Source: a virus
Lineage: Duplodnaviria; Caudoviricetes
Length of the DNA stretch: 64,000 nt
Strand: one strand, 5' to 3'
Virus record (IMG/VR): IMGVR_UViG_3300027996_003878
Shown: piece by piece, positions 1 to 64,000 of the stretch
Layout: each line of letters begins with the position of its first letter
Position numbering within the stretch: the first letter of the stretch is position 1
Notes under the pieces: model-generated
Databases searched by the model: none
The model's input: the letters and a program-made list of their open reading frames with translations, nothing else
What the model was told of the DNA's origin: nothing
Position numbers and translations under genes: made by a program

Positions 1-141
1 ACAGCCGGTTGGGAAGACTATGAAAAGAAGTATCTTAAACAAATTGAAGATGAAGGGTTTGACAGTATTAAGCTAGATGACGATTGGATAATATTCGAAC
101 CAAGCAGAGTTAAAGTAATTGAAATTGAAAAAAATTTTTAA
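1..141 (+). CDS. Partial CDS (3' end), possible ART-PolyVal-like C-terminus
   Basis: Frame 1 is open from the window edge to TAA at 139-141: ...LKQIEDEGFDSIKLDDDWIIFEPSRVKV, resembling the GYDGI...VVFDPxQIK ending of polyvalent-protein ART domains. Confidence 0.45.
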   Translation, partial: TAGWEDYEKKYLKQIEDEGFDSIKLDDDWIIFEPSRVKVIEIEKNF

Positions 142-149
142 AGGACATT

Positions 150-1205
150 ATGAAACGCCAAAACATACTTATAAATTCAATCAGTAAGCTTGCAAGTAAA
201 TTTTTGAAGCTTGCCAAGGCTCCCAGTGGAATTGTTACGTATCATGGTACAAATGCGCGGTTTTTGAATAATATGCTTCAAGAAGGAATTCTTTCAAAAG
301 TACCTCCAGGATCTTATCACAAAGACAAGGCAGTTTATCTAACGAATGACATAAGCCAGGCTGCAAGATACACTCTAAAAGAAGATTTACCCATGATTTT
401 AGAGCTGTATTTATCAACACCGAAGCGGTTAAAAAAAATAAAACATGATTTGCTTGATCGGTATGATTGGGGCGACTTTGAATCAGAATGGCAGGAAGAG
501 CTAATATATTTATCTAAAGATCTAAGTGAAGTTCTAGGAGGCTGGGAAAGAGAGATCGAACAAGCCCTTGTAACTGACAATGAGATTCATGAAATTATAG
601 GTATGAATGTTTACAAACTTATATTATCAATAGCAAGAGAAAATAATTTAAACATTCAAGATGTAAAAAATAAACTTAAAAAACTTCCAAAAAGTGATCC
701 AAATAATTTCTTTTTTTACATATCACATGATGGTACGCTCCAACCTACCAAATATTATTATGATTGGATGCACCAAATGAAGTATCCAACCACATTGCCT
801 CCTTCTGTTATAAAATATGTTTGGCTGCCTGAACGTAATTTAAAAAATGAGCATAAAAATAATGCGCTAAATGCCAATCAAATCTATAGCAACTATTTGC
901 CGGGCGATTTGGACCACATAAGAAGCTCCATAGAAAATGCATTTAAGGGTATCTATGGCACGGAGACGAGCGAGGAGGACAAAGAGCGCTTGTTAGTCGA
1001 TTTAAAAGATATAAATGATGATTTTAAAGATTCAACTAAAGAGCTGTTAGAGGAAGTTAAAGGCACGGCTCCTGAGGAATTGAGCGATATTGATTATTAT
1101 GAATTTATTCCTCAGGAAGGCGAGCAGGCTCTAAGCGACAATTACCTTAGATTTGACATTGATTATGTCAAATCTAAGGGAATAAGCTCAATGTTAAAAA
1201 GCTAG
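150..1205 (+). CDS. ADP-ribosyltransferase-like domain protein with N-terminal shared peptide
   Basis: YHGT...MLQEGIL...AVYLTNDISQAARY is an ART-fold pattern; preceded by ISKLASKFLKLAKA. Confidence 0.6.
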   Translation: MKRQNILINSISKLASKFLKLAKAPSGIVTYHGTNARFLNNMLQEGILSKVPPGSYHKDKAVYLTNDISQAARYTLKEDLPMILELYLSTPKRLKKIKHDLLDRYDWGDFESEWQEELIYLSKDLSEVLGGWEREIEQALVTDNEIHEIIGMNVYKLILSIARENNLNIQDVKNKLKKLPKSDPNNFFFYISHDGTLQPTKYYYDWMHQMKYPTTLPPSVIKYVWLPERNLKNEHKNNALNANQIYSNYLPGDLDHIRSSIENAFKGIYGTETSEEDKERLLVDLKDINDDFKDSTKELLEEVKGTAPEELSDIDYYEFIPQEGEQALSDNYLRFDIDYVKSKGISSMLKS

Positions 1206-1320
1206 TCTATAAAATTCAACAAATGATTAAGAATTAATAATACAAAGAAGAAGAATAATAGAGTTAACTTAAAAATCACATATATATACAAAAAAAAGTA
1301 TATTTCAAGAGGAAGAAAAA

Positions 1321-1971
1321 ATGAAAAAATCTTCAGTGAAAAAAATTGAAAGCAATAAAGTCCACAAGCTGGCGGTAAAATTTGAAAGAAAGATATTTAA
1401 AATATCCACTCAAGAGCAGATTAGAATTTATAGAGCACAGCCTGCTTGGACAACCGATCTAGAGTCGGATTCATATGTAACTAAATCAAGAAAATTTGCA
1501 CTTGATCACGCTATAACATCCTCATTATATAATGACACTGATTTTTGCATAATTATGGCGAAAGTTAACAAAGACCAAATTGAAGAGGCAAATAATCCTG
1601 GTGAATATATTTACAAGGGCGGCAAGATTAAGGCAATTCCAATTCAAGCCATTAACTCTGAGGGCGATGTGATGCCTTATTCAAAATGGTTGGAAAATGA
1701 TGAGGTTGTGCTTTATCATAGAACAAGCCCGGAAATTGCTGAAGAAATAAATAGAAGCGGAGAATTTAAATCAAAAATTAAAACAAACCTTGGAAAAGAG
1801 CTTTATTTCAGCAATCGTCGTGATGGGCAAATATCTGGATACGGAGAGGGGCTTGTAGTTGTAAAAATAAACAAAAAATATTTAAATTTAGATGATCAGT
1901 TTTCAAGTGGCGAAAAGCATTACATGATAACCTTGAATGATTTTAATAATTATGGAAAAGTAGTCAGTTAA
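1321..1971 (+). CDS. Tandem ART-like domain protein with N-terminal shared peptide
   Basis: Domain 1: IYRAQP...YVTKSRKFALDHA...GEYIY. Domain 2: LYHRTSPEIAEEI...LYFS...GYG...LDDQFSSGEKHY. N-terminus KVHKLAVKFERKI. Confidence 0.55.
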   Translation: MKKSSVKKIESNKVHKLAVKFERKIFKISTQEQIRIYRAQPAWTTDLESDSYVTKSRKFALDHAITSSLYNDTDFCIIMAKVNKDQIEEANNPGEYIYKGGKIKAIPIQAINSEGDVMPYSKWLENDEVVLYHRTSPEIAEEINRSGEFKSKIKTNLGKELYFSNRRDGQISGYGEGLVVVKINKKYLNLDDQFSSGEKHYMITLNDFNNYGKVVS

Positions 1972-2055
1972 TTTTATTTCCTTCGATAGGCGGGTAGATA
2001 ACCAGCAAGAATTATCATATTAAAATTTTAATTAACAAAGAATTATTTAAATAAT

Positions 2056-2298
2056 ATGAAGGTCAAGAGTAGAAGCACCTATAAACTTGACCTGCATGGG
2101 CTGACCTATGAAGAGGCTGAAGGGCAATGTCATAAGTTTATCAACAAATATTGGCTATCAAATTGTGAGGGGCAAATAATAACTGGTAATAGCATTTCTA
2201 TGAAAGAAGTTGTAATTAAAATTATTAACCAGTACAAATTAGACTTTCAAGTAGGCTCTTTGAACAATTTTGGAATTATTAGAGTTTGGTTTGAATGA
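2056..2298 (+). CDS. Stand-alone Smr/MutS2-domain protein
   Basis: LDLHG and IITG motifs of the Smr domain. Confidence 0.75.
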   Translation: MKVKSRSTYKLDLHGLTYEEAEGQCHKFINKYWLSNCEGQIITGNSISMKEVVIKIINQYKLDFQVGSLNNFGIIRVWFE

Positions 2299-2342
2299 TT
2301 AGCTATAATTTGTCATTATTTTTATAACCATAAGGATTTTAA

Positions 2343-2738
2343 ATGATTATCAATTGCAATAATATTCTAAATCTTTCAAATGTATTTTTTAAATTAGCAT
2401 CATCAAATGATGATGATGATGCTTTTGTATTAAATTTAAGTGAATATGACTTGAAGGCACTTGACCCTGATAAGCTAGAAGAGGGAAAGAAAGAATATAG
2501 AATAACGGTTACACCAGAAGAGTTAAGTCAATATTTGGAAAAATCGATGAGCGACAACAATTTGTCGCCTGTCGGCGTTCGAATTATGGAACAAGTCCCA
2601 GATCTAAAAGAATTTAATAAGCTTTTAGAAAAAGCAATAAGCAATAAAGAAGAAGAAAAGGAAAAAGCAAAAGACCTACTTTCGGAAGAGCTTAGCGATC
2701 AAGAGTTCCAAGAAAGCCTAAGAAAATTTTTATTTTAA
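2343..2738 (+). CDS. Hypothetical acidic protein with N-terminal shared peptide
   Basis: 131-aa ORF; ILNLSNVFFKLASS. Confidence 0.65.
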   Translation: MIINCNNILNLSNVFFKLASSNDDDDAFVLNLSEYDLKALDPDKLEEGKKEYRITVTPEELSQYLEKSMSDNNLSPVGVRIMEQVPDLKEFNKLLEKAISNKEEEKEKAKDLLSEELSDQEFQESLRKFLF

Positions 2739-2742
2739 GAAA

Positions 2743-2889
2743 ATGGTAAAACAATTAATAAAAGAAATTAAAAAGCGTCTTGTTGATTATTGGACTCTCA
2801 ACATTACAAGCGCTGATTTTGTAATAATAATGGTGGTTAAGTTAATATTTTTCTCTGCCGGATTCTTAACTTGCCATTTATTTTTTTAA
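2743..2889 (+). CDS. Small membrane protein (48 aa)
   Basis: Read manually: MVKQLIKEIKKRLVDYWTLNITSADFVIIMVVKLIFFSAGFLTCHLFF; one hydrophobic helix; fills the intergenic gap. Confidence 0.45.
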   Translation: MVKQLIKEIKKRLVDYWTLNITSADFVIIMVVKLIFFSAGFLTCHLFF

Positions 2890-2905
2890 TTTTTAAAGGG
2901 CCTTA

Positions 2906-3229
2906 ATGTATGAATACAAAGCGGTTGTAATTAAAGTTTATGATGGGGATACTGTAACAGTCGATGTTGATTTGGGGTGGTCGGTCGTGATTAAAAAACA
3001 AAAAATAAGATTACTAGGTATCAACGCGCCAGAGGTTAGAGGCAAGTCAAAGCAAGCAGGAAAAGAGTCTCGCGATAGACTTAAAGAAAAAATTCTAGAT
3101 CAAGAAATAACTCTTAAAACCTTTAAAGATAAGAAAGGTAAATACGGTAGATGGCTTGGTATAATTATACTAGATGATATGAATATTAATGATTGGATGG
3201 TTGAGAACAACCTTGCTGTAAAGTATTAA
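2906..3229 (+). CDS. Thermonuclease (SNase-like) family protein
   Basis: VYDGDTV, IRLLGINAPE and KYGRWLG motifs. Confidence 0.85.
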   Translation: MYEYKAVVIKVYDGDTVTVDVDLGWSVVIKKQKIRLLGINAPEVRGKSKQAGKESRDRLKEKILDQEITLKTFKDKKGKYGRWLGIIILDDMNINDWMVENNLAVKY

Positions 3230-3253
3230 ATTGTAATATTAAAACATTTATTT

Positions 3254-3631
3254 GTGATGAATAAAAGATTAGATCAAGCAGCACATAAAATCAATTTAAA
3301 GCTCACAAAAAGAGCCCAGGACCTTTTTTCTGAATTCAAAAAAACCGTTGATAGGCGCGGTAGTGACGAATATGACTTTAGTAATGGATTTAGCGCCTTA
3401 GTGACACGTCCATTCAAAGGGACATCCCTTGAAAAAGAGCTAAAGGGCATCTACGAGCTAGAAATATTTTCAAATGGCGACAAATGCAATGACAATGACT
3501 GCGAAGTAATAAAAGAAAATGTAATAACACCATTTTTAGAAAAATCAACTGATCCAACTGTTTATAAATTGCAATATTTAGACTGGAATGAAGTATCAAA
3601 GCTTCTTCTTTCAATACAAAGTCAAGATTAA
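3254..3631 (+). CDS. Hypothetical protein with a variant of the shared peptide
   Basis: 125-aa ORF; LDQAAHKINLKLTKRAQ. Confidence 0.6.
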   Translation: MMNKRLDQAAHKINLKLTKRAQDLFSEFKKTVDRRGSDEYDFSNGFSALVTRPFKGTSLEKELKGIYELEIFSNGDKCNDNDCEVIKENVITPFLEKSTDPTVYKLQYLDWNEVSKLLLSIQSQD

Positions 3632-3648
3632 AAAGATTAAAGGCACAT

Positions 3649-4314
3649 ATGTATAGTTTTGATAAGTTTTTAAAAAAATTACAAGAAGACACTCCTAAAT
3701 TTAATATTAAATATAAGAATGAATCTAAATTCATGAAATTTTTAGGCGCTTTGTTATTTTTCAACAAAGGCTTTATGACAAAGTACGTAACTACCATTGG
3801 CAGTACTGTATATTATCCTGATAAATTATTTATTGAAAAGGAGAAGGTGGCTATAGAAATTTTAGCTCATGAGTTTGTTCATACAAAAGATTCTAACAAA
3901 TCATTTTCGTTTAGTCCTTTGTATCTTTTTCCCCAAATTTTAGCACCTTTTATGTTGTTTTTTATGTTTGCTTCAATTTGGCTGGGTTTGGGTTTATTTG
4001 TTCTTTTCATATTACCATTACCGGCGCCTTTTAGAATGCATTATGAGGTACGGGGTTATACAATGTCTCTTTTTATGATAAATAAATTTTTGGTTGATCA
4101 AAATAAAGACCAGGAAGAGAGAAGAAAAGTTTTATATGATATCGCAGGCAATATAAATAAAAACTTTACCTCATTTGCTTATTACTTAATGTGGCCATTT
4201 GGTGTCACCAAAAAATTAAAACAAAATATTGACAAAATAGTAAGTAATAAAATTTTAGAAGAAGACCAAAATTATAAGTTAGCCGAAGTCGCGTTTAATT
4301 ATTGCAAAGAGTAA
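3649..4314 (+). CDS. Membrane-associated HExxH (zincin-like) protein
   Basis: ILAHEFVH, a hydrophobic segment, then a downstream E in HYEVRGY. Confidence 0.6.
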   Translation: MYSFDKFLKKLQEDTPKFNIKYKNESKFMKFLGALLFFNKGFMTKYVTTIGSTVYYPDKLFIEKEKVAIEILAHEFVHTKDSNKSFSFSPLYLFPQILAPFMLFFMFASIWLGLGLFVLFILPLPAPFRMHYEVRGYTMSLFMINKFLVDQNKDQEERRKVLYDIAGNINKNFTSFAYYLMWPFGVTKKLKQNIDKIVSNKILEEDQNYKLAEVAFNYCKE

Positions 4315-4317
4315 TCT

Positions 4318-4761
4318 TTAAAGGTTATCTAGGCTGTCTTCAACATCTTCAATGCAACCTGCAATGCATTCGGTAAAGCCGTCCGGTCCTCCCAGACAGC
4401 TTTCCTTATACTTAACCTCATCTTTGACACAAGATTCCGTTATATTAAAACACTGTCTAATTTTTTGGGCGCAAGAGTTAGCCATGTCGCCACATGCATT
4501 TCTGCAATCATCTTCACTGGCACATGTATACATCTCTTCGCACCCTTGGCAGGAATGATTGCAGCTATTGGCATTATCAAAGCACTTTTCTAAATCATTA
4601 AAGCATTGATCGCCTTCAGGGCACTTATGCTCGGCTCCTAAGCATAAATTATTTATTTCATTACATTCCCTTATACAGCCTGAAGTATCGGGAAAGCTTA
4701 AATTAAAAGAACATCCGGTAGTTAATATAATATAAATAGTAAGAATTTTTTTTATATTCAT
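4318..4761 (-). CDS. Cys-rich putative lipoprotein
   Basis: Signal peptide with lipobox-like TTGC; numerous CxxxC repeats. Confidence 0.65.
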   Translation of the reverse strand: MNIKKILTIYIILTTGCSFNLSFPDTSGCIRECNEINNLCLGAEHKCPEGDQCFNDLEKCFDNANSCNHSCQGCEEMYTCASEDDCRNACGDMANSCAQKIRQCFNITESCVKDEVKYKESCLGGPDGFTECIAGCIEDVEDSLDNL

Positions 4762-4892
4762 AGATCCTTATTTTTTTTGAGTTTTTACCTTCTTACCTTA
4801 ATAATTTGTGATTTATAAAAAACAATCACTCGATAAAAAATAATATTAAACAATTGTTATATTTAATATTGGGGCTTTAAATAAAAAAAATT

Positions 4893-6002
4893 ATGTTATA
4901 TAAAAATTTAATCTGGCTATTAATTATTATTTCTTTTGCTATAAATTGCGCTTCTGGGGGCGAAGAAGGTGAAAATCTTCAGTCAGAGAGCGCGGGAGGG
5001 AATTCGGGAGCAAGTGAGCCTGGGTTTTATTTTGAGGACCCGGATGAGGAGCCGCCTCCTTTGATATCAGAAGTTGACGATCTTTGCTTTGTAGAAAAGA
5101 TTGAAAGCACTTTAGCTAATTATGACATCATCATATTGCTTGATAGATCCGGCAGCATGGATTCCCCTTACAGATGGCAGGTTGTTATAAATTCTCTAAA
5201 TATTTTTTTTGAAAACAAGCAATCCGAAGGACTAAATATTGGATTGAACTTCTTCCCTCCAGAGCCCATATATGACGAAAATTTAATTATAAAATATGAA
5301 AAAGATCAATGTGATCCAAATAGCTATTCTCCAACTCATGTGCCACTTGACTCACTTCCACAGCATGTCAGCACTTTAAAAGATGCATTGCTTAATGCGT
5401 CACCTGAGGGAGACGCAACTCCCTTGTACGGAGCACTACAAGGCACCTATTTGGCATCAAAGACGCTTAAATCAGCTAGTACAAATGATTCTATTGTAAT
5501 TTTAGCAACAGATGGGATGCCTTCCGCATGCAATACTTCGTATTTAGAAATAACTAAACTTGCGGATGATGCTTATAAAAATGATAACATAAAAACGTAT
5601 GTGATTGGCCTATCAGGCTCCGACTTTTCACTTTTGAATGGAATTGCTTTTGTTGGAGGTACAGAGAACGCCTTTGATATCAGCTCTAACAGCACATTAT
5701 TTTTAGATAAAATGAAAGAAATAAGAAATAGCTTTAAGTGTCAATACAAAGTGTTAGATGATAATTTAGATCTTGCTAGCGGGATAGTTGAATATCACTC
5801 TAGCATTGGCTTTCCCGACTGGTCCATCCCACAAGTAGAAAAAAAATCTGATTGTCATAATACTATGGGTTGGTATTATGACATCAGCTCAAAGCCTTAT
5901 GCGATAGTGTTGTGCGATCAAGTTTGCGATTTAGTAACTAGCGATCCAAATCCTGAAATATACATTGGGTTTCAATGTTTAGAGAGCGATAATTTAAAAT
6001 AA
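4893..6002 (+). CDS. vWA-domain putative lipoprotein, myxobacterial type
   Basis: Lipobox-like AINC; MIDAS DRSGSM, TP and LATDG; KTYVIG; Cys-rich tail GWYYD...IVLCDQVC. Confidence 0.8.
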   Translation: MLYKNLIWLLIIISFAINCASGGEEGENLQSESAGGNSGASEPGFYFEDPDEEPPPLISEVDDLCFVEKIESTLANYDIIILLDRSGSMDSPYRWQVVINSLNIFFENKQSEGLNIGLNFFPPEPIYDENLIIKYEKDQCDPNSYSPTHVPLDSLPQHVSTLKDALLNASPEGDATPLYGALQGTYLASKTLKSASTNDSIVILATDGMPSACNTSYLEITKLADDAYKNDNIKTYVIGLSGSDFSLLNGIAFVGGTENAFDISSNSTLFLDKMKEIRNSFKCQYKVLDDNLDLASGIVEYHSSIGFPDWSIPQVEKKSDCHNTMGWYYDISSKPYAIVLCDQVCDLVTSDPNPEIYIGFQCLESDNLK

Positions 6003-6071
6003 AAGAAGAACAATCGATAGTCAGTACATTTATTTAAAATAAAGGCTTATAAGGATATTTTTATATCTATT

Positions 6072-8996
6072 TTGAAACACTTAAGTCTGATTTTTATTAT
6101 GAATGATTACAAAAAAGATAGCGCTGCGATTCAGTTAAAGAAAAAAATCTCTGCATCAAGAAAGCATGCGATAGAGCTTCATGCAGTAAGTCCCTATAAC
6201 TTTACAAAAGTTGCAGACATCATTGATAGCCTGTCAAAGGCATGGAATTGGATAACAGATCCAGAATTTAGATTGGATTTAAAAAAACTAAATGTAAAAA
6301 CTGTAAAAACTGAGAAGTTAATTAAAGAATTAAAAGATAAAACCAATACTTTACTCAGAGCAATTGATGCTGGCAATTTAGTCGGCTATGACAGCGCCCT
6401 TAAAGAGGTTAAACGTCTATCTACTGAACTAAACCGAGCGACATCTGAGGCCCAATCTATACAAAGAAATATGGGCGAAACGGTTATTGATGAAGTAGAG
6501 CAAAGGTACACAGAAACAAAACCAGTTGATAAGGCTGAACCAAAAAAACCAAAACCAAAGACAAAGCCAAAGACAACGCCAAAGACAAAGGCAAGAGCGC
6601 CCTCAGCGCCGCCTAAGGAGCGCGGGGAGGAGCGCGGGGAGGAGAACGGCGAGAGCATCACCCAAGAGCCAAAGAAGCCCTCAGAGGCGCCAGAGCCACC
6701 TGCAAAGACGGATAAGGAGTCTCCCCAAGAGGAGCAAGATAGCGCAAGTTTAATTCAAGCTATAGATCGTCAAATTGAATCGCTAAAAGAGCCAGAGATA
6801 GTACCTGAAACTAAGCAAAAAATAACAAGAAATTTAAGAAAGAAAATATTAGGACTTTATGCGTTAACTCAAAGAGGTGAGCGTGGCGAAGCTACGGCTG
6901 CTGAAAACGTTCTAAAGACTATCTTGCAAAAGATTAAAACAGAAGATCAGGACATACCACTTCTCGGAAGTTCGATTCCATCTTATGAAGACTTTTTAAA
7001 CCGAGCGCCTTTTTACTTATCGAAAATGCCCGCTCCAGAAAGTGATATCGAAGGAAAGCCTGAGTCCAAAGAAGAGGCCAAAAAGGAGCCGATCAAAAAA
7101 AGAAGAATCGTTCAGCTGCCCATGCCGCCGGAAGAAGCGACAAAAGAGCTTGAGCTGGTGGAAGAAAAAACAATTAAAGAGAACTCTAATGATGGTAATG
7201 TCGAGCTTATAGAGGATGCCTTGAGCAATATTAGTGTTGCCCAGCCGGAAGGTATGTTTGATAATTTTGCAAGCGGACTTAGCGGTAAAGGTTTAAAAGG
7301 AATTAGAGTTATTGGAAATAAACTTATAGGAGACGCAGAAGATCCAAATACGAAAGATCCTATGAGTAGAGGTAAAGATTTAGATGATTACGAAGATTTT
7401 TCAAACAAATCAAGCGGCATTGGATTTGACTACATACTATACTCACCGAAAGGCAACGTAAATAAATTCAATGTTGTGCCATTTTCAAAAAAAGCTATAA
7501 AAATATTGGGAGAGCTGAAAGGACTGGAGAAACTTCAACCATCGGCGGCTTTGGTCATTGAAAAAGAGTTACAGAAAAAAAGCCCAACAAAAGTATCAGA
7601 AAAACCGTCTCAAGAAAAAGAAACCGCTTTTGATGAAGGCAATTACGAAGAACCCGAAGAAGTTGTATTAAAAGACAAAAGTAAAAAAGAAAAAGCTCTT
7701 ACAGAAAAGATAAAGCAAGAATTTGATGACAAAGGCTTAGATGTTCCAGATTGGTTGCTAGATTCTATGAGAATGAGTTCAAAAGTCACAAAGCCATACT
7801 TCCCAACGACTTATAACTTAAATTATTTGATTTTTAAAGCTGAAAAAGATTTTTTTACAGATAAAATACAGAGTGAATTTGATGTCAACAATGCAGACAT
7901 GCCGTCACTGCTTGAACCACTTAACCCAGGCACATCCGTTAACACCAAGGCTAAAGAAAGCGAGTCAGAGGACACTCAAGACGAAGATTCGGCGGAAGAG
8001 TTAAGTGAGGGAAAAGTAAGAAAACAAATGAGAGGCTTGTATTTTAGCAAAGGTAAGACAAAGCAAGATTTTTCAACTACAAAAGAGGATATCAGAAAAC
8101 TTCGTGATGTCGGCATCACTGATGCTGACATTTATAATTTTAAAAAAATACCAGCAAAATCATCGCCTGCATCGGTTCCATATGCAAAAAGATCGGGTGA
8201 AATATATAAATGGGTAGCAAAAACAAAAGCAACAATGTCGGATGCGGAACTTGAGCTAATATTAGATAATGTAAAATCAGAAATATTAAAAGATTCAGAA
8301 AAATATCCAGAATTTAAAGGCCTTAATAGAGAAGCTTTAGATAAGCAGGGCTGGCTGTCTCATTATATAATTAAATCTATAAGAGAAGATCTTCCGATTC
8401 ATTGGAAAGGTAAAGATCAAAACATTGTAAGCGCACAATGGATTTATGGTCTAGCTAATATCTTTTTAAAATTGGCAATGCCCAGATTAAAAGTTGCAGG
8501 CGACAAAAATAAGGCGTCCGAAGCCGATTATATGTATCACGTTACCTACTACAAGGATCTTGGATCCATAGCAGACTCGGGATTGAACCCAGGGGGCGGC
8601 TCCGCTATGGGAAAGGGAGGGCACTCCGGACATAGCCGGGGGCGCACCTTTATGACCGAAAAGGACGGCCTTTCCTTCTGGTTCGGCAGAATGGAAGAAC
8701 ACGCGGAGGCCGACAGCGACGATCCGCTGGGCGAAGGATACGTTCCGGTCTCACTACGGTTCCCGAAGCCCAAGGGCCTGGAGGAGGACGAGGCCGGAAC
8801 CTCCGACGCAATGGCAGAATCTTACTTTCTCGAAGGTTCGGTTCCTCCTGGCGAGGTCGAACTCTGGGATGGTAATTCCTGGATCGCGCTAACCTCCTGG
8901 GAGAGCGTGAACCCGGAGGAATCCTTCGACGTGGACGAGTACGACGGGGAGAAATGGCACATCTTCAAGGGTGATAACCCTCTTTATCCCGGTTAG
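6072..8996 (+). CDS. Large low-complexity protein with C-terminal ART-like module (likely start ATG 6099)
   Basis: 974-aa ORF with K/E/P-rich linkers; C-terminal YHVTYYKDLGSIADSGLNP preceded by IYGLANIFLKLA. Confidence 0.65.
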   Translation: MKHLSLIFIMNDYKKDSAAIQLKKKISASRKHAIELHAVSPYNFTKVADIIDSLSKAWNWITDPEFRLDLKKLNVKTVKTEKLIKELKDKTNTLLRAIDAGNLVGYDSALKEVKRLSTELNRATSEAQSIQRNMGETVIDEVEQRYTETKPVDKAEPKKPKPKTKPKTTPKTKARAPSAPPKERGEERGEENGESITQEPKKPSEAPEPPAKTDKESPQEEQDSASLIQAIDRQIESLKEPEIVPETKQKITRNLRKKILGLYALTQRGERGEATAAENVLKTILQKIKTEDQDIPLLGSSIPSYEDFLNRAPFYLSKMPAPESDIEGKPESKEEAKKEPIKKRRIVQLPMPPEEATKELELVEEKTIKENSNDGNVELIEDALSNISVAQPEGMFDNFASGLSGKGLKGIRVIGNKLIGDAEDPNTKDPMSRGKDLDDYEDFSNKSSGIGFDYILYSPKGNVNKFNVVPFSKKAIKILGELKGLEKLQPSAALVIEKELQKKSPTKVSEKPSQEKETAFDEGNYEEPEEVVLKDKSKKEKALTEKIKQEFDDKGLDVPDWLLDSMRMSSKVTKPYFPTTYNLNYLIFKAEKDFFTDKIQSEFDVNNADMPSLLEPLNPGTSVNTKAKESESEDTQDEDSAEELSEGKVRKQMRGLYFSKGKTKQDFSTTKEDIRKLRDVGITDADIYNFKKIPAKSSPASVPYAKRSGEIYKWVAKTKATMSDAELELILDNVKSEILKDSEKYPEFKGLNREALDKQGWLSHYIIKSIREDLPIHWKGKDQNIVSAQWIYGLANIFLKLAMPRLKVAGDKNKASEADYMYHVTYYKDLGSIADSGLNPGGGSAMGKGGHSGHSRGRTFMTEKDGLSFWFGRMEEHAEADSDDPLGEGYVPVSLRFPKPKGLEEDEAGTSDAMAESYFLEGSVPPGEVELWDGNSWIALTSWESVNPEESFDVDEYDGEKWHIFKGDNPLYPG
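6555..6652 (+). repeat. In-frame 12-bp tandem repeats in a linker
   Basis: CCAAAGACAA(A/C)G x3 at 6555-6590; GGAGCGCGGGGA x2 plus a degenerate copy at 6617-6652. Confidence 0.8.
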
Positions 8997-9074
8997 TCTC
9001 GGGTCGCTTATCGCGGATTCAGGGCATAGCTGATATTTTATGAAGCTGACAAACTAAAGTGAAGGGAATATACA

Positions 9075-9209
9075 ATGAAACTGATCTCATGGCACAAAGA
9101 AACACTAAATAAATTTAAGTCAAAATTTAATTTGACAGATTATCAAGTTGCTTGGATATCTTTCGCTAAAGGAATCGCAGTTGGTCTTTTAATATGCCAT
9201 CTTCTATAG
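9075..9209 (+). CDS. Small membrane protein (44 aa)
   Basis: Read manually: MKLISWHKETLNKFKSKFNLTDYQVAWISFAKGIAVGLLICHLL; GAAGGG RBS upstream. Confidence 0.6.
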   Translation: MKLISWHKETLNKFKSKFNLTDYQVAWISFAKGIAVGLLICHLL

Positions 9210-9300
9210 GCGCTCGTGTGCAATTCGGCTTGCACAGCTAAATAGCCATCCACAAAAGGATGATCAGTTATAAATCTTTTTTTAACCTTAACTTCACTTT

Positions 9301-10173
9301 TCATTGGCAATTTTTTGCGTCACTGTACCCACGATCAATCATTTTACTAATATCACTAGAGTCAAAATTAAACAGATCGTCATTTAACGAAACGCTTGGC
9401 CTAATAATTCGTATTTTTATATCGCTATACTTACTTACAACTAAATCATTGTCCAAGCCAATTGAATGAAAGTCAGCTGCCATAATTCTATCGGTCATTA
9501 AGTCTAAGCTACGATAAGCAATATCTAAAACTGACCACCATCTCCCAGAAGGACGCCACTCTTTTGTATAAGAATTACCGGGAGAGCATGAAATTACATC
9601 AATATATTTGGCCCCAAGCCTTATTGCCTGACCAATTGGCGTACTAACTTTTATTCCACCATCAATCCACCACTTACCATTGATTATTTTCGGCTTCATA
9701 ATAACAGGCAAGCTTGCTGAAGCTACCGCCCATTCATCAAGATTAAAATCATTTTCACTAGAAAAATATTTTTCTCCAGTATTTAGACAAACAGCTCCAA
9801 TTCTAACATTTTTATTAGAATTTCTTATTTTCTCTATATCAAAGTCTGACTTTATTAACTTTATTAGCGGGCTTGAGTCAAATATAGACCATTTCCATAG
9901 CGCAGATATTTTTCCAAAAGGCTTCCAACCGCAAAATATTCTGGAAACTGTCAAGTCATGCCAAATATTATATAAATTATCATAAGCTTCAGAAGAATCA
10001 CCCAAGGGAATTGCGGCAAGCTTTAAAGCATTTAAAGCGCCAACGCTCACACCACATAAAATGTCGTAATCTAAGCCGTCCTCTTTAAGCCATTTTTTTA
10101 AAACGCCAACTTGGTAGGCGCCCTTTATACCTCCACCAGAAAGGACCAATGCTCGCTTGTTAGATTCTTTCAT
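9301..10173 (-). CDS. Patatin-like phospholipase
   Basis: GGGIKG oxyanion motif, GVSVG nucleophile and DGG catalytic Asp. Confidence 0.9.
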   Translation of the reverse strand: MKESNKRALVLSGGGIKGAYQVGVLKKWLKEDGLDYDILCGVSVGALNALKLAAIPLGDSSEAYDNLYNIWHDLTVSRIFCGWKPFGKISALWKWSIFDSSPLIKLIKSDFDIEKIRNSNKNVRIGAVCLNTGEKYFSSENDFNLDEWAVASASLPVIMKPKIINGKWWIDGGIKVSTPIGQAIRLGAKYIDVISCSPGNSYTKEWRPSGRWWSVLDIAYRSLDLMTDRIMAADFHSIGLDNDLVVSKYSDIKIRIIRPSVSLNDDLFNFDSSDISKMIDRGYSDAKNCQ

Positions 10174-10236
10174 TAAAGTAAAAAAAATGATGCATATAAC
10201 TATATAGCATCATTTTAATTTTTTTTACTTTAAAGT

Positions 10237-10551
10237 TTATTTCGCGTCTGTCATCTGCGCCACTGTCTTTTTAAATTCATCGTTGTCTCTCAGCCACTTG
10301 TAAACTTTTCTTAAAATTTCTGCATTTTTATTATCAGATGTGCTTAAATTTGAAGCCGACTCAGGCTCACAATTATCGCACCAATGCATGATAAATATTT
10401 TAAATTCAAAAAGGTTAGAAGAATCTCTGGTTGCCGGCATATTGCATACCATGCACTTGGGCTTGATCTTTTCTAAATTGATCAACAGCTCATTTTCATA
10501 TGATTCGTTTTTTTTTGCCAGTTCTAGTATTGATTCAAGTTTCTTTAACAT
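10237..10551 (-). CDS. Hypothetical protein with CxxC...CxxC zinc finger
   Basis: CMVC and CDNC. Confidence 0.6.
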   Translation of the reverse strand: MLKKLESILELAKKNESYENELLINLEKIKPKCMVCNMPATRDSSNLFEFKIFIMHWCDNCEPESASNLSTSDNKNAEILRKVYKWLRDNDEFKKTVAQMTDAK

Positions 10552-10694
10552 TAATTAAATTTAATTTTATTATTAGAATAATATTGAATTTAATTAATCT
10601 ATAAAGAAATAACTTTAGTGAATCTTAAATATCTATACTTATAATTCCAAAGCCCAGCGCAGTTATATCATTTTCCGCCGTCAATCACCAACTT

Positions 10695-10889
10695 TCATTG
10701 TTCACCATCATCAATCTCGCCATCAATGCTAACAAGAAACTCTTTGCCGTCTTGTCCCCAAACCATCTCACACTCGTTATTATGGAGATGTTGTGCAAGT
10801 TCTTCGTGTTCCTTTTCAAGATATTCCACGATTGCTTGTTTTAACTCATCTGCCGTGAGGTAGATTGTTTTGAGTGATGTAGTTTTCAT
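10695..10889 (-). CDS. Hypothetical protein
   Basis: 64-aa ORF with plausible start and acidic composition. Confidence 0.55.
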   Translation of the reverse strand: MKTTSLKTIYLTADELKQAIVEYLEKEHEELAQHLHNNECEMVWGQDGKEFLVSIDGEIDDGEQ

Positions 10890-10970
10890 TCTTTATTCTC
10901 CAACCAACTTTGTAATGTGCTCGCAAAACTCTAAAATCATTTCAGTTCTTTTTTGAGTTCTTTGATTTTG

Positions 10971-11448
10971 TCAGCCATTTTCTTTCTCCTCACAGGTACA
11001 TTCTTGGTCTGGATAACCGGCATCGTGATGAGCACAGTTATACCACTTTGAGTTATCAAATTGATAATGCCCGTCAAGAACTTTCATTTCTAAATGCAGG
11101 TCTTCATAGTTCTCAACATAACCACCGCTAGTTCGTCCATCCAGTCGGTTCAGAAGGTTGATTGATGCTTCGCCTGCCCATAGGTCATCTTCGTTCTTCT
11201 GAGGAAAAGCATTACCTTCAACAAAATCAATAATAATGCTGTCTAAATCTCTAATCTCATCTGCTGCTCTGCGACAAAGAGATTTCAAGCGAATGATTTC
11301 TTTTTTTAACTCTCGCTGATAATCAAGTCGCTCTTGTGGAACACCAGTATCAAGAAAATTATGAACTGATAACTCTCGTTGTAGTTCTGTATTCTCTTTT
11401 TTTGAGTTCTTCTACTTGCTTTTTGAGTTCTTTGATTTCGTTAGTCAT
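10971..11448 (-). pseudogene. Coiled-coil protein interrupted by a +1 frameshift in an A7 run (or a sequencing error)
   Basis: ATG at 11448 gives MTNEIKELKKQVEELKK; removing one A at 11397-11403 continues as ENTELQRELSVHNF...IIRLKSLCRRAADE into ORF 10971..11288. Confidence 0.6.
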
Positions 11449-11460
11449 TCTCTTCTCTCT

Positions 11461-11492
11461 CAAAAAGGTGTTAGGCAACCAGACCACCTAAC
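11461..11492 (-). terminator. Possible intrinsic terminator or attenuator upstream of the 11448 ORF
   Basis: GTTAGGT-loop-GCCTAAC followed by ACCTTTTTG. Confidence 0.4.
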
Positions 11493-11579
11493 TGACTGTT
11501 TCCAGTCCCACCCGCAGATTAGCAATCATGGAGTTTATCCCTCTCCCGCTTCATCCTTACAATCGGGGTAACTTCATTT

Positions 11580-11697
11580 GAAGGAGTGGCAGGATTTTCA
11601 CCTGCAAGCGACCAAGTGTTCCCTTGTAAGATTCTTATTCCTTGGTCCGGGTCGTGTATCATCTCAGTAGAACCCTGCGTAATGCCGCCTCACTCCT
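11580..11697 (-). ncRNA. tRNA-like structured RNA candidate (not a canonical tRNA)
   Basis: 7-bp closing stem AGGAGTG/CACTCCT stacked on a T-arm GCAGG-TGAAAAT-CCTGC; internal stems GGGTT/GACCC and GACCAAG/CTTGGTC; no canonical anticodon loop and no CCA. Confidence 0.5.
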
Positions 11698-11716
11698 AGA
11701 ATCAATATAAGTCGCT

Positions 11717-11971
11717 TTATTTTTCTTTCAAGCCTTTTCGGCAAAGGTAATTTTTATGAAAGTCGAAATCATCTGAATAATCTTTTTCTATTGAGTTAGT
11801 ACTTGGGGTGAAAAAAAATACGGGGGGAAATAAATCACCCTTATCAAAACTTCTAGCTGAAAAATTTTCGATATTATTAATATATCTTTCACTTCTTTGT
11901 TTATGCCACGGATCAGTTCTTGGTAAAGTTGCAAAAAAAATTAAAGACATATATATAAAAAATATTTTCAT
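11717..11971 (-). CDS. Hypothetical secreted or membrane protein
   Basis: 84-aa ORF with a hydrophobic N-terminus. Confidence 0.45.
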   Translation of the reverse strand: MKIFFIYMSLIFFATLPRTDPWHKQRSERYINNIENFSARSFDKGDLFPPVFFFTPSTNSIEKDYSDDFDFHKNYLCRKGLKEK

Positions 11972-11997
11972 GCAAATATATTTTTAAATGCGTAATT

Positions 11998-12420
11998 TTA
12001 AAATATATACTCCCAGTTAAGATAAACATTTGGAGACAAACCAAATGTTTTTTGAAACTTACTAACGCTTGATGGATATTCGAAGTCCTTGAAGTTACAA
12101 ACCATCAATAACTCAATTTCTTTTTTTAATTTATTTTCACAAATATTTGCAGGTGCAGAGGTTATCTCAAACGAATAAGGAAAAGCCGCCCTCTGATCAA
12201 GCACATCACTTATTACATTCGCATTACTTAAGATAGCAGAGATTTCAATTTTAAAATCATTAAGACGAAAAGAGGGGTACGTAGAGGAGATATAATCAGA
12301 AATAATTTTGTAAATTTTATCTAAATTAATTAGATCGTTAGAAATTAACGTATCACCTTTAATGGTAAAATTTATGCAATCGACTTCTAGTCGCATTCTG
12401 TAATGTACGTCATCAAACAT
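11998..12420 (-). CDS. Hypothetical protein
   Basis: 140-aa ORF in a run of - strand genes. Confidence 0.6.
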   Translation of the reverse strand: MFDDVHYRMRLEVDCINFTIKGDTLISNDLINLDKIYKIISDYISSTYPSFRLNDFKIEISAILSNANVISDVLDQRAAFPYSFEITSAPANICENKLKKEIELLMVCNFKDFEYPSSVSKFQKTFGLSPNVYLNWEYIF

Positions 12421-12839
12421 TTCATTTTTATCCTTTCAAAATCATCTCTATCAATAAATATATTCATCTTTTTTGCCAAAATCAAGGCCTTACGCCAAGC
12501 TGCAAATTCCTCGTCTAGAGTAATAATATTTTCAAAACTGTTTTTCTTTTTTATTTTTTTCTCACAAAATCTATGTTGATAAACATAATCATAGTAAGTT
12601 CCTCGCGCAACTAAAATATGCCCAATTTCGTGCAGCAAGCAATAAACTTTATTCTTTGCAGATCTTCTTTTGTTTATAAAGATATGATTTAAATCTAAAG
12701 AAACAAAATCAGTTATATTATATTTTTCAGTAACTTTCCAATTGTATTTTTTACAATACTTAATCAGTTTTTTATATTGAAATTCGTAATATTCGTTAGA
12801 TCCAATTTTAAGCCGTCCCATATGAATCCGATTATTCAA
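12387..12839 (-). CDS. ImmA/IrrE-like HExxH metallopeptidase-domain protein
   Basis: LLHEIGH and downstream EEFAAW. Confidence 0.7.
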   Translation of the reverse strand: MNNRIHMGRLKIGSNEYYEFQYKKLIKYCKKYNWKVTEKYNITDFVSLDLNHIFINKRRSAKNKVYCLLHEIGHILVARGTYYDYVYQHRFCEKKIKKKNSFENIITLDEEFAAWRKALILAKKMNIFIDRDDFERIKMKCLMTYITECD

Positions 12840-12875
12840 TAATCATTGTCACTCGACGATTGCATTAAGATTGAT

Positions 12876-13532
12876 TCACTCAGGTAAATTAAAGACACTT
12901 ACAACCGACCTAAGTGCTATCTTTCTGAAAGTCCGTGTTAAAGCAAATCTTTTAAACTCAAACGGAGGAGGTTCTTTTTGCTCTGAAAAGAACTTCCGCC
13001 TAGCCTCATCCTCTTTTTCAGCCTGTATTTTTACTAACTCTTGAATTAATTTAATTGCATTCTGCTTGCTTAATATTAAATCATTTTTTTCAGACCAACT
13101 AATATCTGACATCATTAAGACTGGCGCCAATCGAGAGTTCCAAAGGTCATAATCCTTTATATTAATTTTTTTAAGGTCATTTTTTAAGAAATTAATGTGA
13201 TAATCACCTGTTCTAATGTTATATTTCAACTCAACAAACAAAGGGATATCAACAAACTGCAAAAGACTGGTATTATCTTTACTAAAATAATCAATGCCTT
13301 TGCTTATTTCCTCACCAGCATCACCTTCCAATATTTTTTTTGGATCAATTTGAAACTCAACGTCCAAATCATATTCAGCCTCGACCGCACCAGGCTCCAT
13401 TTCACTTGAACGCTCACTTGGACGCTCATTATCTACCTCAGCAAGAGGCAGCGCCCTCTCAACTCTAGTTTCATCGCTAGCAACAAGCACATCAAATAAG
13501 CTTGAGAATTTTAAAATGTCTACAATTTTCAT
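12876..13532 (-). CDS. Hypothetical protein with a variant of the shared peptide
   Basis: 218-aa ORF; ILKFSSLFDVLVAS followed by an acidic stretch. Confidence 0.65.
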   Translation of the reverse strand: MKIVDILKFSSLFDVLVASDETRVERALPLAEVDNERPSERSSEMEPGAVEAEYDLDVEFQIDPKKILEGDAGEEISKGIDYFSKDNTSLLQFVDIPLFVELKYNIRTGDYHINFLKNDLKKINIKDYDLWNSRLAPVLMMSDISWSEKNDLILSKQNAIKLIQELVKIQAEKEDEARRKFFSEQKEPPPFEFKRFALTRTFRKIALRSVVSVFNLPE

Positions 13533-13593
13533 CCTGTATATATGTTAATAATTTACCATAGAATCGAAATGATTTTTCATCAGGGAATATGGA

Positions 13594-13944
13594 ATGAATA
13601 GTAAAATTATTAACAATATCAATAAACTAGCTAATATATTTCTTTTAAAGACTGCGGCAAAAAAAAAGAAAGAAGAATTAGATCCAAAGGCAAAGGTAAG
13701 AAACAGAGGTGTAGTTGTTTTTCCAGCCGAAAGTGATAAAGTATTAGATAATAAAGATCATTTTCCAATTAATAATTTAAGACAAGCTAGAAACGCTTTA
13801 TCCAGAGCAAATCAATACGATAAATCGCCCGATTGGTATAAGGGATCTTTAAAATCATTGGTAAAAGAAGTGGCGAATGCTGTAAAAAATAAATTTAAAA
13901 GCATTAACGTCACCAAAGCATCCGAAAAGCCAGGGAAAGGCTGA
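13594..13944 (+). CDS. Basic phage protein with N-terminal shared peptide
   Basis: INKLANIFLLKTAA; HFPINNLRQARNALSRA. Confidence 0.7.
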   Translation: MNSKIINNINKLANIFLLKTAAKKKKEELDPKAKVRNRGVVVFPAESDKVLDNKDHFPINNLRQARNALSRANQYDKSPDWYKGSLKSLVKEVANAVKNKFKSINVTKASEKPGKG

Positions 13945-13946
13945 AA

Positions 13947-14216
13947 ATGTCATTCAGCATTTGCAGCACCCAACAGCTAAGCGATGAATTAGAGGCGTGG
14001 CTGGCATGTGAAGAGAATAAAAATAAATTATCCAAACATGCAGGTCAATTTGTAATGATAAGTTTCAAATATGGAATTATTGAATTCGGTCCCACAAAAA
14101 AATCCGTAATAAATAAAGTCAGAAAGTCATTTACAAGAAATAAATATTCTAAAGAGCGACTATTGGATCCTACTGTAATTATCTTTGTGGACTTTGTTTC
14201 TTGGCCAACATCTTAA
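13947..14216 (+). CDS. Hypothetical protein
   Basis: 89-aa ORF directly after the previous gene. Confidence 0.5.
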   Translation: MSFSICSTQQLSDELEAWLACEENKNKLSKHAGQFVMISFKYGIIEFGPTKKSVINKVRKSFTRNKYSKERLLDPTVIIFVDFVSWPTS

Positions 14217-14599
14217 CCATTAACGACTTCTTCTGCCCACATAATAGCCTCATTTAAATAATTCGTAACCTTTTCTTTCGCCTCGGGTATTGACATCCAT
14301 TCGAAACTATCATGCTCATATATTCCCGATTTAGGATTTTTAGTTATTTTGGGCGTCTGCTCTGTAGTTGCAATAAAGAAAATTAAATTAGAAAGTCTTT
14401 TACTTTTTTTGCCCCATATAAAGTCTAGCTTAGTAATTCCTGCCTCTTCCTTAGTCTCACGTAGAGCTGTGGCAAACGGCTTCTCGCCTTGATCCACTCT
14501 TCCTTTGGGCAGATCGCACAAGCCTTTGTTGTGCAAAATCAAAATTTTCCAATCACCTTTAATCCTTTTTAGAACAACAATACCAGCGCCATTTATCAT
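14213..14599 (-). CDS. NUDIX hydrolase (Ap4A hydrolase-like); start may be ATG 14665
   Basis: Nudix box PKGRVDQGEKPFATALRETKEEAGI. Confidence 0.9.
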   Translation of the reverse strand: MINGAGIVVLKRIKGDWKILILHNKGLCDLPKGRVDQGEKPFATALRETKEEAGITKLDFIWGKKSKRLSNLIFFIATTEQTPKITKNPKSGIYEHDSFEWMSIPEAKEKVTNYLNEAIMWAEEVVNG

Positions 14600-14689
14600 A
14601 TTTTTATTTTCTCTACCAAGCCTCTTCAACAAAAGCCCTGCCATAGCCAAGCGAACGTCTCTCATATAAATATATGTAAGTATGTTAAG

Positions 14690-15043
14690 ATGGCTGTAAA
14701 AAAGCATAAAAATATGATCTCCCTTACAGCAAAAGCTATTAATAAAATCAAAGAAATAGCCAAAGAAGAAGATATAAATGATCTGTGTCTAAGAATGAAA
14801 ATAATAGGCGGCGGATGTGCTGGATTTTCATATGATGTTTTTTTTGAACATTTAGAGAACGTTACAGATTTTGACGAGACGTTTAAAAATGAAGATATAA
14901 CTATTTGCATTGACCCATTAAGTTTTCAATATTTAAGTGGTTGTGAGATGGATTTTGTTACATCAAACTTCGGAGCAGGATTTAAATTTAAAAACCCAAA
15001 TGTGACATCTACATGCGGATGCGGGTCTTCAGTTTCATTTTAA
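14690..15043 (+). CDS. iscA: IscA/HesB-family Fe-S cluster assembly protein
   Basis: GGGCAGFSY and C-terminal NPNVTSTCGCGSS. Confidence 0.92.
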   Translation: MAVKKHKNMISLTAKAINKIKEIAKEEDINDLCLRMKIIGGGCAGFSYDVFFEHLENVTDFDETFKNEDITICIDPLSFQYLSGCEMDFVTSNFGAGFKFKNPNVTSTCGCGSSVSF

Positions 15044-15262
15044 ACAGCAGAGTTAAGGGTAAATTAATTCATTTTCAATCGAGAGTTCGCCTTGGCTTCG
15101 ATTGCCTGCAAAAGCAAGGTAGAAAACCCTTATGGAGTTTTTATCTCTGCAACTACGGTCATTTAAGGACCTAGCTTGCTTGTTTATTTTTTCATGTGCT
15201 TTTCGATATAAATTAAAGCCATCACAAATGGTTAAAAGAGACAAATTTAAAAGGTAACTAAA

Positions 15263-16498
15263 ATGGAAGATCGTTGGACAGATATCGTGCGCCCGTATTC
15301 TTTGGAAGATGTTAAAAGAATACGAGGCAGTATAAGAATAGACCAAACTTGGGCAAAATTAGCTTCAGAAAAACTTTGGCGTTTGATGAAGCAAAACGCC
15401 CCAGTTCGCGCACTTGGCGCAATGACTGGAAACCAAGCGATACAGCAAGTGCGCGCTGGCCTTAAGGCAATTTATGTAAGTGGCTGGCAGACGGCAGCGG
15501 ATGCAAATAGTGGTCGTCAGATGTACCCAGATCAAAGCTTATATCCTGTAAATGCTGTCCCATTGCTGATTGAAAGAATTAATAATGCACTTCAAAGATC
15601 AGACGAAATAGACGTCGCAGAAGAAAAATCAGACATTGATTGGCTTGTGCCACTTGTGGCGGATGCAGAGGCCGGATTCGGCGGTGTATTAAATGCATAC
15701 GAATTAATGAAATCAATGATTAAAGCGGGCGCTGCGGGCGTTCACTTTGAAGATCAATTAAGCAGCGAAAAAAAATGTGGTCATCTAAATTCCAAAACTT
15801 TAGTGCCTACGTCTAGCTTCATTAGAACCCTAACTGCTGCAAGATTAGCCGCAGATGTTTTAGAGGTTCCTACGGTTTTGATTGCAAGAACAGATGCAGA
15901 AAGCGCTGGATTTATAACTAGCGACGTAGACCCCCGCGATCATGATTTTATTGACAAATCAGAAAGAACTCCTGAAGGTTTTTTTAAGTTATGTGGAGAT
16001 CCTATGGAAAGATGCATACGAAGGGGACTTGCTTACGCACCCTACTCAGATCTAATTTGGATGGAAACATCCACTCCTAACCTAGGGCAGGCTAAAAAAT
16101 TTGCAGATGCAATTCATGAAAAATACCCAAATAAAAAATTAGCATACAATTGCAGTCCAAGCTTTCATTGGAAGAAATTCTTATCCTCCAACGAAATGAA
16201 AGACTTTCAAACGGAACTTGGAAAATTAAATTATACTTTTCAATTTATAACTTTAGCAGGTTTTCATGCCTTAAACTTTAGCATGTTTGAGTTAAGTCAG
16301 AATTATAAAAATAGCGAAATGTTGGGGTATTCTTCTTTGCAGGAAAAAGAATTTGAAGCCTATTCGCAGGGATACACCGCAATAAGGCACCAACATGAAG
16401 TTGGCGTTTCCTATTTTGATGAAGTTCGCAAGGTTATAAATGGTGGAGATGATAGCATGTCTGCTCTTACCGGCAGCACCGAAGACGACCAATTTTAA
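15263..16498 (+). CDS. aceA: Isocitrate lyase
   Basis: [14 protein letters not shown] catalytic motif; [31 protein letters not shown]. Confidence 0.97.
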
Positions 16499-16513
16499 TA
16501 GGAAACAATTAAT

Positions 16514-17287
16514 ATGAAAGTTTTAAGAAAAGGCGCTAAAGGTCCAGGCGTAAAGGCTTGGCAAATTTTTTTACGAGGGCAAGGCTACCATATTATAGCT
16601 GATGCTGACTTTGGAAAAAAGACAGTGTCAGCCACTAAGGCTTTTCAAAAAAAGAAAAGACTTGTCGCTGACGGTGTTGTTGGCAATGCAACCTACGCCG
16701 TTGCAATGCTATTGGGGTTCGAGGTCATAAAAGATGATGAGTCTGACATTTACAGCGCCAACTGGCCTCCAAAGCCAGATTTTAAGCCAATAGTTGGAAC
16801 CGCTGCACGTCAAAGAATTTTTGGAAAATTCAATTTCAAGCGGATGAGAGTTAAAGGCAACCCAGAGGCGATTAGAATATTAGATAATTGGGTTGAAGAA
16901 AATATAGTTTATGTAAAAATCCCACAATTAATAGGCGTCAAAGGCACTTATAGAAGAAAAACATTCGCATTTCATAAGTTAGTCGCAGAGCCTGTTAAAG
17001 ATTTATTTCAGGCCTGGGATGATGAGGGATTGTCTGATCTTATTCTTTCGTGGGGAGGTTCTTTCGTACCTAGATTTATAAGAGGATCAAACACAAGCTT
17101 AAGCAATCACAGCTTTGGAAGTGCGTTTGATATAAATGTTCCATGGAATTATTTAGGAGCACGGCCGGCTTTAGTCGGTAAAAAGGGATCAGTAAGAAAG
17201 CTTGTGCCAATTGCCAATGAATTAGGATTCTATTGGGGCGGTCATTTCCGACGCAAAGATGGAATGCACTTTGAGTTCTGCGGATAA
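16514..17287 (+). CDS. Endolysin: peptidoglycan-binding domain plus M15 peptidase
   Basis: LRKGAKG...DADFG...FQ...ADGVVG binding domain; SNHSFGSAFDIN and DGMHFE Zn motifs. Confidence 0.88.
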   Translation: MKVLRKGAKGPGVKAWQIFLRGQGYHIIADADFGKKTVSATKAFQKKKRLVADGVVGNATYAVAMLLGFEVIKDDESDIYSANWPPKPDFKPIVGTAARQRIFGKFNFKRMRVKGNPEAIRILDNWVEENIVYVKIPQLIGVKGTYRRKTFAFHKLVAEPVKDLFQAWDDEGLSDLILSWGGSFVPRFIRGSNTSLSNHSFGSAFDINVPWNYLGARPALVGKKGSVRKLVPIANELGFYWGGHFRRKDGMHFEFCG

Positions 17288-17324
17288 AAACTAAAAAATT
17301 CAATAAAAAAAAGCTACAAATTAA

Positions 17325-18920
17325 ATGAATAAAATATTATTTCCAGAATTAAAAAACGAAAACGAGAAAAAAATACTTTCTCCAGAAGCGCTTAACTTTC
17401 TAAAAGATTTATTTAATGAGTTTAATGGCAAAATAAAAAATTTATTAAAGCTAAGAGTTCGAGATGCTAAATTAATTTCAGATGGTCAGCTGCCAAATTT
17501 TCTAGAAGAGACAGAGGGTATTAGAAATTCCACTTGGCAAATCTCTTCGGTACCAAAAGACCTTCAAGATCGTAGAGTAGAAATTACAGGTCCGGTTGGA
17601 AGAAAAATCATAATTAACGCCCTTAACTCTGGCGCTAATGTTTTCATGGCTGATTTTGAAGATTCAAACTCACCGACCTGGAAAAACACTTTAGATGGAC
17701 AGATAAATCTCTTTGATGCTGTAAGAGAAGAAATAAGTTTATTTGATAAAGTAAAAAATAAAGAATATAAATTAAATAAAGATCACGCAACCTTGATGGT
17801 AAGACCTCGTGGCCTTCACTTACTTGAAAAAAATATTCTCATAGAAGACGAACCAATCCACGGCTCTTTAGTTGATTTTGGCTTGTACTTTTTTCACAAC
17901 GCACAAGAGCTTTTAGACAAAGGCTCCGGGCCTTACTTTTACTTACCAAAAATAGAGCACTTTAGAGAAGCTGCTCTATGGAATGAAGTATTTAATTTCT
18001 CACAAGATAAGTTAAATATTAAAAGAGGTACAATAAAAGCTACTGTTTTAATCGAAACTTTACCAGCTGCATTTCAGATGAATGAAATATTGTATCAGCT
18101 TAAAGATCATTCCGCCGGGCTGAACTGTGGAAGATGGGATTACATTTTTAGTTTTATAAAAACGCTAAAAGATCACGAGCAATTTACCCTTCCAAATCGA
18201 AGTGATTTGACAATGGATAAGCATTTTATGAGATCTTATACGCAATTGTTGATTCAAACATGTCACAAAAGAAAAGCACACGCTATGGGCGGCATGTCTG
18301 CATTTATACCAATTAAAAACGATGAAATGGCAAATAACGCTGCATTAGATGCCGTGAAAAAAGACAAAATGCGCGAAGTAAAAGACGGTCATGATGGAAC
18401 ATGGGTTGCGCACCCTGGATTAGTTGAAATGACAAGAAAAATCTTTGACGAGTACATGCCGACAAAGAATCAAATCAATAATAAAAGAGAAGACGTAAGC
18501 ATAACTGCAAATGATTTACTTCAAACCCCTCAAGGCGAGAGAACTGAAGATGATATTAGAAAAAATATAAACGTGTCATTGCAGTATATAAATTCCTGGC
18601 TATCAGGGACTGGCTGCGTTCCCATTAACAATTTAATGGAAGACGCAGCGACCGTTGAAATATCTAGAGCGTTAATATGGCAATGGATAAAATTTAAGGT
18701 AAAAACCGACAGCGGTATAATTGTAAGTAAAGAAAAAATTCAAAAATTACTGCTTGACGAAGTCGCCAAATTAAAAACAGATAAAAATATCAAAGAAAAC
18801 AACGAGACATTTAAAAAAGCAATTGAAATATTCTCAAATGTTTCAATGAATACAAGTAATTTTAATAATTTCCTAACAACCGATGCTTATGAAGAGCTAA
18901 TCAAAATATCCCAAACATGA
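17325..18920 (+). CDS. aceB: Malate synthase A
   Basis: RRVEITGP, VFMADFED, GLNCGRWDYIFS, DGTWVAHP, LMEDAAT. Confidence 0.97.
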   Translation: MNKILFPELKNENEKKILSPEALNFLKDLFNEFNGKIKNLLKLRVRDAKLISDGQLPNFLEETEGIRNSTWQISSVPKDLQDRRVEITGPVGRKIIINALNSGANVFMADFEDSNSPTWKNTLDGQINLFDAVREEISLFDKVKNKEYKLNKDHATLMVRPRGLHLLEKNILIEDEPIHGSLVDFGLYFFHNAQELLDKGSGPYFYLPKIEHFREAALWNEVFNFSQDKLNIKRGTIKATVLIETLPAAFQMNEILYQLKDHSAGLNCGRWDYIFSFIKTLKDHEQFTLPNRSDLTMDKHFMRSYTQLLIQTCHKRKAHAMGGMSAFIPIKNDEMANNAALDAVKKDKMREVKDGHDGTWVAHPGLVEMTRKIFDEYMPTKNQINNKREDVSITANDLLQTPQGERTEDDIRKNINVSLQYINSWLSGTGCVPINNLMEDAATVEISRALIWQWIKFKVKTDSGIIVSKEKIQKLLLDEVAKLKTDKNIKENNETFKKAIEIFSNVSMNTSNFNNFLTTDAYEELIKISQT

Positions 18921-19249
18921 AAAAAGAAAAAAAACAATTAGAAGAATCTTTATACGAGCTACAGCAAAATGTTCCATTTAACTTCCTTCTATTACTTTGT
19001 GTCATATTAATGATTCTTGGTAATATAATCAGCGGAGCCATGACAGCTGGTTTGTTTATCTGGAACGCTGTTTTATTGTACTTTTCACTTAATTTCTTTA
19101 TAAATTCAATAAAGTTAAGGGCGAAAAATTTACAGGAAATTTTAGAGTCCCAAGAGGCATTTGAATTTCATGACTATGAAGAATCATCGCCTAAAAAGAA
19201 AGAGACAGGGGAGGAGGGGAGAGCAGAGAAAGATGACTCAGAGAAATGA
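18917..19249 (+). CDS. Two-TM membrane protein
   Basis: Two hydrophobic segments and a charged tail; start overlaps the aceB stop. Confidence 0.6.
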   Translation: MKKEKKQLEESLYELQQNVPFNFLLLLCVILMILGNIISGAMTAGLFIWNAVLLYFSLNFFINSIKLRAKNLQEILESQEAFEFHDYEESSPKKKETGEEGRAEKDDSEK

Positions 19250-20262
19250 AGATAATTTATAGTGCAGGCAACAGAGTCGGGTCAAGCTCGCAATTATTTA
19301 GATTCTTTAATAAAGTATCAAATGAGCATAATATAAAAATAGCTGCATATATAAATTCTAGTGATCATTTTTCGCATATTAATTGGACATTAGACTCTTT
19401 TTATAACAAATATTCTGACAAGAAAGTATCCAAATTAAAAAAGATTATTGAATCAAAACATATGCCAAGAATAAGTGTGAAAGAAGCAATAAATTTCTTG
19501 GAGGATGTTGATCGGTTTGAGCCTGATCTGATAATTTCGGATGGCGAGCAAATATCCGCATTGATAGCGGCCTCATTAGGGGTAAGGCTTTGGTACTGTA
19601 GCCCTTTGCTTTTGCTAGTCAACATGAATTGCAATGAAATAGAAACAAAATATAGACACTCATTAGAAAATACAAAAAGAATAATTTCAGAACTACCAGA
19701 TGCCGAAAGAAACTTTATATACTCTCCATTTGAACTAGTAAAAGAAAGATTTTCAACAAAAGAAAATTATGAATGGATTACCCCTTACCATCATTCAGTT
19801 GAAAGTTTAGAAAAAGATGAAACGTCTTATTTAGCTGTTGTTCCTGACAGCCAACGGCAGCTTAAAATTCAAAAAACATTAAAATGCTCATTAGACAACT
19901 TTTCATTATATAATAATAGCTTCGAGTCAAGTAAAGAAAAAAAATTAAAATATACAAAGCAACTATCAGTTGCAAGCTGGGTGTTCACGACGGGCGAGAC
20001 CAGCTATCTTAGTGATGCTATTTATAATAATGTAGATAAGATGTGTATATCGCCATGTATGAAAGATTCAGAATCACTATTGAACGCATCATTGGTAAGA
20101 GCCTTTGGTTTAGGCTATGAGGCGGGTCAAATAGAGCTTTTAGATAAGTATTCAGTGTGCGAAATACAGCGATCTTTAGAGCGTGGTTATAATCATTTAA
20201 ATACAAACAAATTAAGAGTCCAAAATACTTTAGACGAAAAGGTTAAAGAAATATGCATATAG
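19246..20262 (+). CDS. GT-B fold glycosyltransferase-like protein (MJ1255-like), degenerate N-terminal motif
   Basis: MKIIY start, PDLIISDGEQ, TTGETSYLSDAIY, ESLLNA; the usual GxGH is replaced by GSSSQ. Confidence 0.6.
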   Translation: MKIIYSAGNRVGSSSQLFRFFNKVSNEHNIKIAAYINSSDHFSHINWTLDSFYNKYSDKKVSKLKKIIESKHMPRISVKEAINFLEDVDRFEPDLIISDGEQISALIAASLGVRLWYCSPLLLLVNMNCNEIETKYRHSLENTKRIISELPDAERNFIYSPFELVKERFSTKENYEWITPYHHSVESLEKDETSYLAVVPDSQRQLKIQKTLKCSLDNFSLYNNSFESSKEKKLKYTKQLSVASWVFTTGETSYLSDAIYNNVDKMCISPCMKDSESLLNASLVRAFGLGYEAGQIELLDKYSVCEIQRSLERGYNHLNTNKLRVQNTLDEKVKEICI

Positions 20263-20918
20263 CATTTGATATAGGTAACGTTTTCTTTGAGTTAGAATTG
20301 GGCAATTTTACAGAGGAATTTGACGCTTACTTTAAAGGTAGATATGATTCAATTTTATTCTTAAAAGAACTGCAAGGTCCTCAAGATACCGGCTTAACAA
20401 ATATAAGAAGAAACTTAGAGATATTAATACATAAAATTTATCCTAAAGAAAGCTCAAGCTCAATAAACGAATCAATTGACAAGCTGTGCGGGGCTTGGTG
20501 TAATATTTTGAAACCATCAGAGATAATGTTAGAATTCTCTGAAGAATTAAAAAATGATGGGATTAAGGTTGCATTGCTAAGCAACGTTGGGCAAGAGCAT
20601 GCAGAATATTTAAGTAACAATTATTCCAATCTTTTTAATAATGCCACCTTGCATTTAAGCTATGAAGTTGGGGCTAGGAAGCCCAGCGATTTATACTTCA
20701 AAAGCTTTTTGTCGGATCATCCTGATTTTAAAAATTGCATATACTTAGATGATTTAAAAGAAAATGTAGATAAAGGATTAAAATATAAATTTGACGCTCG
20801 TGTGTTTAATATTAACGATTTTAAAAGCGCTGAAAATAAATTAAAAGAATATATTAAAAAAATCAAAGAAGATATAAAAGTCTCCAGAAATATGGCTGGA
20901 TGTGATTTTTATATATAA
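20253..20918 (+). CDS. HAD-family hydrolase
   Basis: FDIGNV motif I, LLSN, RKP, YLDD. Confidence 0.85.
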   Translation: MHIAFDIGNVFFELELGNFTEEFDAYFKGRYDSILFLKELQGPQDTGLTNIRRNLEILIHKIYPKESSSSINESIDKLCGAWCNILKPSEIMLEFSEELKNDGIKVALLSNVGQEHAEYLSNNYSNLFNNATLHLSYEVGARKPSDLYFKSFLSDHPDFKNCIYLDDLKENVDKGLKYKFDARVFNINDFKSAENKLKEYIKKIKEDIKVSRNMAGCDFYI

Positions 20919-20954
20919 TTACGCCGGCCTTGTTATATACAATACAGGACCATA

Positions 20955-21125
20955 ATGATCTTTTATAAGAAATTAACGCAGGAAGAGGTTTTGGAGGCAA
21001 TAGCTCATTTGACCGTGCAAACTTTACCTGAAGATGTAAAAGGTGAAATAATTTTACATGCTTACGATGATGGATCTATTGAAATAACAGTGGTTGAGGA
21101 CGCTAAAGGCACTTCATTAAATTAA
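20955..21125 (+). CDS. Small hypothetical protein (56 aa)
   Basis: Read manually: MIFYKKLTQEEVLEAIAHL...KGTSLN; CAGGAC upstream. Confidence 0.5.
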   Translation: MIFYKKLTQEEVLEAIAHLTVQTLPEDVKGEIILHAYDDGSIEITVVEDAKGTSLN

Positions 21126-21148
21126 ATATTTCTTATAAAATATCCCAC

Positions 21149-21177
21149 TTGACTTGCGAAAAATTGATACCTATTAT
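21149..21177 (+). promoter_or_regulatory. Sigma70-type promoter upstream of Hsp20
   Basis: TTGACT-17 bp-TATTAT. Confidence 0.65.
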
Positions 21178-21185
21178 CACGCAGC

Positions 21186-21692
21186 ATGCTAATGGCGTGC
21201 CTAACAAAAAAAAGGTGTCAAATGATGAATCCATATTTTACAAACCCAATAGCCAGCCTCTTTGATGAATTAACCAATATTAGCAATAATTGGGATACAA
21301 AAGATGCAAGCGCTTATGCTAATAATATATTAAATTCAAAGTCACTAACGGTAAGGTTTAGTAGCGTAGAGGATAATGATTATTATTATATAAGAGTTTT
21401 GTCTCCTGGATTTAAAGAGGATGAATTAAATATCTCAATTCAGCAAAATCGCCTCACGGTTACCGCAAAGAAGGGTGAAAAAGTAGTAAATAACTACAAT
21501 CAGCTGTTTTGCTCTGAAGTAAATGGCTTTGAAAAGTCATTTTTAATTCCGCAAAACATTGACACTGCAAAAATAACAGCAGAATATAGATCTGGCATTC
21601 TTGTTGTTTCAATTCCAAAGCAAAACATTAATAAAGAAGAGCCGCAAAATATAAAAATATCATTTGGCGATAAAGCTGCAATTCAAAATTAG
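21186..21692 (+). CDS. Hsp20/alpha-crystallin small heat-shock protein
   Basis: PGFKEDELNISI, FEKSFLIP, AEYRSGILVVSIPK. Confidence 0.9.
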   Translation: MLMACLTKKRCQMMNPYFTNPIASLFDELTNISNNWDTKDASAYANNILNSKSLTVRFSSVEDNDYYYIRVLSPGFKEDELNISIQQNRLTVTAKKGEKVVNNYNQLFCSEVNGFEKSFLIPQNIDTAKITAEYRSGILVVSIPKQNINKEEPQNIKISFGDKAAIQN

Positions 21693-21712
21693 CTCATCAT
21701 ACATTTGTCGAT

Positions 21713-21751
21713 AATCCCCACTGCTCTATGTTAGTAGTGGGGATTCTTTTT
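21713..21751 (+). terminator. Intrinsic terminator after Hsp20
   Basis: AATCCCCACTGCT...AGTAGTGGGGATT followed by CTTTTT. Confidence 0.75.
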
Positions 21752-21761
21752 AATTAACTAT

Positions 21762-22805
21762 TTGGATGAAAGTATGAACGTTACCAAAGGCCTTACATTT
21801 GATGATGTCTTGCTTGTACCGAAACACAGCAAAATATCTAGTAGAAAATTAATTAATTTAGATTTAAATTTAAGCAATGATGTAAAATTAAATATTCCTG
21901 TCGTTTCAGCTAATATGAAAAATGTTACTGAGGCAGAAATGGCAACGGCAATATCCAATCAAGGCGGCCTTGCACTGCTGCATCGCTTTTGCTCTATAGA
22001 AAAGCAAATTAAAATGTTCACAGAATCAACTCAAGGGGGACAGCAGAACGTAGGATGCTCTGTTGGTGTTGGCAAGGAAGATTCTGAAAAGGCTGATTTG
22101 CTTTATGATAAGGGCTGCAAGATTTTTTGTGTCGATGTAGCTCACGGAGATCATGAAAATTGCTGCCGCACAACTAATTACCTAGCAAATAAATTTGACG
22201 ATTGTCTTATAATCTCAGGGAACGTTTGCACTGGTGAGGGGGCTAAAAGGCTTTTCAATTCGGGTGCTAAAGTGATTAAGGTCGGAGTGGGGCCTGGAAG
22301 TCTTTGCACTACACGGATTGACACCGGCAACGGTTATCCTCAGCTTACAGCCCTAGAGAGCGTTTTTAATGAGAGTAGATCTTGGAATTATGCCTTAAAG
22401 CATGAGAGAAATAGAAAATTCAAGATTATAGCTGATGGCGGCATTAGGAATGGCGGCGACATTATTAAAGCTTTGTGCTTTTCAGATTCAGTAATGCTTG
22501 GCAGCTTGCTTGCAGGAACTGACGAAGCGCCCGGCAACATAATTAAATTAGACGGCAAAACTTACAAAGAGTATGCGGGCAGCAGTACTCATAAAAATAA
22601 TTACATTGAAGGTGTAAAAGCAATAGTTCCAATAAAAGGCCCTGTTACGAGCATAATTACAAGGTTAATGGAAGGATTGAGGAGCGGCCTTTCCTATCAG
22701 GGTTGCACCGATCTAGAGGAGCTTAAAGTACATCCAGAATTTGTATCCATCAGCAACGCCGGCTTAATCGAAAGCCGGCCGCACGATGTTATAATATCTT
22801 CTTAA
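21762..22805 (+). CDS. IMP dehydrogenase/GMP reductase family protein (no CBS domain, short flap)
   Basis: LTFDDVLLVP, VDVAHG, GVGPGSLCTTR, IIADGGIR, GLRSGLSYQG. Confidence 0.9.
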   Translation: MDESMNVTKGLTFDDVLLVPKHSKISSRKLINLDLNLSNDVKLNIPVVSANMKNVTEAEMATAISNQGGLALLHRFCSIEKQIKMFTESTQGGQQNVGCSVGVGKEDSEKADLLYDKGCKIFCVDVAHGDHENCCRTTNYLANKFDDCLIISGNVCTGEGAKRLFNSGAKVIKVGVGPGSLCTTRIDTGNGYPQLTALESVFNESRSWNYALKHERNRKFKIIADGGIRNGGDIIKALCFSDSVMLGSLLAGTDEAPGNIIKLDGKTYKEYAGSSTHKNNYIEGVKAIVPIKGPVTSIITRLMEGLRSGLSYQGCTDLEELKVHPEFVSISNAGLIESRPHDVIISS

Positions 22806-22850
22806 AATATTATAATAAATAATTAAGCTCAACTTAGAAGGAGTGCTGTT

Positions 22851-23702
22851 GTGTATATTATGCAGGAATACGACGAGGCTCTGAGGCACATTATTAAAAA
22901 TGGAGTTAGAAGATCAAATCGTACAAATATAGATACGATATCTGTATTTGGATATCAGGCTAGATACTCAATATCTGAACATTTCCCAATTTTAACAAAA
23001 AGGAAAATGTTTTACAAATCTATATTTAAAGAATTATTATGGATTCTTTCAGGCTCTACAAATGTTAATGAGCTAGAGTCAATGGGATCAAAAATTTGGT
23101 CCGCATGGCGAGATAAAGGATTTGAAAATAGCAATGGGTATGACGATGGTGATTTAGGTCCAATTTACGGCTGGCAATTAAGGCATTTTGGCGGCGATTA
23201 CAAAGACAAAAAGTCGGGCTTTGATCAGCTAAAATATGTGGCTAATGAGTTAAAAAATAATAAATTCTCTCGTAGAATTTTATTCACTTACTGGAATGCC
23301 CCCGATGTAACCAGCAATCGAGTAAAACTACCGCCGTGCCATCACACATTTCAACTTTATGTTGATAATAATGACAGATTAAGCGGAATGCTGTATCAAA
23401 GATCTGCGGACTATCCAATTGGAGTTCCAGCAAATATTCAATTCTACTCCGCCTTAATATATATGCTAGCTCAGCAGTGTGGAAATCAATTTACACCTCA
23501 TGAGCTTATTCACTCTACAGGTGATAGCCATATTTACCTCAATCAAGTTGACGCGGTTGAAGAATACTTAAACAGAGAAAAAACAAACTCCCCTAAATTA
23601 ATATTAAATAAAGCTAAAGATATTTTCTCTTATTCTATAAATGACTTTGAAGTAATTAATTATAATCCACAAGGAAAAATAAAAATACCTGTAGAAGTGT
23701 AG
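22851..23702 (+). CDS. thyA: Thymidylate synthase
   Basis: ELLWILSG, LPPCH, YQRSADYPIGVPANI, GDSHIY. Confidence 0.97.
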   Translation: MYIMQEYDEALRHIIKNGVRRSNRTNIDTISVFGYQARYSISEHFPILTKRKMFYKSIFKELLWILSGSTNVNELESMGSKIWSAWRDKGFENSNGYDDGDLGPIYGWQLRHFGGDYKDKKSGFDQLKYVANELKNNKFSRRILFTYWNAPDVTSNRVKLPPCHHTFQLYVDNNDRLSGMLYQRSADYPIGVPANIQFYSALIYMLAQQCGNQFTPHELIHSTGDSHIYLNQVDAVEEYLNREKTNSPKLILNKAKDIFSYSINDFEVINYNPQGKIKIPVEV

Positions 23703-23708
23703 TAAAAA

Positions 23709-24224
23709 ATGTTTAATATCATTGTTGCTACTGACAAAAACCAGGGTATCGGTAAAAATGGAAAATTACCATGGAAGCTAAGGGCTGACATGCAATTTTT
23801 CAAAAAAACAACCACGTTTTGTCCAGAAAGTAATATGAAAAATGCAGTCATTATGGGCAGAAAAACTTATGAGTCAATTCCCTTAAAATTTAGACCGCTG
23901 AATAATCGTTTAAATATAGTATTGACAAAAAATCATGAATATAAGCAAGATAATGTCATTACTGCACATCAGTTTGATGAGGTTTTAGAAATGTTAGACA
24001 AAAAGTCTGATATATATAACGTTTTTATAATAGGCGGAGGTGAAATATACAAAGAAGCTATATTTCACAGCCAATGCAAGCGAGTATATAGAACTGTAAT
24101 AAATAAAAATTTCAATTGCGATACGTTTTTTCCAAAATTCGAAAGTAAATTCTACCTAGAAAACGAATCAAATTTAAAATTTGAAAATGAAATAAGTTAT
24201 CAGTTTCAAACTTGGAGTAAATAA
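23709..24224 (+). CDS. folA: Dihydrofolate reductase
   Basis: GIGKNGKLPW, IMGRKTYES, RPLNNR, IIGGGEIY, CDTFFP. Confidence 0.97.
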   Translation: MFNIIVATDKNQGIGKNGKLPWKLRADMQFFKKTTTFCPESNMKNAVIMGRKTYESIPLKFRPLNNRLNIVLTKNHEYKQDNVITAHQFDEVLEMLDKKSDIYNVFIIGGGEIYKEAIFHSQCKRVYRTVINKNFNCDTFFPKFESKFYLENESNLKFENEISYQFQTWSK

Positions 24225-24238
24225 AATGGAGAGTTAAT

Positions 24239-24922
24239 ATGTTAAGTTTTATAAAATTTATTCAAATTCCTGTAATTTCAACATCATTTCTAGTGCTGGC
24301 AAATGCTGGCAATTTAAAAAAACCAACATGTCCAGCCGATATGGTGGCTGTAAATAACAATACATGCATAGACAAATACGAATGGCCAAATAAAAAGGGA
24401 GAGCTGCCCTTAGTTGGGGCTAGCGGCTTGCCAGAGCCACGAGACATTAAGAATAAAGAGACTTGGGATGCAGACTCTTTTTGCAAAAGTGTTGGAAAAA
24501 GAGTTTGCTGGGCCGATGAGTGGGTTAAGGCTTGTAAAGGAAAAAACAACTCGCCCTATCCATGGGGAAGTCAAGTTCCAAAGTACATTCCAGGTGAGTT
24601 TGACTCGCATTTGGCTTGTAACTTTGGAAAGCAATATATTGGACCAGATGAGTATAAGATATACCTGAGGGATAAGAAGGAGATGGCTAGGCTTGATCTC
24701 CGAGAGCCTAGTGGCGAGCGCAATCAGTGCAAAAGCGAAGTAGGCGCCTTTGATATGGTAGGAAATGTCGAAGAGTGGGTTCGATGTCGCAGTAAAACTG
24801 GCTGGTGCTTAGCGGGAAGGTATTGGTCTGAATTGTACAGATGCGATCAGCTAATTGGCTCACACGCACCAAAATGGCACTATTATCAATCAGGATTTAG
24901 GTGCTGCAAAGATTTGAATTAA
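24239..24922 (+). CDS. Secreted formylglycine-generating-enzyme (SUMF1/FGE-sulfatase)-domain protein
   Basis: CPADMV, CIDKYE, EWVKACKG, YPWG, FDMVGNVEEW, GFRCC. Confidence 0.85.
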   Translation: MLSFIKFIQIPVISTSFLVLANAGNLKKPTCPADMVAVNNNTCIDKYEWPNKKGELPLVGASGLPEPRDIKNKETWDADSFCKSVGKRVCWADEWVKACKGKNNSPYPWGSQVPKYIPGEFDSHLACNFGKQYIGPDEYKIYLRDKKEMARLDLREPSGERNQCKSEVGAFDMVGNVEEWVRCRSKTGWCLAGRYWSELYRCDQLIGSHAPKWHYYQSGFRCCKDLN

Positions 24923-24959
24923 ATAAACGTAAAATAAATAGATAGATATAGAGTAAAAA

Positions 24960-25577
24960 ATGTTTAAAGAAGCCCTTATAATTACAATGATATCTGTACT
25001 TTCACGAGAAATGCCGGATATTAACACTAAAAAAAGAACACAGCGTCGCGAATCCGTAGTAACACTAAGCAAGTTAGCCTACAAGGTGGCAGAGCGTGAG
25101 GCCCTTATTAGCAGAAAAGTTGATTCTGCGTTGCTTTTGGCAACTATGTACCGCGAAAGCAGGCTTAATATCAAAACCCCTGATGGTGACTGTAAAGCTA
25201 CAGGCTGGGGAAGTTCGCTGAGAAAAAGCTGTCCCGCAAAAGGCGTTATGCAAATAATGTCAACTAATCGTAAAATATTTAATAAACTACCTCAATCGAA
25301 ATTAGACCCTAAAATACCAAATAAAATTTCGATTAAAATGCTTTATGAACCTGAGTTGAACATAAGGTTAGGCTATGTTGCTTTGCACTATTGGAAAGAC
25401 ACATGTGGCGGCCCTCCTGGAGTTTGGATGACTGCATACCGTCGCGGCAAATGCTCTAGAAAATTTAAAATTAATCGAATTGATAAAGAGGCAAAAATTC
25501 GATGCAAAATAGCAACTATTATTCTTAAAAAGACAAATTCTTTACCAAAGAACTGGAAATGTTCAAGTGAGAATTAA
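24960..25577 (+). CDS. Lytic transglycosylase (SLT) domain protein
   Basis: MYRES catalytic Glu, AKGVMQI, LYEPELNIRLG, AYRRG. Confidence 0.8.
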   Translation: MFKEALIITMISVLSREMPDINTKKRTQRRESVVTLSKLAYKVAEREALISRKVDSALLLATMYRESRLNIKTPDGDCKATGWGSSLRKSCPAKGVMQIMSTNRKIFNKLPQSKLDPKIPNKISIKMLYEPELNIRLGYVALHYWKDTCGGPPGVWMTAYRRGKCSRKFKINRIDKEAKIRCKIATIILKKTNSLPKNWKCSSEN

Positions 25578-25593
25578 AAAATAGAGTAACCAT

Positions 25594-25625
25594 AAAAAAG
25601 CCACTTTAAAGTGGCTTTTTTTTTA
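25594..25625. terminator. Palindromic intrinsic terminator
   Basis: AAAAAAGCCACTTTAAAGTGGCTTTTTT. Confidence 0.8.
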
Positions 25626-25656
25626 TATGGTTATAATATTAAAATATAAAAGTGAT

Positions 25657-26154
25657 ATGAAAAAAATTCACAAAATAGCTCAATCATTTAAAGTCTCATT
25701 AGGCAGCCATGAATGCCTTTCAGACTTATTAGCATGCATGCGCGCCGTGGCTGACCTACACCAAACTCACCACTGGCAGACTAGAGGTAGTAGCTATTAT
25801 GGCGATCACTTGTTATTTGAAAGAATATACAATGAAAGCCAAAGCTTTGTTGATCAACTTGCAGAAAAAGCAATTGGCTTAGGCAATGCTGATTTGGTAG
25901 ATTTGTGCAAACAAAGCGAACTTAGACATAAAAAAATATTAGAGATGTGTGGAGAAACTTCAAATGTTTCTCCGCAAGAGATGGTCGAGCGATCTCTCAA
26001 GGCAGAAAAAAAATTAATTGAAATGACAAAGAACTCAATCAGCTCCCTTGAGAGCTGCAATCAATTGACACATGGATTAAGCAACCTACTAGAAGGAATT
26101 GCTGACGCACATGAAGGTTTTGTATATTTGTTAAAACAACGTGAAGAGGGTTAG
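25657..26154 (+). CDS. Dps/ferritin-like protein with N-terminal shared peptide
   Basis: HQTHHW...YGDHLLFERIY...DQLAEK...HEGFVYLL; likely start MKKIHKIAQSF. Confidence 0.8.
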   Translation: MKKIHKIAQSFKVSLGSHECLSDLLACMRAVADLHQTHHWQTRGSSYYGDHLLFERIYNESQSFVDQLAEKAIGLGNADLVDLCKQSELRHKKILEMCGETSNVSPQEMVERSLKAEKKLIEMTKNSISSLESCNQLTHGLSNLLEGIADAHEGFVYLLKQREEG

Positions 26155-26339
26155 CCAGAAATAGCTTCCTCTTCCTCGCCCTCGTCTTTGGGGCTTGCTA
26201 TTTTTACAAAAACGTCAACTGCATGCTCCTCCCCAACCTCTCCAATCATTTCATTTAAATTTCGCAAAGCCTCACTGAAGGTTAATTTTCCTAATTCATA
26301 ATCTACACATATAATACACATAATTTATTAAACTGCCTT

Positions 26340-26846
26340 TCAATTAATACTTTTGCCAAATATAGATGTTGGATTAATTAAGCTTCCACCAGAGCGCACT
26401 TCAAAGTGCAAATGAGGAGATGTCCCTTTTGCGTTTCCTGTGTCTCCAACATAACCAATAACATCATTCATGCCAACCTCATCGCCAACATTAAATTTAC
26501 CAAATGAGTCCAAGTGCATATACGATGAGCGAACGTCATTGTTGTCTTGGATAATGATCATTTTTCCAGATTTACTCCCTGTCATTTTTTTAATTATTTT
26601 GCCAGGTCCTAATGGGTAGACAGGAGTACCGCGAGGGGCGAACAGATCTATCCCCCTGTGCCCGGTTGGATGTCGAGGATCAGTTGCCATATTTGGAGAA
26701 TAATCTCCAGGGTACTTGTGCTCACCAGCCCCTCTAGTGGGGTCTTGGTAGCGCTCAGCTTGCCCCTCATCAGAGCCGGAAGAAGGGAGAGTTACGCCAA
26801 GCAAATCAGCTATTGCATTAACTAGATCTTGAGTATCATTCATCAC
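26340..26846 (-). CDS. M23-family peptidase
   Basis: HRGIDL, YMHL, VGDTGNA, PHLHFE. Confidence 0.92.
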   Translation of the reverse strand: MMNDTQDLVNAIADLLGVTLPSSGSDEGQAERYQDPTRGAGEHKYPGDYSPNMATDPRHPTGHRGIDLFAPRGTPVYPLGPGKIIKKMTGSKSGKMIIIQDNNDVRSSYMHLDSFGKFNVGDEVGMNDVIGYVGDTGNAKGTSPHLHFEVRSGGSLINPTSIFGKSIN

Positions 26847-26927
26847 ATAAGCCTTTAAATAAGTTTTAATAATATATTTGATTAATGATACATATCGAGT
26901 TAAACCCCGACACCATTTTAGAAGATC

Positions 26928-27149
26928 ATGATGGATGATTTAAAATATTATACAATAAAACTAGAGGCATTTGTCCCTACAGAAATTGAATATCGAGTCC
27001 TCGCCAGCAATCCCGAAGAAGCATTAGAGTTGATTGCGAAAAAAGCACCCAACAATAGGCCGAAACAAAGATTATCAAGAATGAAAAAAATAAAGGCGCA
27101 AGTTTATCTGGCCGGAACAACAATAATTAAACTATCAAGAAAATTTTAA
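26928..27149 (+). CDS. Hypothetical protein
   Basis: 73-aa ORF abutting the exonuclease gene. Confidence 0.6.
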   Translation: MMDDLKYYTIKLEAFVPTEIEYRVLASNPEEALELIAKKAPNNRPKQRLSRMKKIKAQVYLAGTTIIKLSRKF

Positions 27150-27728
27150 ATGTTAAATTATTACGTAATAGACACGGAAACAACCGGACTAACACCGGGA
27201 CACCATGAAGTAGTGGAAATTTCCATCATCCGCTGTTCAGACAGACATCAGTTAACAAAATTCATAAAAGCGGAGCACCCAGACAGAAGCTCACCTTACG
27301 CATTAAAAATAACAAAAAAAAGTATGGCAGATTTGAAAGTAGGCGAGTCAAAAGAAGATGTCGTCAGCGCTTGCAATAACTTTTTCAATCAAGATAATAA
27401 AACCCCAGAACACCGCTGTATCGTTGCCCATAATGCAAAATTTGATAAGAACTTTTGCCATGCGTTATGGCAAAGTGTTAATCAGGAATTTCCAGCTGTA
27501 TGCTGGCTAGACACAATGTCATTAGCGAAAAAATGGGCAAAAAAGAACGGCATAAATCGACCAAAACTAAGCCTGGCATCAGTTATAAATTTTACAGGCG
27601 TCATGCCCGTCCCTGGAGAGCACACTGCAAAGGCAGATGCGCGAAATACATATTTAGTATGGAAGAAAAATATGGACGAAAATATTGACTATCTGACTTC
27701 AATTAAAAGATATCCTCATATTTTTTAA
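27150..27728 (+). CDS. DEDDh 3'-5' exonuclease (DnaQ-like)
   Basis: IDTETTG, AHNAKFD, HTAKAD. Confidence 0.92.
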   Translation: MLNYYVIDTETTGLTPGHHEVVEISIIRCSDRHQLTKFIKAEHPDRSSPYALKITKKSMADLKVGESKEDVVSACNNFFNQDNKTPEHRCIVAHNAKFDKNFCHALWQSVNQEFPAVCWLDTMSLAKKWAKKNGINRPKLSLASVINFTGVMPVPGEHTAKADARNTYLVWKKNMDENIDYLTSIKRYPHIF

Positions 27729-27800
27729 TAACGACAAGGTAAGTTTGCAATAAATAATTATTATATAGAACGATAACAATCCATTAGAAAAGGAAACAAA

Positions 27801-27977
27801 ATGACTTACGAATATAGATGCAAAAAGTGTGATCATCAGTGGGAGGCTCAGCAAAAAATAACCGAGGAGCCCATCACACATTGCCCTGAGTGTAACACGG
27901 AAAACGCTGAGAGATTAATCTCGTGCAAAAATGGCTTCATACTCAAAGGTGGAGGCTGGTTTAGACAGGGGTACTAA
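27801..27977 (+). CDS. FmdB-family zinc-ribbon protein (58 aa)
   Basis: Read manually: MTYEYRCKKC...CPEC...LIS...FILKGGGW. Confidence 0.85.
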   Translation: MTYEYRCKKCDHQWEAQQKITEEPITHCPECNTENAERLISCKNGFILKGGGWFRQGY

Positions 27978-27982
27978 TCTGA

Positions 27983-28762
27983 ATGACAATTTTAGATAAC
28001 GATCAAGCAATTTATTATCTTGCTAAGTGGCTGATCGAAAGAAAAAATGAGGTAAATAAAAATGGATTTCTGATTGAGTTAGCCAACAGAAACAGCTTAT
28101 TGGCTGCAAAAATTTGTGAAAAGACAAAATCGAAAACCTACCTAGTAATAAATAAAAACAATAAAGATAAAGATAAAAAATTAAAATTAATTAAAGAAAA
28201 TATAAAATTAAAAAATTTTAAAATAATTCAAATCGATGATGCAAAGGCATTAGGCGGCTCAAAAGACTTGCTTGCCAGTGCAGGCGTTAACTTAAATGAA
28301 AATCGTTTAAAATATTTTTTAAAGCCTGTAATTTCCTTTATAGCGAAGGATGAAAATTTGCTTATTATAAATTGCCTTAGCCGAAATCACTACAGATTAA
28401 TTAGAGATTATAAAAAAGACCTTGATGTTCACGGTGATTTATTATTATTTTCAGATATATATCAAAGTGAATTGGATGAATTGTATTTCTATGCAACTAA
28501 AGAGAGCAATAATATTAATGAGTGTTTTTTCAATTTAAATATCACACATAGTGAAGTTGAGTGGTTAGACAGAAAAGATGTAAAAACAAATGTAGTAACT
28601 AATTGTACAGATCCAGCAAAATCAAGAGAGTGGCCGTCATTTACAGGTCGCCAAAAGCAAATAATATCCTACATTCATCAAGTTGAAAAATCATCAAGGC
28701 ACAGGCAAATATTCAACGTACCAGAATGTAAGATAAGAAATAAAGAAGGGCTCATAAAATGA
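27983..28762 (+). CDS. Hypothetical protein
   Basis: 259-aa ORF in operon context. Confidence 0.65.
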   Translation: MTILDNDQAIYYLAKWLIERKNEVNKNGFLIELANRNSLLAAKICEKTKSKTYLVINKNNKDKDKKLKLIKENIKLKNFKIIQIDDAKALGGSKDLLASAGVNLNENRLKYFLKPVISFIAKDENLLIINCLSRNHYRLIRDYKKDLDVHGDLLLFSDIYQSELDELYFYATKESNNINECFFNLNITHSEVEWLDRKDVKTNVVTNCTDPAKSREWPSFTGRQKQIISYIHQVEKSSRHRQIFNVPECKIRNKEGLIK

Positions 28763-29229
28763 AAAGACAGATAATATTCATATTAAATATATTATTAATA
28801 TTTTTAATATCAGCGTGCGGTGCATCTAGCCCTCCAGAGGCTAAATTTTTAATTCCGAATCACTATTCAAAGTTTGAGTGGTATCCACTTACACAAAATA
28901 CCATTTCAAAAGCATTAATGAATGATAAGCTTATGCTTCTTTATATATACAAAGATGAATGTGAGTCATGCACGAATTTTAAAAAGACAACGCTCACTAG
29001 CCCATGCTTGTATGAATTGATGGACGAAGAGTATTTATTTGTTGCAATAAATGCTAAAAAAATTCCTAGCATTCTTCTGAAAGTGTCAGACTTTGACAAA
29101 AAAGAAATTACAATGCCACTGACCGCCTTCTACAATCCAAGAAAAGGGATAATTCCGTTTCGACTGTACGGATCTGTGAGTTCAGAAAATTATTGTGAAG
29201 TGCTAAAGTTAGTAAGAAAAAACTATTGA
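28759..29229 (+). CDS. Thioredoxin-fold lipoprotein
   Basis: Lipobox ISAC, CESC active site, later MP cis-Pro-like motif. Confidence 0.75.
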   Translation: MKRQIIFILNILLIFLISACGASSPPEAKFLIPNHYSKFEWYPLTQNTISKALMNDKLMLLYIYKDECESCTNFKKTTLTSPCLYELMDEEYLFVAINAKKIPSILLKVSDFDKKEITMPLTAFYNPRKGIIPFRLYGSVSSENYCEVLKLVRKNY

Positions 29230-29233
29230 TAAA

Positions 29234-38426: not shown

Positions 38427-39047
38427 TCACTCACTAACTCGTAAAAGAATTCGTGGGGGTTTTTCCTCCGCAAAGTAAACATCTCCAAATTCTTTTGGCA
38501 GGGATGTCTGAATACTTGAAAATTTTAAACTCTTGTATACGTAGTAAGATTTTTCAAGCTCGCTAGGATCTTCGAAGCCAAGACCTCCACCTCCACCCTT
38601 AATATCTAGACTTCGAAAAGACACATCACCACCACCGTTATGGATAAAAGCCAGCCAAATCCAATTGACATCATAAGCAAAGTCAATTGGAGCCTCAATA
38701 ACAGAATTACCCTTCAGATTAAGTGTACCCGAGTCTACAAGCAGACTGCCAGGCAGCCCATTGGCATTCGCATAAACACCTAACCTAATACTTTTATCAC
38801 TGTCAACATTACTTGTACATTCAATTGCAATCTTATCAAATTGAACTCGCTGCTCCAAAGACATTGGGGCAGCATACAGCGTATGAGCCGGCCTTGCCAC
38901 CTGTAGGACGCTATCTGGTGTTAATCCAAGTCCATTATCATACCATCTACCTTTAATGAGGCCTGGTGTTGATATATAAACTGAATTAATGCAAATATCT
39001 TTGCCCAAAACTGACACATAAGTGCCTGCGCCTGCCTTAATGCTCAT
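38427..39047 (-). CDS. Putative virion structural protein
   Basis: 206-aa beta-rich ORF in the structural cluster (IRLGVY...GLPGSLLVDSG). Confidence 0.5.
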   Translation of the reverse strand: MSIKAGAGTYVSVLGKDICINSVYISTPGLIKGRWYDNGLGLTPDSVLQVARPAHTLYAAPMSLEQRVQFDKIAIECTSNVDSDKSIRLGVYANANGLPGSLLVDSGTLNLKGNSVIEAPIDFAYDVNWIWLAFIHNGGGDVSFRSLDIKGGGGGLGFEDPSELEKSYYVYKSLKFSSIQTSLPKEFGDVYFAEEKPPRILLRVSE

Positions 39048-39050
39048 AAC

Positions 39051-39509
39051 TTATTCTGGCTTATAGAACCTTAGAGTCTCTAGGTCTAGACTCCACTTTT
39101 CATCACCATTAATGTCAATGCCATAAGACTCGGCTAAGGTTCGGCTTGTTGCAATCATTTCCTCTTTGACGGCCTGTAGGCCTTTTAAGCATTCGCCTTT
39201 GTCTCTTTCGGCCTTTTGTTTTTGAGCCATTTCTTGCATAGCAAGATCTGCAAGAGCCATTTTTAATCTATTAAATCTACCTTGAATGCTAGATAGTTTC
39301 TTCTTGTCCGCTGGCTTTAAATTAATAAAATCCGGCCCCTTATCCGCCGTAGTAGCCTTGATCTTTGAAGCCCCAGCTGACGTCTTGCGTGTAGAAGTTT
39401 TTCTTGACTTAGACTTACTGACCGTCTTTCGCTTAGGCGCATTGCTCACAGTTGATGCTGTAGAATAACTTCTCTTAGACTTAGTGCTGCTTTTTTTTCT
39501 CGCCGCCAT
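39051..39509 (-). CDS. Protein with a histone-H1-like K/S/R/T-rich N-terminal tail and coiled coil
   Basis: MAARKKSSTKSKRSYSTASTVSNAPKRKTVSKSKSRKTSTRK. Confidence 0.6.
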   Translation of the reverse strand: MAARKKSSTKSKRSYSTASTVSNAPKRKTVSKSKSRKTSTRKTSAGASKIKATTADKGPDFINLKPADKKKLSSIQGRFNRLKMALADLAMQEMAQKQKAERDKGECLKGLQAVKEEMIATSRTLAESYGIDINGDEKWSLDLETLRFYKPE

Positions 39510-39581
39510 ACTATCACTCCATTAAAAATAACTTTTGTCTTAATTTCTTAATTACATTATATAGCCTGACTATATATTATG

Positions 39582-39628
39582 TTTGTATATAAAGTAAGTA
39601 AATAAAATTTACTTACTTTATATACAAA
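39582..39628. repeat. AT-rich perfect inverted repeat (22-bp arms, 3-nt loop)
   Basis: TTTGTATATAAAGTAAGTAAAT-AAA-ATTTACTTACTTTATATACAAA. Confidence 0.9.
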
Positions 39629-39667
39629 ATTACCGCCTCTCTCTAGAGAGAGGCGGTAATTTTTTTC
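39626..39667. terminator. 38-bp perfect palindrome, likely terminator of the fibre gene
   Basis: AAAATTACCGCCTCTCTCTAGAGAGAGGCGGTAATTTT with T-tracts on both strands. Confidence 0.8.
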
Positions 39668-39714
39668 ACTTATATAACATAGTCTTATGCATTATTCTTA
39701 CTTATACCTAGTTA

Positions 39715-41562
39715 TTAGCTAATTTCGACAGTTGCCTTAACAGCGAGCATAACGTCGTAGTTACCATCGCCATCCGCAGCGCTTGTCATACAAACACCAA
39801 GCTCAGCAACATACTCGCCAGCAGCACTCGGCGCTGTTGTTGTTGCATTACCAGCGTTAACGAGTCCGCCGTCCATATAGACAAGGTCACCAGCTGAAGG
39901 AGCGGCTGTAAAGGCCATCGGAGCAACACCGCTAACAATAGCCTCGCCAGATGCGTCAGATGTCTTGCAGACACCGCCAAAGACGGAGCTTGAAGCGCCT
40001 GAATTATCAGCAGCAGCAAGCGTCTTATTAGCAGAGTAATAACCAAGCTCACCAACACTAAGTGCTGACGTGTCAATTCCAGGAGCAACAACCTGAGCTA
40101 CAGACTCAACTGCGCTACCCATATCGGTCCAAGAACCGTTGATGTAGCCCAACATTTGGCTTGTGCCCGTATCATAAATGATCATACCATTTGTAGGCGC
40201 TGCGATTGATGCATTTGTGGTCTGTGTGACCTGCGGGGCCTTGTCGGGCTGTTGGTTCAAGATAAGAGCGTCACCTGCATGCTGGAAATCAGCAATATCG
40301 CCACCTGAGTTGATCATCAAGATAGAGTAACCATCGCGAACAACAGTAAGTCCAGCTGAAATTTGACCACTAAAGTAGTTAACACCAGAGCCAGACTGAG
40401 TCATGCTGGGGTTTGTGCCTGAAACGTCAAATGTGTAGCCGAGGAAGCTTGTTGAGTTAATTGCAGCCAAAACACCACCATCAACATAGAGGCCAGAGCC
40501 GCTTGCTTGAGCGTAGGTGCTTGAGTAGAAGTTGCCAGTAACAGTCGTATCGCCGGCAAGTGTGTTAGCACCAAGAGCGCTCTGAGTGATACCGCCAGTA
40601 GCGTTATCAAAAACGATTGTAGCGCCCGTAGCGTCGGTGAATGTATAATCGCCGCCTTGGTGGGTGCTAGCGCCAGTGACATCAAGACCGCCATCAGCAT
40701 CAAGATTACCAGCTAAGGTCACCTGAGCAGCTGTTGACTGTGTGATTGCGCCAGTGGCTTGAGCGATTGTAAAAGCGCCGCCTGTAGCGTCAGTCATTGT
40801 GAAATCAGCGCCTGAGACATCAAGACCGCCATCAGCATCAAGATTACCGCCAAGCGTGACTTGGGCTGTACCTGTCTGCGTCATCGTGGCATCTGCCTCT
40901 GTGATTCTAAAGACACTTCCATCAGTAGCCGTGAACAAGAAGTCACCACCAGTGATGTCAACACCGTCTTGCGCGTCAACGTTACCAGAAAGTGTGACCT
41001 GCGCGCCACCTGTTTGTGTAAGGGCGCCAGCCATTGTTGTTGCGCCGGTTACATCAAGACCACCATCGGCATCAAGATTGCCAGAAAGTGTGACCTGAGC
41101 GCCACCAATCTGATCAACTTGACCAGTTAAGGTTGTAGCGCCAGTGACATCAAGACCTTGATTAGCATCAAGGTTACCGTCGAAGTCTGCTTGACCTGAA
41201 CCGAAGTTCCACGTCGGGTTGCCCGTAGCAGTAACGTTACCAGCAGCATAATCTGTGGTAGCGTTGATTGTCAAAGTATCAGCAGCTGCATCACCAAGGG
41301 TGATATTGCCTTGAAAATCTGCATCACTTTCAAAAGTGCTGTTACCAATAACAGTCTCTGTACCATCAATTCTAAGGTCACCCTTGATTGTGGTAAGAAC
41401 ACCGACAGAGCCGATGTCAATTGAAGTTGCCGTTGAGGCACCAAGTAAAAGTGAACCAGCCTGATCTGTATCAAGACCAGCAGCCTGTTGTACTTCGAGT
41501 ACTGAACCACTCGGGAGCTGTTGAATTCTACCCGAAATGGATAATAAAGGTAAATTAGCCAT
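39715..41562 (-). CDS. Virion fibre-like repeat protein
   Basis: Six GN(L/V)DAxxG(L/V)D(V/I)xG repeats; G/A/T/D-rich; strong AGGAGA RBS; C-terminal domain similar to that of 41949..43595. Confidence 0.7.
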   Translation of the reverse strand: MANLPLLSISGRIQQLPSGSVLEVQQAAGLDTDQAGSLLLGASTATSIDIGSVGVLTTIKGDLRIDGTETVIGNSTFESDADFQGNITLGDAAADTLTINATTDYAAGNVTATGNPTWNFGSGQADFDGNLDANQGLDVTGATTLTGQVDQIGGAQVTLSGNLDADGGLDVTGATTMAGALTQTGGAQVTLSGNVDAQDGVDITGGDFLFTATDGSVFRITEADATMTQTGTAQVTLGGNLDADGGLDVSGADFTMTDATGGAFTIAQATGAITQSTAAQVTLAGNLDADGGLDVTGASTHQGGDYTFTDATGATIVFDNATGGITQSALGANTLAGDTTVTGNFYSSTYAQASGSGLYVDGGVLAAINSTSFLGYTFDVSGTNPSMTQSGSGVNYFSGQISAGLTVVRDGYSILMINSGGDIADFQHAGDALILNQQPDKAPQVTQTTNASIAAPTNGMIIYDTGTSQMLGYINGSWTDMGSAVESVAQVVAPGIDTSALSVGELGYYSANKTLAAADNSGASSSVFGGVCKTSDASGEAIVSGVAPMAFTAAPSAGDLVYMDGGLVNAGNATTTAPSAAGEYVAELGVCMTSAADGDGNYDVMLAVKATVEIS

Positions 41563-41621
41563 AATATTCTCCTAATTAAAAAAATGTGTATATTTTATCT
41601 TAATTACGTTAACGTTCGTTT

Positions 41622-41693
41622 TAATCTTACTAATCTTACTAATCTTACTAATCTTACTAATCTTACTAATTTTACTAATTTTACTTAATCTTA
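41622..41693. repeat. Intergenic 9-bp tandem repeat (TAATCTTAC)n
   Basis: 5 perfect copies at 41622-41666, 2 TAATTTTAC variants and 1 partial copy. Confidence 0.95.
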
Positions 41694-41927
41694 AACTTCT
41701 TCATAACGGATATCAGCTCTTAAGCAGCGAATTGATCTTTCATCCGTAAAGTCATAAGGTACACCGTCTTTTGAGATAACGTCACCGGCTTTCCATCCCG
41801 AGGCATCAGGAGCAGGAAACTCCTCCATTCTGCCGTCTTTCATCGGGACCCTGATCATCAATGTTTGGCCCATTTGCTTAACCAAACCAGGTCTCGGTGG
41901 CTCTCCCAAATACTTAAATTGAGCCAT
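41691..41927 (-). CDS. Small hypothetical protein in the structural cluster
   Basis: 78-aa ORF with AGGAGA RBS. Confidence 0.7.
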   Translation of the reverse strand: MAQFKYLGEPPRPGLVKQMGQTLMIRVPMKDGRMEEFPAPDASGWKAGDVISKDGVPYDFTDERSIRCLRADIRYEEV

Positions 41928-41948
41928 ATTTTCTCCTTTTTTTTACAA

Positions 41949-43595
41949 TCATGATAATATCACAAAATCTTGATCAACCATCACAATTAATGTTGTATTG
42001 TCTTTCGCAACGCCTATCTTTTGCACTACCGAACCCGCGCTTGCAGGCGCTACATTTGTAATTTGCCCCGATATTTCCGACAAATAGTAAGCTTCACCCG
42101 TAATCAAACCGGGATAGTTTATCTCACCGTAAAACAAAACCTCTGCCGTGGTCGCTGTAGGTTTATTCAAGATTATTCCTATACTGGGATATTTAGTTGG
42201 ATTATTTGCACTAGCCGTACCAACTGAGTTACTTCCGTTAATATATACAGCATATCCATCCAAAACCAAACTTGTACAAGAAAATAAACCAGTTACCTTA
42301 TTTGAAGTTGTGGCTCCACTAGTACCTATAATAGAGGATCCGCTTCTAGTTAATAAATCTCCATCACTAAGAGAATCAATAGCTAAGCTTTGGCCGCCAG
42401 CTTCTGTTAAAGCAACAACGCTTGGATTTGGATATAACCCAGATAAATCGCCTCCGGCAGGGCCATTATTTATTAAACACCTATTAGATGGATCAACTAA
42501 AGCGCCAATATATTGACCACCATATATTTCAGCAGATCCAGTGCCAATGTCTAAACTCAAATTTCCTTGAATATGGCCATTTTCTAGAAAAAAATCAGCA
42601 TATCCATCAACAGTAACATTTCCGCCAATTTGACCTGTCTGCAAATAAAAAATAGACGTATCATTTACAGTCAGATCTCCATTTATAGAAACATTACTGA
42701 GATCTCCTAAACCTACATCTCCATTAAACTCAAGGGATGTCAGCTTAGATATCCCACCGTTTAGGCCATAATTCCCTCCTGCCGGATACCCTTCAGGATC
42801 AGTTGTATCAAATGTAAAGTCGAATAAAGGAGACGTCACTGTAGTAGATGCCAGCCATGCTCCAGAAACATTAAACATAGTAATACCAGAGCCTCCCAGC
42901 CAACATCCGGTATTAAAAGTTATGTAGTTTGTGTTCCTAGCATACATTGCTAAAGCAGCTCCTATTGTTCTAAAATTACAATTAACAAAATTAATTTCTA
43001 CACCGCCAAAATTAGTAGTCACAGGCGATGCGTCCCCCTTAACTCCAATTAATTGGACTGCGGGAGAGGTTCCATCTTGAGGTCGAAAGTCTAAATTTCT
43101 AAATTGATTATCTGATGGTCCGGCAGAGCCGCTATTAACAAGGCCTGAATAAGGCCCGCCGGAAAGATAAGTGTTTAATGATACTGAGGTGGCGTTGCTT
43201 AATACCAAGCAGGAGCCTGTCGTGGCTTTTATCTGACAGAGACCTTGCCCTCCACGCCCAATTAAACCAACACCACTTTTGCTAATAATTAAATTTTCGT
43301 CATATATCCCTGGTGCAATAATAACTGCGGCAGGGTTTGAAGTGCTAGGTGATAAACCGCTTTCAATATCATCAATAGCATACTGAATCGTTTTATATGG
43401 GCTTGAGGAAGTTCCATAGCCAACACCATCAGTGCCGCTGAGATCAACATATCTTGACCTTTCCGGCAATGGCAATGGTGGTAAATCGCTTGGAGGCCTG
43501 GCCTCCCAGCGATTTGTTGCAGCGTCATACGCAACCACGTAGCCATCAGCAGCTCCAAATGGAGGTGCTAATTGTTTAAGTGGGAGTTTTGGCAT
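41949..43595 (-). CDS. Virion fibre or beta-helix protein
   Basis: PYKTIQYAI and beta-helix-like body, GGDLSGLYPNPSV hinge, C-terminal GLITGEAYYLS...APASAG...QKIGVA domain. Confidence 0.65.
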   Translation of the reverse strand: MPKLPLKQLAPPFGAADGYVVAYDAATNRWEARPPSDLPPLPLPERSRYVDLSGTDGVGYGTSSSPYKTIQYAIDDIESGLSPSTSNPAAVIIAPGIYDENLIISKSGVGLIGRGGQGLCQIKATTGSCLVLSNATSVSLNTYLSGGPYSGLVNSGSAGPSDNQFRNLDFRPQDGTSPAVQLIGVKGDASPVTTNFGGVEINFVNCNFRTIGAALAMYARNTNYITFNTGCWLGGSGITMFNVSGAWLASTTVTSPLFDFTFDTTDPEGYPAGGNYGLNGGISKLTSLEFNGDVGLGDLSNVSINGDLTVNDTSIFYLQTGQIGGNVTVDGYADFFLENGHIQGNLSLDIGTGSAEIYGGQYIGALVDPSNRCLINNGPAGGDLSGLYPNPSVVALTEAGGQSLAIDSLSDGDLLTRSGSSIIGTSGATTSNKVTGLFSCTSLVLDGYAVYINGSNSVGTASANNPTKYPSIGIILNKPTATTAEVLFYGEINYPGLITGEAYYLSEISGQITNVAPASAGSVVQKIGVAKDNTTLIVMVDQDFVILS

Positions 43596-43736
43596 ACGAA
43601 ATACTTACAAAATAAAACTTTGGTTATGTTAACATGTCCTCCTTTTTATAAATAAATAATAATAGATTGTTACATCTAACTAATTGACACTAAACATTTG
43701 CAAGTGGTTAAAAAAATTAATTTAATTAATTATTAT

Positions 43737-44312
43737 TTAAATGTCATAATTTAAATCAATTACATCAAAAGCATCCAAATCAAAATTTGCATTAACACCG
43801 TTCCAAATTAGCTTATCACCCGCCGCAATGTCTTTGATCTTTTTAGCAGTCAAACCTGAGCTGGTAGCTGAGAAGTAACACTCAGTGTTTTTCAAACCAT
43901 CACCTACAGCCGCCTGAATTCCATTAACCATTACAGTAACATAGCTGTCATTTTTAGGAGTTTCACTTATTTTAATATTTGTATATGATCCATTGCCAGC
44001 CGTCACTGCTGGAGTTAGCGCTTTGTCTTTAATAGTTGGAACGCCTCCTTCCTCAATCGGTGGCGGCATCGGGCCGGGAGTAAGGCTATTAATTTGCAAC
44101 TCCATGTTATCAAGTCTGGCCCTAACAGTCCCCCACTCACGGCTAGGATCTATGCCCAACTCTTTTTCGATATTAATAGTTGCATCCCTCAAACGATTAA
44201 CCACCTCCGCCTTTACAGGCGTAACCAAATCTATAGTAATTGGCAATTCAACAGATGAATCTATTTGATATGGATATTTACTATATTTAGGCAAAATACC
44301 TCCAAAATTCAA
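43737..44312 (-). CDS. Putative virion structural protein
   Basis: 191-aa ORF in the structural cluster; Pro-rich hinge and beta-rich C-terminus. Confidence 0.5.
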   Translation of the reverse strand: MNFGGILPKYSKYPYQIDSSVELPITIDLVTPVKAEVVNRLRDATINIEKELGIDPSREWGTVRARLDNMELQINSLTPGPMPPPIEEGGVPTIKDKALTPAVTAGNGSYTNIKISETPKNDSYVTVMVNGIQAAVGDGLKNTECYFSATSSGLTAKKIKDIAAGDKLIWNGVNANFDLDAFDVIDLNYDI

Positions 44313-44420
44313 AAGTAAAAGAAATCTATCTCAATGTTAAAAAATTAATAAATAAAAAAATAAAATATTTATATAATATATAATAAATTGTAGATATATG
44401 TTTAATTATGCGTATAAAAA

Positions 44421-44457
44421 AAAATAAGGCCTGAACTTTTAATTCAGGCCTTATTTT
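44421..44457. terminator. Bidirectional intrinsic terminator
   Basis: AAAATAAGGCCTGAA...TTCAGGCCTTATTTT. Confidence 0.8.
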
Positions 44458-44489
44458 GTATTAATATAATTAATAATATAAATTATTAA

Positions 44490-44831
44490 TTATCGAACCA
44501 CCCCCTTAAAAATCTGCTCTAGAGCCGAAGCCGTCACAGTCTTCGGGTTAATTCGATAATAAGTAACTCGCGCATTATTGTTACTTGCCCTCTTATTGAG
44601 ATCATTAGCTGAAGCGCACTCAACCGTGAAGCCGCCATACTGCGGCTTTCTCAAATCTCGCAAGCGAGAGCCTGCGAAGGGAACTCGAAAGGCAGTTCGA
44701 GATACCCAGCCGCCTTTAGCCTTCAGCAAGGAGTGAAGGACACGCTGAGTGTTACTTGTAAGCTTACGTCGATTAATGCTTTCAACAATAGAGGTAACCT
44801 TCTTACTTTTAAATGATGTATTTGTAGTCAT
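44490..44831 (-). CDS. Putative winged-helix DNA-binding protein
   Basis: QRVLHSLLKAKGGWVSR...SRLRDLRKPQYGGFTVEC...TYYRI. Confidence 0.6.
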   Translation of the reverse strand: MTTNTSFKSKKVTSIVESINRRKLTSNTQRVLHSLLKAKGGWVSRTAFRVPFAGSRLRDLRKPQYGGFTVECASANDLNKRASNNNARVTYYRINPKTVTASALEQIFKGVVR

Positions 44832-44913
44832 TAGCTACATTCCTTTCTAACTTTATAAAAAGTTTATTTTATAAAAAAATCAAGCCAACATCAGCTTGAA
44901 AATATGATCATTA

Positions 44914-45099
44914 TCAATTCAATAAGCCTAAGCTATTGATAAGTTTTATAAAATCATCTTTCTCTATCTCGACTGAATTGATAATCGTATTTAAATGATT
45001 GGAACCGTCTTTAGCCGACAAGATAACAACAACATTTCCACTGGAATTCAGCTTTAACTCCAGATAATTATCAATATTTTCATCAAAAGTTAATCTCAT
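44914..45099 (-). CDS. Hypothetical protein
   Basis: 61-aa ORF. Confidence 0.55.
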   Translation of the reverse strand: MRLTFDENIDNYLELKLNSSGNVVVILSAKDGSNHLNTIINSVEIEKDDFIKLINSLGLLN

Positions 45100-45103
45100 T
45101 GAC

Positions 45104-45388
45104 TTAGATCCTTTTAAAAAAGACGGCTTTCTTTAAAAAAACAAACTTATCAGAGACAAAAGCTGATCCTGATATTAATCCACACCCAATCTTATTAACT
45201 ACCTTGTTATCTTTATTTACCAAGACAAAGGCGAGATTGCCAATGGATGTCATTTTGACAATATCAAAATAACTTAAAGCTATCTTTAAGTTATAAAGCG
45301 ACACATCATCGCCATAACACTCTTCAACCAAATTATCAAAGTCGCCAACTTTAATTCCATTATCGAGAATAAAACCATTACTAATCAT
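45104..45388 (-). CDS. Hypothetical protein
   Basis: 94-aa ORF overlapping the map stop. Confidence 0.55.
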   Translation of the reverse strand: MISNGFILDNGIKVGDFDNLVEECYGDDVSLYNLKIALSYFDIVKMTSIGNLAFVLVNKDNKVVNKIGCGLISGSAFVSDKFVFLKKAVFFKRI

Positions 45389-46181
45389 AAGTAATATCCT
45401 CCCATTTAGTCATTACTTCAGTGTAAGTGTCATGAACAAATATTGTATGCTCAAAATGACAAGAGATATCCTTAGTTACAATCGTCCAACCATCGTCCAA
45501 AACTTTAGTCTTATCACTTTTTAAAGATAGCATTGGTTCAATTGCTATTGTTAATCCCTTTTGAATCCTAATACCCTCTTTTGCTTTCGCTTTGTTATAA
45601 ACAAAAGGATGAGCGTGAGGTGTATTAAGCTCCAAACCATGGCCGCCATAATTAGTAATTAAATGATATGGATAACCTCTTACAGTACGATAAATTGTCT
45701 GGCCTATTATTCCTAGCTGCTTACCAACTGCAATCGAATCAATTGCTTTATCTAAGGATTTTTTACATAATTCGAGCATATAAACATGATCTTTTTTTAT
45801 AGGCTCACCGTAGATTGCAGTGATTGCTGCATCCGCTATTACGCCGTCATAAGTTGCCCCTAGATCTATCTTGACAACGTCGCCCTTTTGCAACACATAA
45901 TCACGAGGAATGCCGTGAACCAGTTCATTATTGACTGATGCGCATATAGAGCCTGGAAACCCTTTATAATCTTTAAAGGTGGCAGTGCAATCAAAAGACT
46001 CTATGCATTCAATTGCAAAATTTTCAATATCTAATAAATTCAAATTTGGCGTTGCGCTCTCTATGAGATGCTTTGACTTGGCTAGAATATTGCCTACACA
46101 TTTCCCAGCAATCCGCTGCTTTTGCAGCCAATCGTCATCTTTTAAAGAAATAAATTCATTATTAATAAATAAATCACTCAT
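45381..46181 (-). CDS. map: Methionine aminopeptidase type I
   Basis: ICASVN...HGIP, KIDLG, IADAA, GGHG, AIEPM, HFEHT. Confidence 0.95.
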   Translation of the reverse strand: MSDLFINNEFISLKDDDWLQKQRIAGKCVGNILAKSKHLIESATPNLNLLDIENFAIECIESFDCTATFKDYKGFPGSICASVNNELVHGIPRDYVLQKGDVVKIDLGATYDGVIADAAITAIYGEPIKKDHVYMLELCKKSLDKAIDSIAVGKQLGIIGQTIYRTVRGYPYHLITNYGGHGLELNTPHAHPFVYNKAKAKEGIRIQKGLTIAIEPMLSLKSDKTKVLDDGWTIVTKDISCHFEHTIFVHDTYTEVMTKWEDITYD

Positions 46182-46192
46182 AAAGTCTTTTT

Positions 46193-46393
46193 CTATGAAG
46201 AATATTCTTCATCTAATATTTTTAATGACTTACTGATAAACTCCTGATCCAAGGCATTTATAAGCTGTGCCAATCGAGGTACATCATCTTTGAGAACAAG
46301 AGTTCTGGGGCCATTAATTAAAAAATTTAAATGATTTCTAACAGCAACGATAGATGCCAGCTCATCAAACTTACTTTTAGAGGTATTTGCCAC
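46193..46393 (-). CDS. Hypothetical protein
   Basis: 66-aa ORF. Confidence 0.55.
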   Translation of the reverse strand: MANTSKSKFDELASIVAVRNHLNFLINGPRTLVLKDDVPRLAQLINALDQEFISKSLKILDEEYSS

Positions 46394-46397
46394 AGGA

Positions 46398-46790
46398 TTA
46401 ATCCATCATTCGGCCTAGATTTACAAACGGCACCACCTTTGGCGGTGGAGGCTCAGATTTAGCTTTTGTCGGATTACTCTTGTTCTTAGCGGCATGACTA
46501 TTGGAAGCATCATCTTGGCCGTATTTTATAATCGGCTCACCGCCACCATTCGACTCTTTTTCTTTTTTTATAATTTCCCCTGATGACTCATCTATTGTAT
46601 CATCTAGAGAAAGGCCCTTCTTAATATAGAATTTTAAGATCACATTATTAAATTCTAAATCTGCCTTTTGACTTTCTAATATATATTTTTCCGCTAATAG
46701 CGCTGAAAAAGACTTTTTAATCTTTGAGTCTTTTATTAATTGCAACTCTTTTTCAGATAGAAATTCTTTTTTTGATTCATCACTACTCAT
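46398..46790 (-). CDS. Hypothetical protein
   Basis: 130-aa ORF. Confidence 0.6.
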   Translation of the reverse strand: MSSDESKKEFLSEKELQLIKDSKIKKSFSALLAEKYILESQKADLEFNNVILKFYIKKGLSLDDTIDESSGEIIKKEKESNGGGEPIIKYGQDDASNSHAAKNKSNPTKAKSEPPPPKVVPFVNLGRMMD

Positions 46791-47175
46791 TATTTAAACT
46801 TTCTTGGATTTCACCATCAAATATAGTCCAATAACTTAAGTCTATTTGTATATAAAGTTTTTTAGACTTATCGACTTCAGATTTATCTTCTTTCAAAATG
46901 AAAAATGGCTTTTTCCACTCTGCAATTATTTCTTTTTCAAAGTATATTTTTACTCCGCCATCTCCGTCGTCTTTTACATGAACGTCATATTTTCTTAGCG
47001 CTTTCCTAAGTTTAATTTTGTGGTCTGTGGTAAAATACTCCACGCCCTCTTCTTCTGGAAAGCATTCTTCCAGAGGAATTTCTAGAACTTCTAAGACGCC
47101 CCGAATAAAATTATATTTTTCGTCAGCTTCTACCCGCCTTGCATCTTCTCTGTTTACATAAATTGAGAATTCCAC
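46783..47175 (-). CDS. Hypothetical protein
   Basis: 130-aa ORF. Confidence 0.65.
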   Translation of the reverse strand: MEFSIYVNREDARRVEADEKYNFIRGVLEVLEIPLEECFPEEEGVEYFTTDHKIKLRKALRKYDVHVKDDGDGGVKIYFEKEIIAEWKKPFFILKEDKSEVDKSKKLYIQIDLSYWTIFDGEIQESLNNE

Positions 47176-47190
47176 TTTTATTTAAATCAA

Positions 47191-50100
47191 TCAACCGCAT
47201 CCAGAAAAGCCACAATCTAAACATCGAAGGCAGCCATCTTCACGGGCCATCTGGTGCGAGCCACACGAGGGGCAGACATCCGCCTTCTTCTGGCTCTTTT
47301 TTCTTACATGCTTTTTTAACAGTCTAGCTAGGACATTATTTATATCAACGATATTACCGTCTTTAGACAACTGCTCAATTAAATATTCAATAGGCACCCC
47401 ATGACGTAACGATGTAGATATCATTCTCGTAGTCCATGAAAGCTCTTCATTGTCAGCTGACTCAATAATATTTTCTACAAGCACATTATTGGTAACATCT
47501 AATAGATCGTAATGGCCCCGCTTTGCTCTGACCACTTTGCCCTCTGTATATTTTGAAGGTATTTTCCAATTATCATGAAGCCCCATAAAGATCTCATAAA
47601 GCTCATTGTAAAGCATTCCAACAAGAACAACCCACTTAACACCCTTCACCGTGGCGCGATGAATTGCGCACATTAACTCTTTCGGCCTTTTAGGTGATTC
47701 GGACGGGATAATTGCTGTAGGACGGCCATCCTTACTTTTATCTTTATTCTGACTCTTATAAGTCTCATCACTTACAAGAACACCCGTTCTACAGCCATCT
47801 CTGTATACTGTAACCCCCTTACAGCCAGACTCATAACCAGTCATATACACATCGCTAACAACTTCTTTTGTTGTATTGTTAGGTAGGTTAGTTGTATTAC
47901 TTATAGCGTGACTTACCCATCTTTGAGCGGCAGCCTGGCCTTTTACCTTGCTCACCCAATTAATATCATTTGAGGTCGCTTTAAAGTAAGGTGAATCTTC
48001 AATTTCGGTTTTTCCAGTAATTTCCATCCATTGTTTAAATCTATGATGATACACCGTGTATTCCTTCCATTTATCCCCCATAGAATCAACAAAATCAACT
48101 GAGGCGTCAATATCACTAGGATTAATTTTTTTACGTCTTGTATATTTTACTAGGAATGCCGGCTCGATGCCTGATGTTGTTTGAGTCAAAATAGATACAG
48201 ACCCACATGGCGCTGTTGTTGTTAATGCGATATTTCTACGGCCATACTTTTTAGCTAAGCTTCTTATCTCTGGATCTGCATTCCAAATTCTTTTGAGGTA
48301 ATTACAATCAGATTTATCTTCTAATTTGTAATCAAATATTTCAAATGGGCCTCGCTCTTTGGCCAAAATACAGCTGGACTTGTGCGCAGCCAAAGCCATT
48401 GTTTTATATATTTTTTCAATAACTTTTATTGATTTATCAGATCCATAAGTATGACCTAATGCTGCCACCGCATCTCCAATAGCGGTAACGCCTAAGCCGG
48501 TTCTTCGGCCAGCAGAGCAAACTCTTAGAAATTCATTCCAAAGCTTTAATTCAATTTCTTTTACTTCATTCGGTTCAGGATCCAGGGTGATTTTTTCAAT
48601 GATCTTTTCAATGATTTCTATCTCTAAATCAACAAGATCATCCATCAATCGCTGAGCCTTCATTGCATGCTCATAAAACAGATCAAAATCAAATGATGAT
48701 TTATTTTCGAATGGCTTTTTTACATATGATAAAACGTTTAATAATAACAAGCGACAACTATCTGTACCCATCGGGATCTCGCCGCATCTGCGAGTTGTAA
48801 CTGTATTTACAATAATAGATCTGGTTCTAGATTCTTTAATACAATAAACAGTATCTGGGGCAATGCTTTTTCTGGATACTAGTTTGAGAAAAGTTTTTTT
48901 TGTGTAATTCCTTTTAACATTAGAGAGAAGTTGTTTTAACTTTTGATCTTTTTGTGGGTGATTGAATTTAATTAGCTTTCCGAAAGCCTTCCACCCACCA
49001 CAAGTAGTTATAAGTTCATATTGATCTTTTACTTTATAATTAATATTTTTTATATTAGCAGTATGACTCTTTCGTCTTAAATAAATTGAAGATGAAATGC
49101 CATTAGCATGCAGTAGTAGCTGAACATCTCTCAAAAGCCCCCTGTTTGACTGAGCAAGCCTAATAGAGGCATTAGAACGAGATCCCGACTGCACACTGCC
49201 GTCAGCGTAATAAAGTCCAGAAAGATAAAACAATCCCTCTTTTTTTCTAGCATTATTTAATACAAATTCTGGAACGGATAACTTTGTTTCTTTAGAAAAA
49301 TTATACTTTTGCTCAAGAAGATGTTTCAAAAAAGTAGAGCTTATTCTTGTCTTATTACGCCTTTCATCTGTAGAGATATAACAAGAAGATAACTTGCGCT
49401 TATTCCATCCATTCGTCAATTGAACTGAGTTATTTTTAAACAAATTATTGGCAATATCATTTATCAAATGAGTCATTTCATAGCGATGATCGCCCCATAA
49501 GTCTATATGAACTTTATTATCAGAAAATGTCCCATCACCAGCAATAAGGCCCATTAAAAATGAACACATTTCATCATTCGTCATATCTGAACTCAAGCCA
49601 TCTAAAATATCATGCTTTGGAGGTGTGGGCACAGATATTAGAATTTCATGACTTGGTGATAAATCTTTAGCTTCTACCATTCCATCAGTCGTTGCTATAT
49701 GATGATCTGGAGTACACTTTAGATTTTGACCATTACTAAGCTCTAATTCCAACAGCTCAGCAGATTTCTGAGTTATAAACGCACCACCCTCATACTCGCT
49801 ACAAGTCGTTCCTTTTTGATTAAAATCCATCTTCCAATTTGTAGGATCTTCATTTTTAGGATCACCAACATACGAAATACGATTGTCTACAAGAGGAATG
49901 CCTTGACCTTTAATCTGAGAATCTTTAAATTTAACATAACCTGATTCGTCCAAAAATCTCTCATCTCCATGGAAGCAAGGATTAGTTGCACGCTCAGCAA
50001 ATGCAGGATCTTTGTGACGATAAAGATGAGGTATCGAGTTGTTTTTTATATTATCTTCAAATAGAAGGCCAGGCTCCGCCATACCATGCGCTGCATCTAC

Positions 50101-50886
50101 GATCTTACTCCAAAGCTCTTTTGCACTCACCCAACGCTCGACTTGGGGAGATTTTTTATCATCTATAGGCCATCTTAACTGAACATCGTTTTCACTTTTA
50201 ACGGCATTCATAAATTCATCAGATAAAAGAATAGAGATGTTGGCTCCAGTTACTTTTTTCAAATCCTTCTTTATATCAATAAATTTTTCAATTTCAGGGT
50301 GATGACAGCTAATCACTAAAATTAGTGCCCCGCGTCTGCCTCCTTGAGCAACCTCTCGACAGGTATTGGAAAATCTTTCCATAAAAATTCCAATACCATC
50401 AGTTGTTCGAGCTGCATTGTTTGTAGGCACTCCCTTGGGTCGAATATTCGATATATTAACCCCCACGCCAGCACGACGCTTCATAAGTTGGGCTAACTCC
50501 TGATCTGTTTTCAGGATGCCGCCATAAGAATCATAAGTAGACTCTATAACAAAACAATTTCCACTCGATTGCAGCTGAAAGGGATTGCCGACCGAACTCA
50601 TCGGACTCCCTTGCGGCACAATATATCTAAAATTTTCAAGTAAAGAAAATATCTCATCTTCACTCATAGGGTTTTCGTATTTACCCTCTACACGCGCAAA
50701 CTCTTTAGCCAAACGTTTGTGCATATCAAAAGGAGTCAACTCATGATATGATCCTTGATTATCACGAAGAGCATATTTATCAACAAAAACTTTTGCAGCA
50801 AGCTCATCTCCTTTAAAATAATCTAAAGATGCCTCGTACACTTCATTATAAGAAAAACTTTTAACCATTTTTTTATTACTTTTCAA
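47191..50886 (-). CDS. nrdJ: Class II (adenosylcobalamin-dependent) ribonucleotide reductase with intein
   Basis: SGNCFV, GGRRGA, TNP|CGE split by an insertion, TTAPCGS, TTSGIEP, GCKGVTVYRDG, C-terminal Zn ribbon; no beta subunit nearby. Confidence 0.93.
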   Translation of the reverse strand: MKSNKKMVKSFSYNEVYEASLDYFKGDELAAKVFVDKYALRDNQGSYHELTPFDMHKRLAKEFARVEGKYENPMSEDEIFSLLENFRYIVPQGSPMSSVGNPFQLQSSGNCFVIESTYDSYGGILKTDQELAQLMKRRAGVGVNISNIRPKGVPTNNAARTTDGIGIFMERFSNTCREVAQGGRRGALILVISCHHPEIEKFIDIKKDLKKVTGANISILLSDEFMNAVKSENDVQLRWPIDDKKSPQVERWVSAKELWSKIVDAAHGMAEPGLLFEDNIKNNSIPHLYRHKDPAFAERATNPCFHGDERFLDESGYVKFKDSQIKGQGIPLVDNRISYVGDPKNEDPTNWKMDFNQKGTTCSEYEGGAFITQKSAELLELELSNGQNLKCTPDHHIATTDGMVEAKDLSPSHEILISVPTPPKHDILDGLSSDMTNDEMCSFLMGLIAGDGTFSDNKVHIDLWGDHRYEMTHLINDIANNLFKNNSVQLTNGWNKRKLSSCYISTDERRNKTRISSTFLKHLLEQKYNFSKETKLSVPEFVLNNARKKEGLFYLSGLYYADGSVQSGSRSNASIRLAQSNRGLLRDVQLLLHANGISSSIYLRRKSHTANIKNINYKVKDQYELITTCGGWKAFGKLIKFNHPQKDQKLKQLLSNVKRNYTKKTFLKLVSRKSIAPDTVYCIKESRTRSIIVNTVTTRRCGEIPMGTDSCRLLLLNVLSYVKKPFENKSSFDFDLFYEHAMKAQRLMDDLVDLEIEIIEKIIEKITLDPEPNEVKEIELKLWNEFLRVCSAGRRTGLGVTAIGDAVAALGHTYGSDKSIKVIEKIYKTMALAAHKSSCILAKERGPFEIFDYKLEDKSDCNYLKRIWNADPEIRSLAKKYGRRNIALTTTAPCGSVSILTQTTSGIEPAFLVKYTRRKKINPSDIDASVDFVDSMGDKWKEYTVYHHRFKQWMEITGKTEIEDSPYFKATSNDINWVSKVKGQAAAQRWVSHAISNTTNLPNNTTKEVVSDVYMTGYESGCKGVTVYRDGCRTGVLVSDETYKSQNKDKSKDGRPTAIIPSESPKRPKELMCAIHRATVKGVKWVVLVGMLYNELYEIFMGLHDNWKIPSKYTEGKVVRAKRGHYDLLDVTNNVLVENIIESADNEELSWTTRMISTSLRHGVPIEYLIEQLSKDGNIVDINNVLARLLKKHVRKKSQKKADVCPSCGSHQMAREDGCLRCLDCGFSGCG
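48787..49977 (-). mobile_element. Intein (397 aa) with LAGLIDADG homing endonuclease and non-canonical Arg C-terminus
   Basis: Starts CFHGDE after TNP; block B CTPDH; LMGLIAGDG and LSGLYYADG; block F TVYCI; ends IIVNTVTTRR before CGEIP. Confidence 0.9.
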
Positions 50887-51559
50887 AAGAACTATCCAAA
50901 GATAATATATACTCTTTTATTACTTCCTTAGACTCTTGAATTAACTTTACATACTGAGATCTTGAAATACTCAAGGCCGTGAGAACAAAACTTATAGTAT
51001 TTGGCTTATGCCCATTAAAGCCATACGTCATATTTACTACTTTTTGATTTTTTTCAGGCAACGTATCAATTGCTTTTGATATTATTTCCGCCATTTGTTC
51101 TGACTCTACCCTTTCCAAAGCAGATAGAGAAGTTTCAATTATTGTCGGAATAACGTTTGTTTTGTAGGGCCTTACCTCTTTAGCCACTTTTAATGGGTAA
51201 CGAATTGTTGAATGACAATTCGCAGATCTCGACACCCTAGTACTTATATATTTATCAGCCCACCATCCAAAAATACCTTTTTCAGGATCGTAGGTTCTCA
51301 AAGCAAGAAGAAGGGCTTCCATACCATCCTGCTCTAAGTCTTCATGGTTCGAGAACTTTTTATATTTATTTGTCCTCACAGATACCAAATGCTTCAATTT
51401 TATAATACAATCATTTTGTATTGTCTTAATTTCTAGTATTTCATCAGGACACGTTGACTCTTTCAATCTTTCCGTAGCTTGAAGGTAGTCTGCGGCTATA
51501 TCACTTACCTCTTGATTTCTCGCCTCACGGCTTTTTTTTGTAGATTTCTTGCCCATCAT
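50876..51559 (-). CDS. Phage sigma-70-family RNA polymerase sigma factor
   Basis: EDLEQDGMEALLLALRTYDPEKG..F..WA (region 2); AIDTLPEKNQKVVNMTYG (region 4). Confidence 0.88.
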   Translation of the reverse strand: MMGKKSTKKSREARNQEVSDIAADYLQATERLKESTCPDEILEIKTIQNDCIIKLKHLVSVRTNKYKKFSNHEDLEQDGMEALLLALRTYDPEKGIFGWWADKYISTRVSRSANCHSTIRYPLKVAKEVRPYKTNVIPTIIETSLSALERVESEQMAEIISKAIDTLPEKNQKVVNMTYGFNGHKPNTISFVLTALSISRSQYVKLIQESKEVIKEYILSLDSSFEK

Positions 51560-51573
51560 GGCCTTTGCACTTG

Positions 51574-51738
51574 TTAATCTATAATATCATTATCACCAAG
51601 ATCTAATGAGTTGCCCTCTAATTCATCGATAAAAGACTCAATAGTAAATTTTATAATTTCAATATTATCGATCTCAAGTAATACCTTTAATATTTTTATA
51701 AATCTCTCTTTGGAGACTTTTTTATATTTTTTTCCCAT
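51574..51738 (-). CDS. Small hypothetical protein (54 aa)
   Basis: Read manually: MGKKYKKVSKERFIKILKVLLEIDN...; fills the gap between genes. Confidence 0.5.
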   Translation of the reverse strand: MGKKYKKVSKERFIKILKVLLEIDNIEIIKFTIESFIDELEGNSLDLGDNDIID

Positions 51739-51745
51739 AAATCAC

Positions 51746-52066
51746 TTAAATATTCTTTAAGTCATCCGCAAGCTTCTTCTGCTCTATTTTATTATTATGA
51801 TACTTATCCTCACCAACAAAATTAGCCGCAAGATTCTCATCCCTTGCAGCAGCGCGCTTAAACTTCTTAGCATCCGTTTTTGCCTTCGCTATTGTTTCAT
51901 GATGACCTAACGTCACAATATGCCTGCCAGAACCGCCAGATACGAGTCGCTTTACTGTTCCAGAGGCATTGCATTTTGGACAAACGGTAGGAGGACTCGC
52001 CTTTATACTATAAAAGGCGTCCCATTCATGATCACAATTAGTACATATATGTTCGTAAGTAGGCAT
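51746..52066 (-). CDS. FmdB-family zinc-ribbon protein
   Basis: MPTYEHICTNC...CPKC...VKRLVS. Confidence 0.85.
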   Translation of the reverse strand: MPTYEHICTNCDHEWDAFYSIKASPPTVCPKCNASGTVKRLVSGGSGRHIVTLGHHETIAKAKTDAKKFKRAAARDENLAANFVGEDKYHNNKIEQKKLADDLKNI

Positions 52067-52072
52067 AATTTA

Positions 52073-52258
52073 TCACTTTTTTAAAACTAAACGCTTTTCA
52101 ATTATTCGCAGCTCAATATCTTCAGTCCAATCATTTTTGATTCTTTTTTTAAATCTTTCATTTACAATTCTAAAAACTAAAAAAACATCATCCTGATCAA
52201 GAGAATGCTCGACGCGAACTGCTACAGCGACGGTATCATCTTGATAATTTTTACTCAT
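52073..52258 (-). CDS. Hypothetical protein
   Basis: 61-aa ORF. Confidence 0.55.
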   Translation of the reverse strand: MSKNYQDDTVAVAVRVEHSLDQDDVFLVFRIVNERFKKRIKNDWTEDIELRIIEKRLVLKK

Positions 52259-52277
52259 TTCAGCACTCTCGACTCAT

Positions 52278-53729
52278 TTAACTCTCATGCCAACCTATTT
52301 TTTTCAAATAATCAGAAATGTCTATTGCACCATTGTCACCAGCCGGGCCATTTTCAAAGTTTTCAGGCCGGTACGGCTCTTCCATTTCTGATATGGAGGC
52401 ATTTTTAAAATTCTTTTTTAATACATGCCGCCCCAATTCTCCGTCTCGATTTTTAATAATATGATAAGTCAAATCTGAATATCTATACTCGTTCTTTCGA
52501 GTTTCTATTTGAATGCCTATATTTGCATGGTGCATTATCAATGAGGAGCGGCCAATTCTGTGTAGGCCAATCAAATCCGATGAGTCTTTTTTGCCCTTGT
52601 TTTGAGGTCGATTCAATTGAACTGCTGTCAATGTAGCTATGTTGTGAACCCTTCCAAACTCATGCACCTTGCCTGCGATATAACCTAACTTAAGCCAATC
52701 GTCTCCAGAGAACTCACGATCTTCTAAAAGGCCTAAATAATCAACAACTACAAAGTCAGGCTGAAAGCTATCACAAGCCTCCTGATACCTACGCTCAATC
52801 TCCTCTACAGAAGCGCCTCGGGGCACATCAATAATCTGAAACTCATAGGGATATCTATCAATAAATCTTACAGCCTGAGAAAGAGAGTCTGCCTGAAGCT
52901 GATTCAACTTACAATCTCTTAGTCCGTAAATTGGAACATCCGCCAGTCTAGACATCGTTCTTCTTGCGCAGGCCTCATACGGCATTTCTAATGAAAAGTA
53001 TAAACAATTATATCCCTTTCCAAAATTTTCCGAATCAGTATATATTGTGTTCTGCTGCATCCACATTTGAATTGCCATGTTATTGAGAAACATACTTTTA
53101 CCGCCCCCGGTTTCAGCGGCTACTATAACCATTTCTCCAGGGCAAATTCCATTTTTTATATAGTCTAAAAAAGAATAGCCGGTCAGGATTCCTCTGCCCT
53201 TTTCCTCCTCACTTGCTTTTTGAAAATATTCAAGTTTAAACCGAGGCATATAAGCCTTCAAGGTCTCTTGCTTGAATACCTTCTTCTTCCCTTTCCTAAT
53301 CTCTTTTAAGTTGACAATTTCTGACTGTAAACTTTTAATAATTTTATCGTGATTTAAAGAAGCATCACTAAGATTTGTATTAGATAAAGAATTTCTTAGA
53401 TTGTTTATTACTCTATTGCTATATTTGTTCTTTAACTGATCTAAGTAAAATCCAAAATCAGAATCACTATAATCAACAGAATCTAAAACACTCCAGACAT
53501 TCAAAAAGTTATCAACTATATCTTGTCGCTCTTTAAATCTTGATTCTAGAACCTTGCGAGAGGGAACTTCCTTATAAGCTTTTGCAAAGCTTAATATTGA
53601 CTTTGCGAACAAATAATATTCTTTAGAGAACAAGTTCTCATTGTAAGCGTCTAAGAAGTCAAGCGCGCGACGTTTATTTGTGGTAAGCGCTTTTAAAACT
53701 TGTAACTCACATTGGTCTGACTCAAGCAA
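52278..53729 (-). CDS. DnaB-like replicative helicase
   Basis: AAETGGGKS, FSLEM, VVVDYLGL, QLNR, IIKNRDG. Confidence 0.92.
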   Translation of the reverse strand: MLESDQCELQVLKALTTNKRRALDFLDAYNENLFSKEYYLFAKSILSFAKAYKEVPSRKVLESRFKERQDIVDNFLNVWSVLDSVDYSDSDFGFYLDQLKNKYSNRVINNLRNSLSNTNLSDASLNHDKIIKSLQSEIVNLKEIRKGKKKVFKQETLKAYMPRFKLEYFQKASEEEKGRGILTGYSFLDYIKNGICPGEMVIVAAETGGGKSMFLNNMAIQMWMQQNTIYTDSENFGKGYNCLYFSLEMPYEACARRTMSRLADVPIYGLRDCKLNQLQADSLSQAVRFIDRYPYEFQIIDVPRGASVEEIERRYQEACDSFQPDFVVVDYLGLLEDREFSGDDWLKLGYIAGKVHEFGRVHNIATLTAVQLNRPQNKGKKDSSDLIGLHRIGRSSLIMHHANIGIQIETRKNEYRYSDLTYHIIKNRDGELGRHVLKKNFKNASISEMEEPYRPENFENGPAGDNGAIDISDYLKKIGWHES

Positions 53730-53730
53730 C

Positions 53731-54486
53731 TTAACGACCCTCTTTTCTAAAGTCTTTTCCTAGCACTGGAATCATACTTACGTAATTCATCAAGCTAGAT
53801 AAGCTTAGCCCTATAGAGCCCTCAAAAGAGCCGGCTATATTTGGAGAATTTGTACACATAAAGATCGGTAATTTATTTTGAGCCCTACACCTAAAAACGT
53901 CTTCCATGATTCTACCAAAAAGATCAGACGACGAAGCTGTCGGCATAAAGCGCGGATCAAACTCATCTATTACTAGAAAATCAACCATTAATAACTCATT
54001 ACGAGCAGACATTTTATTCGAAGAATCATTGTAAATAAGATGGTTAACAATATCATTTACAGTTACATAAAGTGAAGAGAAGCCCCTCTCAACAGCTCTC
54101 TTTAAAATATTCGTGCAGGCAAATGTCTTACCAACCCCATGCGGCCCAGCAAAGCAAACGCAAACGCCGTCAGAATAAGCTTTATCGAAATCACTAGTAA
54201 CTTTATTATAATAATTTAATAAAGTTGGATCTCCTTTAAAATCACGGCTCATTTCTAGCTTCCAATATGACAATGGAATATTGCTTTGTGCATATCTGGA
54301 CAAAGCAGTATTAATTATCATGCACTTTTCACATGCCGAATCTAAAGATGCTGAATTTGATTTGCAGCTGTCACATTCCTTTAAAGTCGCAGACAGCTCA
54401 TGAATCACTTTTCTTTGCGGGATCGTTACGAGAACTCCACTTTGAAAAACTTGGGTAGCCATAATTTGCTTGATTTGGTGCGGCAT
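53731..54486 (-). CDS. DnaC/IstB-like AAA+ helicase loader
   Basis: N-terminal Cys cluster, Walker A GPHGVGKT, Walker B LVIDE, CTN. Confidence 0.85.
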   Translation of the reverse strand: MPHQIKQIMATQVFQSGVLVTIPQRKVIHELSATLKECDSCKSNSASLDSACEKCMIINTALSRYAQSNIPLSYWKLEMSRDFKGDPTLLNYYNKVTSDFDKAYSDGVCVCFAGPHGVGKTFACTNILKRAVERGFSSLYVTVNDIVNHLIYNDSSNKMSARNELLMVDFLVIDEFDPRFMPTASSSDLFGRIMEDVFRCRAQNKLPIFMCTNSPNIAGSFEGSIGLSLSSLMNYVSMIPVLGKDFRKEGR

Positions 54487-54832
54487 GCATATGCCGCTTT
54501 AGATCGTTTATAATATTTTGTTTTCTAGACAATAAAAGATCTTCAAATTTATCTTTATTTTCACTCAATTCTTGAAAATCATTAATAGACTGCTTTTCTA
54601 CATATTCTCTTTCCTGCACTCTATCTTCATCTATAGGTTCAGAACAAACGCTAGCAATCGAAGAAAATACGTTTGTCATTATTATATTTTCATGACAATT
54701 ATTTATAATAAGAACATTGTCGCTATTCAAAGATTTTAATATTGATTTGCCATCAGACCATTCGACCACAATACCTTCAGCAGAAAGGCCGTTTTTCAAG
54801 AAAATTTTAACTTTTTTTCCAATCAATTTCAT
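54398..54832 (-). CDS. Hypothetical protein, possible Sm/Hfq-like N-terminal domain
   Basis: LIGKKVKIFLKNGLSAEGIVVEW resembles the Sm1 motif. Confidence 0.45.
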   Translation of the reverse strand: MKLIGKKVKIFLKNGLSAEGIVVEWSDGKSILKSLNSDNVLIINNCHENIIMTNVFSSIASVCSEPIDEDRVQEREYVEKQSINDFQELSENKDKFEDLLLSRKQNIINDLKRHMHAAPNQANYGYPSFSKWSSRNDPAKKSDS

Positions 54833-55092
54833 TAGAATCCAGACCTACACTTGTAACACAAATAAGTTCCATCTTTTTGATTTGGCTTAGTTATGTAAGA
54901 GTTAAAAAAATTGCATTTCACGCAATGCATGCCACCATTATATTTTTTTTCAACAACCTCATCATCTACATAATCTGAAAAGTCATCTATAAAATGGTAC
55001 TCTTCTCCAGACTCATCTACATACCCCGGATAAACACAGGGGTAACAAAAGCCAGGATCAGAGTCAGATGGAGGCGGGGCACTATCACTCAT
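54832..55092 (-). CDS. Small zinc-finger protein
   Basis: CVKC...CYKC. Confidence 0.65.
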   Translation of the reverse strand: MSDSAPPPSDSDPGFCYPCVYPGYVDESGEEYHFIDDFSDYVDDEVVEKKYNGGMHCVKCNFFNSYITKPNQKDGTYLCYKCRSGF

Positions 55093-55094
55093 GA

Positions 55095-55679
55095 CTATAC
55101 AATTGTCTTTAAAACATCGTCCTCAAAGCCTATTGCATGCAATTGATCAAAGAGCTGCTTATACTGACCAAGAGCCGAAGGCCCAGAGTAACTCAATGCC
55201 TGCTTGGCAAACGCTAAGTCACCATAAGTTCTAACAGGCAATCCCAAATTAGATACAATTAGTTGATAGTCCGGCGGAAGCTCTGTCGCCTTTGATATTT
55301 TTTGCATCTCCGCTCGGTATGCAAAAAACTCATTAGCCAAACCATTTTGTAAAAAGAAAGATAATTTCCTAATTTTTATATTTTTTGGAATAAGCTTAAA
55401 ATCATACACCCAATCAATATATTCTTTAATTGTGCGTGGGTTTGAAGTATTTAACATCCAATAAATTCTTTTAACTAAAACAATTTCAGTACATTTAGAT
55501 GGCGGCCCTTGAAAGGAATAACAAAAATTACGGTTATAGGCCTCTTCAAATCTTTTAACAATATAAGCCAACATATGAACCTCCTTCCATTGAGAGGTTC
55601 TTAAAACTTCAATATCTTTAAACTTTAAAAAGAATTTTTGCCAAGGTTTAGATAAAGTCGTTGCCGTCATGTCTGTCAC
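55095..55679 (-). CDS. Hypothetical protein in the replication cluster
   Basis: 194-aa ORF between the helicase and the loader. Confidence 0.65.
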   Translation of the reverse strand: MTDMTATTLSKPWQKFFLKFKDIEVLRTSQWKEVHMLAYIVKRFEEAYNRNFCYSFQGPPSKCTEIVLVKRIYWMLNTSNPRTIKEYIDWVYDFKLIPKNIKIRKLSFFLQNGLANEFFAYRAEMQKISKATELPPDYQLIVSNLGLPVRTYGDLAFAKQALSYSGPSALGQYKQLFDQLHAIGFEDDVLKTIV

Positions 55680-55684
55680 CGCAC

Positions 55685-57148
55685 TTAAATTACAGTAAAG
55701 CCTTTCTCGCTAGAATATATTTTCTTTCGCTCTTTTGAGTGCTTACTTAAGTAATGAACATCATCATAAAAATCTATTACAGCTGCTCGTTTTTTGCCTT
55801 TCCAAGGGCGGATTACTCGACCTATTCTTTGTAGCGCACGAACTGAACTCTTCCCCGCACCTGCTAAAATTAACCCGGATAAAGCAGGCATATCCACACC
55901 AATATCAAATATCGTTGAGGCAATTATACAATTCACCTCACCACTTTCTAATCTTTCTTTTGCTTTATTTCTAGCATCAATGGAGTCTTTTCCGCTTAAT
56001 AAGATACAAGGAAGCTCTTCAGATATTTTTTTATACAATATTTTTCCATGTGCAATTTGTGTGTAAAGAACTAAAACTTTGTAATTTTTATCAACAAGAA
56101 TTTTAGCCCACTGAGATACCAATGAATTTCTAATATCATTTTCGACAACATATTTTTTATAAATATGAGGGTATTTTTTGGTAAGCTTTTCTTTGTACTT
56201 TGGAACTTTTACAAATTTAATCAGAGGGGGCACCAAGTATCCTTGATCAATAAGTGGGCTGGCCGATATATCAACGATTTTCGAACCAAAAATTGACTCT
56301 ATAAGCAAGTCACTTCCATCGTCGCGCCAAGGGCTTGCACTCATTCCATAAATATATTCTGGATTTATATTTTTATAAATCTCTTGAATAGTATTACAAG
56401 AGGACATGTGGCACTCATCAAAAATGTTCAACTTAACAGTTTTCATGAGCTTTCTTATGTCATTATACTTGCTATCACCTAAAGATTTTTCTTTGCCAAT
56501 CTTATCTGTTGTAATCTGAGACTTTAACCCTATGGCCTGTCCAATAGTCCAAACACTTACAATATTAATTTTTTTAATCTCGCAAAGTCCGTCTCCAATT
56601 ACCCCAACATCTTCATCAAAAACTTCATTAAAAAAATTGTGAAATTGATAAAGAAGATCTGTGCCAATGACATAAATAAAAGTCGGCTTCCCAAAGTAAG
56701 CCGTGATCATAGCGGCCATAAGTGATTTTCCGCTACCAGTGGCTGACCTTATAACTCCGCAATCCTTATCCTTCACAACGCTAAGCACATCGTTTTGATA
56801 AGGCCTTGGTTCTTTTTTAATTTTCAATAAATTATCATGTATATCAATTGAATTAATTGGCGTCTTCGGCGTTCTTCTGTCTTCAATGATTAAACTCTTA
56901 CCGGCGTCGCTGTAAAAGTCTCTAACTCTATCCAAAAGTCCATATGGAAAAGTCAACCGCTTGGTTAATATACGATGTATTCCATCCCACCTTACAAAAG
57001 AACCATTCTTATAATAACCTTTGTACGCTTTGGTGTATTTCGCCCCCTGTACGTGAAATGATAGCTCATCGTCCAAAGATCGAATAAAAGTTATATCAGG
57101 CTCTTCTTCTATAGCGCAGCCATCTTTATTTATAATTATTTTAGACAT
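55685..57148 (-). CDS. SF2 helicase (ResIII/UvsW-like)
   Basis: RPYQ, ATGSGKS, DECH, SASP, GVDMP, QRIGRVIR. Confidence 0.92.
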   Translation of the reverse strand: MSKIIINKDGCAIEEEPDITFIRSLDDELSFHVQGAKYTKAYKGYYKNGSFVRWDGIHRILTKRLTFPYGLLDRVRDFYSDAGKSLIIEDRRTPKTPINSIDIHDNLLKIKKEPRPYQNDVLSVVKDKDCGVIRSATGSGKSLMAAMITAYFGKPTFIYVIGTDLLYQFHNFFNEVFDEDVGVIGDGLCEIKKINIVSVWTIGQAIGLKSQITTDKIGKEKSLGDSKYNDIRKLMKTVKLNIFDECHMSSCNTIQEIYKNINPEYIYGMSASPWRDDGSDLLIESIFGSKIVDISASPLIDQGYLVPPLIKFVKVPKYKEKLTKKYPHIYKKYVVENDIRNSLVSQWAKILVDKNYKVLVLYTQIAHGKILYKKISEELPCILLSGKDSIDARNKAKERLESGEVNCIIASTIFDIGVDMPALSGLILAGAGKSSVRALQRIGRVIRPWKGKKRAAVIDFYDDVHYLSKHSKERKKIYSSEKGFTVI

Positions 57149-57156
57149 AAAACTAC

Positions 57157-57194
57157 AAACTCACGGTTGCTGAATAACTAGCAACCGTGAGTTT
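57157..57194 (-). terminator. Hairpin downstream of the tubulin gene
   Basis: AAACTCACGGTTGCT...AGCAACCGTGAGTTT. Confidence 0.65.
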
Positions 57195-57391
57195 TATTTT
57201 TGAACAACTAATGCCTCTAGCTAGGCGCTTCAGGGTACATAAAAGATTGATCGTCATATATTACAACGCGATTCTTTTTTGCAACAAATCTATATAAGTT
57301 AGTATTTGTATTATTTTTCTTATCCTCTGATTTTTTATTCAGAGTTTTCTTATTATGAAGCTTATTCATGCACTTAAAAGCTGATAATTTA

Positions 57392-58795
57392 TCAGCCTTT
57401 TCTTTTATCAATAACATTTCTAGTCAATCGACCAAACGCAGAGCTTTTCTTTGCAATTTTGTCTTTGACTTTTTGAGCCTGTGATACGGTCTTATCAGTT
57501 CCAGCATCAAGGTTTAATGCTAAATTACGAGTCAAATCTTTGTTTTTAATCGCCTCTAGATGGGTAGATACTTCTTTTTTAAGCTCAGTAACTCTTGAGT
57601 CCGGCAAGCTAAGCCCGCTAAAAAATGAATAGACCTTAATTACATCTTCTTCAATTGTATCATCTACATATATGCCTCTGAAGACGCCAAGAGGAGTTTG
57701 AGCTACGTCTTGAACCATTGCCATAGCATAGTTTATCGATGAGCTTGGTATTTTATCCCAAACCTTTTTATTAGCCAAAAACATTGCTCCAATGTATTTT
57801 GTTTGCTTTAGGTCAAAGCCACTGGCCAATAACCCTGACGTCATATTGCTAATGACTGCCTCAGCAATAGCTGTATCTTCTTCGTAATTATCAATTGTCA
57901 TCCAACCATAGAGACTTAACCCTCCACCATCAGTGACAATCTTTGCCCACTCCATGGGATCCAAGGATTTGACATTTGAAGGCTCTGAGGAAAAGGTGTT
58001 AAATACATCTATAGGCTCAACAATGGCCTTATTGCTAACCCGATAAAACTCCATGGGACTAACATCACTAAAGATGGTTTCGATCTTGGCGTTGTCCACA
58101 ACAATTAAGTTGTTTATTCTCGACGTCTGAACCTCTTTTGCCAGCTTAGAAAGCGCCTCTAAAGAGTTTTTCTTCGTCTGAGGATCCTCATTAGTCATTG
58201 GCAAAACCGTAACAACCAATACCGGCCTTCCTGTCGCTGACAGAATGTCAATCATAGTCTCTACAGACCCACTACCGCTGCCGCCACCTAGAGATGTACA
58301 AAGAATAAAGACCTGACAATCTCCAAGCTTATCATTAACAAGCTCATTTATCTTGTCCTTGTGTGTTTCGGCAGCCTCAAAGCCAAGCTGAGGGTCCTTT
58401 GATGCCCCTCCAAGGCCATACTCAAGCAAACATTTGTTTGACTCAGGTAGATTGATGTGAGTTAAATCTTGCTGCGCTGTATTAAATACAATTGCTTCAT
58501 AGCCAAGATCATAAAAACACTCGGCTAGACGTGAGCCTGCCTGCCCAGAGCCAACAATTCCGAAATCAATACTTCTTGTGCGTCTTTCAACAATCCGAGG
58601 GGGCATATCTTCATCCTTTTGCACGGCCTCTTCGCCACTCTTTTGCTGCTTAGCTTCCATCTGCTTTTTTAAAGCTTGAAGCTTTGCCGCGTCTAATTCA
58701 AGCTCATCTTCAGAAACCATAACTACGGCCTCTTGTGAGATGTCATCGACAATATCATTTTGTGTGGCTTGCCCATTTTCAGTTTTAACAGTCAT
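57392..58795 (-). CDS. Tubulin/FtsZ-family GTPase (phage PhuZ/TubZ-like)
   Basis: GSGQAGSR, NTA, GLGGASKDP..G, tubulin signature LGGGSGSG, VVDN, T7-like LDPMEW; long N-terminal and basic C-terminal extensions. Confidence 0.88.
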   Translation of the reverse strand: MTVKTENGQATQNDIVDDISQEAVVMVSEDELELDAAKLQALKKQMEAKQQKSGEEAVQKDEDMPPRIVERRTRSIDFGIVGSGQAGSRLAECFYDLGYEAIVFNTAQQDLTHINLPESNKCLLEYGLGGASKDPQLGFEAAETHKDKINELVNDKLGDCQVFILCTSLGGGSGSGSVETMIDILSATGRPVLVVTVLPMTNEDPQTKKNSLEALSKLAKEVQTSRINNLIVVDNAKIETIFSDVSPMEFYRVSNKAIVEPIDVFNTFSSEPSNVKSLDPMEWAKIVTDGGGLSLYGWMTIDNYEEDTAIAEAVISNMTSGLLASGFDLKQTKYIGAMFLANKKVWDKIPSSSINYAMAMVQDVAQTPLGVFRGIYVDDTIEEDVIKVYSFFSGLSLPDSRVTELKKEVSTHLEAIKNKDLTRNLALNLDAGTDKTVSQAQKVKDKIAKKSSAFGRLTRNVIDKRKG

Positions 58796-59745
58796 TCATT
58801 TCCTCTTATATACCATTTATTTTTAAGGTACCAATTAATAGAAAAAGCTATAGTTTCTTTATATTTCGCAGATGGTTTCCAGCCAATACTTTTAAGTTTA
58901 TCACTATTAATTGCGTATCGAGATGCTAAATTATTATCACCTATTATTTCCACCAAATCGTATCCCTGATCAACGCAGGTGCAGATTTCATGAAACATTT
59001 CAATATCAGAAAACTCATAACCAGCAGAAACATTAAAGGTTTCATTTTGATTGGCATTCATCATAATTTGGGTTAGTGCGTTGCATAGATCTCCAACGTA
59101 CAGCCACTCTCTTTGAGTCAAGCCATTATCATATATCTTGGTCTTTTTTTTCTCTAGAATATTCTTCAAAACTCCAGGGATAAAGCTATCGGGGAATTGC
59201 CTTGGCCCAAATAAATCACAAGATCTTAAAATATTGTAATTTAGACCAAATTCAGAACATGCAGCCCTAATAAGAACCTCTGCCGCCACCTTACTTGCAG
59301 CAAAAGAATTAATAGGACTTAATTCTGATGCTTCATCGTGACTTTCTCGACACTTATTTCCATAAACCTCATAGTTGCTTAAATAAAAAATACGCTTTAC
59401 CTCTGCCTTCACGCAAGCATTAATAACATTCGACGTGCCAATTATATTAGTGTCTTGAAATGAATTAAACTGACAATTTTTACCATACGCAGGACGCTCT
59501 TCAGCGGCATGAATTACATAATCAGGTTTTTCTAAAGAAAAAACAACATCCAAAAAATGATTATCTAATATATTTCCAATATAAAATGTATGCCCTTTGT
59601 TTGCATAAACATTATGCAGCCCGAAATGTTTTTTCACTTTATCTAAGCTTACAAATACATAATCTAATTTATTATGTAAAGATTTGCGAATAAAGTTACT
59701 CATAACAAAGCCGCATGAGCCAGTAATAAGCACTTTTTTAGTCAT
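58792..59745 (-). CDS. dTDP-glucose 4,6-dehydratase-like SDR with degenerate active site
   Basis: ITGSCGF, TNIIGT, EVYG, FGPRQ, REWLYV; YxxxK reads FAASK. Confidence 0.8.
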   Translation of the reverse strand: MTKKVLITGSCGFVMSNFIRKSLHNKLDYVFVSLDKVKKHFGLHNVYANKGHTFYIGNILDNHFLDVVFSLEKPDYVIHAAEERPAYGKNCQFNSFQDTNIIGTSNVINACVKAEVKRIFYLSNYEVYGNKCRESHDEASELSPINSFAASKVAAEVLIRAACSEFGLNYNILRSCDLFGPRQFPDSFIPGVLKNILEKKKTKIYDNGLTQREWLYVGDLCNALTQIMMNANQNETFNVSAGYEFSDIEMFHEICTCVDQGYDLVEIIGDNNLASRYAINSDKLKSIGWKPSAKYKETIAFSINWYLKNKWYIRGNE

Positions 59746-59760
59746 ATTAATTAAATTAAA

Positions 59761-60693
59761 TTATAAATTATCTTGATACCACGTAATTGTTTTTACCAAG
59801 CCAGTCAAAAGGTTTGTATCAGCTTCAAAATTTAACATTTCTTTTGCACGAGAAACATCAAGCCTTCGTTTAGGCTGACCGTCCGAAACTTCTCCTGTAA
59901 ATAAAACCTCACCATCAAATCCGACTAATTTAGCTATTAAGTGCGCAAGCTCTTTAATTGATATTTCTTTTCCTGTACCTAAATTTATTGGTAATTCAGT
60001 ATCTAGGCTTTGATATACAGCAGATACAATTGCCTTAGCCGCATCTTCCGCATAAAAGAACTCTCTCGTCGCAAGTCCGGTCCCCCAACACCTTACGGTG
60101 GACAATCCCTTATCGACAGCATTAACAAATTTATTTATTAATGCAGGAATAACGTGACTATTAACAAGATCAAAATGATCATGCGGGCCAAATAAATTAA
60201 CAGGAATTAAATGAGCGCCAGCAATGCCGTATTGCTCTCTGTAAGTATTGCCAAGCATCATCAGCGTTCTTTTAGCCTGACCATATGGCGCATTTGTGCT
60301 CTCAGGGTACCCATTAAATATATCGTCTTCTTTAAATGGAGTAGGACAATTTAAAGGATAAGAACATACGCTACCAAGCGTGTACACTCTTTTTACGTTA
60401 AACCTTCGAGCAGATTCAAATATATTAATACCCATTAGGGTATTATCTCTTAAAAAGTCTACTGGGCGATTTTTATTTGCCAATATACCACCACATACCG
60501 CAGCCATATGAACGACTACGTCAGGGCATGTTATGTTAAACAAATGATCGCATTCAACACCAGAAACTAAATCAAATTTCGAACCAACACAAGTAATCGT
60601 GTCATTTAATTCTTTATCTTGTATGTGCTTATCAAAGGCAGCTTCAACGTGTTTTCCTAAAAACCCCGTACCTCCTGTAATTAAAATATTCAC
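59761..60693 (-). CDS. fcl: GDP-L-fucose synthase
   Basis: AAVCGGILAN, GSVCSYP, YGQAK, NLFGPHDHFD, WGTG..TREF, DGQPKR. Confidence 0.93.
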   Translation of the reverse strand: MNILITGGTGFLGKHVEAAFDKHIQDKELNDTITCVGSKFDLVSGVECDHLFNITCPDVVVHMAAVCGGILANKNRPVDFLRDNTLMGINIFESARRFNVKRVYTLGSVCSYPLNCPTPFKEDDIFNGYPESTNAPYGQAKRTLMMLGNTYREQYGIAGAHLIPVNLFGPHDHFDLVNSHVIPALINKFVNAVDKGLSTVRCWGTGLATREFFYAEDAAKAIVSAVYQSLDTELPINLGTGKEISIKELAHLIAKLVGFDGEVLFTGEVSDGQPKRRLDVSRAKEMLNFEADTNLLTGLVKTITWYQDNL

Positions 60694-60712
60694 CGTTGCT
60701 TCCTTTAAATAA

Positions 60713-61699
60713 TTATAAGTTATCTGCTAGTATTTTTTCTTTTTTAGCTAAATTCAAATCAGCTTCAATCATTTCGTCAACTAATTGAGCGAATGAGTAC
60801 TCTGGACTCCACCCAAGTTCAGCTTTTATTTTAGTCGGATCTCCTTGCAAAGCATCAACCTCTGCTGGTCTTAAATACTTAGCATCAAATTTTACATAAT
60901 CTTTCCAATCTAATTCTAACTTAGAAAAGACCAATTCAAGAAACTCTTTGACAGAGTGCATTCCTCCTGTCGCAACAACATAGTCCTTTGGCTCAGAGGC
61001 TGTTAAGATCATGTAGAGCGCCTTAGCAGTATCCTTAGCGTGCCCCCAGTCGCGCTTAGCATCCAAATTGCCAAGCCTCAATTCATCCTGGAGCCCTAGC
61101 TTTATTCTGGTGGCTGCCCTTGTTATCTTTCTTGTTACAAAATTCTCAGCTCGGCGGGGGCTCTCGTGATTGAACGAAATTGCGTTAACCGCAAACATAC
61201 CATATGACTCACGATAATTAATCGTAGACCAATACGCCGCTAACTTGGCACACGCATAAGGGCTTCTTGGGTGGAAGGTTGTATCTTCATTTTGAGGAGG
61301 GGGCGTAGACCCATAAAGCTCGGAAGTGCTGCATTGCAAGAACCTAGTCTCAGGGCTATACTTTCTAACAGCCTCTAGGCACCTGACCACACCCGTGCCA
61401 GTGACGTCCATTGCGTATTCTGGAACATCAAAGCTAACTCTTACATGAGATAAAGCGCCACAATTGAAAAACAAATCTGGCTTTGTATCAGATATAATAT
61501 TAACCAAAGAAGAGTAATCTGTAAGATCGCCATATACCAGATTAAGATTAGGGTGATTATAAATATGGTCAATTCTCTGTGTGTTAAAATTACTACTGCT
61601 TCTCTTTACACCATGAACCTCGTAGCCCTCCTTCAGCAGAAGCTCAGCCAAATAAGAACCCGTTTGACCTGTAATCCCTGTCAAGCATGCTTTTTTCAT
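60713..61699 (-). CDS. gmd: GDP-mannose 4,6-dehydratase
   Basis: TGITGQTGSYL, SHVRVSF, PRSPYACAK, FNHESPRR, FVTRKI, RDWGHA. Confidence 0.96.
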   Translation of the reverse strand: MKKACLTGITGQTGSYLAELLLKEGYEVHGVKRSSSNFNTQRIDHIYNHPNLNLVYGDLTDYSSLVNIISDTKPDLFFNCGALSHVRVSFDVPEYAMDVTGTGVVRCLEAVRKYSPETRFLQCSTSELYGSTPPPQNEDTTFHPRSPYACAKLAAYWSTINYRESYGMFAVNAISFNHESPRRAENFVTRKITRAATRIKLGLQDELRLGNLDAKRDWGHAKDTAKALYMILTASEPKDYVVATGGMHSVKEFLELVFSKLELDWKDYVKFDAKYLRPAEVDALQGDPTKIKAELGWSPEYSFAQLVDEMIEADLNLAKKEKILADNL

Positions 61700-61711
61700 A
61701 AAACCCTCAAA

Positions 61712-62632
61712 TCAAAAATAATAACTAACTACGCGCCTCAAGCCCTCTTCGAAATCAACCTTTTTCTTCCAGCCCAAAAGCTCAAGATTGCGGCTATACA
61801 ATCTTGTTCTATTAAGCTCACGAGGCACTGCTGGCTTATAAATGATTGAACTTACAGAATCCGTAACTTTCAATAATGAATTCGCTATTTCATTAACACT
61901 TACTTCTTCATTTGAAGATACATTATACACCCCTCGACCTTTTTCTATTAACAATTCAAAAGCATCAATCACATCAGAAATATAAACAAAGTCTCGGGTC
62001 TGATTTCCGGTTCCAAAAATAAATAGATCTTTATCATTAAGAATGTTATCTATAAATATAGAAATAACACCTGCCTCTCCTTTAGGAGACTGACGCTCCC
62101 CAAAAATATTAGCTGGCCTTAAAATACTATAATCTAGATTATGCAATTCTGAATATAATTCAATGTACCTCTCCGAGGTCAGCTTTGACAATCCATAAGG
62201 GGAGCGCGGATTCGTCGCTGACTTTTCTATCCAAGGAAGCATCTCGTAAGGGCAATAAATCGCCCCACCGGTTGACGTGTAAATTAGCTTTTTTATGTCA
62301 TATTTAACACAACATTTTAAAACATTTAAAGTGCCTATTATATTTTCATTTGCATCATTAATTGGATTTTTTATAGAGTCTCTAAGATTTATCTGCGCTG
62401 CCAAGTGAAATACATAATAAAATTTATTTTTTTTAAAGACTGAATCTAATTTATTTATTTTTTTAATGTCACAAAGCTCAAAAGATGCATCTGGATGAAT
62501 GTTTTCCCTAAATCCTGTTGATAGGTTATCTATGACAGTTACTCGATAACCAAGATCTATTAATCTATCAACAAGATGACTGCCGACAAAGCCCGCACCC
62601 CCTAAAACCGCAACTTCAAAACCCTTACCCAT
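61712..62632 (-). CDS. UDP-glucose 4-epimerase-family SDR
   Basis: GGAGFVGSH, HLAAQ, STGGAIY, SPYGLSK, GNQTRDF. Confidence 0.9.
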   Translation of the reverse strand: MGKGFEVAVLGGAGFVGSHLVDRLIDLGYRVTVIDNLSTGFRENIHPDASFELCDIKKINKLDSVFKKNKFYYVFHLAAQINLRDSIKNPINDANENIIGTLNVLKCCVKYDIKKLIYTSTGGAIYCPYEMLPWIEKSATNPRSPYGLSKLTSERYIELYSELHNLDYSILRPANIFGERQSPKGEAGVISIFIDNILNDKDLFIFGTGNQTRDFVYISDVIDAFELLIEKGRGVYNVSSNEEVSVNEIANSLLKVTDSVSSIIYKPAVPRELNRTRLYSRNLELLGWKKKVDFEEGLRRVVSYYF

Positions 62633-62657
62633 ATATAAAAATTAATTATTGAAATAA

Positions 62658-63353
62658 TTATCTAAAAAACATAGTCAAATCGCTGGATATTAACTCGTCA
62701 TATATTTTTTTCGTATATTTATTTTTAAATTGCTGCCTTTTAATATTATAATCAGAATCTGTTAGTTTTTTACTAAAATATCTTTTATCAATTTCCATAT
62801 TTATAACGTCATCTTTTTTCACCATACTTAAGCAATTATTTAATCGTGGCATGTCAAACGAATTATCATTTGAAAAATAATTTATTAACTTGCGGAACCC
62901 CATACTCGTGGCTCCCTTTTTAAGATCTTCATATTTTACACATAAAAATTGACTATCTTTAATTTTTAAATATTTTTCATAATGATTTTTTAATAAGTTT
63001 ATTTGGGTATCAACTAAATTATCAGTTATTTCCTCAACTTCACAGCTTAATAGGGAATAAATAACATCATCAGGATTTCGATATAAATATACAATATCAC
63101 TATGGCTAACAACAAGATCAGAGTGTATGTCATGATCGTGAAACCACATAAACCCACTCTTTCTTTGACTGTCTTTTAAATAACTAACCGGGCCAACTCT
63201 TAATCTAGGCCTATTAAAGTAAAGCTCTAATACACAATTTAACCAATTACTTCCGCTCCTCGGGTAACTTATAAGCAAAGGAACGCTTTCCATTCTTTCA
63301 TCATAAGATCTTCCGTTTGTCTTAAACATTTCTTTATAATCCACTTTAGTCAT
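62658..63353 (-). CDS. Sulfotransferase-domain protein
   Basis: 5'-PSB motif ISYPRSGSNWL, 3'-PB motif YLYRNPDD, VKYEDL. Confidence 0.8.
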   Translation of the reverse strand: MTKVDYKEMFKTNGRSYDERMESVPLLISYPRSGSNWLNCVLELYFNRPRLRVGPVSYLKDSQRKSGFMWFHDHDIHSDLVVSHSDIVYLYRNPDDVIYSLLSCEVEEITDNLVDTQINLLKNHYEKYLKIKDSQFLCVKYEDLKKGATSMGFRKLINYFSNDNSFDMPRLNNCLSMVKKDDVINMEIDKRYFSKKLTDSDYNIKRQQFKNKYTKKIYDELISSDLTMFFR

Positions 63354-63361
63354 TTTTATAT

Positions 63362-64000
63362 TTAAAAATCTATATCAAAAGGCCAAATCTCTAAACCATG
63401 AATACTCATACACAAATCATTTGATATGAAAACATTTTTAATATTACTATTTGCCCGCTTCATATCATATAGCGATATCATGCCCGGAGTAGAGCCTCCA
63501 ATAATCCAATCGCCTTTAAGTGCTAGCCCCCTACCAAACGGCTGACGTGAAATATTTTGCGTTAAATGAGTGTTTGTCATATCTTTGGCAGGAATACGCT
63601 TAATACTATAACGCTTTTTAATACTGCCATTTTTTTTATCTGTAATTAAAATCTGATTATTCTTAGTATCATTCATAATAAGAGAATTCTCATTTAAAAA
63701 TCTAGTATTATGTGTACCTTTCGGTATTTGCGAAAAACTAATAATCTTTTGTTTGTCTATTTTAAACAAACGCGGCTGATTTGTTCCCGAAAAGAATATA
63801 CCAGAATCATTAACAAATACATTATTTATATGATGGCGATCACCCGTCGGTATATCAACGCTTTGTAGAGGGTTAAACTCTTTAATTGACTTCAGCCCCC
63901 TTACGGAATAACCTTTTATAAATTTACGAGACAATAAATCAAAACATAAAATTACATCTCTGCCTGTGGAAGATAAATACAATTTATCTTTATGAATATA
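63362..64000 (-). CDS. Partial beta-propeller-like protein (5' end outside the window)
   Basis: Frame is open to the window edge (YIHKDKLYLSSTG); HHINNV, THN and FGRGLA motifs. Confidence 0.55.
   Translation of the reverse strand, partial: YIHKDKLYLSSTGRDVILCFDLLSRKFIKGYSVRGLKSIKEFNPLQSVDIPTGDRHHINNVFVNDSGIFFSGTNQPRLFKIDKQKIISFSQIPKGTHNTRFLNENSLIMNDTKNNQILITDKKNGSIKKRYSIKRIPAKDMTNTHLTQNISRQPFGRGLALKGDWIIGGSTPGMISLYDMKRANSNIKNVFISNDLCMSIHGLEIWPFDIDF

Follow-up and report, generated by a model that had tools for sequence, protein, structure and literature searches.

Described phage ADP-ribosyltransferases and the layout of the cluster

Jumbo phages with multiple ADP-ribosyltransferases (ARTs), as well as ARTs packaged in phage heads, are already known from the literature. 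In T4, the internal proteins and Alt bear a propeptide, the capsid targeting sequence (CTS), which is cleaved off by gp21 (PMC5694885, PMC9026906, PMC3012670), and the head proteases known from T4, phiKZ, and SPN3US share one specificity, cleavage after Glu (PMC5694885). The prediction of ARTs as head-packaged proteins is widespread, with delivery from the head assigned to ~44% of phage ARTs, and the jumbo Bacillus phage G carries at least 10 divergent ART genes (Iyer et al. 2022, PMC9503650). Among the protein-modifying domains that polyvalent proteins contain, ARTs are also the most frequent, and the signature of the ART-PolyVal (Tox-ART-HYD2) family was described as H-Y-D (Iyer et al. 2017, PMC5512222).

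The window analyzed here is a 64,000-nucleotide stretch of phage DNA, and its first 9 kb is, judged by sequence, a leader-tagged ART-fold gene cluster of a jumbo phage, similar to phage G in its many divergent ART genes. Whereas T4 packages one ART, the window has five or more ART-type domains, which belong to four or more different families and whose packaging is predicted. The four ORFs lie where the preliminary description had placed them (Table 1), and each of the five domains is ART-like, on evidence of uneven strength. The fold assignment is supported by structure prediction for two domains, by sub-threshold Pfam matches for two others, and by weak convergent signals for the fifth; the two halves of ORF1321 rank as strongest, the 119-aa protein and the N terminus of ORF150 as moderate, and the C terminus of ORF6072 as probable only. 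A tblastn search with all four proteins against deposited phage genomes gave no match at an E limit of 1e-2 or 1e-3.

Table 1. Positions of the genes, leader peptides, and ART-like domains in the first 9 kb of the window
Feature	Position	Strand	Description
ART1 partial ORF	1..141	+	3' end (46 codons and the stop) of the gene for a 119-aa ART-PolyVal-like protein
ORF150	150..1205	+	351 aa: leader, ART-like domain, ~225 C-terminal residues with no assigned role
ORF150 leader	177..221	+	Residues 10-24, SISKLASKFLKLAKA; two h-x-K-x-A motifs
ORF150 ART-like domain	231..518	+	Residues 28-123; YHGT ... VYLT; Pfam sub-threshold
ORF1321	1321..1971	+	216 aa: leader, then two different predicted ART-fold domains in tandem
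ORF1321 leader	1357..1401	+	Residues 13-27, KVHKLAVKFERKIFK
ORF1321 domain A	1417..1677	+	Predicted minimal ART fold, ~90 aa, R-S-E type: IYRA ... YVTxS ... FAxDHA ... NPGEY
ORF1321 domain B	1702..1968	+	Predicted minimal ART fold, ~90 aa, H-[Y/F]-E type: LYHRT ... YFSN ... GYG ... GEKHY
ORF2343	2343..2738	+	Acidic, 131 aa, leader present
ORF2343 leader	2361-2405	+	Residues 7-21, same leader
ORF6072	6072..8996	+	974 aa from TTG; 965 aa from ATG at 6099
ORF6072 internal leader/linker	8439..8501	+	Residues 790-810, WIYGLANIFLKLAMP then RLKVAG
ORF6072 probable ART-fold domain	8529..8993	+	Residues 820-974; YHVT ... L-SI ... GL-PGGG ... GR-F-T ... PVxLR ... DE-GT-DA

ART-like domains of the cluster

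In ORF1321, the ART-like patterns exceed chance and both halves are predicted to fold as ART domains. In both models the catalytic-type residues occupy the canonical elements of the fold. The AF2 model of domain A (pLDDT 90.9) places R18 in strand 1, T34 and S36 where strand 2 ends ahead of a helix, and E75 where a strand begins; in the family alignment R18, T34, H43, N72, and E75 are invariant, with S36 present in at least 90% of the rows. In the model of domain B (pLDDT 88.0), strand 1 contains H15, S46 is located where strand 2 ends, and E80 precedes a strand; the invariant residues are H15, T17, G57, D74, and E80. The Foldseek comparison suggested in the preliminary description returned TreX as the best match of domain A (E 0.014, TMq 0.60) and Tpt1 (8tfi, E 3.9e-3) as that of domain B. 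With VIA, domain A reached Z 7.9 to TreX (86 aa, 2.7 Å) and 7.2 to pertussis S1, and domain B reached Z 8.0 to diphtheria toxin (86 aa, 3.0 Å), 6.8 to Tpt1, and 6.7 to TreTu. An exhaustive search of 48,161 PDB representative chains, run without Foldseek, gave TreX (Z 7.7), pertussis S1 (6.9), and TreTu (6.9) for domain A, with rows at Z of 4 or more nearly all ART folds, and diphtheria toxin (7.8), TreTu (6.6), RhsP2 (6.2), and KptA (6.1) for domain B, with ART-superfamily folds in all 50 of 50 rows. No Pfam model matches domain A, and the only PDB match of the sequence profile of domain B is Tpt1 (E 0.4). All structural Z values are at or below 8.0, a range that, as the tool warns, may reflect only a common arrangement, so the case for both domains lies in the uniformity of the match lists and the placement of the motifs rather than in any single score. 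The matches to TreX/TreTu (Rhs/T6SS), pertussis and cholera toxin A, the diphtheria catalytic domain, and Tpt1/KptA span almost the whole of domains A and B, although the identity is only 8–20% and the phage domains, at ~90 residues, are smaller. In contrast to ART toxins, the domains in the window have no delivery, receptor-binding, or immunity partners, and the fold shared with these toxins does not imply a shared target.

The 119-aa ART1 protein and the N-terminal part of ORF150 can be regarded, with moderate confidence, as ART-like. The full ORF of ART1, recovered from identical contigs (L001:4490-4849, P0002), comprises a single domain, and its match to Pfam ART-PolyVal (E 6.8e-5, 24.1 bits) is below the curated cut-off of 31.2; one of its 67 homologues has a precomputed PF18760 annotation. 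The family is marked by the motifs AYHGS, WFSEDK, and LDDDW-IF, with Y22, H23, G24, W43, F44, and D99 invariant in the alignment. The ORF150 domain is likewise sub-threshold against Pfam PARP (E 2.4e-5, 24.4 bits; cut-off 26.7) and ART-PolyVal (E 7e-5, 24.0 bits; cut-off 31.2), and matches PHROG 5470 (RNA 2'-phosphotransferase) with E 0.005. Its weak homologues adjoin or sit within the polyvalent ORFs of two contigs (L019 and L016). In the ART1 family, Glu is not invariant at the third catalytic position, and non-catalytic ART folds (CNFy domain 4, IcmQ, TASOR pseudo-PARP) are found among the structural matches, which could point to catalytically dead binding modules of the CNFy domain 4 or IcmQ kind, or else to exclusion or toxin–antitoxin toxin modules. 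We consider this very improbable, as the catalytic-type residues R-S-E of domain A and H-x-S-E of domain B are invariant across 45–49 diverse homologues, the invariant Asp of ART1 fits the H-Y-D signature of ART-PolyVal (PMC5512222), and neither an antitoxin or immunity-like partner nor any PADLOC match was found.

The C-terminal domain of ORF6072 probably adopts the ART fold as well, with sequence evidence that is indirect but convergent. It follows a long, Lys/Glu/Pro-rich N-terminal part that is mostly of low confidence; of the two possible starts of the gene, gene callers choose the ATG. Its 26 homologues include none with a Pfam annotation, and weak Pfam matches among the members are to PTS_2-RNA (two), Tox-ART-HYE1 (one), and DUF7002 (four). 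The best PDB match of the profile is Tpt1 over the YHxT..L..I..GL motif (E 0.29), and profile–profile comparisons with the other families gave no significant match. Among Atlas language-model features of a homologue (P0003), Arr-ms accounts for 44 of 100 hits, together with a DarT/PARP cluster; the neighbors of the Atlas model of the 965-aa protein are DarT (residues 706–964), DUF952 (807–963, TM 0.57 by row), and Tpt1.

Since Tpt1/KptA are among the best structural or sequence matches of domain B and of this C terminus, with DarT and DUF952 among the Atlas neighbors of ORF6072, some or all of the domains might be ART-fold enzymes or NAD+ users of another kind than protein ADP-ribosyltransferases, acting as Tpt1/KptA-like RNA 2'-phosphotransferases in RNA repair, as DarT-like DNA modifiers, or as NADases on NAD+ or NAD+-derived defense signals. 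The NADases Tne2, RES, and MbcT also appear in the match lists of the exhaustive search, and the H-Y-[EDQ] and R-S-E clades include NADases (Iyer et al., PMC9503650). Such a departure from protein ADP-ribosylation is nevertheless distinctly unlikely: domains A and B consist of only ~90 residues, with no counterpart of the RNA lobe found at the N terminus of Tpt1; domain A carries the R-S-E triad seen in toxins that modify proteins and nucleic acids; and the relatives are parts of polyvalent proteins, a group predicted to modify macromolecules (PMC5512222). This alternative differs in the substrate alone and would not conflict with packaging.

Relatives in polyvalent proteins

ART1, domain A, and domain B occur fused inside polyvalent proteins of other huge phages, 1,500–2,600 residues long. 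A 1,998-aa ORF (L019) combines ART1, an ART-PolyVal that scores above the threshold (41 bits), and domain B; one of 1,546 aa (L024) contains ART1 and domain A, and another of 2,562 aa (L025) contains ART-PolyVal (65.5 bits) and ART1. ART-PolyVal and domain A are joined in a protein of 965 aa (P0054), and matches to domains A and B are embedded in proteins as long as 3,603 aa. These families are found, as in the polyvalent ART-PolyVal proteins described in 2017, inside multi-domain proteins of 1,000–3,600 residues, whose role was predicted as that of early, injected host modifiers (PMC5512222). In the window, by contrast, the domains are separate genes of 119–351 aa and one of 974 aa, all leader-bearing save ART1, which lacks the K-x-A form of the tag, and domain A is of the R-S-E type, whereas the polyvalent ARTs of that paper are H-Y-D.

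The earlier proposal of a diversified arsenal for host takeover or anti-defense is supported in part. It is compatible with the occurrence of these effectors in polyvalent proteins elsewhere, with the presence of two catalytic clades (R-S-E and H-Y-E/D) among the domains of the cluster, and with a leader that resembles a capsid-targeting one. No sequence link to T4 Alt, ModA, or ModB, or to DarT, was found for the proteins of the window; the analogy is a functional one and not a family relationship.

The shared leader peptide and candidate packaging

The leader, with the consensus I-x-K-L-A-x-x-F-x-K-x-A, comprises ~15 strongly amphipathic residues and is present in seven proteins of the window in the aligned view, that is, in three of the four ART proteins and at least four non-ART ones, including ORF2343, in which no recognized domain was found. 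The coding DNA is divergent between the copies, indicating that it is the peptide sequence of the leader that is retained. A pattern of 9 residues, drawn up from the leader after the data had been seen, was found 5 times, where shuffles give an expectation of 0.02, and h-x-K-x-A within the first 35 residues of the genes of the window occurs 11 times, compared to 3.7 ± 1.9 in shuffles. The peptide reported for the three complete ORFs is real and present in each of them, but in ORF6072 it is internal rather than N-terminal (residues 790–804), directly preceding the ART-like domain. Its [KRH]-[VL]-A-G part is kept in the homologues, being N-terminal in free-standing ones of 175–200 aa, whereas in those of 280–310 aa the peptide is located between two parts of the protein.

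We propose, with a probability of roughly 0.6, that the ARTs of the window are unbundled effectors of polyvalent proteins, tagged for loading into the capsid and for processing. The polyvalent ART repertoire of large phages would here be split into separate effector genes. By analogy with the CTS of T4, the leader would bind the protein to the core of the assembling head before itself being cleaved off by the head protease; in ORF6072, a cut at the internal leader would free the C-terminal domain. Together with the DNA, the enzymes would pass into the next host cell, where NAD+-dependent modification of host proteins or nucleic acids would take place at the very start of infection. T4 Alt and IPI–III likewise are diverse effectors with only a short leader in common, and Alt is an ART with a long non-catalytic part that is processed at its ends and injected with DNA. 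The leader in the window differs from the CTS in ending with K-x-A instead of [LI]-x-E, in being longer, and in that it can be internal; as the proteases of T4, phiKZ, and SPN3US cut after Glu, a cut after Ala would mean a different specificity. In contrast to the multi-ART phages described before (PMC9503650), head delivery is suggested here by a leader peptide and not by a MuF or portal fusion or a head-gene neighborhood.

The surroundings of the cluster consist of accessory genes (SNase, Smr-like, VWA, patatin, and peptidoglycan enzymes), with no adjoining head genes within the window. Together with the missing K-x-A tag of ART1 and the strongly amphipathic character of the leader, this would suit real ART-fold enzymes that are made inside the infected cell, as T4 ModA and ModB are, and stay unpackaged, the peptide being an amphipathic helix for binding to a membrane or a partner, a tag for degradation or regulation, or a handle for recombination by which cassettes are exchanged. 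We regard this as rather unlikely, since the internal position of the peptide in ORF6072 and in its 280–310-aa homologues is more in keeping with a processing site than with an N-terminal anchor, and the divergence of the leader DNA in the window speaks for retention at the protein level.

A 178-kb IMG/VR phage, a T4-type relative, bears on both possibilities. Its neighboring genes have nearly identical leader DNA, which would favor recombination, but the leader itself, LLTEWRKFL-x-E, closely resembles the CTS, sharing the pattern aromatic-x-x-F-[IL]-x-E with the start of T4 IPII/IPIII (MKTYQEFIAEA, T4 record), and the phage carries a T4-type prohead protease (PF03420, 99.8 bits), in agreement with packaged effectors. 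Eight consecutive genes open with this leader, encoding a GNAT, X+ART1, domain A, a variant of domain A, a YYHVT protein, and three proteins with no assigned function.

ORF1321 and its two ART domains

The four ORFs placed in the first 9 kb by the preliminary description are all found there on the plus strand. The partial ORF at 1-141 represents the last part of a protein of 119 aa (P0002, ART1 below) recovered from identical contigs, and gene callers place the start of ORF6072 at ATG 6099, giving a protein of 965 aa. ORF1321 (216 aa) has 376 relatives (cluster representatives) at E up to 1e-3 in an exhaustive representative search. These relatives form two non-overlapping families, corresponding to residues ~28-120 (domain A) and ~125-215 (domain B), and many of the matches fall within proteins of 1,000-3,600 residues. 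No Pfam model matches either family, and a profile comparison between the two is not significant. Since MAFFT, with every option tried on whole ORF1321, stacked domain-A fragments on domain-B fragments, the two domains were folded separately, each with its own alignment, yielding models with pLDDT of 90.9 (A) and 88.0 (B).

The tandem ADP-ribosyltransferase (ART) domains originally proposed for this protein are borne out by Foldseek, in which ART folds rank first for both halves: TreX/TreTu, pertussis S1 and cholera A1 for domain A (best E 0.014, TMq 0.60), and Tpt1, CNFy domain 4, TreTu, PARP16 and RhsP2 for domain B (best E 3.9e-3). In VIA, a structure-comparison search, domain A aligns with TreX (Z 7.9, 86 residues, 2.7 A), pertussis S1 (7.2) and LT-IIB (7.1), and domain B with diphtheria toxin (Z 8.0, 86 residues, 3.0 A), Tpt1 (6.8) and TreTu (6.7), the single Z-scores being of a size that, by the tool's own warning, does not decide the matter. 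As these first lists were a re-ranking of the Foldseek candidates, an independent VIA search was made in which all 48,161 PDB representatives were aligned. For both models, essentially all rows down to Z ~4 are ART-superfamily proteins (top Z 7.7-7.8, 87 residues). The split beta-sheet core of ARTs is recognisable in the models of both domains by structure comparison, carried out for ORF1321 only. The ART assignment of domains A and B is firm, owing to the uniformity of the lists, the near-full coverage and the placement of the motifs. Searched by profile against PDB sequences, domain A gives nothing and domain B a single non-significant match, Tpt1.

In domain A, Arg18, Thr34 and Glu75 are invariant, and Ser36 is present in at least 90% of 45 homologues. 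Arg18 lies in strand 13-21, Thr34 and Ser36 stand at the end of strand 32-34, ahead of helix 37-51, and Glu75 starts strand 75-78. The model thus displays the features of the R-S-E clade, namely a strand-1 Arg, an S-T-S-like motif and a Glu after the ARTT loop. In domain B, His15 and Glu80 are invariant, Ser46 is found in at least 90% of 49 homologues, and the aromatic position is Tyr or Phe. Their placement is canonical, with His15 in strand 10-17, Ser46 ending strand 40-46 and Glu80 just before strand 81-86; as modelled, the domain has the strand-1 His, the aromatic-x-Ser/Thr of strand 2 and the acidic strand-5 residue of the H-Y-[EDQ] clade. ORF1321, judged by these models, is an R-S-E-type ART domain joined to an H-[Y/F]-E-type one. 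The A-B tandem has a natural counterpart in P0126, a protein of 2,663 aa. With respect to the T4 enzymes Alt, ModA and ModB (Alt/VIP2), the structural lists show other R-S-E toxins and no Alt structure, although absence from such a list excludes no family.

The domain A model also aligns weakly (Z 4.5) with a cyanophage A4 pre-ejectosome protein (PDB 9k3a, chain B), which would be a solved ART-like fold within a virion ejection protein. Many domain-A homologues in large proteins carry a conserved L-G-K-S-L or G-G-K-R-L some 10-15 residues upstream, perhaps a linker or a motif for processing in other phage lineages.

Divergent ART-like proteins and their fusions

The remaining proteins of the cluster are more loosely related to known ARTs. 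ART1 matches Pfam ART-PolyVal (PF18760) with E 6.8e-5 and 24.1 bits, and ORF150 (351 aa) with E 7e-5 and 24.0 bits, both under the 31.2-bit gathering threshold. The ART1 family comprises 67 homologues of about 119 aa from marine metagenomes, one of which has a precomputed PF18760 annotation; its invariant Tyr22, His23, Gly24, Trp43, Phe44 and Asp99 fit the H-Y-D configuration of ART-PolyVal (PMC5512222). ORF150 additionally matches Pfam PARP (PF00644; residues 14-77, E 2.4e-5, 24.4 bits, under the 26.7-bit gathering threshold) and PHROG 5470, an RNA 2'-phosphotransferase (E 0.005). These three weak matches concern one superfamily and the YHGT...VYLT region (residues 14-123), ~225 further residues being without assignment. 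On this sequence evidence, ART1 and ORF150 are best read as divergent relatives of ART-PolyVal that are non-members by the curated rule. Searching IMG/VR with ORF150 alone returned no relative.

The C-terminal region of ORF6072 (residues 820-974, counted from its TTG start) has 26 homologues, either free-standing (157-203 aa) or of 283-310 aa with another N-terminal domain, and Pfam annotates none of them. Their conserved core reads LYHVTY..L..IA..GL.PG ... G..F.T ... PVVLR ... D..G..DA. Four weak signals point to an ART: the profile finds its best PDB match in Tpt1, over the first motif (E 0.29, non-significant); members show scattered weak matches to PTS_2-RNA and Tox-ART-HYE1; language-model features of one homologue place Arr-ms in 44 of the 100 top matches, together with a DarT/PARP cluster; and the ESM Atlas model of the 965-aa protein (mean pLDDT 0.42) yields DarT, DUF952 and Tpt1 clusters on residues 706/807-964. 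The region quite probably has an ART fold. PHROGs offered nothing informative for its family.

hhalign detects no significant link among the five domain families, so sequence does not unite them. PDB sequence searches with single proteins found no ART, and Pfam models of the ADPrib_exo_Tox type matched no window protein at E up to 1-10. The interpretation in the preliminary description, that of a diversified arsenal of ARTs with different targets, is supported in part, as regards the ART fold, by models and structure searches for domains A and B of ORF1321 and by weaker signals for the other domains.

Scanning IMG/VR with the ART1 alignment gave 21 loci on contigs of up to 467 kb, and the ORFs of these relatives were screened with HMMs of four families and with Pfam. 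In several loci the domains are fused or adjacent (see the table), and a 965-aa protein, P0054, combines ART-PolyVal with domain A. The fusions in L019, L024, L025 and P0054 identify the separate genes of the window as modules that are joined in polyvalent proteins elsewhere, which argues that its ART modules belong to one functional class. Polyvalent proteins carry several unrelated domains per large polypeptide, whereas in each of the window's proteins one or two domains can be recognised. Among the protein-modifying domains of polyvalent proteins, ARTs, of the H-Y-D type, are the most frequent (PMC5512222); domain A, in contrast, is of the R-S-E type, yet occurs in polyvalent-like proteins.

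Features of the window and of related viral loci (L-numbers, IMG/VR)
Feature	Location	Strand	Description
Smr-like protein	2056-2298	+	80 aa; E 7e-5, under cut-off; flanks ART genes
Staphylococcal-nuclease-like protein	2906-3229	+	107 aa; above cut-off; flanks ART genes
HEFVH protein	3649-4314	+	221 aa; HExxH zinc-peptidase motif, long hydrophobic stretch
Cys-rich protein	4318-4761	-	147 aa; lipoprotein-like signal
VWA-domain protein	4893-6002	+	369 aa; signal peptide followed by Cys
Patatin-like phospholipase	9301-10173	-	flanks ART genes
ORF13594	13594-13941	+	small protein without recognised domain; leader NINKLANIFLLKTAA
Isocitrate lyase	15263-16498	+	E 5.7e-101
Malate synthase	17325-18920	+	E 5.8e-114
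ORF25627	25627-26154	+	small protein without recognised domain; leader KIHKIAQSFKVSLGS
ORF32642	32642-33067	+	small protein without recognised domain; leader KIFSIARCFERKIAQ
TubZ/PhuZ-like tubulin	57392-58795	-	Tubulin E 1.1e-17; TubZ-like C-terminal domain
L008	T4-type relative		adjacent genes: ART1, domain A, domain A variant
L034/L037/L040	T4-type relative, ~89,045-92,940	-	eight consecutive leader genes
L019			ORF of 1,998 aa: ART1, ART-PolyVal (41 bits, above threshold), domain B
L023			adjacent genes: ART1, domain A
L024			ORF of 1,546 aa: ART1, domain A
L025			ORF of 2,562 aa: ART-PolyVal (65.5 bits, above threshold), ART1
L027	9977-12664 (144-kb viral contig)		ORF of 896 aa: ART1-like (7-108), nucleoside 2-deoxyribosyltransferase-like (PF15891, E 4.9e-30)

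The shared leader and capsid targeting in T4

The peptide described earlier as common to the three complete ART ORFs is confirmed by alignment in ORF150, ORF1321 and ORF6072, where it is internal. As a leader, I-x-K-L-A-x-x-F-x-K-x-A, it also aligns on ORF2343 (131 aa) and on ORF13594, ORF25627 and ORF32642. The coding DNA differs among the copies, so the leader is conserved at the protein level. A 9-residue form of the pattern, chosen post hoc, occurs 5 times against 0.02 in shuffles; for h-x-K-x-A, 11 occurrences are counted over the first 35 residues of 73 genes, compared with 3.7 +/- 1.9 (maximum 9) in 300 shuffles. Homologues of ORF6072 have a [KRH]-[VL]-A-G peptide before the domain, N-terminal in short proteins and internal in long ones.

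The capsid targeting sequence (CTS) of T4, 10-19 residues long, is the signal by which Alt and a variety of internal proteins are loaded into the head core, and gp21 cuts it off (PMC9026906, PMC5694885, PMC3012670). In the T4 record, IPIII and IPII both start with MKTYQEFIAEA. The viral record holding L008 (178,630 bp, 98% complete by CheckV) encodes a T4-type prohead protease (PF03420, 99.8 bits). In this T4-type relative, eight consecutive genes start with (M)K-x-LLTEWRKFL-x-E, and WRKFL-x-E has seven occurrences, confined to 3.3 kb of a single strand, and is absent from the control. The eight encode a GNAT protein, a two-part X+ART1 protein with ART1 last, domain A, a domain-A variant, a YYHVT...AYFFGT protein and three unknowns, so that two of them, domain A and its variant, are R-S-E-type domains. 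The leader DNA is nearly identical among neighbouring genes there, which could serve cassette exchange by recombination. Free-standing metagenome homologues of ART1, A and B often begin likewise, or, for example, with MKTFRQFLYEA.

The T4-type relative thus has a CTS-like leader ending in L-x-E alongside a PF03420 protease. The window's leader, like the T4-type CTS, is common to unrelated proteins, and by analogy we take it as a putative counterpart of the T4 CTS with a different ending. Since the known head proteases of T4, phiKZ and SPN3US cleave after Glu (PMC5694885), cleavage at K-x-A would represent a new specificity.

We can speculate, at a probability of roughly 0.4 for all its parts jointly (protease-matched endings, ART cargo and a two-target ORF1321), that large-phage lineages load unbundled polyvalent domains by means of a portable leader code. 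Each leader would end in residues suited to the head protease of its own phage, L-x-E for the T4 type and K-x-A for the phage-G-like jumbo phage studied here. Among the cargo would be two minimal ART families, ~90 residues long and absent from Pfam, one of them of the R-S-E type without earlier recognition in polyvalent proteins, and ORF1321 would bring in its R-S-E and H-Y-E enzymes together as a single unit, directed at two different host targets.

More than 40% of jumbo phages have ARTs, phage G has at least 10, and about 44% of phage ARTs lie in contexts suggesting head packaging (PMC9503650). The window's cluster is a further case of the multi-ART and polyvalent theme of Iyer et al. It differs in that its modules are unbundled into leader-tagged genes, two of its families are minimal (~90 residues) and absent from Pfam, and its putative packaging signal, a peptide leader, does not end in Glu. 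If the proposed scheme is true, the phage would enter its host already armed with several different predicted NAD+-using enzymes, and injected phage effectors, most of whose genes in uncultured genomes are without annotation, could be recognised there by the short leader as a simple sequence marker. Two compact, widespread ART families are added to the catalogue, and their small size is convenient for biochemistry and for structural work on target recognition. No new principle is involved, the general idea being already established or predicted from T4 Alt, polyvalent proteins and the many ARTs of phage G; the cluster broadens the known range and offers a packaging signal open to test.

Source phage and neighbouring genes

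The source phage is uncultured, and the window is low in GC (30-46%). Of the 23 public contigs that carry an identical ORF150 protein, some belong to the 0.2-1 Mb length class, and the 119-aa neighbour ART1 is present on a contig of 296,258 bp; the source is therefore a widespread marine jumbo phage. Among deposited phages, neither the 9 kb (megablast) nor any of the four proteins (tblastn against the genomes) found a match. Exact-DNA searches aimed at the phage's head genes returned nothing from IMG/VR or the JGI metagenome collection. PADLOC returned no defence-system match, its rows being limited to two non-significant SIR2 matches to one homologue.

The window encodes an intein-containing ribonucleotide reductase, DnaB- and UvsW-type helicases, GDP-sugar enzymes and a TubZ-like tubulin. 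A relative of this tubulin-encoding phage has a T4-type head. Isocitrate lyase and malate synthase, two genes apart, provide the phage with a complete glyoxylate shunt. Among the genes flanking those of the ARTs, the Smr-like, staphylococcal-nuclease-like and patatin-like ones may be further effector modules; the nuclease-like protein also matches the middle of a 2,317-position PHROG profile. The HEFVH protein has no match in Pfam or PHROG. The Cys-rich and VWA-domain proteins are encoded by a divergent gene pair, and both look exported, which is unusual within a phage effector region.

Follow-up and report, generated by a model that had tools for sequence, protein, structure and literature searches.

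An isocitrate lyase and malate synthase gene pair on either side of a predicted endolysin gene in a putative marine jumbo phage

Results and Discussion

The aceA-lysin-aceB locus

The window analyzed here, a stretch of 64,000 nucleotides of phage DNA to which all coordinates below refer, carries two glyoxylate shunt genes with a third gene between them, all on the plus strand. The first one, aceA (positions 15263-16498), encodes an isocitrate lyase (ICL) of 411 amino acids (Pfam ICL, E 5.7e-101). With the family defined by EC 4.1.3.1, the NCBIfam models NF011645 and TIGR01346 and Pfam PF00463, the protein scored above both equivalog cut-offs (671.3 bits for NF011645, cut-off 562; 531.1 bits for TIGR01346, cut-off 275.9), and methylisocitrate lyase models remained far below theirs (100 vs 354). 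The protein can be aligned over its whole length with solved ICLs (6lrp, E 1.6e-167), its N-terminus being about 15 to 25 residues shorter than those of cellular and solved enzymes. The KKCGH loop (K170-H174) and the conserved metal- and substrate-binding motifs are all present in the 6lrp alignment, and these positions are invariant across 14 phage ICLs.

The gene aceB (17325-18920) encodes a malate synthase A (MS) of 531 amino acids with the MS_N, MS_TIM-barrel and MS_C domains. In this case the family was defined by EC 2.3.3.9, TIGR01344 and Pfam PF20656, PF01274 and PF20659; the protein reached 756.1 bits with TIGR01344, above the equivalog cut-off of 594.5, and only 43 bits with malate synthase G models. 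It matches the solved enzyme 3cux over its full length (E 3e-187). Residues R162 (in RPRG), E244 (IETL), D272 (RWDY) and D440 (MEDAAT) are conserved with respect to 3cux and invariant across 12 phage MS. We take them to be the equivalents of R166, E250, D278 and D447 in the E. coli enzyme of the 3cuz paper. Judging from their sequences, both enzymes look catalytically competent. This agrees with a preliminary description of the same DNA, which had reported a full-length isocitrate lyase with an intact KKCGH and a malate synthase A with all its main motifs; for the latter, the three domains, the TIGR01344 score, the catalytic Arg and Asp residues and the Mg2+ ligands all concur. The description rightly placed aceA and aceB within 15263-18920 but overlooked the 774-nt gene lying between them.

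This third gene (16514-17287) encodes an endolysin-type peptidoglycan hydrolase of 257 amino acids with an N-terminal PG_binding_1 and a C-terminal Peptidase_M15_4 domain (Pfam, E 3e-11 and E 7e-15). It matches endolysin PHROGs, best phrog_2649 (E 5.6e-22), and the zinc-ligand pattern of LAS peptidases (His-Asp-His) is visible in the translation as H-x6-D followed by a C-terminal MHFE; solved structures match the PG-binding domain only. The product is thereby predicted to be a LAS-type M15 endolysin. The three genes are separated by gaps of 15 nt and 37 nt. The simplest reading of the lysin gene is that it is unrelated to aceA and aceB and entered an older pair of the two.

Neighboring genes and layout

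As the preliminary description indicated, an iscA-like gene is located just upstream of aceA, at a distance of 219 nt (14690-15043, plus strand). It encodes an IscA/ErpA-like A-type Fe-S carrier of 117 amino acids (Pfam Fe-S_biosyn, E 5e-19) that passes NCBIfam TIGR00049 (107.6 bits, cut-off 58.8) and stays just short of the cut-off of the ErpA model (112 of 117 bits). Downstream, a 110-aa ORF (18917-19249, plus strand) begins inside the end of aceB, its start and the aceB stop having 4 nt in common (ATGA). This ORF had no Pfam or NCBIfam match, and it opens a tightly packed co-directional run that continues with a glycosyltransferase gene (19246-20262) and an ORF at 20253-20918. The patatin gene noted earlier at about 5 kb from aceA/aceB was confirmed on the minus strand (9301-10173). 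Other genes in the window encode a Dps-like ferritin (25627-26154), an HSP20 and a thioredoxin-like protein. Of the nucleotide-metabolism genes first listed as GuaB, ThyA, DHFR and RNR, the last three are present, as is an IMPDH-family gene, but the name GuaB is not sustained: the protein, of 347 amino acids and without CBS domains, belongs to the IMPDH/GMP-reductase family and passes no equivalog cut-off.

Sigma-70 promoter-like matches showed no excess over shuffled sequence (23 vs 26.9). Terminator-like sites numbered 11 vs 5.3 +/- 2.5 in shuffles, and no convincing one separates aceA, the lysin gene and aceB; a weak terminator-like hairpin was located at 16544-16561. No conserved element was identified when the region upstream of aceA was compared with that of a diverged relative, contig L130 (ENA ERZ25069837).

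Genomic context

The genome around the window was reached by walking outwards through exact-protein matches. Within the window there are phage-type genes for a TubZ-like tubulin, DnaB with its loader and an intein-bearing RNR; phage genes lie on both sides of aceA/aceB, with the same flanking genes in at least six samples. Contigs of at least six samples show the order IscA-aceA-lysin-aceB at 99.93-100% nucleotide identity to the window; JGI 3300023210, ERZ4199535 and SRR12939211 are among the source samples. On one 120-kb JGI contig, aceA/aceB occur together with baseplate wedge genes (phrog_6, E 1.7e-32; phrog_2669, E 8e-10). A tail sheath gene (phrog_2839, E 1.2e-13) is carried by a 295,897-bp ENA contig that overlaps positions 55580-64000 of the window and the walked loci at 99.9-100% identity, aceA/aceB being outside the part of this contig that was read. 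Sheath and baseplate genes are thus found on DNA contiguous with the window through overlaps of 99.9-100% nucleotide identity, which bears out the viral nature of the contig, a point that the preliminary description had left to be confirmed. The stretch is phage DNA and no chimera. A megablast search with the 3.7-kb stretch gave no matches among GenBank phages, and an exact 38-mer from aceA was absent from IMG/VR.

Long residence and purifying selection

The GC3 values of aceA (0.325) and aceB (0.288) are within 0.5 SD of those of the window ORFs (0.309 +/- 0.041), and in RSCU both correlate with the remainder of the window at the median level (0.81 and 0.82). In L130 the gene order is patatin ... 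NUDIX-IscA-aceA-lysin-aceB ... HSP20-IMPDH-ThyA. Between the window and L130 the amino acid identity is 65% for IscA, 83% for ICL, 70% for the lysin, 68% for MS and 69% for patatin, ICL being the best-conserved gene of the block. The 110-aa ORF shows 40% identity and is separated from aceB by a methyltransferase gene in L130. Synonymous sites of aceA/aceB are saturated between the two genomes, with low amino acid change (ICL, pN 0.11 and pS 0.75; MS, pN 0.21 and pS 0.82), which shows that both genes are under purifying selection. The comparison of these sequences shows aceA/aceB as long-resident, selected genes of the phage lineage, and the earlier statement that their codon usage resembles that of their neighbors and speaks for long residence is borne out by the GC3 and RSCU values and by the retention of the cassette in L130.

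These data also bear on whether the two genes could stem from cellular contamination or mis-assembly, or be passenger DNA in decay. Nothing positive speaks for such a reading; ICL and MS are both 57-64% identical to cellular enzymes, and PHROGs v4 contains no family for either protein. Against it stand the identical gene order assembled independently in at least six samples, the baseplate genes contiguous on one JGI contig and the sheath gene joined through the 99.9-100% overlaps of the ENA contig. Moreover, the base composition is ameliorated, the best cellular ICL identity is at most 64%, and the cassette is kept in the diverged L130 with pN far below pS. We consider this explanation effectively refuted.

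Phylogeny

The window aceB fell in a largely phage-only MS clade of 44 rows (SH-aLRT 91), where its sister is a contig, L149/L202, with adjacent aceA then aceB (support 94). The same contig also lies inside the wider ICL clade of the window. A single clade of all phage ICLs but one was not rejected by the AU test (p-AU 0.63), and the tree with this clade had a higher likelihood than the first ICL tree. Both trees come from quick searches with SH-aLRT values of 91-94, in which AT-rich attraction is possible. Separate origins of ICL and MS in this phage had been considered because the ICL clade of the window lay apart from the aceBA contigs in the first tree; this idea was dropped since a single phage ICL clade was not rejected and L149/L202 groups with the window in both trees. 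The nearest cellular MS sequences belong to Bacteroidota, Ignavibacteria and Calditrichota and the nearest cellular ICL sequences to Myxococcota and Proteobacteria MAGs, so that the nearest relatives of the two enzymes gave no consistent signal of the host.

Prevalence and previous reports

The preliminary description regarded the pair as not commonly reported in phages and proposed a survey of IMG/VR. Viral aceA/aceB were described in Pacific viromes in 2013 (PMC4053976), an aceBA operon was found in the complete 179-kb Tara viral genome TARA_ERS478052_N000008 (Nishimura et al. 2017, PMC5332604), and a preprint on huge phages of at least 200 kb listed 98 ICL and 22 MS genes in 2025 (10.1101/2025.02.27.640493). 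In our IMG/VR scans, ICL was present in at least 551 stretches and MS at 65 loci, a ratio of about 8 to 1. Both genes are within 4 kb of each other in 58 contigs; where MS occurs, it almost always adjoins ICL on the same strand (58 of the 65 MS loci). With these reports and dozens of contigs carrying the pair, the claim of rarity fails. The order is aceB-aceA in 53 of the 58 pairs and aceA-aceB in the other 5, so the aceA-lysin-aceB order of the window, which departs from the described viral operon of directly adjacent aceB then aceA, is a minority variant in gene order with the same gene content.

RNR is a neighbor in 26 of the 65 aceB loci, and in about 10 of the 65 (raw count) an IscA or NifU homologue is no farther than 4 kb from aceB. 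Among GenBank phages, tblastn identified an ICL without MS in the Kyanoviridae phage C48C1, annotated as hypothetical, with NifU and a peroxiredoxin gene each at a distance of 3 kb. The remaining ICL/MS matches were in Salmonella genome contigs, in unannotated records of 1.5-4.5 kb named as Salmonella or Escherichia phages and, at 32% identity, in Acinetobacter phage MD-2021a contigs. The aceA/aceB genes analyzed here form a genuine auxiliary metabolic module, but its kind has been described before, both in marine and in huge phages. What the genome contributes is a well-supported, multi-sample example with a conserved minority gene order, not a new category.

Proposed role and alternative explanations

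We estimate a probability of roughly 80% that the window is part of a contractile-tailed (myovirus-type) marine jumbo phage of about 296 kb, represented by metagenomes only, and that the stretch is an auxiliary metabolic module giving a phage-run glyoxylate bypass during infection. A phage genome with competent-looking, long-resident and selected enzymes makes a phage-run bypass feeding biosynthesis the natural reading. In such a scheme, the phage ICL would cleave isocitrate to yield succinate and glyoxylate and the phage MS would condense glyoxylate with acetyl-CoA into malate, so that the infected cell would run the bypass independently of host control. Both CO2-releasing, NADH-producing steps of the TCA cycle would be skipped and C2 units would yield net C4 acids. 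Nucleotide synthesis could draw on these by way of oxaloacetate and aspartate, and PEP made from them could serve the numerous sugar-nucleotide and glycosyltransferase enzymes of the phage. We infer that the genes are expressed in infection, that the enzymes are active and that they confer a selected benefit, be it carbon saving or a lower respiratory, iron or ROS load. We are not aware of a biochemical characterization of any phage ICL or MS.

Where the benefit would lie can be read in several ways. The preliminary description had the phage reroute host lipid or acetate carbon into biosynthesis. In this version, host lipids would be broken down to fatty acids by patatin, and the acetyl-CoA formed from them would become biosynthetic carbon through the shunt. 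The rerouting into biosynthesis is consistent with the bypass, but the lipid source lacks support. The patatin gene does lie 5 kb away, and at the same relative position in L130; yet synteny extends over the whole 17-kb block of the two genomes, so that a conserved patatin gene is no particular sign of a link with the shunt. Besides, patatin is encoded on the other strand, at least nine ORFs separate it from the pair, and its best NCBIfam resemblances are generic (a CBASS-type lipase at 52 bits, cut-off 200, and RssA far below cut-off). No acyl-CoA synthetase, beta-oxidation or acetate-activation gene was seen in the window. The drawing on host lipid carbon has only a generic patatin-like gene behind it and seems quite improbable; nothing in the analysis supports the setting in starved or developing cells proposed with it. 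ICL could also be the primary enzyme, for example supplying succinate or glyoxylate or acting as a methylisocitrate lyase, with MS only clearing toxic glyoxylate. Phages with ICL only are indeed far commoner, both in IMG/VR and in the huge-phage preprint, L130 and the window differ less in ICL than in MS, and two related contigs, L127 (GCA_012974985.1) and L129, show no MS in the sequence read beside ICL. From the lack of a nearby MS in these contigs and the ICL excess in IMG/VR, it follows that ICL may act without a phage MS. However, the methylisocitrate lyase scores are far below cut-off, MS adjoins ICL on the same strand in 58 of 65 loci and is clearly under purifying selection; the last two observations suggest that the two genes behave as a functional pair in this lineage, and we find a primary role of ICL unlikely.

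A tentative possibility, which we rate higher than the former two, is that the benefit consists of iron sparing and less oxidative stress instead of carbon salvage: less NADH would enter the iron-rich respiratory chain, alongside the phage Fe-S assembly and Dps-type genes. The glyoxylate shunt is induced by iron limitation in marine heterotrophs (PMC6618146), as this explanation would have it. It is also in line with the IscA gene directly upstream of aceA in the window and L130, with the Dps-like ferritin, HSP20 and thioredoxin-like genes of the window, with the two IscA genes, NifU (L129 only) and thioredoxin that immediately precede ICL in L127 and L129, which hold the closest relatives of the window ICL, with the NifU and peroxiredoxin genes near the C48C1 ICL and with the IscA/NifU homologues close to some IMG/VR aceB loci. 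However, this last link concerns a minority of the aceB loci (about 15%) and 0 of 45 ICL-only loci, the association may come from only about three independent lineages, and nucleotide supply would account just as well for the RNR neighbor, present at 26 of the 65 loci. A wider proposal would join three elements: phage aceA/aceB as old virus-specific lineages passed between unrelated large phages with no repeated host capture, an iron-sparing, ROS-limiting rewiring with the Fe-S, Dps and redoxin genes, and a co-regulated aceA-lysin-aceB unit. As a whole we hold it to be rather doubtful.

The phage-run bypass feeding biosynthesis remains our preferred reading. If the enzymes are active, infected cells would shift their central carbon flow from CO2 release to carbon retention, which would bear on estimates of carbon and iron cycling for virus-infected marine bacteria; dozens of large marine phages carry both genes, and the IMG/VR stretches with ICL number at least 551.

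Comparison with known systems

The window shares the enzyme families and catalytic residues of the bacterial aceBAK operon (E. coli AceA, 1igw; AceB, 3cuz), and its aceA/aceB show about 51-56% identity with the enterobacterial (Salmonella) genes. Unlike in aceBAK, there is no adjoining aceK or iclR regulator gene, the order is reversed, a lysin gene is inserted, ICL is without about 15 N-terminal residues and the setting is viral. Like the window, the Tara genome TARA_ERS478052_N000008 comes from a large phage, has the two shunt genes on one strand and is rich in genes for polysaccharides and sugar nucleotides. The MS of the IMG/VR aceBA contigs belong to the same largely phage-only clade as that of the window, and RNR and DnaB are often nearby; identity to these contigs is 52-60% for MS and 57-65% for ICL, the Tara genome itself being likened by description. 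In these contigs aceB and aceA are directly adjacent (53 of 58 pairs), whereas the lysin gene comes between aceA and aceB in the window. Tara-type aceBA phages have been described as T4-like, whereas the phage of the window would have about 296 kb and encodes a TubZ-like tubulin. With respect to the huge-phage preprint (10.1101/2025.02.27.640493), the window fits its "one gene apart" class, for which neither the order nor the intervening gene is stated.

L127 and L129 share with the window the ICL clade (72-73% identity), IscA, a glycosyltransferase cluster and a dockerin-bearing protein of 975 amino acids. They differ in that no lysin gene lies beside ICL and no MS was found near it, within 8 kb in L127 and within the approximately 0.75 kb read downstream in L129; in L127 the glycosyltransferase cluster follows ICL directly. 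L127 comes from a pooled assembly of marine sediment (PMC8319310), and marine sediment assemblies are where close relatives of the phage occur, as far as the origin found for L127 indicates. L130, in turn, carries the same IscA-aceA-lysin-aceB cassette with the same flanks as the window.

Organization of the interval and identity of the enzymes

The interval contains three genes rather than two, all on the plus strand: aceA (15263-16498), encoding an isocitrate lyase (ICL) of 411 aa; a gene for a 257-aa protein with PG_binding_1 and Peptidase_M15_4 domains (16514-17287), here called the lysin; and aceB (17325-18920), encoding a malate synthase (MS) of 531 aa. The intergenic gaps measure 15 nt (aceA-lysin) and 37 nt (lysin-aceB), the next ORF (18917-19249) shares 4 nt with the end of aceB, and the close-packed co-directional run extends as far as position 20918. 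A terminator-like hairpin with a T-run was located on the plus strand at 16544-16571, 30 nt into the lysin ORF and shortly beyond the end of aceA; it may be a chance feature or may dampen transcription running on from aceA.

Equivalog scores and conserved motifs confirmed the aceA and aceB assignments of the preliminary description. The ICL exceeded two NCBIfam equivalog cut-offs and the MS exceeded that of malate synthase A, while the methylisocitrate lyase and malate synthase G models scored far under their cut-offs. The solved ICL 6lrp aligned end to end with the phage enzyme (E 1.6e-167), and alignment to solved ICLs revealed KKCGH and the remaining conserved motifs. The phage protein lacks about 15-25 N-terminal residues of the solved cellular enzymes; the nearest metagenomic relatives are likewise 409-416 aa long, versus 424-440 aa for the named cellular matches. 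Aligned to the Bacillus anthracis and E. coli MS-A (3cux, 3cuz), the phage MS keeps the RPRG, IETL, RWDY and MEDAAT motifs. The motif positions are invariant in 14 phage ICLs and 12 phage MS. The middle gene matched endolysin PHROGs, and its product has the zinc-ligand pattern H-x6-D and MHFE.

Phage origin and residence of the genes

At least 15 contigs, originating in JGI, ENA and Logan samples, carry the exact ICL protein; they are 99.93-100% identical to the window in nucleotide sequence and share a constant order of IscA, aceA, lysin and aceB. We walked outward from the window by exact-protein look-ups. A 120-kb JGI contig carries aceA/aceB and, past the window end, a large glycosyltransferase cluster, fibre-sized proteins (980, 2212 and 1079 aa) and baseplate wedge homologues (phrog_6, E 1.7e-32; phrog_2669, E 8e-10). 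Overlaps at 99.9-100% identity tie a 295,897-bp ENA contig (20x coverage) to window positions 55580-64000 and to the walked loci; this contig contributes a tail sheath homologue of 819 aa (phrog_2839, E 1.2e-13). Inside the window are genes for a TubZ-like tubulin, for DnaB plus an IstB-like loader, for a helicase and for the large subunit of a ribonucleotide reductase (RNR), which bears an intein; both aceA and aceB have GC3 and codon usage typical of the window. The genome is therefore that of a contractile-tailed jumbo phage and the two genes are not contamination; the baseplate and sheath genes on overlapping contigs support the viral nature of the contig, which had been left to be checked.

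A diverged relative, L130 (ENA contig ERZ25069837, 45.6 kb), shows the order patatin ... NUDIX, IscA, aceA, lysin, aceB ... HSP20, IMPDH-family, ThyA, FGE-sulfatase, SLT. Amino acid identity between the two phages is 83% for ICL, the maximum of the block, 70% for the lysin, 68% for MS and 33-78% for the neighbours. Saturation of the synonymous sites (pS 0.69 to 0.82) contrasts with a low pN (ICL 0.11, lysin 0.19, MS 0.21), which on sequence comparison indicates strong purifying selection on the three genes inside the phage lineage. The earlier view of AT-rich genes long resident among similar neighbours thus agrees with their typical codon usage and with the retention of the cassette in L130.

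Other genes of the window

The RNR large subunit (47191-50886, minus strand; Pfam Intein_splicing, LAGLIDADG_3) reaches 1231 aa because of an intein that includes a LAGLIDADG homing-endonuclease domain. The tubulin gene (57392-58795, minus; TubZ/PhuZ-like, Pfam Tubulin, faint TubZ_C) adjoins a sulfotransferase-like gene and an unbroken row of four genes for NAD-dependent sugar epimerases/dehydratases (58792-62632), and about ten glycosyltransferases cluster just past the window end. The gene previously called GuaB (21762-22805, plus; 347 aa) does belong to the IMPDH family, without the CBS/Bateman region, but it passed no NCBIfam equivalog cut-off; the IMP dehydrogenase and GMP reductase scores are similar, so its direction in purine metabolism is uncertain. 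A type I methionyl aminopeptidase (45381-46181, minus; TIGR00500, 205.8 bits versus a cut-off of 171.35) and a tRNA-Gly(GCC) (38325-38398) were also identified. Genes with FGE-sulfatase (24239-24922, plus), SLT (24960-25577, plus), Peptidase_M23 (26340-26846, minus), Peptidase_M10 (matrixin; 37628-38275, plus) and VWA (4893-6002, plus) domains, together with the M15 gene, give the window several cell-wall hydrolases.

Proposed bypass and its possible role

The best-supported reading of these sequences is a glyoxylate bypass run by the phage. Phage ICL and MS would convert isocitrate and acetyl-CoA to succinate and malate independently of host control of the AceK/IclR type, saving two carbons per turn at a lower NADH output. 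Such a carbon supply would fit the heavy outlay of the phage on nucleotide enzymes (ThyA, DHFR, RNR and the IMPDH-family enzyme) and likewise its sugar-nucleotide enzymes. This part of the earlier interpretation, a phage-run bypass feeding biosynthesis, is likely; the lipid route into it is unsupported, its basis being a generic patatin-like phospholipase gene on the strand opposite to aceA/aceB (9301-10173, minus). The best NCBIfam resemblances of that gene, CBASS cGAMP-activated lipase and RssA, both lie far under cut-off, and it may serve in lysis, defence, counter-defence or lipid use.

There is some support for a possible selected benefit in iron sparing and limitation of reactive oxygen species. 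The shunt is induced by iron limitation in marine bacteria (PMC6618146), IscA or NifU lies close by in about three phage lineages, and the window carries genes for a Dps-like ferritin (25627-26154), HSP20 (21186-21692) and a thioredoxin-like protein (28759-29229), all on the plus strand. These three form a stress- and iron-related cargo set in the co-directional region shared with aceA/aceB. However, only about 15% of IMG/VR aceB loci show the IscA/NifU association, and RNR is the commoner neighbour (26/65 loci).

Evolution of aceA and aceB

Both trees came from quick searches in which attraction among AT-rich sequences is possible. The MS tree placed the window protein and P0122, the MS of L130, in a clade (SH-aLRT 91) made up of 40 phage sequences, one metagenome protein and three contigs labelled as giant viruses; a first, smaller tree joined all 31 viral sequences in a single clade (SH-aLRT 94). 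The sister of the window and P0122 (support 94) is the contig L149, where aceB directly follows aceA. Outside the main clade, L139 and L154 grouped with Myxococcota, L135 with Planococcus, and there was a deep giant-virus clade; these scattered placements therefore point to more than one viral capture of MS. The nearest cellular MS belong to Bacteroidota, Ignavibacteria, Calditrichota and Marinimicrobia, without resolution of their branching order.

The ICL tree was poorly resolved, with the window and L130 nested among L129, L127 (GCA_012974985.1, a marine sediment assembly) and unnamed metagenome proteins. A single clade of all phage ICLs bar that of L006 was not rejected (p-AU 0.63) and had the higher likelihood. 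The ICL of L006 (viral contig IMGVR_UViG_3300032322_002561, 236 kb; 10001-11215) falls with strong support inside Oxalobacteraceae (Massilia-type) ICLs and was apparently captured separately and more recently, from a betaproteobacterial host. In L127 and L129 no MS accompanies ICL in the adjoining sequence read; the neighbours of ICL there are two IscA genes and a thioredoxin, plus, in L129 only, an intein-bearing NifU (L129 3704-5215). The simplest history would be an ancestral aceA-aceB pair that gained the intervening lysin on the branch leading to the window and L130, and whose MS was lost or relocated on the one leading to L127 and L129.

Occurrence in other phages

PHROGs include no family for ICL or MS, and GenBank phage records yielded one genuine case only, the full-length ICL of Kyanoviridae phage C48C1 (OQ984149.1, L131; 5992-7233), unannotated and 52.5% identical to the window ICL. 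It is labelled hypothetical protein, with a NifU-like gene and a peroxiredoxin each 3 kb away, upstream and downstream respectively; malate synthase was not found in that record. Profile-based scans of IMG/VR, in turn, gave 65 MS loci and at least 551 ICL stretches, and in 58 of the 65 the MS had a same-strand ICL within 4 kb. The module, rare in isolates, thus recurs in metagenomic large phages, contrary to the preliminary description, which took it as not commonly reported and proposed an IMG/VR survey. Viral aceA/aceB were already reported in 2013 from viromes of the Pacific Ocean (PMC4053976), a 2017 study described an aceBA operon in a complete Tara viral genome of 179 kb (PMC5332604), and a 2025 preprint on huge phages lists 98 ICL and 22 MS genes (10.1101/2025.02.27.640493). 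Phage auxiliary metabolic modules of this kind are already on record, and the present pair has the minority gene order: aceA-aceB in five of the 58 IMG/VR pairs versus aceB-aceA in 53.

What the first reader, a model, noticed from the sequence alone, without database searches (positions are those of the whole stretch)
48787..49977. RNR intein ending in Arg-Arg at the catalytic cysteine: possible new splicing chemistry
Seen: the 397-aa insert splits TNP|CGE and starts with Cys. It has block B TxxH, two LAGLIDADG motifs and block F VYC (Cys at the usual Asp position), but ends ...IIVNTVTTRR|CGEIP. The codons CGC AGA each differ by two bases from His-Asn codons, so a single sequencing error cannot explain this. 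Established: inteins release themselves by cyclising a C-terminal Asn (rare variants use Gln or Asp); Arg cannot do this. The +1 Cys is the RNR thiyl-radical residue, so failure to splice should inactivate the enzyme, yet both exteins and the endonuclease look intact. Inference: an alternative branch-resolution mechanism, a host- or protease-assisted step, or a conditional switch on dNTP supply.
Basis: partly seen in the sequence, partly recalled or inferred. Interest (0 to 1): 0.85.

Follow-up and report, generated by a model that had tools for sequence, protein, structure and literature searches.

The report
Mobile RNR intein ending in arginine
A marine phage's ribonucleotide reductase gene carries a self-excising insert (intein) that ends in Arg-Arg instead of the usual His-Asn, and it belongs to a large, conserved, mobile family that all ends in arginine, so these inteins very probably cut themselves out by a chemistry that has not been described.

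Summary
Window 48787-49977 (minus strand) is a 397-aa LAGLIDADG intein in an RNR large subunit, between TNP and the thiyl-radical Cys. It starts with Cys and ends ...TTRR|CGEIP.

It is neither an error nor a dead one-off:
- A 99%-identical intein-less allele (P0122/L017) lacks exactly these 1191 nt.
- Contigs from other seawater metagenomes carry the same codons.
- 106 of 352 aligned family members end in Arg. All 106 also have Cys at F:4, Arg/Lys at F:13 (His or Asn in Asn/Gln-ended relatives) and Cys at +1.
- Both Arg positions use CGN and AGR codons across 27-67% GC.
- Mini-inteins without an endonuclease keep RR.
- In three Arg-intein genes, dN/dS is 0.07-0.13 for exteins, splicing domain and endonuclease.

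The intein therefore has to come out of a working enzyme without an Asn, Gln or Asp. My preferred mechanism is inferred, not shown: the terminal Arg N-epsilon cyclises onto its own carbonyl. This forms a six-membered delta-lactam, isosteric with the Gln glutarimide.

I found no published precedent in the searchable literature. This scan had already noted the same Arg-ended clade on other DNA (e1-4926892).

One first-reader slip: CGC is one base, not two, from His CAC.

The parts
47191..50886 (-). RNR large-subunit gene (class II-like, TNPCGE motif, C-terminal Cys-rich tail) including the intein. The likely true start is the ATG at 50868.
   Evidence: ORF list and translation. Pfam PF02867 2e-76, PF00317, TSCPD. 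P0122 starts at the ATG.
49978..50868 (-). N-extein (residues 7-303), ending ...AERATNP.
   Evidence: 295/298 residues identical to the intein-less P0122. 99% nt identity to L017.
48787..49977 (-). 397-aa intein: HINT splicing domain plus LAGLIDADG homing endonuclease.
   Evidence: Absent as an exact 1191-nt block from L017. AF2 pLDDT 91.4, pTM 0.93. Top Foldseek matches are the TliVMA, PI-PfuI, PhoVMA and PI-SceI inteins.
49936..49977 (-). Block A with Cys1 (CFHGDERFLDESGY).
   Evidence: Cys1 is invariant in all Arg-enders aligned over that column (94/94).
49660..49731 (-). Block B (…KCTPDHHIAT…GMVEA…): Thr B:7, Asp B:9, His B:10, His B:11.
   Evidence: T89 and H92 are invariant. D91, H93 and M100 co-vary with the terminal Arg.
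48895..49602 (-). LAGLIDADG homing-endonuclease domain (approximate limits). Motifs at 49525-49560 and 49192-49227, both with the acidic residue.
   Evidence: Pfam LAGLIDADG_3 3.3e-15. Motif coordinates. The domain is missing in 160-162-aa mini relatives.
48805..48855 (-). Block F (DTVYCIKESRTRSIIVN): Cys at F:4 (48841-48843) and Arg at F:13 (48820-48822).
   Evidence: In 106/106 Arg-enders F:4 is Cys and F:13 is Arg (101) or Lys (5).
48787..48804 (-). Block G (TVTTRR). The penultimate and terminal Arg codons CGC AGA lie at 48787-48792.
   Evidence: The spacing is the same 21 residues as VYD…GIVTGN|C in the SPbeta RNR intein. The last beta-hairpin is predicted as in canonical inteins.
48784..48786 (-). 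Cys+1 (TGC). This is the Cys of the NPCGE motif, taken from published site descriptions to be the RNR thiyl-radical cysteine.
   Evidence: +1 is Cys in 106/106 Arg-enders. The site is described as N-terminal to the thiyl-radical residue in PMC2677866.
47194..48786 (-). C-extein (residues 701-1231).
   Evidence: About 524 of 531 residues identical to P0122. The spliced product keeps 208/210 columns that are at least 97% conserved in intein-less homologues.

Best explanation
This is a functional, recently mobile intein of a large clade inserted just before the thiyl-radical Cys of RNR. In this clade the C-terminal Asn/Gln has been replaced by an invariant Arg.

Steps 1, 2 and 4 of class-1 splicing are presumably unchanged: N-S shift at Cys1 helped by Thr B:7 and His B:10, transfer to Cys+1, and the final S-N shift. 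Step 3, release of the intein from Cys+1, must use a chemistry other than Asn/Gln/Asp cyclisation.

My preferred route is inferred, about 0.35 on its own. The N-epsilon of the terminal Arg attacks its own backbone carbonyl and forms a six-membered delta-lactam. This has the same ring size and nitrogen position as the glutarimide formed by Gln-ended inteins. The co-evolved basic residues at F:13 and G:6 and Asp B:9 would lower the guanidinium pKa or stabilise the oxyanion.

Shown here: the anatomy, clade-wide conservation, purifying selection and mobility. Inferred: that it splices, and how.
For: **Exact boundaries and recent mobility**
- The intein-less allele P0122/L017 is 99% identical in nucleotides and lacks precisely the 1191 nt.
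- The sister genome instead has an intein in DnaB.

**The sequence is real**
- Contigs of other seawater runs carry the same RR codons.

**Clade**
- 78/83 allelic inteins end RR.
- In 352 aligned domains the terminal residue is R 106, N 72, Q 45, D 3 and nothing else among the 226 domains aligned over that column.
- All 106 Arg-enders have F:4 Cys, F:13 R/K and Cys+1. All 94 aligned over the N-terminal half also have Cys1 and His B:10, and 93 of them Thr B:7. Only 2/120 N/Q/D-enders have R/K at F:13.

**Selection**
- R-1 is encoded by AGA, AGG, CGG or CGA. R-2 is encoded by CGT, CGC, CGA, CGG or AGA. This holds across 27-67% GC.
- dN/dS is 0.075-0.13 in exteins, 0.07-0.10 in the N-splicing domain and 0.085-0.11 in the endonuclease, at dS 0.5-1.9.
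- Mini-inteins of 160-162 aa without an endonuclease keep every splicing-block feature, including RR.

**Evolution**
- P0075 (ends RQ, F:13 His) branches at the base of the Arg clade. P0008 and P0012 (end RN, F:13 His) are nested inside it, so F:13 and G:7 changed together more than once.
- Q to R and H to R are single-base changes (genetic code).
- Further positions (B:9 Asp, B:11 His, Met100) co-vary with the terminal Arg.

**Fold**
- The AF2 model is confident. The nearest solved structures are endonuclease-bearing inteins.

**Established knowledge**
- F:13 and G:6 assist step 3, and Gln, Asp or Glu can replace Asn by cyclising (PMC4031507).
- Delta-lactam formation of activated Arg is a known side reaction of peptide synthesis (my own knowledge).
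Against: - There is no experimental evidence that any Arg-ended intein splices. No enzyme is known to cleave a peptide bond by Arg cyclisation, and a guanidinium (pKa above 12) is a poor nucleophile unless perturbed.
- F:4 Cys is also invariant in Arg-enders, so a thiol-based route is not excluded.
- Coordinates of the AF2 model were not available, so no distances could be measured.
- Phage RNRs are accessory genes, so a single inactive copy could persist for a while.
- In this window, 6 of 10 amino-acid differences from the intein-less sister are derived on the intein-bearing lineage, including Pro to Leu at a Pro conserved in 67/68 homologues.
- The window's intein is the only one in the first 78-member RR set with Asp at position 10, where Thr is 96%.
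- The covariation counts are not phylogenetically independent; there are about 2-3 independent events.
Confidence: 0.7

Rival explanations
1. The intein splices, but step 3 is done by a thiol. The invariant Cys at F:4 (or the freed Cys1) attacks the Arg-Cys bond, or a thioester made there by an N-S shift at Cys+1. This gives a transient thiolactone or cyclic intein. The terminal Arg and the F:13 and G:6 basic residues would only position or polarise the scissile bond.
For: F:4 is Cys in 106/106 Arg-enders but in only 52/120 Asn/Gln/Asp-enders. In class 3 inteins the F:4 Cys is a proven nucleophile (PMC2807308, listed). Both junctions are X-Cys bonds.
Against: F:4 Cys is ancestral to the lineage and co-exists with ordinary Asn/Gln endings: the NrdA-type relatives end KN|T and P0097 ends GN. 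It therefore did not arise with the Arg. If the side chain at G:7 had no chemical role, more than R/N/Q/D would be expected at that position, yet nothing else is seen in 226 domains, while the penultimate position varies freely (R, A, V, S, Q).
Confidence: 0.18
2. The intein does not splice. It is a selfish endonuclease-bearing insert that has inactivated a dispensable phage RNR, and the gene is on its way to decay.
For: Arg cannot perform the textbook step 3 (PMC4031507). Phage RNRs are accessory. There is a slight excess of derived substitutions on the window lineage.
Against: - Exteins of Arg-intein genes are under strong purifying selection (dN/dS 0.075-0.13 at near-saturated dS).
- The window's extein keeps 208/210 conserved columns.
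- More than 100 intact ORFs of about 1000-1700 aa exist in AT-rich genomes.
- Mini-inteins that lost the endonuclease still conserve the splicing blocks and RR.
- RR is kept through synonymous codon changes.
Confidence: 0.07
3. A host or phage protease that cuts after dibasic Arg-Arg releases Cys+1. Cys+1 then ligates to the Cys1 thioester, as in native chemical ligation.
For: RR|C resembles a dibasic processing site. The penultimate Arg is 95% conserved.
Against: - The penultimate residue can be A, V, S or Q.
- The element is mobile. It occurs in phage contigs of 27-67% GC and in a cellular-looking MAG contig, with no shared neighbour gene.
- The co-varying residues are inside the intein's own active site.
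Confidence: 0.03
4. The boundary or the sequence is wrong. The true intein ends at the Asn of IIVN (followed by Thr), or RR is an assembly error.
For: IIVN|T looks superficially like a VxN|T junction. This Asn is 92% conserved, with D, S and Q as variants.
Against: - The intein-less allele reads ATNPCGEIP with no TVTTRR remnant.
- The residue after that Asn is G, T, N, S, A or C in relatives, so it is not a conserved nucleophile.
- The Asn aligns with the 'NG' turn of block F in the SPbeta intein, 6 residues before its terminal Asn.
- Independent contigs carry the same letters.
Confidence: 0.01

Closest known systems
Bacillus phage SPbeta (SPBc2) bnrdE intein (Bsu-SPbeta RIR1)
   Same: It is the closest match among cultured-phage records (24.7% identity over the whole intein). 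It is a LAGLIDADG intein inserted directly before the thiyl-radical Cys of RNR (SNL|C…|CSE). It shares the DNR motif and has the identical 21-residue spacing from block F to the end.
   Different: SPbeta has Asp at F:4, His at F:13 and ends Gly-Asn. The window has Cys, Arg and Arg-Arg. The host enzyme is class Ib NrdE rather than the NPCGE-type RNR.
Gln-ended inteins (Chilo iridescent virus RNR intein, Pyrococcus abyssi Pol II intein)
   Same: They are natural inteins lacking the terminal Asn that still splice. CIV is also an RNR intein (PMC4031507). Gln cyclises through N-epsilon to a six-membered ring, the geometry I propose for Arg. Gln-ended allelic inteins are common at this very site. 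P0075 (ends RQ) sits at the base of the Arg clade.
   Different: Gln carries an amide nitrogen and is a documented cyclising residue. Arg carries a guanidinium, and no splicing has been reported for it.
Class 3 inteins (mycobacteriophage Bethlehem DnaB intein)
   Same: Cys at block F position 4, and a phage association (PMC2807308).
   Different: Class 3 inteins lack an N-terminal nucleophile, have Trp at B:12 and still end in Asn. The window has Cys1, Ile at B:12 and a terminal Arg.
Allelic Asn/Gln-ended relatives in metagenomes (P0097 ending GN, P0075 ending RQ, P0008/P0012 ending RN) and NrdA-type relatives ending KN|T
   Same: Homologous over the whole length (25-46% identity). They have the same or the adjacent insertion site, and F:4 Cys.
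   Different: They keep a cyclising terminal residue, and F:13 is His or Glu rather than Arg/Lys.
Solved endonuclease-bearing inteins (TliVMA 7qsu, PI-PfuI 1dq3, PI-SceI)
   Same: The same two-domain fold by Foldseek (E 2e-17 to 1e-14, probability 1.00). By my own recollection, PI-PfuI is itself an RNR intein.
   Different: Only 10-17% sequence identity. All have canonical C-terminal Asn chemistry.

Membership tests
Intein (HINT splicing domain, class 1) | In-frame insert in a conserved motif of a host protein, absent from an otherwise identical allele | tested here: met
   P0122/L017 is 99% identical in nucleotides and lacks exactly 1191 nt. It reads ATNPCGEIP.
Intein (HINT splicing domain, class 1) | N-terminal nucleophile (Cys/Ser1) and block B Thr-x-x-His | tested here: met
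   Cys1 and TPDH are present. They are invariant in the 78-member RR set of the first search.
Intein (HINT splicing domain, class 1) | Cys/Ser/Thr at +1 of the C-extein | tested here: met
   Cys+1 of CGEIP. Present in 106/106 Arg-enders.
Intein (HINT splicing domain, class 1) | C-terminal Asn (or Gln/Asp/Glu) that cyclises in step 3 | tested here: not met
   The terminal residue is Arg (AGA), and the penultimate is Arg rather than His. This is conserved across the clade.
Intein (HINT splicing domain, class 1) | HINT fold | tested here: met
   AF2 pLDDT 91.4, pTM 0.93. The top Foldseek matches are inteins. Pfam Intein_splicing scores 32.0 bits, below its 35.8 cut-off.
Intein (HINT splicing domain, class 1) | Demonstrated protein splicing (ligated exteins plus free intein) | not testable with these tools
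   Only indirect evidence: purifying selection on exteins and the splicing domain, and mini-inteins that keep RR.
Class 3 intein | No N-terminal nucleophile, plus the Trp B:12 / Cys F:4 / Thr G:5 (WCT) signature | tested here: not met
   Cys1 is present and B:12 is Ile. Only F:4 Cys and G:5 Thr fit.
LAGLIDADG homing endonuclease | Two LAGLIDADG motifs with catalytic acidic residues, and evidence of mobility | tested here: met
   The motifs contain GDG and ADG. Pfam LAGLIDADG_3 scores 3.3e-15. There is a presence/absence polymorphism between 99%-identical genomes. Endonuclease dN/dS is about 0.09-0.11. Cleavage activity was not tested.
Ribonucleotide reductase large subunit (class II-like) | RNR ten-stranded barrel domain with the N-P-C-G-E active-site loop. 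B12 dependence defines class II. | tested here: inconclusive
   PF02867 scores 2e-76 and the NPCGE loop is restored on removing the insert. Cofactor class was not tested. Assignment to class II rests on the NPCGE motif (my own knowledge).
Bacterial intein-like (BIL) domains | HINT domains in variable, non-conserved proteins, lacking an endonuclease. Type B lacks block G and only cleaves. | tested here: not met
   This insert sits in the most conserved motif of an essential-type enzyme. It carries an endonuclease and aligns through block G with true inteins. The BIL description is from PMC4031507.

The most novel reading that the evidence does not exclude
Arg-ended RNR inteins form a fourth mechanistic class of protein splicing. 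The branched intermediate would be resolved by cyclisation of a C-terminal arginine to a delta-lactam, or by another Asn-independent reaction that needs the Arg. A remodelled active-site shell would support this: F:13 Arg/Lys, G:6 Arg, B:9 Asp and F:4 Cys.
Probability: 0.6. Interest if true: 0.9.

Novelty: new variant of a known kind. Interest (0 to 1): 0.8.

Why it matters
In the published accounts I could search, every mechanism of protein splicing resolves the branched intermediate by cyclising a terminal Asn, Gln, Asp or Glu.

A large natural clade under purifying selection, sitting on the catalytic cysteine of an essential-type enzyme and ending in Arg, would mean that peptide-bond cleavage by another route has evolved and is widespread in marine phages. 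That route might be arginine cyclisation or a thiol relay.

This would matter in three ways:
- It would add a new reaction to protein chemistry.
- It would explain how an intein lineage can cross from Gln to Arg by single-base steps.
- It would give protein engineers a C-terminal cleavage or ligation module with different pH, redox and sequence requirements.

The 160-162-aa mini-inteins of the clade are ready-made test objects.

Tried and rejected
**Literature**
- Six full-text searches found no Arg-ended intein. The terms covered intein with C-terminal arginine, class 4, lactam, atypical terminal residues and NrdJ phage. Two RNR-intein papers read for the site also mention none.
- Subscription journals are not covered.

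**Own genome**
- None is held, so I could not ask whether a second RNR exists in this phage.

**'Sole RNR in a cellular genome' argument**
- The Muiribacterium MAG has only this PF02867 hit but also an NrdD, so the argument fails.

**Extein-decay test across the clade**
- Using columns conserved in the window's close relatives was confounded by RNR subfamily divergence. I used it only for the window itself.

**dN/dS among the viral-contig loci**
- All pairs were either identical or below 60% identical. The test was therefore done on three closer genes fetched separately. DNA for P0063 could not be fetched.

**AF2 model**
- Coordinates are not exposed, so no distances between Arg397, Cys379 and the scissile bond could be measured.

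**Expression**
- No RNA holder is listed.

**Cultured phages**
- No record holds an Arg-ended relative. The best hits are SPbeta-type inteins at 23-29% identity.

**Co-conversion**
- Flank mismatches cluster near the junction (6 within 130 nt against about 1.6 expected). The window was chosen after the fact, so this is only suggestive.
Full report
**What is there**

The finding lies inside a 1231-codon ORF on the minus strand (window 47191-50886). Pfam finds the RNR barrel (PF02867, 2e-76), the RNR all-alpha domain, LAGLIDADG_3 (3.3e-15), a sub-threshold Intein_splicing hit and a TSCPD tail.

Protein residues 304-700 (window 48787-49977) are the insert:
- It begins with Cys (CFHGDERFL).
- Block B is TPDH.
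- The two LAGLIDADG motifs have their acidic residues.
- Block F reads VYC.
- It ends IIVNTVTTRR, followed by CGEIP.
- The last two codons are CGC AGA.

CGC is one base from His CAC, not two. AGA is two bases from Asn.

The neighbouring genes are a phage-type replication module: DnaB-like helicase, DnaC-like loader, another helicase and a sigma factor, among many ORFs of no known family. No whole genome is held. The stretch occurs in seawater, marine and estuary metagenome runs of 18 studies from 2016-2024.

**Boundaries and reality of the sequence**

A search with the C-extein alone found P0122 (828 aa), which is 98-99% identical on both sides and reads ...AERATNPCGEIPMG....

Its contig (L017) is 99% identical in nucleotides to the window on both flanks. 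It lacks exactly the 1191 nt, with the Cys codon shared between the two junctions. L017 in turn has a 337-aa intein in DnaB that the window lacks. These two near-identical phage genomes therefore differ by reciprocal intein presence and absence, which is the signature of recent homing or precise loss.

Mismatches between the two alleles lie at 7, 51 and 126 nt upstream and 6, 30 and 117 nt downstream of the insert. This is denser than in the rest of the gene (6 against about 1.6 expected). It is suggestive of co-conversion, but the comparison is post hoc.

Contigs of three other seawater runs cross the C-terminal junction with no difference in the RR codons.

The alternative reading 'the intein ends at IIVN|T' fails for three reasons:
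- The intein-less allele has no TVTTRR.
- The residue after that Asn is G, T, N, S, A or C in relatives.
- In the annotated SPbeta RNR intein, the corresponding Asn is the 'NG' turn of block F, six residues before the true terminal Asn. VYDTTQEDYHSLIFNGIVTGN|C and VYCIKESRTRSIIVNTVTTRR|C have the same 21-residue length.

The AF2 model (pLDDT 91.4, pTM 0.93) predicts the usual last beta-hairpin, so Arg397 occupies position G:7. The nearest solved structures are endonuclease-bearing inteins: TliVMA, PI-PfuI, PhoVMA and PI-SceI.

**It is a clade, not an accident**

A search with the intein region gave 155 hits. From these I extracted 83 allelic inteins at NP|CGE. Their endings are RR 78, RN 2, RQ 1, VR 1 and GN 1.

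Within the RR set (33-59% identity to the window) the invariant residues are Cys1, Gly13, Asp31, Arg33, Trp48, Thr69, Gly83, Thr B:7, His B:10, Thr96, Gly99, Met100, Cys F:4, Arg396, Arg397 and Cys+1.

A profile search of 1.84 billion representatives gave 584 hits below 1e-30. In 352 aligned domains the terminal residue is R 106, N 72, Q 45 and D 3, and nothing else (126 domains were not aligned over that column).

| Feature | 106 Arg-enders | 120 Asn/Gln/Asp-enders |
|---|---|---|
| F:4 | Cys 106 | Asp 65, Cys 52, Asn 3 |
| F:13 | Arg 101, Lys 5 | His 55, Asn 44; only 2 are R/K |
| +1 | Cys 106 | Cys (119 of 120 aligned) |
| Penultimate (G:6) | Arg 101, Ala 2, Val 1, Ser 1, Gln 1 | various |

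(All.)

Further positions co-vary with the terminal Arg. Asp at B:9, His at B:11 and Met100 in Arg-enders correspond to N/Y, K/E/R and R/K/F in the Asn/Gln-ended F:4-Cys relatives. B:11 and F:13 are residues known to assist step 3 in studied inteins (PMC4031507). The shell around the C-terminal scissile bond has thus been remodelled in concert, which is not what decay looks like.

**Selection**

- Across loci of 27-67% GC, R-1 is encoded by AGA, AGG, CGG or CGA. R-2 is encoded by CGT, CGC, CGA, CGG or AGA.
- Five mini-inteins of 160-162 aa have lost the endonuclease, and four have a degenerate one. All keep the splicing blocks and RR.
- For three Arg-intein genes with DNA (L036-L038), Nei-Gojobori dN/dS is 0.075-0.13 in the exteins, 0.07-0.10 in the N-terminal splicing domain and 0.085-0.11 in the endonuclease, at dS 0.5-1.9.

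The host enzyme has therefore stayed under strong constraint while carrying an Arg-ended intein for a long time. That is hard to reconcile with a non-splicing insert at the tip of the catalytic loop.

The window's own spliced product keeps 208 of 210 columns that are at least 97% conserved in intein-less homologues.

Two caveats apply to this particular copy:
- 6 of 10 amino-acid differences from P0122 are derived on the window lineage, including Pro to Leu at a Pro conserved in 67/68 homologues.
- Its intein alone has Asp at position 10, where Thr is 96%.

**Evolution**

A tree was rooted on SPbeta-type and NrdA-type relatives:
- P0097 (ends GN) is basal.
- P0075 (ends RQ, F:13 His) sits at the base of the Arg clade.
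- P0008 and P0012 (end RN, F:13 His) are nested deep inside it on a long branch.

So G:7 and F:13 switched together in both directions. Gln to Arg (CAR to CGR) and His to Arg (CAY to CGY) are single-base steps.

The NrdA-type relatives (inserted SNLC|…|TEI, ending KN|T) and P0097 also have F:4 Cys. That Cys therefore predates the Arg.

At the same NP|CGE site, close extein relatives carry many other allelic inteins ending in Asn or Gln. The site is described as the most frequent intein site in RNRs (PMC2677866).

**Distribution**

- No cultured-phage record has an Arg-ended relative. The best hits are SPbeta-type inteins at 23-29% identity.
- Eleven IMG/VR viral contigs carry Arg-ended relatives of this intein.
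- So do three MAG contigs.
- One MAG contig, from Ca. Muiribacterium halophilum, has a cellular-looking context: M42 peptidase, glycosyltransferase, LRR proteins and an IS605 transposase. That bin has no other PF02867 gene, but it does have NrdD.
- No neighbour gene is shared among the loci. This argues against a dedicated trans-acting factor.

**Mechanism**

What is shown: an intact, mobile, selected intein whose G:7 is Arg.

What follows from established intein chemistry (PMC4031507): Cys1, Thr B:7, His B:10 and Cys+1 suffice for steps 1, 2 and 4. Step 3 needs a replacement for Asn/Gln/Asp cyclisation.

My preferred inference is cyclisation of the terminal Arg through N-epsilon to a six-membered delta-lactam. 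The reasons are:
- The ring size and nitrogen position equal those of the Gln glutarimide.
- Gln-enders are the sister state and one base away.
- The position admits only R, N, Q or D in 226 sequences, while its neighbour varies.
- Three basic residues and an Asp have co-evolved around it, which could lower the guanidinium pKa.
- Delta-lactam formation of activated Arg is known from peptide synthesis (my own knowledge).

The main rival is a thiol route through the invariant F:4 Cys, or a second N-S shift at Cys+1. A protease-assisted step, a dead intein and a mis-set boundary are unlikely for the reasons given above. None of this can be settled without biochemistry.

**Novelty**

Six full-text searches, one review and two RNR-intein papers gave no Arg-ended intein. 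The 2014 review lists only Asn, Gln, Asp and Glu.

This scan had already noted the same clade on other DNA (e1-4926892) and read this same stretch twice (e1-5407960). It also noted Gly-ended clades at the same site, which I did not test.

I class the finding as a new variant of a known kind. It is an intein in every respect but the defining step-3 residue.

Noticed in passing
L017:1640-2650 (sister genome); corresponding point in the window about 53096, inside DnaB 52278-53729 (-): The 99%-identical sister contig has a 337-aa intein in the DnaB P-loop (GGGK|AQPLDTL…MKCIQV…THN|SMF). It starts with Ala, has F:4 Cys and ends His-Asn with +1 Ser, so it looks like a class 3 intein. The window's DnaB lacks it, giving a reciprocal intein polymorphism with the RNR.
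   Followed up: partly
window 48757 and 48781: A contig of seawater run X10 carries the intein but has, at these two C-extein positions, the letters of the intein-less allele L017. Flank alleles are therefore not strictly linked to intein presence, which points to variable co-conversion tracts or recombination.
   Followed up: no
L033-L035 (Ca. Muiribacterium halophilum MAG contig, 45.7 kb); RNR at L033:9282-13070 (-): An Arg-ended intein (…KSIIVSGLSTRR|CGE) sits in the only PF02867 gene of this 3.9-Mb bin. Its contig also carries an M42 peptidase, a glycosyltransferase, an Eco57I-type methylase, a reverse transcriptase, LRR proteins and an IS605 OrfB. This looks cellular rather than phage, so the clade may not be phage-only. 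The bin also has an NrdD.
   Followed up: partly
window 49660-49731 (block B): Asp at B:9, His at B:11 and Met at intein position 100 are specific to Arg-enders. Asn/Gln-ended relatives with F:4 Cys have N/Y, K/E/R and R/K/F there. This looks like a charge rearrangement around the C-terminal active site.
   Followed up: partly
window 50868-50886: The ORF opens at a TTG six codons upstream of an ATG. The intein-less homologue P0122 starts at the ATG (MVKSFSY…), which is probably the real start.
   Followed up: no
window 46398-47175 (-): Two overlapping 130-aa ORFs lie directly downstream of the RNR gene, with no PHROG match. Several other large ORFs nearby (39715-41562, 41949-43595, 45381-46181) are also unmatched.
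   Followed up: no
proteins P0129-P0219 (close extein relatives): The same NP|CGE site hosts many other allelic intein lineages. Some are HNH-type inserts of about 455-485 aa ending FQ, KQ, RQ, AQ, LQ, FN or KN. Others are LAGLIDADG types ending SN, GN or HN. Some begin with Ser.
   Followed up: no
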